Source: a virus | Taxonomy: Duplodnaviria > Caudoviricetes | IMG/VR virus record: IMGVR_UViG_3300032245_000701 | Span: 1-28,744 of that record | DNA length: 28,744 nucleotides | Reading direction: 5' to 3' (one strand) | In this document: piece after piece, positions 1 through 28,744 of the stretch | Layout: each line of letters starts with the position of its first letter | How positions within the stretch are numbered: position 1 is the stretch's first letter | The notes under the pieces: generated by a model | Database searches by the model: none | What the model saw: only the letters and a program-made list of their open reading frames with translations | Told to the model about the DNA's origin: nothing | Translations under genes and position numbers: made by a program

Positions 1-123
1 CAACTCGGCGAACTTTTCAATGTCTTGTTCTTTCTTTTTCATATGGCGTGTCTCCACTACCGGACCAATTTCTCTAGGCAATAGACCAGCCTCAACAGCA
101 AGTTGTTTAATTCGTTCGTTCAT
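1..123 (-). CDS. Partial paralog of the 'MNERI..KFAELIV.EC..HFGVEE' small-protein family (runs off the window edge)
   Basis: Manual translation from ATG at 123: MNERIKQLAVEAGLLPREIGPVVETRHMKKKEQDIEKFAEL. ATGA overlap with the stop of 120..344. Confidence 0.85.
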   Translation of the reverse strand, partial: MNERIKQLAVEAGLLPREIGPVVETRHMKKKEQDIEKFAEL

Positions 124-344
124 TCTTCAACTCCGAAATGTTCTTCAAATTGTTGAACAATATCCTGTGCCACATCATGACCAACCCAGTTGTTAGATAC
201 TATTCTAGACGGATGATATCGGCAAATATCAACACATTCCTTGACAATCAATTCGGCGAACTTAGCCAACACTTCTGGATCACAGTTCTGTTCATTGTAG
301 CCGATTCGAGCCTTCCACCAAAGTTCTTTAATTCGTTCGTTCAT
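120..344 (-). CDS. Small phage protein, MNERI/KFAELIV/HFGVEE family
   Basis: 74 aa with all three family motifs; ATGA-coupled on both sides. Confidence 0.85.
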   Translation of the reverse strand: MNERIKELWWKARIGYNEQNCDPEVLAKFAELIVKECVDICRYHPSRIVSNNWVGHDVAQDIVQQFEEHFGVEE

Positions 345-676
345 TCTTCAACTCCAAAATGTTCCAACAAATCTGATCCATCACAATAGGCCACACTGGC
401 ACCATTAGGATTGGCCAACTTGTCATCTAATGCTCGGGCACATTCCCTAACAATCAACTCGGCGAACTTTTCAAACCGAGCCATCTTTATTGCTTGAACA
501 TCCTCATGCTGCCAATTTACTTTGAACCCAGCCTGTTCGGCAAGGTCACGAATCCGTCCTTGAGCCAATGATTTGTTTCTTACCTTAACAAAGGCGTCAT
601 ATTGTTCCTGTGTACCTTCACTATATCCACCATCACCTGCGTGAATATCAGCACCTGCTTTAATTTGCTTGTTCAT
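341..676 (-). CDS. Small phage protein, KFAELIV/HFGVEE family with N-terminal extension
   Basis: 111 aa; RIRDLAEQAG..FEKFAELIVREC..HFGVEE. Confidence 0.85.
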   Translation of the reverse strand: MNKQIKAGADIHAGDGGYSEGTQEQYDAFVKVRNKSLAQGRIRDLAEQAGFKVNWQHEDVQAIKMARFEKFAELIVRECARALDDKLANPNGASVAYCDGSDLLEHFGVEE

Positions 677-933
677 TCTTCAACTCCAAAGTGTTGTTTA
701 ATCGCACGAGAACAATAATAAGTTCCATCATCAAAACTTTTATCTCCCCAATCATCAATATCTAAATCATCACAAACTTTAGCACATTCTTTGATAATCA
801 ACTCGGCAAACTTTTCCAAGTCTACAGAATGAAGTGTTACTGCATTTTCTGGTCGCTTCTCACCACGATAGTAAGCATAACTCAATTCGTTAGCATTAGC
901 CTGTTCGGCAAGTTCTTTAATTCGTTCGTTCAT
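673..933 (-). CDS. Small phage protein, MNERI/KFAELII/HFGVEE family
   Basis: 86 aa; SD AAGGAG supplied by the 3' end of the upstream gene. Confidence 0.85.
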   Translation of the reverse strand: MNERIKELAEQANANELSYAYYRGEKRPENAVTLHSVDLEKFAELIIKECAKVCDDLDIDDWGDKSFDDGTYYCSRAIKQHFGVEE

Positions 934-936
934 GTC

Positions 937-1263
937 TTACTCCTTAATGCCGTGGGCGGCTTCGATGGCGGCTTTTGCATCGTCTTTGTGTTCGCCTGCG
1001 TAGTATTTCCACACATCATCAAAATCAAGACCACATGAGTCGGCGTGGCGTTTTGCCAATGCTTTTCCACCAGCGACAATCATCTCATCCGTCAGCGGCT
1101 TGCGCTGTGGTGGGGTGGTGTAATAACGCTTGAGCATCCATTCCATAACATCACGCGATACAAACTGTCGTGTGTTTTCGTATATTTCTTGCTCAAGGTC
1201 GTCTAATGTCGCCACAGGCTCCTGCTCTACCGGCTCAAAAAACCCTTCATTGTTTACATCCAT
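937..1263 (-). CDS. Small phage protein, 'EQEPVA..YTTPP.RKPLTDE..EAAHGIKE' family
   Basis: 108 aa; shares three motifs with 1267..1719. Confidence 0.85.
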   Translation of the reverse strand: MDVNNEGFFEPVEQEPVATLDDLEQEIYENTRQFVSRDVMEWMLKRYYTTPPQRKPLTDEMIVAGGKALAKRHADSCGLDFDDVWKYYAGEHKDDAKAAIEAAHGIKE

Positions 1264-1266
1264 GTC

Positions 1267-1719
1267 TTACTCCTTAATGCCGTGGGCGGCTTCGTAGTCT
1301 TCAAGCATCCCAAGCGCCGCCTTGATTGCCCAGTCTTCTGCAAACCAGTTTGTCACAAGGTTGCTCTTTTGCTCATCCGTCAGCGGCTTTCGCGGTGGTG
1401 GGGTGGTGTAGAGAGGTATTGTGAAAGTTGATTTATCAAATCCTTTGCCAAATGTCCACAATCGACCATCGGGGTGCATCCACGCCACAGGCTCCTGCTC
1501 TGGCTGTGCCTTTTGAATCTTGTGACCTTCTGACGCACAAAATCCTGTCAGTAAACAAGCACCTGTTCGAACCTTTGGTTGCTCTGGTTGTGCTAATGCT
1601 TCTTTGATGGCGTCAATGGCTTCTTGCTCTCGCTCCCATGCGCGGCTTCCACAATCGCTTTCAGTTGTGTTCAACGCCTCAAGCGCCAGTTCTAATGCTT
1701 TTCTTTCTTCGTTAGTCAT
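1267..1719 (-). CDS. Small phage protein, 'EQEPVA..YTTPP.RKPLTDE..EAAHGIKE' family
   Basis: 150 aa; ALELALEAL..AIKEALAQPEQ..EQEPVAW..PLYTTPP motifs; internal AQPEQ duplication. Confidence 0.85.
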   Translation of the reverse strand: MTNEERKALELALEALNTTESDCGSRAWEREQEAIDAIKEALAQPEQPKVRTGACLLTGFCASEGHKIQKAQPEQEPVAWMHPDGRLWTFGKGFDKSTFTIPLYTTPPPRKPLTDEQKSNLVTNWFAEDWAIKAALGMLEDYEAAHGIKE

Positions 1720-2051
1720 TCTTCAACTCCGAAATGTCTTTTAATCTGATAACGAATATCTTCTGGGTGTGCCATACTAAACTTAGAACCAACATCAGCA
1801 CATTCCCGCACAATTAACTCGGCGAACTTTTCAAACCATTCGTTCATCCATTTCTCTTTTTCGCCATTATTGAGTTCTACATGATATCGTCCCGCCCACT
1901 CTATTTTAGGACAGGCAGATTCTTTAAGTTTTTCAATTCGTTCGTTCATTTTAGATTTGAGTCGAGGAGCATATGGACCTTTACTACAAACATGAGCCGC
2001 ATCAAAGTCTGGGTAAGTGTCCGCGCAATGTGGGCAAGTAATTTGTTTCAT
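1716..2051 (-). CDS. KFAELIV/HFGVEE family protein with N-terminal CxxC..HxC module
   Basis: 111 aa; CPHC..HVC segment fused ahead of an internal MNERIEKL core. Confidence 0.85.
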   Translation of the reverse strand: MKQITCPHCADTYPDFDAAHVCSKGPYAPRLKSKMNERIEKLKESACPKIEWAGRYHVELNNGEKEKWMNEWFEKFAELIVRECADVGSKFSMAHPEDIRYQIKRHFGVEE

Positions 2052-2275
2052 TCTTCAACTCCGAAATGTGTTTTGATAAATTCGTGCAATTCTAAATTGC
2101 CTGTAAAATCGTATTGATGATGATGGAAAGATTCTGCCATGTTAGCACATTCCCGCACAATCAACTCGGCGAACTTTTCTACATCAAAGTTGTGATTGTG
2201 CATGAACCGTTTTGGTTCGTACACCTGATTCCATGCACCCGATTCAAGTGCAAGTTTTTCAATTTGTTTGTTCAT
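2048..2275 (-). CDS. Small phage protein, KFAELIV/HFGVEE family (first gene of the array)
   Basis: 75 aa; MNKQIEKLALESG..EKFAELIVREC..HFGVEE. Confidence 0.85.
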   Translation of the reverse strand: MNKQIEKLALESGAWNQVYEPKRFMHNHNFDVEKFAELIVRECANMAESFHHHQYDFTGNLELHEFIKTHFGVEE

Positions 2276-2276
2276 T

Positions 2277-2456
2277 TTAGAGTCCTTTGATAAAGTCTAT
2301 CACTGTTCGGGCCTGTGTCAAGTCCATGTTGCTGTCATCCACTTCTTTGACCACAGGGCGGAACACATAGTGTGGATTCTTGATGGCATAAGGACTGGTG
2401 TTGTTGGTGGGCACAACATTGAATCGATCATAGCTCATCTGGCGTTTCTTGTTCAT
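2277..2456 (-). CDS. Hypothetical protein, 59 aa (absent from the ORF track)
   Basis: ATG at 2456 after AAGGAG; MNKKRQMSYDRFNVVPTNNTSPYAIKNPHYVFRPVVKEVDDSNMDLTQARTVIDFIKGL*; fills the gap between its neighbours. Confidence 0.75.
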   Translation of the reverse strand: MNKKRQMSYDRFNVVPTNNTSPYAIKNPHYVFRPVVKEVDDSNMDLTQARTVIDFIKGL

Positions 2457-2465
2457 ACTTGCTCC

Positions 2466-2846
2466 TTAGGTGATTAAAATATGTTTCTGGTTGGCTCGGT
2501 CGCTGTACAGTTGAGTACCACGCTTGCGGATCATGTCGGCCGCTGTCTGCGGTGTGGACTCAAACAGGTCACGCAAATCTTCTGCTGTGACTGTGCTGTC
2601 TGAAGTTACTGTATAAATTTCATAGTGTCGTTGTGGGTTGGCCCGGGCTCGCATGATCATCATACCGACTATTTGATTGACTTTTACCAAGTGTTCGTTG
2701 CGTGGCACCGTGTCTGGATCGCGAATTATGTCAAACAGTTTTTCTTGTTCAAATGTTTCCGACTGATCACGGTCTTCGGTGATGTCAATGCAGGCTTCAA
2801 GTCCGGTGTTGTCCCAACTCACAATGAAAAGATTTTGTTTCTTCAT
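2466..2846 (-). CDS. Hypothetical phage protein (probable true start MKKQ at 2846)
   Basis: The track's 'MYNST' extension reads through the -10 box of a promoter; the ATG at 2846 lies 6 nt after the -10. Confidence 0.8.
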   Translation of the reverse strand: MKKQNLFIVSWDNTGLEACIDITEDRDQSETFEQEKLFDIIRDPDTVPRNEHLVKVNQIVGMMIMRARANPQRHYEIYTVTSDSTVTAEDLRDLFESTPQTAADMIRKRGTQLYSDRANQKHILIT

Positions 2847-2852
2847 AGTGCT

Positions 2853-2881
2853 ATTGTACAATCAATACCATTATTAGTCAA
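2853..2881 (-). promoter_or_regulatory. Sigma70-type promoter TTGACT-17bp-TACAAT
   Basis: -35 at 2876-2881, -10 at 2853-2858, 17-bp spacer; ATG 6 nt downstream with no SD. Confidence 0.75.
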
Positions 2882-3272
2882 TTGCTCTGCGGAAAATGAT
2901 TTCCTGTCGTGCAAAGGCTTCTTGTTCCCAAGGTTGATCCAAATACGGAGTGCGTCTTGAGTAAAACTTGCCACGCCATTTTTTACCTTGTGGTGTTATC
3001 TTTAATATACCTTTGGCCAATTGGCGCACATGGACCAATTCGTGTGCCAGTGTTACACCCAATTCTATAAGATTGCGTCGGGGTTTTAACACAACCAACA
3101 CGGTATCTATACCTGTCATTGGCACGGTGGTGCCGTGATCTGTTAACTCGCGATCTACTTTGATCATTAAAAGTCGACGACTACTGTTCAACCCCAATTG
3201 AGTCAGCATACTGGGCAGTACCGCTTCAATGAAGCGTCGAGTCTTGGGACCTGCTTCAACATGGAATTGCAT
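2874..3272 (-). CDS. Zincin-like metallopeptidase (HExxH)
   Basis: TLAHELVHVRQ plus downstream PWEQEA (third-ligand Glu region). Confidence 0.75.
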   Translation of the reverse strand: MQFHVEAGPKTRRFIEAVLPSMLTQLGLNSSRRLLMIKVDRELTDHGTTVPMTGIDTVLVVLKPRRNLIELGVTLAHELVHVRQLAKGILKITPQGKKWRGKFYSRRTPYLDQPWEQEAFARQEIIFRRAID

Positions 3273-3282
3273 TTTGTGTTCC

Positions 3283-3609
3283 TTAGTGGCTGTTCAGTGC
3301 GGGATTAAATTCTGCAATCAACGCACGTTCACGAGCATGAGCAGGCTTGCGTCCACGCACAAATTCTACGATGCCGTAAGTGTGTGCAAGTGTGCCGTGT
3401 TCGCGAATTGACCGGCACAGGTTCCAATCTTTGTTTTCGGTAACTGCACGGCGTACATGTTTTTGGACACGCACTCGGAGTGCTTTGCGAACTTGCTGAC
3501 CGCAAACTGTAATACCAATATACTGCTCACCTGTTACTGTATTAGTGATACAGTAAACAACATGTTTGGTATCTTGGCGTCTTTTTCGGGGTTGCTTTTT
3601 AAGTTCCAT
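3283..3609 (-). CDS. GIY-YIG nuclease-family protein (probable start MELKK at 3609)
   Basis: VVYCITNTVTGEQYIGIT (VY..YIG), R..RVQKH, ERALI..FNPALN; single catalytic domain. Confidence 0.8.
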   Translation of the reverse strand: MELKKQPRKRRQDTKHVVYCITNTVTGEQYIGITVCGQQVRKALRVRVQKHVRRAVTENKDWNLCRSIREHGTLAHTYGIVEFVRGRKPAHARERALIAEFNPALNSH

Positions 3610-3615
3610 ACAAGT

Positions 3616-3644
3616 ATTATACAAAAGATGCCTTTTTTGGGCAA
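3616..3644 (-). promoter_or_regulatory. Sigma70-type promoter TTGCCC-17bp-TATAAT
   Basis: -35 at 3639-3644, -10 at 3616-3621; ATG 6 nt downstream with no SD. Confidence 0.7.
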
Positions 3645-3655
3645 ATCTCGGCCAT

Positions 3656-3684
3656 AAAAAAGTACTACTTTTGTAGTACTTTTT
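3656..3684. terminator. Inverted repeat, probable intrinsic terminator (possibly bidirectional)
   Basis: AAAAAGTACTAC-TTTT-GTAGTACTTTTT just downstream of the 3713..4378 stop. Confidence 0.65.
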
Positions 3685-3712
3685 GGAACTTAAAAAGTAG
3701 TACTTTTGTGTA

Positions 3713-4378
3713 CTATTTGAACTTGTATTTTTCAGCCATCAATTCATATAATTCTCGATTTGAGAATCCAACGGTTAGTGCAAGTCGTTTATTTCTCACA
3801 TTATGGACACTATGAATCACATTGGTTTCCAACATATACCAGTGCCCTTTTTCAAGTACTGCACTATCTAACAGAGTCAGGCCAGCCAGGTCCATTTTGT
3901 GTATTGCAATGTGTTTTTCGTTTGCTATATCATCAATCTCTTTGGAACCTTGGGGATTGTTAAACACCGCCACTTCTCTATAAATTGTGTGCCCATCTTC
4001 TTGCCACCAGGCAGTGCGTACATCAGCACCACCAGTTTCAAACATGTATTGCAATACCTGCTGTCCTCTACGACCATCAGTGTGTGCAGGTAGTTGGCAC
4101 GTTCTACCATTGGATAAATTGCTGTTCATTTGCATGGTGAGACCAATTTCTCTTGAGTGGCCTTTTAATTCTGGGAATGTATCAAATACCCAATCCTGCA
4201 CAGGAGTTTTTACTTCGTACCTGCTGTACGATCCAACGTTTTGAACAGTCCCATCTAGTTGAGTTATGCCAATGGTGGCATTGGTGGGCATCATTCTTTT
4301 AAAGAATACATGCTCGGTGGCCATATCGCTGTGGGCAAATGGTGGTGGTGGGGCTGACAGATGTGAATAGTACTTCAT
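3713..4378 (-). CDS. 2OG-Fe(II) dioxygenase-like (DSBH) protein
   Basis: LPAHTDG (HxD), VIHSVHN (distal His), KRLALTV (2OG-binding Arg). Confidence 0.7.
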   Translation of the reverse strand: MKYYSHLSAPPPPFAHSDMATEHVFFKRMMPTNATIGITQLDGTVQNVGSYSRYEVKTPVQDWVFDTFPELKGHSREIGLTMQMNSNLSNGRTCQLPAHTDGRRGQQVLQYMFETGGADVRTAWWQEDGHTIYREVAVFNNPQGSKEIDDIANEKHIAIHKMDLAGLTLLDSAVLEKGHWYMLETNVIHSVHNVRNKRLALTVGFSNRELYELMAEKYKFK

Positions 4379-4618
4379 TTAATGCAGGGTGGCATCATTG
4401 TCGATATCGTCAATGTCTCTGACTCCGAATATTTTCAATATTTTTTGCACATTTTTAGGTGCAGTAAAAGATCCAGTTTCGGGCAGTAACACGCTTTTTA
4501 ATTCCCCAGTTGGCCCAATGATAAAAGCGTAATCTTCGTCTTCCCAATTTACCTCATTGAGGAATTCGTCAATTTCCTCTTCTGTCTCTCTTGTAACCTT
4601 GGACATGTTGTCCTCCAT
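4379..4618 (-). CDS. Small acidic hypothetical protein
   Basis: 79 aa, D/E-rich; TAAATA motif at 4628-4633 upstream. Confidence 0.75.
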   Translation of the reverse strand: MEDNMSKVTRETEEEIDEFLNEVNWEDEDYAFIIGPTGELKSVLLPETGSFTAPKNVQKILKIFGVRDIDDIDNDATLH

Positions 4619-4630
4619 TGTTATTATTAT

Positions 4631-4963
4631 TTACTTAAAAAGTATCATAGCCATTATGGTTGCTTGGGCAATAAACCCAATTCCAATTGTGACAATATTC
4701 AACGTATCTTTAAGAATTACTGCACGACCAAACAGCAGTACAAGTCCGGCCCACATAAACAACACAACATCCAAACTTGGAGTTCGATCGCTTAGGCCGG
4801 TTAATAGTGCCAGCAGTGAAGGTACCGTGGCACAATGTATTACTATTGCGGCCAACCAACCCAAGGTGTCTGCTGAGATTTTACCAAGGTGATCTTCAAA
4901 AAATTTAACAATATTAAATTTAACCTTGGCCAGAGTAAAGAGATTTATATCAGGTAATTTCAC
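4631..4963 (-). CDS. Three-TM membrane protein (PQ-loop/SemiSWEET-like pattern; holin candidate)
   Basis: Three hydrophobic segments; LGWLAA..TVPSLL..SL..WAGLVL pattern; directly downstream of the cell wall hydrolase. Confidence 0.6.
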   Translation of the reverse strand: MKLPDINLFTLAKVKFNIVKFFEDHLGKISADTLGWLAAIVIHCATVPSLLALLTGLSDRTPSLDVVLFMWAGLVLLFGRAVILKDTLNIVTIGIGFIAQATIMAMILFK

Positions 4964-4966
4964 TGA

Positions 4967-5542
4967 TTAGTCCTTGTAAAAGATGTGACGGCCAATTTGG
5001 CTGATTTTCTTTTTGCCCCAATTGGGATTAACATAATCCCCATGGAAGTAAAGTGCATCACGCATTGTACTAAGTCTAAAGTTTTCTAGCAAGACTTTCT
5101 TTGCCACTTCTTCACTTTCTTTATAAAGTGCAGGATATATGGGTCGGATTTTGTGTGTGGGTTCGCAAGCCCAACTAAACTGGCAAATAATCTTGCCAAA
5201 GTAATTGTTCTTTTGATATACCACTCCGCATACGCCTTCACCAAAACGGCCCGATGCAACTCGATTCATGGTGACTTGGGCCACAGCAACTTTGCCTTCA
5301 AAAGGCTCACTTGCGGCTTCCCAGTAGATGTTCTTGGTCAAACAATCCAACTGCCGAGTACGATCTGCTGTACTGACAAAACCTTGACGGTAAGCTTCTG
5401 AGCCTTCCCTTAGGTTTTCGAATTTAATATTGACTGCGTGTACTAGCACCGCGGCAATCAAACATAAACCCAACAATTTCAACAGCATTGTAGTAAATGC
5501 CGCTAAAAGGTCTTGGTTGATACGAGACATGAGTGTCATCAT
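4967..5542 (-). CDS. SleB/Hydrolase_2-family cell wall hydrolase with N-terminal membrane anchor
   Basis: CLTKNIYWEAASE (catalytic Glu), AVAQVTMNRV, CGVVYQ, CQFSW, ALYFH..YVNPNW, IGRHIFY; SD AAGGAGGT at 5548-5555. Confidence 0.9.
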   Translation of the reverse strand: MMTLMSRINQDLLAAFTTMLLKLLGLCLIAAVLVHAVNIKFENLREGSEAYRQGFVSTADRTRQLDCLTKNIYWEAASEPFEGKVAVAQVTMNRVASGRFGEGVCGVVYQKNNYFGKIICQFSWACEPTHKIRPIYPALYKESEEVAKKVLLENFRLSTMRDALYFHGDYVNPNWGKKKISQIGRHIFYKD

Positions 5543-5628
5543 ATTTTACCTCCTTCTATAGGTGTGTAGTTTTATATAACCCATTGGGTCGTGCGGTAAA
5601 CGACTAATATAACCCAATAACTGAGTAT

Positions 5629-5657
5629 ATTATAGCATATTTGTCGTGGAAAATCAA
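5629..5657 (-). promoter_or_regulatory. Sigma70 promoter with extended -10 (TTGATT-17bp-TATAAT, TGn)
   Basis: -35 at 5652-5657, TGCTATAAT at 5629-5637, upstream of the SleB-like gene. Confidence 0.75.
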
Positions 5658-5674
5658 GTAATATGGGTAGTTAA

Positions 5675-7255
5675 TCAAGGCTCAGGCCGCCCGGCTGCAC
5701 CAAATATATAACTATCTTCTCTCATTCGAGCTTGAGATTCAATTGCTCTTTGACGTTGCCATTGCAAATTTCTACCCTCAACAAGTGATGCCTTGACTGC
5801 ATCACCGCCCACATTACTTTGCAGACAGTTATTGAAAAGAGCGTTGTACCCAAGCTGGTAAGTGTCCACGCCATAATTGTGTAGACTGTTAACTAAACCC
5901 AAAGTACTGTTTACACCTGTTGGCGAAGTGGCATCCAAGTTGGCATCGGCCAATAGCAGATTGCTCAATTCAAGTGCCAGATGTGTTTGCACAGCTTTGA
6001 TGGCTGTGTTGGCCGATGTGATGGTTGTGGACAATGCAACATTGGCATTGCATTCTGCTGTAAATGTGTTTGCCGCAGTCCACGTGGTTGCAATATTACT
6101 GTTGATAAATGCAATATTGCCTGTGCCACAAGCGGTTGCCAAATTTATCAATGCTGTGTTTAGTGCAGTTGCTGAAGAATATGTTAGCGTTGTGGTCAGC
6201 GCAGATGACACAGTGGTTAAATTATCAGTGACGCCAACTCCTGCCACAGTGCCCAACATATCTGTAATTAGTGGATTGTACACCGGTCCATTACCTTGGC
6301 CCAATTTAACTGTTAATCTATTGTATTCAACGTCGGGAATAATAGTTGTATATGATTCAAGGTACGGTAGGTCAGGAACTTCCATGCTTCCAATTAGATC
6401 CGACAAGTCGGCAAAACTCCGAAAACGCCCGCCCAAGTTTAACAATTCGTTTGATAGTCCTTCTAGAGTACCATTGGGAACCACAGCCACAGCCTCTGCG
6501 GGAAATATCATATCCAGTTCCAACAACTGCGACAAGTTGGTAACAGCAAGAGGTTCAGGCAACACAATTTTGGTTTGGCTTATGACGGCCTGCAAGGCTG
6601 CACCAGATACTTGGCTAAGTGCATTTAGCAAATAGTCTTCGTTATCTGCGGTGACAAAAGTCTTAGGTAGCAGGCCTTGTCTTTGCAAATTGGCTATAAA
6701 CACAGTTGGATCGTGCATTTTCCCTGGCTGTGCCGCATCAAATGCTGTTCCCAGATTTTTTAACGCAGATGCCAACACATTGATATCTGACTGACTGCCA
6801 AATATAGTACTAAATCCATTTGTCACTGAACTAGTGTAGTCGGTTACGCTGATACCCAAGTTGGCAAATTCTTTACTGTAAAAGTTTTCCAACTCGTTGT
6901 TCATCTTCCAGCTGGTGGTTGCAAATGAACTGGCCGCTGATAACAAACTAGCGAACTTGGCTATGTCGTAAGTGCCATCACCGTTACTGGGCAACATTTT
7001 GTTGCACTGAGTTTGTGCGCTGACAATTGTGGTATTTGCATTGGCGATAAACTCGGGTAGGTGTAAGTCAACAACGTTGAAGCCTCGTCCAGCAAGCGTT
7101 GTACCATATGTTGTTCCCGGTTGTAGGTTGGCATAGTTACTCACTAGACTGTTACTGATCACAGTGGACATGGTTGTAGTCATAGTGGCATTGGGTTGCA
7201 ATCCAATATTGCTAGTTAGGTTACTAGCGGCAATCATTATCACAGGAGTTGTCAT
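5675..7255 (-). CDS. Hypothetical 526-aa protein, probably virion structural
   Basis: Long ORF rich in A/T/N/S/L; follows the PAAR-like gene. Function inferred from context only. Confidence 0.6.
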   Translation of the reverse strand: MTTPVIMIAASNLTSNIGLQPNATMTTTMSTVISNSLVSNYANLQPGTTYGTTLAGRGFNVVDLHLPEFIANANTTIVSAQTQCNKMLPSNGDGTYDIAKFASLLSAASSFATTSWKMNNELENFYSKEFANLGISVTDYTSSVTNGFSTIFGSQSDINVLASALKNLGTAFDAAQPGKMHDPTVFIANLQRQGLLPKTFVTADNEDYLLNALSQVSGAALQAVISQTKIVLPEPLAVTNLSQLLELDMIFPAEAVAVVPNGTLEGLSNELLNLGGRFRSFADLSDLIGSMEVPDLPYLESYTTIIPDVEYNRLTVKLGQGNGPVYNPLITDMLGTVAGVGVTDNLTTVSSALTTTLTYSSATALNTALINLATACGTGNIAFINSNIATTWTAANTFTAECNANVALSTTITSANTAIKAVQTHLALELSNLLLADANLDATSPTGVNSTLGLVNSLHNYGVDTYQLGYNALFNNCLQSNVGGDAVKASLVEGRNLQWQRQRAIESQARMREDSYIFGAAGRPEP

Positions 7256-7256
7256 A

Positions 7257-7550
7257 TTACACTCCTACAGTAATTTTGCTGGCACCCGGTCCAGTTATGG
7301 GGCCAGGCCCCCAGTATTCTCTTCTGTTCTTTTTAACAGATACTGTTGTTTGATCACCAACCACACTCAACACTTTACCTTCTATAGTAACTCGGGAAGC
7401 ACCGGGACCTGTAACAGTTTCTCCATGATCTGTTTTGTCGCTGCCAACTAGCACAGGTTTTTTGCCTTCAAAGGTCACAGTGGACGCACCAGGGCCTGCT
7501 ACGCTTTCGCCCTTGGCAGTTGCATCACCGACTAATGAAGGTATGGCCAT
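7257..7550 (-). CDS. PAAR-like baseplate spike-tip protein
   Basis: 97 aa; three repeats of VG(S)D..G..(V/I)xGPGASxV, matching the PAAR/gp5.4 repeat architecture. Confidence 0.75.
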   Translation of the reverse strand: MAIPSLVGDATAKGESVAGPGASTVTFEGKKPVLVGSDKTDHGETVTGPGASRVTIEGKVLSVVGDQTTVSVKKNRREYWGPGPITGPGASKITVGV

Positions 7551-7551
7551 A

Positions 7552-7863
7552 TTAAACTATAATTTTTTGTTTGGGTGCAACATCAATACCGGTTGTGGTC
7601 TTGATATAATGCGATTTCATTTGTTCCAAGGACTCGGCATGGAACATGACATGTTGCCGACTTAGAAATACCTTGGCATCTTGGTCAGCACTGAATAGAC
7701 TCTGAATCAAGCCTATGCCCTGTTGACTTGGCATGACTGTACAGGGACTGGCAACATTGAAGCCTTCGCCTGTTTCTTCTACAACCTTGGCCACCAGTTC
7801 GTCACCGTTGACCATCTTGAAACTCACTACGTCACCTGATGCATATCGTTGATTTACTAACAT
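7552..7863 (-). CDS. Small beta-barrel (Sm-like) phage protein
   Basis: GDVVSFKMVNGDELVAKVVEE..P motif typical of Sm-like folds; fold is inferred. Confidence 0.55.
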   Translation of the reverse strand: MLVNQRYASGDVVSFKMVNGDELVAKVVEETGEGFNVASPCTVMPSQQGIGLIQSLFSADQDAKVFLSRQHVMFHAESLEQMKSHYIKTTTGIDVAPKQKIIV

Positions 7864-7864
7864 A

Positions 7865-8107
7865 TTAACCTTTTAGTTCTGCCCAAAACTCTTCGCCTTT
7901 GCCGGCAATACCTTGGTAACCGCCTTGGATAAGAGTTGTGCCATTGAAAATTTGTGGTACACTACGCAAGCCCATGTCCAGTAGATGTTGACGTGCGTCT
8001 TGATCTTCTTCTACACTGATGGTGGTGTATTCTACACCTTTGCTCTCTAAGAGACTTTTAGCCCGATCGCAAAACGGGCAATTACTTTTTGAATAGACTG
8101 TTATCAT
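7865..8107 (-). CDS. grx: Glutaredoxin
   Basis: VYSKSNCPFCDRAK, RSVPQIF, GGY; directly downstream of nrdB. Confidence 0.95.
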   Translation of the reverse strand: MITVYSKSNCPFCDRAKSLLESKGVEYTTISVEEDQDARQHLLDMGLRSVPQIFNGTTLIQGGYQGIAGKGEEFWAELKG

Positions 8108-9234
8108 TATAAACTAAAACCTTTAAATGTGTTGTTGTCAACATCTTGTTTTGTACCACCCACTACATAACTGCTGATTTCAGTTTCTTGTGGTGCTACT
8201 TGTACTTCAGCTCCGGCAATCCATTTGGCGGTCCACGGTAAGGGATTGGAACCAGGCTTCATGCCACAATCTAATCCCACTGCTGTCATGCGCTTGCAGG
8301 TCAACCAGTCAACATACTGTCCCAATAATTGTTCATTGAGACCAATCATTGATCCGTCTTTGAACAAATATTTAGCCCAGGCTTTTTCCTGTTCTGCTGC
8401 CTTTAAAAACATTGCCTCACACTCGGCTTTGGTCTCTTGCTTGAGTTGGGCAAACGCAGGATCATCGCCGGGCAATAGTTTGATCAACATCTGTGTACTG
8501 CCCAAGTGTACATTCTCGTCACGACAGATCAATTTGATGATCTTGGCATTACCTTCCATCTTCTTGAGCTCAGCAAAGGCCCAGGAGCAGGCAAACGAAA
8601 CATAGAAGCGAATGCCCTCTAATGCGTTCACGCTGTTGATGGCAAGCCATAGTTTCTTCTTGAGTTCGTATGTGTCGATTATTACAGTTTTGCCGTTGAT
8701 GACATGTGTGCCTGCACCCAATAAATTATAGTACCCACCATACTCAATTACATCATCATAATACTTGCTAATATCTTTTGCACAATTAACGATGGGCTCA
8801 ATGTCCATGAGTTCGTCAAAAATTCTACCAGGGTCTGAGTATACATTGCGAATAATGTGAGTATAACTGCGGCTGTGGATGGTTTCATTAAATGCCCAAG
8901 TTTGTATCCAGGTCTCTAATTCTGGAATTGAAACAAAGGGCAAGAACGCTAGATTGGGACTGCGACCTTGCACACTATCTAATAGAATCTGTCTTTTTAA
9001 ATTACTAGTGAAAATATGTTGTTCAAATTCGGTCAACTCTTTGAAGTCTTTGCTGTCACGCATGACATCAACTTCTTCAGGCCTCCAAAAAAATCCCAAC
9101 TGCTTGTCTGTTAGTTTATCAAACTGTCTATATTTTAATGTTTCGTAGCGTTGTATAGTTACAGGGCCACTAGGATCAAGGAATGCCAGAGCTTCTGTAT
9201 GTTTTTTATTATTATTAATGTTAAATACACTCAT
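8107..9234 (-). CDS. nrdB: Ribonucleotide reductase class Ia beta subunit
   Basis: FFWRPEEV, LLDSVQGR, ETIHSRSYTHI, LEGIRFYVSFACS, RDENVH, VAPQETEISSY. Confidence 0.97.
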   Translation of the reverse strand: MSVFNINNNKKHTEALAFLDPSGPVTIQRYETLKYRQFDKLTDKQLGFFWRPEEVDVMRDSKDFKELTEFEQHIFTSNLKRQILLDSVQGRSPNLAFLPFVSIPELETWIQTWAFNETIHSRSYTHIIRNVYSDPGRIFDELMDIEPIVNCAKDISKYYDDVIEYGGYYNLLGAGTHVINGKTVIIDTYELKKKLWLAINSVNALEGIRFYVSFACSWAFAELKKMEGNAKIIKLICRDENVHLGSTQMLIKLLPGDDPAFAQLKQETKAECEAMFLKAAEQEKAWAKYLFKDGSMIGLNEQLLGQYVDWLTCKRMTAVGLDCGMKPGSNPLPWTAKWIAGAEVQVAPQETEISSYVVGGTKQDVDNNTFKGFSL

Positions 9235-9246
9235 TCTATATAATCA

Positions 9247-9951
9247 TCACTTTTCAAATACAATTCTAATGTTTCCATCTAGTTCATCTTTATCCTCGGC
9301 TGTGTCAATATCAAATATCAATACCGTGGCCGGTAAATCTGTCAACTGCTCACGTATGTACTGATCCAATAATTCTGCACTGGGTTCTTCTGAACCAAAT
9401 GTGTCAATTAAATTTTCCGGAGCTTCGCGTTTTATCATGGTATTTGCATCTAAAGATATAAATCCACGACCACCATCTTTAATAATTGATATAAAGCCCA
9501 GTACTCGATCACGCAACGAGCTTAATGGTACATAATGCAGGCTACAAACAGCCATGGCCGATTCATAGTACTCTTGGTGGTTTGAAACAAAATCAAAATC
9601 AAAAAAATCAAATTCGTCGCCGTACCAAGCATTGTCGTTGTCAGGATTGTCGGGGCTTATACCAATAATGTTTGGAATGTATTTTTTAAACATGTTCCAC
9701 CCGCAACCAATATCATGTATAGATTCTGGGTTATTTTCTAACAGTTTGTTAATGTAATAAAAACTGGCCATGCTACCAATTTTTGTGCCAAGTATTTGTC
9801 TTGGGGTGGTGTATAACAATTCTGTAACTAAATGTTTGTCCCAAACTAATAGTTCAAAATCTTTTGCTACTGCCTGGCCAAGTTCAGTCTTACTAAACTG
9901 TTCTTCAAATTCTTCTTGGTTGTATTCGTTTAAATTATGCATGAATCGCAA
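9247..9951 (-). CDS. SAM-dependent methyltransferase-like protein between nrdA and nrdB
   Basis: IHDIGCGWN (motif I), CSLHYVP, IKDGGRGFI; start possibly the ATG at 9942, overlapping the nrdA 3' end. Confidence 0.7.
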   Translation of the reverse strand: MRFMHNLNEYNQEEFEEQFSKTELGQAVAKDFELLVWDKHLVTELLYTTPRQILGTKIGSMASFYYINKLLENNPESIHDIGCGWNMFKKYIPNIIGISPDNPDNDNAWYGDEFDFFDFDFVSNHQEYYESAMAVCSLHYVPLSSLRDRVLGFISIIKDGGRGFISLDANTMIKREAPENLIDTFGSEEPSAELLDQYIREQLTDLPATVLIFDIDTAEDKDELDGNIRIVFEK

Positions 9952-12236
9952 TCCTCTTGATTTTCAATTGTTTCTGCCTTAGGGAGATTTTGTTTTTCAC
10001 TCATTTTATCAACATCAATTTCGCCCTGGCCGTCATTGGTGTTAAAATAGTATAATTGCTTAGTTCCATATTTATAGCACATGATCAAGTGCTTGAGCAT
10101 TTCACTCATTGGGATCTTTTCATCTTCGTAAAATTTGGGGTTGTACGAAGTGTTGGTACTAATACCTTGATCAATATATTTTTGCAATACTGCACACAGT
10201 TTTAGATAGCCTTCTGGCGACTTTTGATCCCATAACAATTCGTATTTGTTCTTCAATTTACGGTACTCGGGTACAACTTGTCGTAATACACCATGTTTGC
10301 TTTGTTTAATGCTCACATAACTTCTAGGTGGTTCAATTCCGTTGGTAGCATTACTTATCTGTGCAGATGTCTCAGCTGGCATTAATGCCATCAACGTGGC
10401 ATTGCGAATACCAGTATTCAAAATTTGCTCGCGCAAGGCACGCCAAGGCATGCGCTCTTGGTGCTCAACCAGTTCATCTACTTCTCGTTTGCGTGTGTCA
10501 ATTGGTAGTAAGCCATCTGCATACTTTAAATTTTGCCAGGCGGTGCAAGGTCCCTGTTCAGCGGCAAGATCGGCACTGGCCTTGATTAAATAATAACTCC
10601 AGGCTTCTGCATACTCATCTACAAGTGCCAATGCTCGAGGATCACTATAACTAACATCATTCTTGGCCAAGAAGTAGGCAAAGTTGATAATACCATTACC
10701 CAACGGACGATATTCTTGTGTTGATAGTTCGGCGGCTCTAACAGGATAATTCTGATAACTGAGCAATGCATCCAGCCCGCGAACACTGAGAGTACACATG
10801 CGCTCAAAATCTCGGGGCGATCGAACATTGCCCCAATTTTGTGCGCTGAGTGTACACAGGGCAATACGACCATTTTCATCCCGGACATCGTCAAGTGGTA
10901 CTGTTGGCAAATCAATTTCACTGCACAAGTTGCTCATCTTGATAGGAGCAATCTTTTCCTTGAACGGACTGTGCGTGTTGGCATGGTCTACATTTTGTAA
11001 ATAAATGCGACCTGTATCTTTGCGCTCTTGCATGAACTTGCCAAACAGATCTGAGGCCTTGAATGTTTTCTTACGCAACTTTGTGTTGCGTTCTGCACGT
11101 TCATACAGTTCTTTAAAACGATCTTGATCATTAAAAAATGCATTGTACATTTCCGGAACATCGTGCGGGCTAAAACAAGTGATGTCACCACCCTGAATCA
11201 ATCTCTCGTACATGAGTTTATTAAACTGTACACCATAGTCCATTTGGCGCACACGATTTTCTTCGGTACCTTTGTTGTTTTTCAGTACCAGTAGGTCTTC
11301 AATTTCCAAATGCCACAAGGGATAGTAAGCGGTGGCGGCGCCATTACGCACACCACCCTGACTACAACTGCGAGTGGCGGCTTGAAATAGTTTTAAGAAG
11401 GGAGTAACACCAGTATGGTATGCATCACCGTTACGAATAGGGCTGCCAAGGGCTCTAATACTGCCTGCGCCAATTCCAATTCCGGCTTTTTGGCTAACAT
11501 ACTTGACAATGCTTGCGGCAGTAGCGTTAATGGAATCCAGACTGTCATCAGACTCAATAAGAACACAACTGCTGAATTGTTTTTGCGGTGTTCGTACACC
11601 AGCCATAACAGGGGTAGGTAAACTGATATCAAAAGTGCTGATTGCATCATAGTAGTCCTTTACCCATTGCAGTCGGGTCTCTGGGGGATAGGCCATAAAC
11701 AAAGTTGCGGCTATCATCATGTAGGCCACTTGCGGAGTTTCGTAAATCTCATTAGTCACACGATTTTGCACCAGGTACTTGCCGCGCCATTGCTCCATGG
11801 CCACATAGGTAAATGTTTCGTCACGCTCATGTTTGATGTAAGCACCAAGTTGACCAATTTCATCTTCTGTGTAGTTGGCCAATAATTCTGGAGTGTAGTA
11901 ACCAATGTCTGTGTTTCTTTTAACCAACTGCAACAAAGGCCACGGTTTATAACCGCCATACACCTGTTTGTGTATATGGTATGTGAGTAAGCGCCCAGCC
12001 ACATATTGATAATTGGGTGTTTCTTCACTAATTAAATCTGCCGCACTCTTAATTAATGTTTCTTGAATGTCTGCACTTTTAATGCCAGTGTAAAATTGTA
12101 TATGACTTTTAATTTCAACTTCGCTGGCGCTAACACCTGTTATGCCCTCGGTTGCCCAAAATACAACTTTATGTAATTTCTCTAGATTTAATGGCTCTTT
12201 GTTTCCATTTCGTTTTGTGACGTATATTTGACTCAT
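9930..12236 (-). CDS. nrdA: Ribonucleotide reductase class Ia alpha subunit with ATP cone
   Basis: VTKRNG ATP cone, QFSSCVLI, SNLCSEI, ALCTL, LMPAETSAQISNATNGIEP, LYY, C-terminal CDSC. Confidence 0.98.
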   Translation of the reverse strand: MSQIYVTKRNGNKEPLNLEKLHKVVFWATEGITGVSASEVEIKSHIQFYTGIKSADIQETLIKSAADLISEETPNYQYVAGRLLTYHIHKQVYGGYKPWPLLQLVKRNTDIGYYTPELLANYTEDEIGQLGAYIKHERDETFTYVAMEQWRGKYLVQNRVTNEIYETPQVAYMMIAATLFMAYPPETRLQWVKDYYDAISTFDISLPTPVMAGVRTPQKQFSSCVLIESDDSLDSINATAASIVKYVSQKAGIGIGAGSIRALGSPIRNGDAYHTGVTPFLKLFQAATRSCSQGGVRNGAATAYYPLWHLEIEDLLVLKNNKGTEENRVRQMDYGVQFNKLMYERLIQGGDITCFSPHDVPEMYNAFFNDQDRFKELYERAERNTKLRKKTFKASDLFGKFMQERKDTGRIYLQNVDHANTHSPFKEKIAPIKMSNLCSEIDLPTVPLDDVRDENGRIALCTLSAQNWGNVRSPRDFERMCTLSVRGLDALLSYQNYPVRAAELSTQEYRPLGNGIINFAYFLAKNDVSYSDPRALALVDEYAEAWSYYLIKASADLAAEQGPCTAWQNLKYADGLLPIDTRKREVDELVEHQERMPWRALREQILNTGIRNATLMALMPAETSAQISNATNGIEPPRSYVSIKQSKHGVLRQVVPEYRKLKNKYELLWDQKSPEGYLKLCAVLQKYIDQGISTNTSYNPKFYEDEKIPMSEMLKHLIMCYKYGTKQLYYFNTNDGQGEIDVDKMSEKQNLPKAETIENQEDCDSCII

Positions 12237-12245
12237 TGATTCCTC

Positions 12246-12689
12246 TCAGTAACTGCTCAATTTTAGCTCTTGTTCTCCGTAAACTTTACAGAGTTCTAAT
12301 TCATTTTCGATTTTAATTCTATTTACTACTTCTCCATTTACCATATTAAGCACATATTTCCCATCGTCAACCCAAACTAAATTGTAATATGTGTTAGTTG
12401 CGCCATCGCAGTATACTCGTATTTCTAATGTAGGGTTGTGGTTAGTAAGTTTAATAGTATACAGGATTCCCAGGGCTTTTGCAATATCACAGTAATAATT
12501 TTCTTCAATTAATGTCCATGGATCTGGCCAATTGGCATAATCCTCAGGATCAAGATAGTAGGGTGTAAATGGACAGCTGGCCCAAAACTCAGCTATGGCT
12601 TTGACTGCTGGTTCCAACGATAAGACGTTTAGACTTTTTCGAAAAGTACGCCAATGAAAGAGCCTTTCAGTAGCATTAAGTTTCCACAT
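12246..12689 (-). CDS. Hypothetical protein with transglutaminase/BTLCP-like pattern
   Basis: WPDPWTL..YYCDIAKALGILYTI..NLVWV..YVLN resembles BTLCP motifs; the His position reads Asn. Confidence 0.55.
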   Translation of the reverse strand: MWKLNATERLFHWRTFRKSLNVLSLEPAVKAIAEFWASCPFTPYYLDPEDYANWPDPWTLIEENYYCDIAKALGILYTIKLTNHNPTLEIRVYCDGATNTYYNLVWVDDGKYVLNMVNGEVVNRIKIENELELCKVYGEQELKLSSY

Positions 12690-12697
12690 GGATTATT

Positions 12698-13288
12698 TTA
12701 ATAAATTGAGCTAATTCTATAAAATAAATTAGCGTTGGTTGTTGCTGTGTAATTTAAATTTGCTGTTGTGACATTGGCATTCATGGTAAACACAACATCA
12801 GTGACGGCGGTTTCTGTGTATTCTTCAACGTAACTAACTGTTCCGCCAGCTCTACTCACAGTTATGGTACCAGTGCGCTCAGCGGCGCCTTGACCCAGTG
12901 TATAACTAATAATAGCGTTGTTTGATGTTATACTAGATATTGTTGCATTAACTGCACCAGCTAGTATATTGGCGCTGGTGGATCCAAGTGAGCCATTTTC
13001 TAAATTAGTTACTCTGCTAGATAGTGATGTGATATTGCCGTTGATAACAACCAAGTTGCCTTCTATCACCCCAATATTAGATGCAAATCCAGCAGTAAAA
13101 TCAAGTATGCTATATTGAGTTAGAACTTCAGTTTTTCCAAGGCTTGGTGCGCCTTCTTCGATTGTGCCATTGCCGATGTAAAGTTTGCGTGTGTCCACAC
13201 TCCAACCCAGTTCGGCCGAAGCCAAATTGGGCAAATCTGATTCTAAACCGCGTCTGTGTTGTATGCGGCTAATTTGTATAACGGCCAT
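12698..13288 (-). CDS. Short fibre-like virion protein with Mtd_N/hyaluronidase-type N-terminal domain
   Basis: IQHRRG..LPNLASAELGWSVDTRKLYIGNG, then a short coiled coil; SD GAGG and CTAAATA upstream. Confidence 0.75.
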   Translation of the reverse strand: MAVIQISRIQHRRGLESDLPNLASAELGWSVDTRKLYIGNGTIEEGAPSLGKTEVLTQYSILDFTAGFASNIGVIEGNLVVINGNITSLSSRVTNLENGSLGSTSANILAGAVNATISSITSNNAIISYTLGQGAAERTGTITVSRAGGTVSYVEEYTETAVTDVVFTMNANVTTANLNYTATTNANLFYRISSIY

Positions 13289-13313
13289 CGTCTAAATCCT
13301 CAACTGTATAGAG

Positions 13314-13320
13314 TATTTAG
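13314..13320 (-). promoter_or_regulatory. Late-type promoter CTAAATA
   Basis: T4-late-like core (TATAAATA) about 25 nt upstream of the fibre gene. Confidence 0.55.
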
Positions 13321-14027
13321 TTTGTTTGATAATACTGCTCTACCCTCTTGGTCCACTCGTTGGTCCAGTGTTGAAATTCGTCGCCTTCGATAACAAATTC
13401 CAAGTATTCTGGCGTGGAATATGTCTGATCTGCCAGTAATCGAGGCTGTACAGCCATCAAAATTACCCCGGTGTTGATTTCAGTGCCGTGTGTGGCATTA
13501 TGTGCTTGTGCATAGGCTGCCAACTGCACAAAATAGTCATCGATGTATTCACGCTTTTTGACCTTGTTGCTCTGCTTGAAGTCCATGATAGCCGGCTGAC
13601 CTTTCCACACACCCACACAGTCTGTGGTGCCGGCATATAACCCACTATAATAAACAGGAACTTCACTGCCCCAGAATTCATCTACATGACACAGTCCCTT
13701 AAGAATAACCTCTGCGGCCATGTACCAACTTGCGTGTGCAAATGGATTTGTGGGCAAGGGTTTCATGTCATCATTGAGTATAAATGATTCAAGGTAACTG
13801 TGCATCCTTGTACCGCGATTGGCGGCTTCTGTAGTAATGGCCTGCGCTCGTTCGTGCCCGATTGCATCTCGCCATTTTTGTAGTGCTTGCCTACTTTCTT
13901 CGCTTTTTGTCCGGTCCAGTATAGTAGTAACACTGGGCACAGCACCACCATCGGGTAAACAGTAGTGTCGTTTGCCATCAATGGTGGTTCTACTGATTGC
14001 GGTGTAATTGTATTTTTGTTTTATCAT
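13317..14027 (-). CDS. PD-(D/E)xK exonuclease (lambda-exo/Cas4/MGME1-like)
   Basis: PSVTTIL, RGTRMH, E, YAGTTDCVG, IMDFKQS, QLAAY. Confidence 0.88.
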   Translation of the reverse strand: MIKQKYNYTAISRTTIDGKRHYCLPDGGAVPSVTTILDRTKSEESRQALQKWRDAIGHERAQAITTEAANRGTRMHSYLESFILNDDMKPLPTNPFAHASWYMAAEVILKGLCHVDEFWGSEVPVYYSGLYAGTTDCVGVWKGQPAIMDFKQSNKVKKREYIDDYFVQLAAYAQAHNATHGTEINTGVILMAVQPRLLADQTYSTPEYLEFVIEGDEFQHWTNEWTKRVEQYYQTN

Positions 14028-15139
14028 AATAAATTTATCTTTTGTTGAATTTGATCCCGTGCTTGTTTATCCCAGTCAGTTGATACCAATAGATTGTAGT
14101 TGTGTTCAAGTATATCCTTTGCTTGGAGATATATGTTGGCCTGGTCGGTGTTGCACAAAAATTTTACCTGTTCCATGGCCGCATGATATCTAGCAGTATC
14201 ATCTACGATTTGATCATAACTTTCATCAATGATACCATCAAATGTTTTAAATCCTGCACTGCGTAAATTTTCTAAAAATTTATACCCAGTAAAGGCCACA
14301 AACAGTCTACGGGCAATTATGGGCTTGGCTGTTTTTTCTGTGTAGAAACTCAGTGAGCTGTCTGTGTTGGTTTCAGCCACTATGCTGTAGGCAGTCTGAT
14401 TGAACACATCAATGGGTATTACTCTACTCAGCGGTATTTTTATATCATTATAACACACATCGAAACATGTAGTACCATAAGTGTGTCCTATTGATTCTTG
14501 TGCGGGATAACAGTCTTTCTCCCATACAAAATTACCCTTGATTGTGACATCAGAGTCGCCCATATATGTCATGATAAATTTGTCTTGCAAGTTGTTGGCA
14601 ACAACACCTTCGTATACTGCATCTCTATTGACTCGTTTCCGGCCCAGCAAGGCGTCAAAATATTTGGGTTTGGGCAAGGCATAGGAAATTTCCGCTAACC
14701 TGTTGGATAAACGATCTTGATATAATCTTGCTATGATCTTTAACCAGTCGTGCCAAACAATGATATTGTTTTTAAGAGCCGACGGTTGTGTCACTGTTCC
14801 AGGTATTACCCAATACACATTGTCATGATGACATTGATTCCATACTGCCCATTGAGTGCTGTGTAATTCACCACCAAAGGTAAACACCAAGTCACTGGCA
14901 TGACTTAATTCATTTATTTTGTCAGGGAAGTCGACCTTGGGCAGTGGTCCTGGACGAGGTGGGTCACCAATGTCATAGTCCAGTGCAAATTGCTCTGTGG
15001 TAAAAGCTATTTTTTTATCTGCTTGTGCATTGGCGTACTCATGCCTGCTGAGATACAGAGTACGGGCGCCAGGAAAAGATAACATGGGTAACCACAACCC
15101 GTTAAAGAAATTACTATCAGTATAAACTGCTACCAACAT
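14024..15139 (-). CDS. Glycosyltransferase-like hypothetical protein
   Basis: YSIVAET..FYTEKTAKPI..GFKTF..IIDESYD resembles the GT10/fucosyltransferase nucleotide-sugar motif (YxTEK); function inferred. Confidence 0.5.
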   Translation of the reverse strand: MLVAVYTDSNFFNGLWLPMLSFPGARTLYLSRHEYANAQADKKIAFTTEQFALDYDIGDPPRPGPLPKVDFPDKINELSHASDLVFTFGGELHSTQWAVWNQCHHDNVYWVIPGTVTQPSALKNNIIVWHDWLKIIARLYQDRLSNRLAEISYALPKPKYFDALLGRKRVNRDAVYEGVVANNLQDKFIMTYMGDSDVTIKGNFVWEKDCYPAQESIGHTYGTTCFDVCYNDIKIPLSRVIPIDVFNQTAYSIVAETNTDSSLSFYTEKTAKPIIARRLFVAFTGYKFLENLRSAGFKTFDGIIDESYDQIVDDTARYHAAMEQVKFLCNTDQANIYLQAKDILEHNYNLLVSTDWDKQARDQIQQKINLL

Positions 15140-15462
15140 TAAACTCTAAAACTTTCCCCACATCCACAGCGGTCGCGCTCATTGGGATTGCTAAACTCAA
15201 AGCCTTCGTTCAGGCCCTGGCGTACATAGTCCACGGTCATGTTGTCAAGATACACATTGTCTTTTTGATTTACTAGCACCACAAAGCCATCTTGTGCATA
15301 GTTTATTATATACGGCTCTGCGGTGTATTCTCGTACATATTCTAACACGTAGGCCAGTCCCGAGCAACCTGTGGTTTTTACCCCAAGACGAACACCAGCA
15401 TAGCCTTTGGCCGCGACTAGTTTTTGTATTTTTGTTCGTGCCGCATCAGTTAGCGAGATCAT
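15139..15462 (-). CDS. iscA: Fe-S cluster A-type carrier IscA (probable start MISLT at 15462)
   Basis: GVRLGVKTTGCSGLAY, DYVRQGLNEGFEFSNPN, CGCGESF; 107 aa. Confidence 0.95.
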   Translation of the reverse strand: MISLTDAARTKIQKLVAAKGYAGVRLGVKTTGCSGLAYVLEYVREYTAEPYIINYAQDGFVVLVNQKDNVYLDNMTVDYVRQGLNEGFEFSNPNERDRCGCGESFRV

Positions 15463-16198
15463 AGGTTTTAATAAATTTTTGTAAACCACTTTCCCACACT
15501 ATGGTCACTTTGTAACCCTGAGATTCTAAATAGTTTATTCTTTCTTGGTCTCGGTCACGCTTTTCTTTAGCAGTCTTTTTTAATTGAGGGTGATAAAAAT
15601 CATCTTCAAATAATTTAGGATTACAATGCCAATAATCACCGTATACTTCAATGATATGTTTTGTCGATTCGTTTACATAATCAGGTTTGTATTTTCCGAT
15701 TCTAATGTCGATTCTATAATCAGTTAATATCGATTCTAACAATTTTTCTTTTTTACTACGTGGAGAAGTTTTAGCGAGATGCCCGACATTTTCTGTACCA
15801 TATCGTTCAAGATTAGTTTTTTTAACTTTTTCAAAATAATCAGGTGTATGTTTCTTTCCTTTAAAATTACCAGGTAGCCCGGTATTCCATGCAGTTTGCA
15901 ATCCTTTTGAATTTTTATTCCAGGGAGTTCTTCCTTTGCAGGATTCAGATAAATTCTTAACCCATGCGTCTCTATTTCGTTCTCTAGTAGCATATCGATC
16001 GGCATTCCAGGTCCTAGATTCTGCCATATCTGGATTTCGTTGCCAGTGTAATTTTGCAGAACAAGATTTTGAACAGCATTCTACACCGGAACCTTTTACT
16101 AATGTTCCACAAATAGGACACGGTTTATGCCCTTTTTGATATCCAGTTTTATTATCTTTTCTAAGAGATATGCCACATCCACATTTACATATATTCAT
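15446..16198 (-). mobile_element. Free-standing homing endonuclease-like gene (Zn ribbon, NUMOD-like repeats, Vsr/DUF559-type nuclease)
   Basis: CKCGCG, CPICG..CCSKSC, KGRTPWNK/TAWNTG/KGKKHT, KPDY..IIEVYGDYWH..RDQER..GYKVTIVWE; visibly AT-richer; sits between iscU and iscA; probable start MNICK at 16198. Confidence 0.8.
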
Positions 16199-16203
16199 AA
16201 CTT

Positions 16204-16210
16204 TATTTAG
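16204..16210 (-). promoter_or_regulatory. Late-type promoter CTAAATA 5 nt before the endonuclease ATG
   Basis: CTAAATA-AAGTT-ATG on the minus strand; no SD. Confidence 0.55.
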
Positions 16211-16224
16211 CAAAGTTATTTGTT

Positions 16225-16605
16225 CTATGTTAGGTTATGTTTCTTTTTATAGTCTTCAACGGCTGCGGTAATTGCTGATTCGGCAAGGATGGAGCAGTGG
16301 ATTTTGACTGGGGGGAGAGCAAGCTCTTCAGCAATTTGGCTATTTCGTATGGATCCTGCTTCCTCAAGTGTTCGACCTTTGATCCATTCTGTAACAAGGC
16401 TACTGCTTGCAATGGCCGACCCGCAGCCGTACGTTTTAAATCTGGCATCTGTAATAATTCCATCTTGTACTTTTATTTGTAGTTTCATTACATCACCACA
16501 GGCCGGAGCACCCACCATGCCGGTGCCAACGGTATCATCGATTTCAAATTTACCTACGTTACGAGGGTTCTCGTAATGATCAATCACTCGGTCACTGTAA
16601 GCCAT
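16225..16605 (-). CDS. iscU: Fe-S cluster scaffold IscU
   Basis: MAYS..VIDHYENPRNVG, GAPACGD, FKTYGCGSAIASSS, LPPVKIHC. Confidence 0.97.
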   Translation of the reverse strand: MAYSDRVIDHYENPRNVGKFEIDDTVGTGMVGAPACGDVMKLQIKVQDGIITDARFKTYGCGSAIASSSLVTEWIKGRTLEEAGSIRNSQIAEELALPPVKIHCSILAESAITAAVEDYKKKHNLT

Positions 16606-16736
16606 TAGCGTATGTCCTCGGTGTGTTTATGTTTAACACTCTTTTTAAGAATCTTAAACCAAGCCTTTTTCTCTTTGGCAGTATCGTGTGCAAAGATGGC
16701 TTTATACATCTTTTTTCTTAATTTGCGTAGTTTCAT
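16605..16736 (-). CDS. Small Lys/Arg-rich protein, 43 aa (absent from the ORF track)
   Basis: MKLRKLRKKMYKAIFAHDTAKEKKAWFKILKKSVKHKHTEDIR*; ATGA overlap with the upstream gene and TAATG overlap with iscU. Confidence 0.75.
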   Translation of the reverse strand: MKLRKLRKKMYKAIFAHDTAKEKKAWFKILKKSVKHKHTEDIR

Positions 16737-17059
16737 TGTGTACAGGTTCTTGTGCGTGTTATAGTACCATCAGGATTTAATATTTCAGTCCAAGGACTGC
16801 ATGGCAGTTGTTGTACAACCACCGGTGGATTTACAATATTACCATTTACATAAACTGGAGGTTGTTGATCGATAATAACTGGTTGATTGCGAGCAAGTTG
16901 ATACCCAATCACTCCACCAACAATGGTGGGTGCTACCCACATCCAACCATTGGCTCCGCCCCGTTGCCAATGCCCGTGGTGATGATGATATGGTTGGTAT
17001 GGTTGAGCCAGGGCTGTTGTACCAACCAAAATCAAAATCAATGCTAGAATTCTTTTCAT
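16733..17059 (-). CDS. Small secreted/membrane protein (signal peptide, His run, Gly-rich hydrophobic segment, Pro/Val-rich tail)
   Basis: MKRILALILILVGTTALA-Q signal peptide; SD AAGGAG before the ATG at 17059; C-terminal Cys pair. Confidence 0.75.
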   Translation of the reverse strand: MKRILALILILVGTTALAQPYQPYHHHHGHWQRGGANGWMWVAPTIVGGVIGYQLARNQPVIIDQQPPVYVNGNIVNPPVVVQQLPCSPWTEILNPDGTITRTRTCTQ

Positions 17060-17128
17060 AACTATCTCCTTTAAGACTATACATATACAACGCCACAAAG
17101 GGCAGAAATGTTTACTGTCTTACACAGT

Positions 17129-17164
17129 TATTTACATTATACAGGAATTAACTGCGATTTGCAA
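17129..17164 (-). promoter_or_regulatory. Tandem promoter: sigma70 TTGCAA-17bp-TATAAT followed by GTAAATA
   Basis: -35 at 17159-17164, -10 at 17136-17141, TAAATA at 17129-17134; heads the iscU-containing unit. Confidence 0.65.
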
Positions 17165-17552
17165 TGGCTTTGTTAGCCATACTGGAAACAACTTTTTCTG
17201 GTTCGGATTTAACTGCTTCAGCATCGCCTGCTAGGTCATCCGAATCGTCCATTGGTGTTAGGTATACATATTTGATACCTGTGTTTTCATCGTCCTTGAT
17301 GTTTGCAATCAAATTCTTGACCACTTCGTTGGTCTTGAATGCATTCATTAGACTGGAGTTGCTGAAAGTTTCGCTGTCGCTGTGCATGTTGATCATGTTG
17401 ATCAAACTGTCAACACGAACACGAGGTACTAGATGTTTGCCTGCACTTTGATTTCTTAGGAATTCCAAAGTGGTGATAAGGTCCATATCGCCACGAGCAT
17501 CTGCCTCGTCTTCGATAATGTCCTCATCATAAACAAATTCATTTAAACGCAT
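17148..17552 (-). CDS. Hypothetical protein, putative head-associated
   Basis: MRLNEF..IIE N-terminus; coupled to the upstream gene by TAATG. Confidence 0.7.
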   Translation of the reverse strand: MRLNEFVYDEDIIEDEADARGDMDLITTLEFLRNQSAGKHLVPRVRVDSLINMINMHSDSETFSNSSLMNAFKTNEVVKNLIANIKDDENTGIKYVYLTPMDDSDDLAGDAEAVKSEPEKVVSSMANKAIANRS

Positions 17553-18259
17553 TATCTGCGCTCTCTGCCCAATTCTGCTTCGCCGCCAGCGGCTGCATCG
17601 GTGGCCGCAAATGCATCACCCTCGGGAGCTGATCCGCCGGGAACTTCACCTGCTGCCATACCAGCCAATTCGTCGTTACCTAGACCGCCTGCGCCGGGCA
17701 TACCACCTATGCCCATGTCCATGCCAGACTCTTGTTCACCGGCCAACACACGAGCGGCTGAGTCAGCTGACTCACGACCTTGTTGTAGTGTTTGTGCAAG
17801 ATCTTGTAGGATCGGGCTAACTGCGTTCTTGAAGCCATCGGCCTTTTCTGAACTGATTTGATCACGGATTGTGTCTAGTAGGGCAGGCATCTGCTCGTTC
17901 TGCATCTTGCTGATTTTTTCCAACATGTCTTGGATTTCATCAACCATGCTCTTGGCCGCAAGGATTGCTTCACTTTTGGCCATTTCGCTTTCAATGATGA
18001 AGTGACGCTTATTCTCAGCCATCCAGCTGTGAATGCCTTCACGTACCATTAGCATCTCCATATACTTGGGATTCTTCTCAGCAACATGGATGCCGTGTGT
18101 GCGTTTAATCGTTTCCAAGCCTTCTGTGATACCAGTGGCTAGACTGTAAGCCTTTTTAAAGGTCATGTTATCAAAGTCAATTTTAAAGCCAAAGCGGCTT
18201 TCTGTAACTTTGTTTATTTTCTTTGGTGTTGGCTTGTAGCCCAAATCATTTAGTTTCAT
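17552..18259 (-). CDS. Helical acidic protein, possible prohead core/scaffold component
   Basis: MKLNDL..VTES, IIESE, long amphipathic helices, G/A/M-rich acidic tail ending LGRERR; ATAAATA at 18289-18295 upstream. Confidence 0.6.
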   Translation of the reverse strand: MKLNDLGYKPTPKKINKVTESRFGFKIDFDNMTFKKAYSLATGITEGLETIKRTHGIHVAEKNPKYMEMLMVREGIHSWMAENKRHFIIESEMAKSEAILAAKSMVDEIQDMLEKISKMQNEQMPALLDTIRDQISSEKADGFKNAVSPILQDLAQTLQQGRESADSAARVLAGEQESGMDMGIGGMPGAGGLGNDELAGMAAGEVPGGSAPEGDAFAATDAAAGGEAELGRERR

Positions 18260-18821
18260 AGTTGTTTCCAGTTTCCCAAACTTTTAAGTATTTATTCATT
18301 CTTAAAGTTTTTTCTAATTCATTTCGGGCTTGGGGCAATAGAAACTGTGCATCATAGTACCTAGCCGCTAGTATGTCTATAGTAGCGTAATCTTGGCGTT
18401 TTCCTGCCGCCTGCATACATCTACTATAGTGCTGAAAATCAGCCTCTAACTTACTTAGCCTATAATCAGCCATAAGTATATCATCTGCAGGTTTAAATCG
18501 TTTTAGTTGATACAAAATACTATAGGCCACCGCACTCCTAACATCTAAAAATTGCTCTATAACTTCACCATGATAATTATGCAATTCCCAAGCTAAGTTA
18601 CGATTTTTAGCCACTTGATGTTTTCCAACTTGGTACCCATTTTTCAAAGGCATAATAATAGGAACTGCATCTGTTTGTATGATGCGATGGGCTTCTGCTC
18701 GGGCCCACGATTTAACATAAGTGCTAACTAAATCTGTAACAGTTTTAACTGTTTCTTCTCTGACTAGCTTTTCTGCTTGATGTTTAATCTTTAATTTTTT
18801 TGATGTACGAGATTTTGCCAT
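18246..18821 (-). CDS. Hypothetical protein
   Basis: 191-aa ORF in the operon, overlapping both neighbours. Confidence 0.75.
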   Translation of the reverse strand: MAKSRTSKKLKIKHQAEKLVREETVKTVTDLVSTYVKSWARAEAHRIIQTDAVPIIMPLKNGYQVGKHQVAKNRNLAWELHNYHGEVIEQFLDVRSAVAYSILYQLKRFKPADDILMADYRLSKLEADFQHYSRCMQAAGKRQDYATIDILAARYYDAQFLLPQARNELEKTLRMNKYLKVWETGNNYETK

Positions 18822-18996
18822 CTTGATTTTTTCGAAGTAATACGTCTTTATTGACTAGTTGATTGGCTATGTATATTTCACGCTCGTTGAGTTCACGGCG
18901 TTCAATGGGATCTGTTTTGAATTTTTCTAGCACTTCCGCTTCTTCGTTTGTAATTGGAAGCTGTAGTTTGCCGCCGGCAATTTCTACTATTTTCAT
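18784..18996 (-). CDS. Small hypothetical protein (possible winged-helix-like)
   Basis: 70 aa; ITNEEAEVL..LNEREIYIANQLVNKDVLLR pattern; ATGA-coupled. Confidence 0.7.
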   Translation of the reverse strand: MKIVEIAGGKLQLPITNEEAEVLEKFKTDPIERRELNEREIYIANQLVNKDVLLRKNQDGKISYIKKIKD

Positions 18997-19250
18997 TTTT
19001 GTGCTAGATGTATAACTAGGGCAACAATAGCAGTGATTAGTACACCAATTATGGTTGTGCCGATGGCAATTAATTGCTTGCTTTGGCCGTTGCTGGACTG
19101 TTCAATTGCTTCTTTAATGTCCACAATGTGTCCTTCAATTTTTTCCATCCGGGTTTCAACCCCTATAAGTCTCTTGTCCAATTGGTCATACCTTTCAGCG
19201 CAAAGTTCTACGTGCGCCTCAAGGCTTTTCTTTTCAATATCGGTGGCCAT
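18993..19250 (-). CDS. Coiled-coil protein with C-terminal TM helix (XhlA/holin-like architecture)
   Basis: LEAHVELCAERY, heptad repeats, TM LIAIGTTIIGVLITAIVALVI; SD GGAG. Confidence 0.7.
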   Translation of the reverse strand: MATDIEKKSLEAHVELCAERYDQLDKRLIGVETRMEKIEGHIVDIKEAIEQSSNGQSKQLIAIGTTIIGVLITAIVALVIHLAQK

Positions 19251-19347
19251 ACTCCAGATTCGCTTTCATAATATGAGCGATGCATTTTCTTTGTGCCTAA
19301 AGTAAGCCGTAATTGTGAGCCTTAATGGTGCCGTAGCATCAGTGTAG

Positions 19348-19354
19348 TATTTAG
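19348..19354 (-). promoter_or_regulatory. Late-type promoter CTAAATA
   Basis: Starts the roughly 95-nt leader of 18993..19250. Confidence 0.55.
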
Positions 19355-19383
19355 TATTTCTATTAAAATGACACAAACAATGT

Positions 19384-19818
19384 TTATCTTAGTGAGCCAG
19401 ACTTGAATGCGATGTTCTTGATAGCACCGTGACTGTAAAAAATGGGCAGTATGAATCGGGCGGTTTCATCTAGTCCTGTTATAACAGGCACTTGATTAAA
19501 GTCTTCTTCTAGCAGTGCCAATTGATTGTTGTCTTTTTTATATACATCTCTATGTTCAATACTGACTCCCACAGCCCATATACGCTGTTCTCCCAAGTAC
19601 ATATCCCCAAACAAATTTTTAACAACAAATTCTTCAACCATGTCTGTTATAGGACCATCAACTATGGTGGGTTGAGCTCTTATGCCTAACACCTGTAATA
19701 CTGTTTCCCAATTCCGCTGTTGATCACGGAGACGCTCTTCGCCTTCGTAGTTACGAGTTATGCCGGTGTTGGTGATATCTACCAGTGTAATTATTGTAAA
19801 GTATTCTAGGTTGCTCAT
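19384..19818 (-). CDS. Hypothetical protein (probable start MSNLE at 19818)
   Basis: TLVDITNTG..RDQQRNWETVLQVLGIRAQP; the track's ATG at 19836 abuts the terminator U-tract, and ATAAGTA lies 5 nt before 19818. Confidence 0.7.
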   Translation of the reverse strand: MSNLEYFTIITLVDITNTGITRNYEGEERLRDQQRNWETVLQVLGIRAQPTIVDGPITDMVEEFVVKNLFGDMYLGEQRIWAVGVSIEHRDVYKKDNNQLALLEEDFNQVPVITGLDETARFILPIFYSHGAIKNIAFKSGSLR

Positions 19819-19836
19819 GCTAATACTTATGGCCAT

Positions 19837-19862
19837 AAAAAAAGCACAGTATAAACTGTGCT
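19837..19862 (-). terminator. Intrinsic terminator
   Basis: AGCACAGT-TTAT-ACTGTGCT followed by a T-tract on the minus strand, after 19886..20251. Confidence 0.8.
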
Positions 19863-19885
19863 CTTTTCTTCAACTTAATTAAGAA

Positions 19886-20251
19886 TTAAGCGAATGTGTT
19901 GCCACTTAGACCATTGTACACAGTGAAACGTGCGGCGCTGGAACCCAACGATACGTTTGCATCTGCATTCAATTGTGCTACAATAGCTGTACCACCGCTT
20001 TGGTCTGCTGAACTGTCACCAACTGTTGTTGGAAGACCTTCAACAACGAACATAACGTTGTTAGAAGCTGGAGTACCAACTACAGAAATTGTGCTGTACT
20101 TAGACAAAATACGTGCCACTTTTTCCAAGTCACTGTCAGCGGCTGTGTAGCCTGTTTCAATGCTTGTAGATGTGCATTTTACCCACTTTAGGTCACGACC
20201 GAAAAATTCACCGGCTAATGCGCCGCCGTTTGCTCTTGTAAATGTTGCCAT
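19886..20251 (-). CDS. Small, probably highly expressed virion protein (decoration-like)
   Basis: 121 aa, A/G/T/S-rich; own ATAAATA promoter, 5' hairpin (GGC-GTAA-GCC), SD AAGGA and terminator. Function inferred. Confidence 0.65.
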   Translation of the reverse strand: MATFTRANGGALAGEFFGRDLKWVKCTSTSIETGYTAADSDLEKVARILSKYSTISVVGTPASNNVMFVVEGLPTTVGDSSADQSGGTAIVAQLNADANVSLGSSAARFTVYNGLSGNTFA

Positions 20252-20293
20252 TTTATTTTCCTTTAAATTATATGGGCTTACGCCTCATGCAAA

Positions 20294-20300
20294 TATTTAT
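20294..20300 (-). promoter_or_regulatory. Late-type promoter ATAAATA
   Basis: About 43 nt upstream of the ATG at 20251. Confidence 0.6.
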
Positions 20301-20323
20301 CATCTAGATAAAAAAACTGTCAG

Positions 20324-21388
20324 TTACTTGTTGAAGTGCGCCGCGCCAAAGCCTGCGCGATTTACCAGTTTAATTAAACCTTGACTGGTGGGAAATACAA
20401 AGCCTTCGCCAGCTTGTTGTCCACCAGTCCACTGTTCAAAGCCTTTGACCTGCGGTTCCAGCTGTTGACACAAGTTGTCCTTGAGGCGGTAAATTGCGTT
20501 CCAAATAGCAAAAACAGCATGGAGTCCTGCTTCGTTTTGCATCAAATAACCATCGTTATTAGCACCTATTAGTAACTGCACTTGTTTGTTGCTGACATTG
20601 CTCTGTAACCAGGTGGCTAGTTCATCATTGGTTTGCTTGGTAATCTTCTTGTTCATGTAGGTTTGAATCGCAGACTTTACTGTGCCAGCAAGACCAGCCA
20701 TAAAATCGTCTGCTAACTTGCCCTGTGTGGCCACTGCTTTTTCTGCATCCGACAACAACTTAACAGGGTTTTTTAGCGTAAATGTAATGCCTGCTGTGGG
20801 CGTTAGTATAGCAACATTGCCAGCATTAGTTAATCCTGTTTTGCCATCCCACGGAGCATCATTGAATTGATGCACAACTATGCCGCCCACTTTACCTGCA
20901 ATTAATTTACCCAGGGCACTGGTTACGGGAATTCGATACTCAACTGTGGTGGGCTTAAAAATGTACTTGCCTTCAATGGGTTCTAGTACACCGGTCCACA
21001 TCAAGTCGCCTTTAAACAGGCCCTGGGTGGATCCTACTGCGGCTTCTAGTCCTGCCCAAATTAGCTCAATCTTGGCATACAAGTCACTGCGGTCTGCGCC
21101 ACGTTGACGATCGTACTCTACCCAGGCTTGTGGACTAGTGGGATAAACACCCTTGGCTGGCATGTACTTGTCAGCGCATACAAACTGGCCTGCCGCATTG
21201 CGACCAAAGAATAATGCAATGCCGCCATCCCATTTGATGCTTCCTGCGCCGGGACGGGCAATAATTTCTTTTAGTGCGCCAATGGACTTGGTTGCGGCCG
21301 CACTACCTGCAAAGATACTGTCCTCGGGGTGCGGAATACGCGGACCTTCTCCGGCCTCAAATATATAATCTAAAAAATCTAATTTCAT
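20324..21388 (-). CDS. ATP-dependent ligase-superfamily (KxDG) protein, DUF6267-like
   Basis: SIKWDG (motif I Lys), FKGDLMW (motif III-like), GEGFVF (motif IV), IKLVNR (motif V-like), N-terminal HPED. Confidence 0.7.
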   Translation of the reverse strand: MKLDFLDYIFEAGEGPRIPHPEDSIFAGSAAATKSIGALKEIIARPGAGSIKWDGGIALFFGRNAAGQFVCADKYMPAKGVYPTSPQAWVEYDRQRGADRSDLYAKIELIWAGLEAAVGSTQGLFKGDLMWTGVLEPIEGKYIFKPTTVEYRIPVTSALGKLIAGKVGGIVVHQFNDAPWDGKTGLTNAGNVAILTPTAGITFTLKNPVKLLSDAEKAVATQGKLADDFMAGLAGTVKSAIQTYMNKKITKQTNDELATWLQSNVSNKQVQLLIGANNDGYLMQNEAGLHAVFAIWNAIYRLKDNLCQQLEPQVKGFEQWTGGQQAGEGFVFPTSQGLIKLVNRAGFGAAHFNK

Positions 21389-22212
21389 ATGCGATCAGCC
21401 ATAACACGGAACCAATTGGCCGAGCCAGCTGTGGGTGCCGATTCGGGAAGTTGTACGCCACTTTGACCCAAGGTTTCGCGGGCCGCGGCCGTGATTGTTT
21501 GGTAGTCGGGACGCCGTTGTATGGCCGCAACGATTTTATCTGCCGATCCTAAATTAGCCAATGGGATGCCTGTTATTTGACTTAATGTTTGTGGATCCTT
21601 GCCACCTTCAATAGTTTGATTTGTAGCACGGTCAACAAGTCCATGTTTGTAACTCCATTTTAGTTCAGGGGCAACAGCGTTAACTATGCTAGACAGAATG
21701 ATATGACGACTCATGCCAGTGTATTGATCACCTTGTCGAGCACCTTTCATAGCAAATGCTTGCCACTTAGGGTCGCCAAACATAAAGTCTGTTTGTGCAA
21801 ATCCATTTTTAGGATTGCCGTTAATAGGTGTTTTAAAGTGTACACTGTCACCAGTTAACTCTACCCAACCCTCTTTCCAGGCAGGGGCCGATTTTGTTTT
21901 GGCACGATTGCGTATTTGATCTGCAGGAATACCTTGTTGCAGGCACCAGCGGCTCAATACATCTGCTAATACTTCCTTGGTAATGGCCTTATCATCAACT
22001 GACAAGTCCAAGTCCCCACTGCTGTCTTTGCGACCAGTGGACCCTAGCCATTTGGTAGGTACATCTTCCTCGTCCTTTTCTTCACTGAAATCCAATCCAG
22101 TGATTTTTTCTAGCCAGGCGATAGTGGTAGGGATTTCGGCACGAACAATACGGCGAGTGAGTTCAGCACCCTCGGGATTTTTAAATATGTTTCCACCTTC
22201 AGTTAACATCAT
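21385..22212 (-). CDS. Pol-beta-superfamily nucleotidyltransferase
   Basis: LGSTGRKDSSGDLDL (hGS..DhD) plus third carboxylate in QTDFM; ATGA-coupled on both sides. Confidence 0.8.
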   Translation of the reverse strand: MMLTEGGNIFKNPEGAELTRRIVRAEIPTTIAWLEKITGLDFSEEKDEEDVPTKWLGSTGRKDSSGDLDLSVDDKAITKEVLADVLSRWCLQQGIPADQIRNRAKTKSAPAWKEGWVELTGDSVHFKTPINGNPKNGFAQTDFMFGDPKWQAFAMKGARQGDQYTGMSRHIILSSIVNAVAPELKWSYKHGLVDRATNQTIEGGKDPQTLSQITGIPLANLGSADKIVAAIQRRPDYQTITAAARETLGQSGVQLPESAPTAGSANWFRVMADRI

Positions 22213-25200
22213 ACTCGTTGCTTCATCTTGCGTAGTAATGCGGCACTGTAGTCAATGCTGGCCGTAACTTTTTGTGGTTGTGTTACACCGCCACCGTTTA
22301 GTTTGGTTTGTAAGAAGCCGGCCGTTGCTGGAGCATTTTGCTGTGCTCGTTTGGCAGCTTGATCTTTCTTGAACTGATCCAAATCCAATGTGGTACCCTG
22401 TGGTTCTGGTTGTGCCGGTTGTGTGGTGGCATTGGTAGTGGCAGGTACAGCAGGTTTGGCCACAGCAGGAACACCTGTGGGCGCATTGATTGTGGTCTTG
22501 CCATACCCAGTCATTTGTTTGCCAAAGTTTGGCGTAGTCTGTGCGGGACCGCCTGCCGGAGGTGCACCCAACTGCTTGGTCATACGGTTCATCACATCAT
22601 TGGTTGCTGTTTGAGCTTGCTGTGTAGAAGCAGCCATTTGCCCTTGTGCTGTTTGTGCGGCAGCGGCCTGTTTGGCCTTGCGAATGTCTTCTGGACTCTG
22701 TCCAGCTGGCGCTGTAGTTGCGGCAGGAGCCGTTGCGGCTGTTGTTGCTGGAGTAGTAGTAGCGGCAGGTGGTTTTGCACCTGTCTTGGCCTGATTTCTA
22801 GCAATAGATTTCTCTGTTGCATCAACTGTGCCGTCTTTGTTAAGATCGCGCGGGTCTAGTGCGGCAGGTGTTTGTGCTGGAGGTGTTTGTGCTGGAGGTG
22901 TTTGTGCTGGAGGTGTTGCGCCTGGCTGTTGTGCCAAGGGTTTGCCTGTTTCAGTATCAAACTTCTGACCTGGCTTGATAGGTTTGCCGTCACTTTGTTT
23001 ACCTAGGTCGGGAGGTGTTGCGGCTGTAGTAGGCGCTGTTTGTCCCGCAGGTTGCTGTGTGCCACCCGGGGCTTGTTGTACTTGTGCAATTATCTTGGCA
23101 CTGGCTGGATCTTTGGGATCTAGTTTCTGACCACCAATTGATATTGGTTCTGCTTTGGCCGGTGCAGGTGGTTTAGCACCTGGTATTTCCCCTTGTGGAC
23201 CTGCAAGCGGCGCGGCTTTTTTGCCCTGAGCCAGAGCGGCCTGCTGATCGGCTTGTTTGTTCAACATGGCCGCTATGGCAGATGGTACTTCTTTGTTTTC
23301 TGCATCGTACCATTTTGCTCCAACTTTTTTGTAGGCATGTTCTTGGCCGAATTCGTCTTTGATCTTGACCGAGTCTTTGCCGGCGCCTTCACCTCCGGGC
23401 GCATAAGGGCCGCGTATCAAACTTTGTCCACTGGCGCCCATGCCCTTGCCGGACTGCACAGCTCTATTTAAATCGTTGACAGTATCTGCAACTGTGTTGC
23501 CAGCTTTAGTAAGTGTAGATCCAACAGCATCGCTGCCGCTTTTTACTGCGCCAAATGCGTCAACATCATTACCGGTGTCTGTGGTGCCCTGTGCTGTGGC
23601 AGGTGCTTGTCCCTGGGCTGTTGATGTTTGAGCTGTTGTTGAACGGGGTGCTACTCCGTATGCCTGCGGTGCGCTACCTTGACCATAACTGGGTTGTTGT
23701 CCCTGTGGTGCGCCTTGAGTCTGTGCGTCTTGCCCTGGCTGTACATCTTGTTTTGCATAAGGATTGGCTTCGCCTGTGGCTCCAACAGCATCTCCAGCTT
23801 GACTGGCACGAGCTGTATCAAATCCAGTTTGTTTACCTTGAGCAAATGCATCCTTGGTGCCGGCAATGGCACCTTTGACTCCGCCAATGGCGCCGCCAAT
23901 GGCTCCGGCAGCCTTGCCCAACAATCCTTGTCCAGGTGCTTTTGCTGGCGCCTCGGGTGCCTGTGTTACTGTGCTGGCACCTGTGGGTAGTCCTAGGTTC
24001 TGGAATATCTGATCAACTGTTTCCTGTGGTACCCCGGCGCTGACCATGATACCAGCAACTTGTCCCGAGTCAGTGGGGTTGCCGGCTTTTTTCCAGGCCT
24101 GTTGTAATTTGTCTGCTGTGACCTTGTTGGTCACATTGCCGGCTTTGGTCTTTAACCAATTGCCGGCTTTCTTAAACATGTCACCAATACCAGCTTCGGT
24201 CAAGTGAACACCACCGCGTGGCTTGCCCACTGATTCGTGTAGAATCCACATGCGAGCAGTCAGTTCTCGGTCAATGTATTCAATAACAGGAGTACCAGTG
24301 TTGACACGGCTCTGAGTCATCGTTTTAGCGGCCGCATTGTCGGCACGCCAGTTATCCAAGTTTGCACGAACCCGGCCAAATGCTTGGTCTTTGGCATCCG
24401 GACCTGTGAACTGCTGAGTTGAAGTATCGCCAGTGGCGCCAGCGGCTTTGGCCTGCTGATATACGGCATCGTCTACAGATCCACCGGTGGGTTGATTCGC
24501 CACCGGTGCTGATGTTTGTTGTGTTTGTTGTGTTTTTTGTGTTTGACCGCCACCCCAACCTGTGCCAGGACCCGAATCAAATTCATCGGGAATTTTGCTC
24601 TGCAACTGTTGTGCGGTCATGCCTGTAGTCTGTTCAATCTGTGCTCGTTCTTCAGGAGTACCAGCGGCCCATTGTGCGGCAGCATTTTCATCAGCGGCAC
24701 GATTAGCTTCTGCATCAGCGGCCGGCAACTGAGTCTGATTCTTGTTCTGCATGTAGGACTGAGCACCTTGTGCTATGGCTCCGGCTATACCGCCACCTGC
24801 GGCACCGAGTCCAGCACCCATGGCACCTTGCTTCAATGCGCCTTTTAGGCCTTCACCTTGCATGAGTCCTCTAACAGCACCAGTTAATCCACCCACCACA
24901 GTACCAGTGAGAGCGCCTGTGGCTGCCATGCCTAGTCCTAAGCCGGCAATGGCAGGACCAGCCACTGCTGTGGCAATGCCGCCCACTGCGGCCAACACCA
25001 TGGTTTGTACCACAGGATTCTTTGCGGCCTGTTTGACCAAGTCCATTAAACTCTGCTTGGCTTTGGGGTCTTGTATCTGTGCTATTTGTTCTTGTGCTTT
25101 TTGCTCAAAGCCTTCCACAGGGCCTGCATCGGCTGGCGGCAAACTGGCAATGAGTTTTTCTTTGTTTTGTGCCAACAGTTTGTTGGCAAGTTCTTTGACC

Positions 25201-25523
25201 CCAGCGGCGCCTTGTTTGGCTAGATCAACAGCACCTGCACCAACAGCACCGGCAGCATCTGCGCCCTTGCCCAACATGCTACGATTGTCTCCACCGGCTG
25301 TGGCAATCTTTTCAGCGGATCCAAATGCATTTTGAATCTGTTGTGCTGTCATTTCAGCTTCAGTCAATAGGTCTAGGTTGTTGATACTGGCAATGAACGG
25401 CAAAGTGAAATTTTCACGCACCTTCTGCATATAGCCCACTGTCTTGGCATCCATGCCTTCTGTCAGGCGGGCATACATTTTTGATTCTTGTAATCGTTGT
25501 TCTAGAATAATACTGGGTTTCAT
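22209..25523 (-). CDS. 1104-aa A/G/Q/P/T-rich protein, putative internal virion/ejection protein
   Basis: MKPSIILE start; repeated LxE sites (LQES, LTEG, LTEA x2, LHES); glycine-zipper hydrophobic segments; EF-hand-like loop; disordered C-terminal half. Confidence 0.7.
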   Translation of the reverse strand: MKPSIILEQRLQESKMYARLTEGMDAKTVGYMQKVRENFTLPFIASINNLDLLTEAEMTAQQIQNAFGSAEKIATAGGDNRSMLGKGADAAGAVGAGAVDLAKQGAAGVKELANKLLAQNKEKLIASLPPADAGPVEGFEQKAQEQIAQIQDPKAKQSLMDLVKQAAKNPVVQTMVLAAVGGIATAVAGPAIAGLGLGMAATGALTGTVVGGLTGAVRGLMQGEGLKGALKQGAMGAGLGAAGGGIAGAIAQGAQSYMQNKNQTQLPAADAEANRAADENAAAQWAAGTPEERAQIEQTTGMTAQQLQSKIPDEFDSGPGTGWGGGQTQKTQQTQQTSAPVANQPTGGSVDDAVYQQAKAAGATGDTSTQQFTGPDAKDQAFGRVRANLDNWRADNAAAKTMTQSRVNTGTPVIEYIDRELTARMWILHESVGKPRGGVHLTEAGIGDMFKKAGNWLKTKAGNVTNKVTADKLQQAWKKAGNPTDSGQVAGIMVSAGVPQETVDQIFQNLGLPTGASTVTQAPEAPAKAPGQGLLGKAAGAIGGAIGGVKGAIAGTKDAFAQGKQTGFDTARASQAGDAVGATGEANPYAKQDVQPGQDAQTQGAPQGQQPSYGQGSAPQAYGVAPRSTTAQTSTAQGQAPATAQGTTDTGNDVDAFGAVKSGSDAVGSTLTKAGNTVADTVNDLNRAVQSGKGMGASGQSLIRGPYAPGGEGAGKDSVKIKDEFGQEHAYKKVGAKWYDAENKEVPSAIAAMLNKQADQQAALAQGKKAAPLAGPQGEIPGAKPPAPAKAEPISIGGQKLDPKDPASAKIIAQVQQAPGGTQQPAGQTAPTTAATPPDLGKQSDGKPIKPGQKFDTETGKPLAQQPGATPPAQTPPAQTPPAQTPAALDPRDLNKDGTVDATEKSIARNQAKTGAKPPAATTTPATTAATAPAATTAPAGQSPEDIRKAKQAAAAQTAQGQMAASTQQAQTATNDVMNRMTKQLGAPPAGGPAQTTPNFGKQMTGYGKTTINAPTGVPAVAKPAVPATTNATTQPAQPEPQGTTLDLDQFKKDQAAKRAQQNAPATAGFLQTKLNGGGVTQPQKVTASIDYSAALLRKMKQRV
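22866..22917. repeat. 15-bp tandem repeat, about 3.5 copies (TPPAQ)
   Basis: aggtgtttgtgctgg at 22866, 22881, 22896 plus a partial copy. Confidence 0.9.
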
Positions 25524-25789
25524 AACTGGTCTCTATTTTTCTTGACGGATTCTCTGAGTCCGCGCACTTTACGGGTAAATTTTGCAGGATCTTGACTACG
25601 TATGCTGTTTAGCAAACGGCGCTCAAGCTCATCTGCTGTTTCAGCATCGTAATTTTCCTTGATATACTTCACCAAATTAATTGCACTAGTAATAACATTA
25701 TTAGCACGGCTTTCGATAAGGCTTTCCCTATCTCTTTGCACACTAATACTGGTCAGCTCTTCCAGAATGCTACGGGTCTGTTTACGCAA
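25520..25789 (-). CDS. Hypothetical protein (TTG start)
   Basis: 89 aa; SD GGAG and TATAAATA upstream. Confidence 0.75.
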   Translation of the reverse strand: MRKQTRSILEELTSISVQRDRESLIESRANNVITSAINLVKYIKENYDAETADELERRLLNSIRSQDPAKFTRKVRGLRESVKKNRDQL

Positions 25790-25808
25790 GATTTACTCCA
25801 ATTTAGTA

Positions 25809-25816
25809 TATTTATA
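25809..25816 (-). promoter_or_regulatory. T4-type late promoter consensus TATAAATA
   Basis: Exact match about 20 nt upstream of the first gene of the putative virion operon. Confidence 0.7.
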
Positions 25817-25835
25817 TGTATTGAGCAAAAGCCAT

Positions 25836-26936
25836 TTAGCTAAAGTATGGTGCTATTTCTGGAAATGTTTTTGTAAAATCACAACCCCTGCGGCGATCAA
25901 ACTGTTGGATCAATATCTTGGTGTTTTTTAATTTATTATCATCGTGCTTGAATGATCCAACAAAGTCTATGAACCACTGATCTTTGCTGTTATTTTCTAA
26001 ACAGCGACCTCGCAGTTCATCGGGCATTGCTTCTAATTCAAATTTCCCAAATACATTATGCCTGGTTAAATCAGTTGGATCCCCTAGTCGATTACTGTCA
26101 AACTGCTTGGTTTTCCAATCTATCAATTGATGATGATAAAATGCATTTAAACAGCTCACCGTGGGTTGTACTGTGAACATTACATTATTTGGTGATACTT
26201 CCCTATACCAAAACATGCTATCCTCGACTTGATTCCAAACTGCACCATAACGTAAGTATTCAAACCTAGCACCGATATCATCAATACTGAAAAAAACTTT
26301 TACAATTTTGCAACGGCTCCACAGATCCAATATGCGATCTTTGACACGTATGGTACCATTGGTATTGTACCACACATAGATATTCTGTAACCCAACTCTT
26401 TTATCAATGTATTCTAAAATGGTTTCATGTGTGCGTGTCAACAACGGATCACCACCATAAAAATGTATATTATCTAAATTGGATAAATCTAGTTGATCTA
26501 ACACGGTCACTATGTCGGGATCATCTAACCTAATAGGAAACGTATTTTTTGGGGTGGCTAGTTCTAGCCGCCACTGTGTGCTAAGACTTGGACTACAATA
26601 CACACAGGCAATATTACAAGTATAGTCAATAGATATTTCAAGCCCGCGTGGACCTTTTAAATCTGTATCGGTGGATTTGTAATAATCATTAACGCCGGTT
26701 CGTCGACTGCGACCACCATTGAGTTCCATCTTAGTGCATTGGCTGCAACTGTTGGTCAACACATCGGTTTTGTTTAGTTCACGCAAATCTTGTAGCAATT
26801 TAGTGTTCCATAGATCTGCTGACAAGTCTTTGATCACAGATCCATTGCCGAACCAACAGCATGGGCCCACTTTTACTCCGCGCGATGTGAGTGTTAAGGA
26901 AAGATTATAGTGTATGTCACCACAAAAATTGCTCAT
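25836..26936 (-). CDS. Radical SAM enzyme with N-terminal SPASM/twitch-like Cys cluster
   Basis: CNIACVYC (CxxxCxxC), FYGGDPL, YNTNGT, FSIDD; N-terminal C..PCC..CSQC. Confidence 0.88.
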   Translation of the reverse strand: MSNFCGDIHYNLSLTLTSRGVKVGPCCWFGNGSVIKDLSADLWNTKLLQDLRELNKTDVLTNSCSQCTKMELNGGRSRRTGVNDYYKSTDTDLKGPRGLEISIDYTCNIACVYCSPSLSTQWRLELATPKNTFPIRLDDPDIVTVLDQLDLSNLDNIHFYGGDPLLTRTHETILEYIDKRVGLQNIYVWYNTNGTIRVKDRILDLWSRCKIVKVFFSIDDIGARFEYLRYGAVWNQVEDSMFWYREVSPNNVMFTVQPTVSCLNAFYHHQLIDWKTKQFDSNRLGDPTDLTRHNVFGKFELEAMPDELRGRCLENNSKDQWFIDFVGSFKHDDNKLKNTKILIQQFDRRRGCDFTKTFPEIAPYFS

Positions 26937-28360
26937 TCTGCTTTCTTAAGTCCTGCCAACATGCTCTTGAGTCTGTTGCTGTTGACTTCTCCAGTGACCC
27001 TGGGGCCTTGTTCCCAGGCGGGAGTTCCGGTGGCACGTTCAAATTTGTTTTCTTCTGCAGGCTCTGTGACCTTGCTTTTGATCTGACTCATGATGCTGGA
27101 CACTTTGGCCGGACCTCCCGAGTCGTTGGCATCAAGCCCGGGGTCTGTGATACGCATAGTTTCAATGTTGTACTCAAGATCGATCTTTTGTCCAACTCCG
27201 GTACTACTACGCGACTTCATACACTGAATTTGATAGCGGCCACGTTCACGCATTTGTCTGCTGGTAAAGATACCAAACACGTTGTCGGCAGTATTGATCT
27301 TACTAATACCACCTGCAATATGGCTATGATCAAATTCTACTTCTTCAACTGCACTACGATTCAATTGACTGGCTGTTACTAGTAATATGCCTAGTTCTTT
27401 GGCCAAGTTACGCAACTCTTCAGCCACATACTTGTCTTTGATAAACTGATCATTGGGGTTCACTTTGACACTGACCGGCATGACCAAGTCCAAATAGTCC
27501 ACCATCACAAAGTCCACCTTGATGCCGGTCTGTATCTGTACTTCTTTTAAATAACTGCGAATGTCATTTACTGTGCTCTGTGCTGGCAGGGCCTTGACAC
27601 GATATTGTCCGGCCTTTTTACTAACCAAGCGCACTTTCATTGTGGTTGTGTCAATGTCCTTGCGAATATCCTTGGTTCCGGTGCCGGTCAACATGGCATC
27701 TGTACGCAAACTTGTAAGTTCTTCGCTCAGTTCCAATGTGATGTAAACACCACTGAGTCCGGCCTGCAACCAACTCAGCGCAATGTTCATCATAACAAGC
27801 GATTTGCCCGAACCCGAGCCTCCAGCAAAGATGTTGAGTTCACCGCGACTAAACCCGCCATATAGTAGTCGATCTAGTTGCGGCCAACCTGTTGAGACCT
27901 GCCCGCCTGAGTTGAAGTATTTGTCAATGCGAGCCTTAGGATCAGCAAAGTAATCCGTGCCCATGTCCTTGGTGAGTGATATTTGTACCGCATCTTTGAT
28001 AAGTTTTTCCACTGGGTCATATTCGCCCTTTTCAAGCAAGTCTGCTGATTTTAAAATTGCTCGCTCAAGTTCTTGTCTACGAGTAAACTGCTCAAACTCG
28101 GTCATGAACCATTCGTAGTGCCCTTCATTTAGTTCAGGTACTGGTCGCAATTCCACACCTGTGGTGGCTCGGATTTGCTCGTGTGTGGGCAAGGTTTTGT
28201 GATCTTCGCTGTGCCGTTTAAGAAACTCGGCCACTGCTCTTAAACTGCGATCAAAGTTTTCCGGATTATAAATGTTCTGTACACGCACATAACTGGTGGC
28301 ATCCTGCAACATCATTTCTAAAAACAACTGCTGTAGTTCTCTTGTGTATTCTTTGTTCAT
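26933..28360 (-). CDS. Replicative helicase, DnaB/T4 gp41-like (SF4)
   Basis: Walker A GGSGSGKS, TLELSE, Walker B VMVDYLDL, TASQLNR, MKSR. Confidence 0.93.
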   Translation of the reverse strand: MNKEYTRELQQLFLEMMLQDATSYVRVQNIYNPENFDRSLRAVAEFLKRHSEDHKTLPTHEQIRATTGVELRPVPELNEGHYEWFMTEFEQFTRRQELERAILKSADLLEKGEYDPVEKLIKDAVQISLTKDMGTDYFADPKARIDKYFNSGGQVSTGWPQLDRLLYGGFSRGELNIFAGGSGSGKSLVMMNIALSWLQAGLSGVYITLELSEELTSLRTDAMLTGTGTKDIRKDIDTTTMKVRLVSKKAGQYRVKALPAQSTVNDIRSYLKEVQIQTGIKVDFVMVDYLDLVMPVSVKVNPNDQFIKDKYVAEELRNLAKELGILLVTASQLNRSAVEEVEFDHSHIAGGISKINTADNVFGIFTSRQMRERGRYQIQCMKSRSSTGVGQKIDLEYNIETMRITDPGLDANDSGGPAKVSSIMSQIKSKVTEPAEENKFERATGTPAWEQGPRVTGEVNSNRLKSMLAGLKKAE

Positions 28361-28744
28361 AAGTTAGTATTTAATTTTTTCTTTAGTAGTTCAATTTTTA
28401 ACCGGCTCGTTTGCTTGGCCTCCAAGATACTTTTCAACACAAACAGCCTACCATAGGCCACAACTGCTGAGTTGACATCTTTGTGTGTTTCTTGCCATAT
28501 AGGATAACTTACCGACCAGCCATACTCAATGGCCGCATCAATCAACTTGGTGCCGGCTCGATCCGAGTCTGGTACCACAATCACTTCGCGGCCTAGGCTG
28601 TCAATGATGTCGGCTTGTACTTCGTTGCACTGGTTGCTCAATACAGCAACGCCATCAATGGCCATGGCATCAAATGGACCCTCTACAACAACAACAAATC
28701 GACTAGTGGGCCGTTGACGATCCACATTGAACACATAGTTGGGC
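28357..28744 (-). CDS. DNA primase, TOPRIM-containing C-terminal part (truncated by the window)
   Basis: VVVEGPFDAMAI, VVPDSDRAG (DxD), KDVN; directly upstream of the helicase. Confidence 0.88.
   Translation of the reverse strand, partial: PNYVFNVDRQRPTSRFVVVVEGPFDAMAIDGVAVLSNQCNEVQADIIDSLGREVIVVPDSDRAGTKLIDAAIEYGWSVSYPIWQETHKDVNSAVVAYGRLFVLKSILEAKQTSRLKIELLKKKLNTNL

Follow-up and report, generated by a model that had tools for sequence, protein, structure and literature searches.

Short conserved coding flanks guide recombination and keep the reading frame in the pilE/pilS minicassettes that underlie antigenic variation in Neisseria and in the orphan modules of CdiA/Rhs polymorphic toxins, where one expressed locus is accompanied by silent donors in a single bacterial genome. 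The closest published parallels to the locus described here are the PeSL cassettes and the gp38 adhesin motifs of phages. The promoter-early stem-loop (PeSL) cassettes of T4-type phages are described as intergenic sigma-70 promoters with a stem-loop terminator, and PeSL mini-circles are shown (Arbiol et al. 2010, PMC2839356; Comeau et al. 2014, PMC4122927). In the gp38 adhesins of T-even phages, hypervariable segments are separated by conserved motifs rich in glycine (Trojet et al. 2011, PMC3157838). From sequence comparison, we read positions 1–2275 of an uncultured phage fragment as a translationally coupled array of small genes whose modules were most likely re-paired by homologous or short-homology recombination at blocks common to thousands of genes; we put the probability of this reading at roughly 0.8.

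The window, that is, the whole stretch analyzed (28,744 nt, about 8% of the genome), is a freshwater giant-phage fragment whose left end carries eight tiny genes arranged head to tail on the minus strand. An earlier note on this DNA had proposed at least six copies of one family and two of a second, and the gene calls bear this out. Six genes, one of them cut by the contig end, belong to the first family (family A) and two to the second (family B). A family A profile derived from database sequences found six members in the window, every one inside 1–2275. Members of family A carry N, middle, and C blocks in that order in a protein of about 60–110 aa, an arrangement found in the five complete genes and in the cut gene. 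The family A framework reads MNERIK / KFAELIVREC / HFGVEE, and the family B linkers read EQEPVA / YTTPPxRKPLTDE / AAHGIKE.

The first array gene, as far as the window shows, is a family A gene of 75 aa (2048–2275); a promoter-like site (TTGACA, 16 nt, TAGACT, with TG; 2294–2321, minus strand), a consensus match only, is located just upstream. The next family A gene (1716–2051, 111 aa) begins with a Cys/His-rich extension module joined in frame to its internal N block (1926–1955). The two family B genes follow: B2 (1267–1719, 150 aa), coupled to the preceding family A gene by an ATGA stop/start overlap, and B1 (937–1263, 108 aa), in which a disordered start is predicted to be followed by two modules of two helices each, the middle module and the C-module, joined by a Pro-rich linker. 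The remaining family A genes are located at 673–933 (86 aa), 341–676 (111 aa, with an N-terminal extension before a degenerate N block), 120–344 (74 aa), and 1–123 (the N-terminal 41 codons, 41 aa, truncated by the contig end). Five of the junctions are 4-nt ATGA stop/start overlaps (120–123, 341–344, 673–676, 1716–1719, and 2048–2051), and the two remaining array junctions are 3-nt spacers.

The constant parts of these genes form a few recurrent blocks, all on the minus strand. The junction block consists of the last codons of one gene (HFGVEE) with a GGAG ribosome site, the ATGA overlap, and the first codons of the next gene (MNERIKEL). It is present at 321–364, with other copies at 100–143 and 653–696 and partial copies at 910–953, 1696–1739, 1926–1969, 2028–2071, and 2252–2281. 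A repeat search recovered this 44-nt block in seven copies with 64–100% identity to the reference (95% between 100–143 and 321–364). The middle block (EKFAELIVREC; 437–479, with other copies at 1–25, 249–273, 799–823, 1795–1839, and 2142–2186) was recovered in six copies of 25 nt with 72–100% identity. In family B, the linker block YTTPPxRKPLTDE (1084–1122) has a second copy at 1372–1410 (39 nt, 95%), and the linker block EQEPVA (1210–1228) has one at 1483–1501 (19 nt, 100%). The family B tail block, composed of EAAHGIKE, an AAGGAG ribosome site, the stop, the spacer, and the next ATG, occupies 931–964 and has an exact copy at 1261–1294; this is the exact 34-nt repeat that had been reported earlier. 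The array repeats are direct and in frame, the sole inverted repeat of 1–4000 being located at 3658–3707. The claim that the constant parts are near-identical in DNA holds for the block cores but not throughout, as some window copies are 60–80% identical over 44–53-nt spans. The segments between the blocks had been described as unrelated in sequence and length, and the family A alignment agrees: overall identity is 31–47%, invariant columns are confined to the N-terminal block (I5, L8) and the middle block (KFAEL), and the inter-block segments differ in length and permit no alignment.

For comparison with other phage contigs, we used a set of family A loci comprising 537 members from 161 sources, with 1–13 members per locus. 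Of 12880 locus pairs, 5819 have high-scoring segment pairs (HSPs) of ≥93% identity, and 5759 of these share less than 400 nt in all; 10655 of the 10759 HSPs at this level are in family genes, with a median length of 36 nt, and connect contigs that do not align elsewhere. The block copies of the window use the same codons as the blocks elsewhere, and the block DNA is kept beyond what the protein requires. Codon choice in the blocks departs from the background (Arg CGA, 90% vs 19%; Ala GCC, 83% vs 19%; Glu GAG, 87% vs 23%; Gly GGA, 97% vs 25%), whereas the Val codon within the middle block follows background usage; the p-values of this test ignore the relatedness of the sequences. Time-matched synonymous change is 0.12–0.155 in the blocks versus 0.275–0.323 in the co-inherited shared modules. 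Synonymous conservation in the blocks, as judged by both the contrary codons and the lower synonymous rate, therefore exceeds protein-level constraint.

Such conservation might instead serve expression, the junction block being an optimised cassette of stop, ribosome site, start, and early codons and the middle block some RNA or DNA signal, with recombination as a by-product. The junctions fit this explanation: in the C block, GGAG precedes the ATG by 7 nt and stop and start overlap, the family B tail also has AAGGAG, and the junction RNAs are no more structured than shuffled sequences, one being less structured (z 0.55, 0.70, −0.35, and 2.36), as for open initiation regions. The middle block and the family B linkers, however, are located within genes, where nothing comparable accounts for them. 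These in-gene blocks have no shared fold (z −1.2 to 0.2), the middle block contains no conserved internal start because its Val codon varies, and 1–2275 has no coding-strand promoter-like match. We consider conservation for expression, with recombination as a mere by-product, a rather doubtful account of the blocks as a whole. It is compatible with recombination at the blocks and not opposed to it, and conservation of the junction block probably also reflects its use as a preformed start for translation.

The comparison across loci revealed chimeric genes: the same module is found with many unrelated partners, in scrambled order, and in other phage contigs, and the switch points are in the blocks. 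Members were split into N- and C-modules by motif rules, which left 101 of 537 unsplit and dropped short modules. Among the resulting 349 unique N/C combinations, both modules are common in 6 pairs, the N-module alone in 100, and the C-module alone in 97. Among non-syntenic loci of the 161 sources, 226 of 234 gene pairs with one module in common have an unrelated second module, and across the gene junction 12 of 13 pairs are likewise discordant. The C-module of the 673–933 gene is present in 89 of the best 120 database matches, with 64 distinct N-modules, and the N-module of the 1716–2051 gene is present in 17 matches with 13 C-modules; the word-based search enriches the best 120 for the query's own modules.

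Individual comparisons localize the switches. Relative to one locus (L086), the 673–933 gene has a C-module that is 100% identical in DNA and an unrelated N-module; relative to another (L006), its N-module is about 97% identical and its C-module is unrelated. In both cases the partner switch is within the middle block, and in the comparison with L086, the cleanest case, it falls in an 8-nt part of this block. Of the 179 shared-segment ends located inside family genes, 166 fall within blocks, as compared with a block share of 56% of gene length; this placement is partly expected by construction. Two further loci (L024 and L071) have five segments of 136–528 nt in common, in scrambled order. The family A modules common to unrelated loci are mostly not recent, with a median DNA identity of 0.83–0.86; 100% identity was found in 11 of 119 module-sharing pairs for N and in 1 of 107 for C. 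The proposal of the earlier note that the blocks act as recombination anchors thus finds support in the re-paired modules, in the switch points, and in the excess synonymous conservation. Neither of the two outcomes that the note would have taken as refuting is seen: relatives do not have an unaltered gene set, and protein constraint alone does not account for the synonymous conservation of the blocks.

Ordinary tandem duplication and divergence, with the blocks held under strong protein constraint, the variable parts changed past recognition, and no exchange, is the least probable explanation of these data. Tandem paralogue arrays are common in large phages, and the blocks match confidently modelled helices. 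This process, however, cannot yield a 100% DNA-identical module beside an unalignable one, discordance in 226 of 234 pairs, or contrary block codons combined with synonymous rates below those of the neighbouring modules.

All mosaics rest on short-read assemblies, the 21 runs all being represented by contigs, and short-read assemblers might have jumped between paralogues at the blocks while the true genes were never reassorted. The blocks are indeed repeats at which k=31 contigs break, and many matches come from contigs of 0.5–2 kb. Exact in-block identity, however, extends over only about 20–35 nt, which the final k-mers and read lengths of the usual metagenome assemblers exceed. Moreover, contigs of 100–370 kb contain intact, in-frame chimeric genes, individual combinations are found again and again (P0007 in 32 contigs, P0023 in 34, and P0224 in 31), and shared modules diverged to 0.83–0.86 beside unalignable partners are no assembler product. 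In the k=31 contigs of four studies, breaks occur at the blocks and modules at 100% identity run on into unlike sequence; contigs of other studies also bridge the blocks into other partners, and block depth reaches 13431 versus a few hundred in the variable parts. One set of k=31 contigs (X3) matches the window with 0 differences over 528–931 and with 19 differences over 1481–2059, and a k=31 contig of another (X1, record 1) covers 120–350; stretches without contig cover in other runs (for example, 2263–2600 in X2, X3, and X8) were not counted as absence. Assembly chimeras are thus an unlikely source of the mosaics, and we give them very little weight. A metagenome scan for close relatives of the array gave 67% at best and no sister genome from which gene order could be compared. 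A candidate mini-circle, suggested by a joint in X2 that goes back on itself, was not counted, given its short side and the unread letters between.

Family B behaves like family A. Its window modules recur at 96–100% DNA identity over 128–309 nt in 33 loci of different phages, in which nothing else of window positions 1–8000 is alignable and gene contexts differ, and the codons of its linkers are fixed. The middle module of B1 is present in 92 of 120 matches, with 34 upstream and 43 downstream partners. None of the 33 loci examined carries family A, and family B otherwise resides in other kinds of phage contigs. What is new in the window is that a family A array also includes a second modular family, one of the linker type.

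Under re-pairing by recombination, crossovers would occur in co-infected cells or between paralogues, within the ~23-nt core of the middle block, the ~44-nt junction block, or the family B linkers. Every product of such an exchange would remain in frame and coupled. Modules with consensus blocks would spread further, and the blocks would therefore stay constant, like homology arms. Two free codons (Val and Arg) split the middle block, leaving unbroken stretches of no more than about 23 and about 8 nt, a short substrate for classical homologous recombination. The shuffling could also be driven by a dedicated enzyme, whether a recombinase acting at specific sites or a homing endonuclease whose cuts in the blocks trigger repair from another copy. 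A GIY-YIG endonuclease-like gene (3283–3624) is located about 1 kb upstream of the array, HNH-like and DUF559-like genes are present in the window and in family B loci, and nucleotide-specific conservation would suit a recognition site. Selection on the target is, however, not expected to keep cut sites, and a scan of window ORFs revealed no recombinase, integrase, or reverse transcriptase, in line with the earlier note, which had seen neither of the latter two. A dedicated enzyme is therefore an improbable driver. Extending the recombination reading beyond the window, we tentatively suggest that the blocks could be the homology arms of mobile half- or whole-gene cassettes that pass among unrelated freshwater phages with the same hosts, from giant to lambdoid-like. 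The cassettes would then form a community-wide combinatorial library of mini-binders that assembles itself and serves in phage–host or phage–phage conflict, with two independent architectures, framework helices and domain linkers, in one operon.

The array proteins are predicted to be small, acidic, and helical. In the model of the 673–933 protein, a small helical framework bears two poorly modelled variable segments, and the constant blocks coincide with the confidently modelled helices. The three blocks of family A are accordingly predicted to form framework helices with the two variable segments between them, whereas family B proteins are predicted to consist of folded helical modules strung on proline-rich linkers. 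The shared scaffold with variable segments that had been anticipated is consistent with the family A model but not with family B, where the constant blocks are inter-domain linkers. The best hit of a sequence profile search against the PDB had an E of 0.43, Foldseek gave 0 matches against the PDB at E ≤ 0.001, and ESM Atlas returned only unnamed viral clusters. Wide VIA fold comparisons, in which the highest Z was 4.7 with family A and 6.0 with the C-module of B1, gave generic helical hairpins or bundles throughout and were set aside. A zinc site, suggested by the middle-block Cys (355 of 382) and the C-block His (295 of 382), was also rejected, the fuller C-x3-C...C pattern being present in only 60 of 382. 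The earlier note had suggested that they could be early proteins, for example anti-defence or host-takeover binders; our guess is that the proteins constitute a diversified set of binders against host or rival-phage targets.

Both families are very large and unnamed. Family A comprises at least 7972 proteins at E ≤ 0.001 among 8000 scored candidates, and 6712 cluster representatives (50% identity) at the same threshold, 618 of them at E ≤ 1e-10. Its relatives were confirmed in 529 of 619 matched IMG/VR stretches and in 471 of 607 matched metagenome stretches. Family B comprises 2699 proteins at E ≤ 0.001. None of the Pfam, PHROGs, NCBIfam, and PADLOC libraries provided a usable family assignment, whether for the array proteins or for ten relatives from family B, and no array protein matched PHROG or Pfam at E ≤ 0.01 or 0.1, respectively. 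A PADLOC scan of 11 proteins gave one marginal match (E 0.009) to a library of defence, not anti-defence, proteins. Megablast and tblastn searches of 50,697 phage records with family A found nothing; the matches of a 61-nt junction query in the Rheinheimera Barba and Erwinia Hena2 phages were chance-level (E 0.4), and neither region contains a family member by profile. For the C-module of family B, there is one distant cultured relative, in Limnohabitans phage DC31 (50% over 50 aa), and family A was not found in that genome. A literature search on either family found no paper.

If re-pairing at the blocks is correct, the array represents natural building of a phage protein library by cut-and-paste within genes, in which short blocks keep the frame, the ribosome site, and the start codon, so that any exchange gives a working gene. 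It would also be a testable case of selection on DNA for recombination and not for protein. Family A, with its 6712 clusters outside Pfam, PHROGs, and the searched cultured phages, is a visible share of the small 'dark' genes of phages and is abundant in lakes, block depth exceeding that of the variable parts more than tenfold in one run. It would provide a small natural scaffold with two swappable segments, and family B shows the same principle at work in domain linkers and across lineages of phages.

The relation of the array to known systems can now be specified. Diversity-generating retroelements do not fit what the window, about 8% of the genome, shows, as its scanned ORFs include no reverse transcriptase and the variable parts are unalignable and of unequal length; nor do integrons or shufflons, as the same ORFs include no integrase or recombinase and the repeats are direct and in frame. 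The array resembles the PeSL cassettes in its short repeated DNA motifs, in its location in plastic regions rich in small uncharacterized genes, and in the exchange points between otherwise unrelated sequences. The PeSL motif, moreover, closes with a Shine-Dalgarno sequence and the start codon downstream of it, as the junction block does with its GGAG and ATGA. In contrast to these cassettes, the array blocks are in-frame coding sequence with 4-nt gene overlaps and are not intergenic, the sigma-70-like promoter nearest on the coding strand is upstream of the array (2321–2294) and not within 1–2275, folding of eight block regions gave no stable stem-loop and no structure in common (z −1.2 to +2.4), and genes are also divided mid-way by exchange. 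With gp38, the array shares the principle that conserved structural motifs separate independently interchangeable variable segments within one protein. Gp38, however, is a single-copy virion adhesin of known function with glycine-rich motifs, whereas the array blocks are helical, PHROG and Pfam searches found no sequence relation, and the genes form multi-copy arrays encoding non-structural proteins of about 75 aa. Like the pilE/pilS and CdiA/Rhs systems, the array has variable segments between short conserved coding stretches that keep the frame; unlike in those systems, all of its copies look expressible, and exchange would take place between phage genomes as well as within them.

The first 2275 nucleotides of the window hold eight genes packed head to tail on the minus strand. 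Six belong to family A (1–123, cut by the contig end, 120–344, 341–676, 673–933, 1716–2051 and 2048–2275) and two to family B (B1, 937–1263, and B2, 1267–1719). A repeat finder returned seven copies in the window of a 44-nt junction block, which joins the HFGVEE end of one family A gene to an ATGA stop/start and the MNERIKEL start of the next, together with five to six copies of the middle block (KFAELIVREC), two family B blocks (39 nt and 19 nt long) and an exact 34-nt repeat at 931/1261. The earlier note, which described an array of mini-genes from two families with constant blocks and variable interiors, was correct in this respect. When aligned, the family A proteins of the window are 31–47% identical to one another; I5 and L8 of the N-terminal block and the KFAEL core of the middle block are invariant. 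ATGA overlaps occur at five array junctions, the final codons of every family A gene contain GGAG 7 nt ahead of the next ATG, and the family B tail carries AAGGAG. No promoter-like site was found along the coding strand of the array, and RNA folding of the blocks revealed no structure common to them (z −1.2 to +2.4).

A profile built from the six window copies of family A matched at least 7972 proteins at E ≤ 0.001 among 8000 scored candidates, and 6712 cluster representatives (clusters at 50% identity), of which 618 reach E ≤ 1e-10. Of the stretches matched in DNA scans, 529 of 619 from IMG/VR (about 1100 estimated) and 471 of 607 from metagenomes (about 2900 estimated) were confirmed to hold relatives. 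The profile located 537 members in 160 loci and the window, with 1 to 13 per locus, and they lie on a single strand in nearly every one of these 161 sources. The proteins are small (median 75 aa) and acidic (median pI 4.9).

With the blocks as cut points, 436 of the 537 family A members could be divided into an N-module and a C-module; exclusion of modules shorter than 8 residues and merging of identical combinations left 349. Only 6 pairs among these combinations have both modules in common at ≥80% identity, while 100 share the N-module only and 97 the C-module only. With synteny of two loci defined as at least 1000 nt at ≥93% and discordance counted by gene, 226 of 234 pairs from non-syntenic loci were discordant, compared with 6 of 73 from syntenic loci. 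Among genes of the same locus, seven pairs have a single module in common. Across gene junctions, where the C-module of one gene is paired with the N-module of the gene that follows, discordance was seen in 12 of 13 cases. The discordance both within genes and across junctions identifies the middle block and the junction block alike as exchange points.

The modules of the window illustrate this re-pairing among the 120 best database matches, a list that the search method enriches for those same modules. The C-module of 673–933 recurs in 89 proteins with 64 distinct N-modules, the N-module of 1716–2051 in 17 proteins with 13 C-modules, and the N-module of 673–933 in 4 proteins, each with a different C-module; the Cys/His-rich N-terminal extension of 1716–2051 (window 1952–2051) precedes 7 different cores in 14 proteins. 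This extension acts as a third kind of module, with an in-frame fusion point at the N block; a second type of N-terminal extension was seen on 3 cores among the same matches. The cleanest alignment involves gene 673–933 and two loci from other contigs: the C-module is identical at every base in L086, where the N-module is unrelated, and the N-module is about 97% identical in L006, where the C-module is unrelated, with the switch point inside the middle block. Among 126 segments of 80–400 nt shared at ≥93% between non-syntenic loci, 179 ends fell within family genes; the blocks, although only 56% of gene length, held 166 of these ends and the variable parts 13, a result partly expected by construction. 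Loci L024 and L071 have five segments of 136–528 nt in common at 91–97%, in differing order. Judging from the median module identity (0.83–0.86), most family A exchanges are not recent; 100% identity is seen in 11 of 119 pairs that share an N-module and in 1 of 107 that share a C-module.

When the 161 sources were all compared with one another by blastn, 5819 of 12,880 locus pairs had some sequence in common at ≥93%, in 5759 of them less than 400 nt in total, and 10,655 of the 10,759 pieces (median 36 nt) lay within family genes. Codon usage in 383 unique genes was compared between blocks and variable parts of the same genes, with p-values that ignore relatedness. Single codons dominate in the blocks relative to background: Asn AAC (88% vs 32%), Arg CGA (90% vs 19%), Leu CTT (74% vs 17%), Ala GCC (83% vs 19%), Glu GAG (87% vs 23%), Leu TTG (91% vs 28%) and Gly GGA (97% vs 25%). 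The Val codon within the middle block is at background for its commonest codon (GTT, 42% vs 42%), and the Arg codon beside it is variable. As a cleaner, age-matched control, codons for identical residues were compared in pairs with one module in common. Codons differed at a frequency of 0.323 (N) and 0.275 (C) within shared modules, compared with 0.12–0.155 in the blocks flanking them; in random pairs without a common module, the middle-block difference was only 0.212. Synonymous conservation in the blocks, to which the earlier note had pointed, thus exceeds that in modules of the same age, and these comparisons indicate that the blocks are kept constant at the DNA level.

Independent data came from k=31 contigs of other runs, in which contigs from four studies end at blocks. 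Three contig sets from other studies show 0 differences to parts of the window: X2 at 941–1112 and 1265–1506, X3 at 528–931 and X8 at 935–1123 and 1265–1507. X3 also retains two gene adjacencies of the window. Summed block depth in X2 reaches 13,431, compared with a few hundred in most variable bins. Past the blocks, contigs continue into mutually unlike sequences (agreement 0.4–0.6 at 474, 898, 933 and 2147).

The blocks had been proposed to serve as recombination anchors, and we consider recombination at the blocks, exchanging modules within and between phage genomes, the most likely explanation of these patterns. The junction block probably also serves translation. Uninterrupted homology in the middle block amounts to about 23 nt plus 8 nt, and in the cleanest case the switch lies within the 8-nt part; because this homology is so short, a short-homology route, such as single-strand annealing or template switching, and classical homologous recombination would be equally likely.

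Family B (2699 proteins at E ≤ 0.001) consists of module strings connected by recurring linkers. The middle module of B1 occurs in 92 of the 120 best matches, where 34 different segments lie upstream of it and 43 downstream; its C-module occurs in 24 of the 120, preceded by 16 different segments, and 9 matches hold both modules. In 33 IMG/VR loci with family B relatives, window pieces of 128–309 nt recur at 96–100% identity (100% in L181 and L183, 99% in L168 and L169) and stop at linkers; the rest of window 1–8000 gave no alignment to these loci, and none of the 33 contains family A. Their neighbouring genes differ and include a YqaJ-like exonuclease and an HNH-like gene, as read from translations alone. 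In the Tyr-Thr-Thr-Pro-Pro-Gln-Arg linker, all seven codons agree across 21 of 21 unique sites, one Gln codon excepted. Several of the family B exchanges are recent. G+C is 49–50% in the two window family B genes versus 36–43.5% in the family A genes, and the median is 0.466 in family B loci versus 0.406 in family A loci, which suggests that the family B genes may have been imported into this array. The sole cultured-phage relative found belongs to Limnohabitans phage DC31 (L201 6887–7156; PQ492658.1 36658–36927); it is a small protein that opens with a coiled-coil-like stretch, and its C-terminal part shares 50% identity with the C-module of 937–1263, which hints at freshwater betaproteobacteria as hosts.

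In the model of the 673–933 protein (pLDDT 75, pTM 0.61), helices 3–11, 39–56 and 73–82 correspond to the three blocks; mean pLDDT is 94 in the middle-block region (residues 41–50) and poor (56–59) in the variable segments. The B1 model (pLDDT 80, pTM 0.48) contains helical hairpins at 20–48 and 59–103, the second at pLDDT 95–98, separated by an unstructured linker. Solved structures gave no lead.

The window (28,744 bases, the entire IMG/VR record) has a CheckV completeness of 8, and all its gene calls are on the minus strand. They include ribonucleotide reductase, a DnaB-type helicase, a primase fragment, an exonuclease, a radical-SAM protein, Fe-S assembly genes and a cell-wall hydrolase. 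The helicase shares 49% identity with its counterpart in Pseudomonas phage PA5oct and 47–48% with the counterparts in Agrobacterium phage Atu_ph07 and Sinorhizobium phage Phosso; the window is therefore a piece of a large uncultured phage, remote from all members of the phage collection. Words of the first 2,600 bases were found in 20 runs from 8 studies, comprising lake, freshwater and estuary metagenomes and two runs with coded organism names.

Several other minus-strand features were observed. A GIY-YIG homing-endonuclease-like gene (3283–3624) is preceded by a 20-nt inverted repeat (3658–3677/3688–3707, 90% complementary) and by a promoter-like site (3644–3616, minus strand). A Hydrolase_2/endolysin-like cell-wall hydrolase (4967–5542) and a 97-aa PAAR-motif protein (7257–7550) are followed in coordinate order by ribonucleotide reductase beta (8107–9234) and alpha (9930–12236), with a 234-aa ORF between them (9247–9951) that belongs to no known family. 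A 196-aa protein at 12698–13288 carries the major tropism determinant N-terminal domain (Mtd_N, E 5e-9); the ORFs scanned in the window include no reverse transcriptase. Between an IscA-like gene (15139–15489, PF01521) and a NifU/IscU-like gene (16225–16605, PF01592) lies an endonuclease-like gene (15446–16213, DUF559/phrog_13076) that may be a homing-endonuclease insertion among phage-borne Fe-S cluster assembly genes. A 1104-aa ORF (22209–25523) matches no Pfam or PHROG family, and G+C around it is 51–54%, versus 36–48% in the remaining 1-kb windows.

No family in Pfam, PHROG, NCBIfam or PADLOC fits the array proteins, and our literature search found no paper on family A or family B. The closest published systems are the PeSL cassettes (PMC2839356, PMC4122927) and the gp38 adhesin motifs (PMC3157838).
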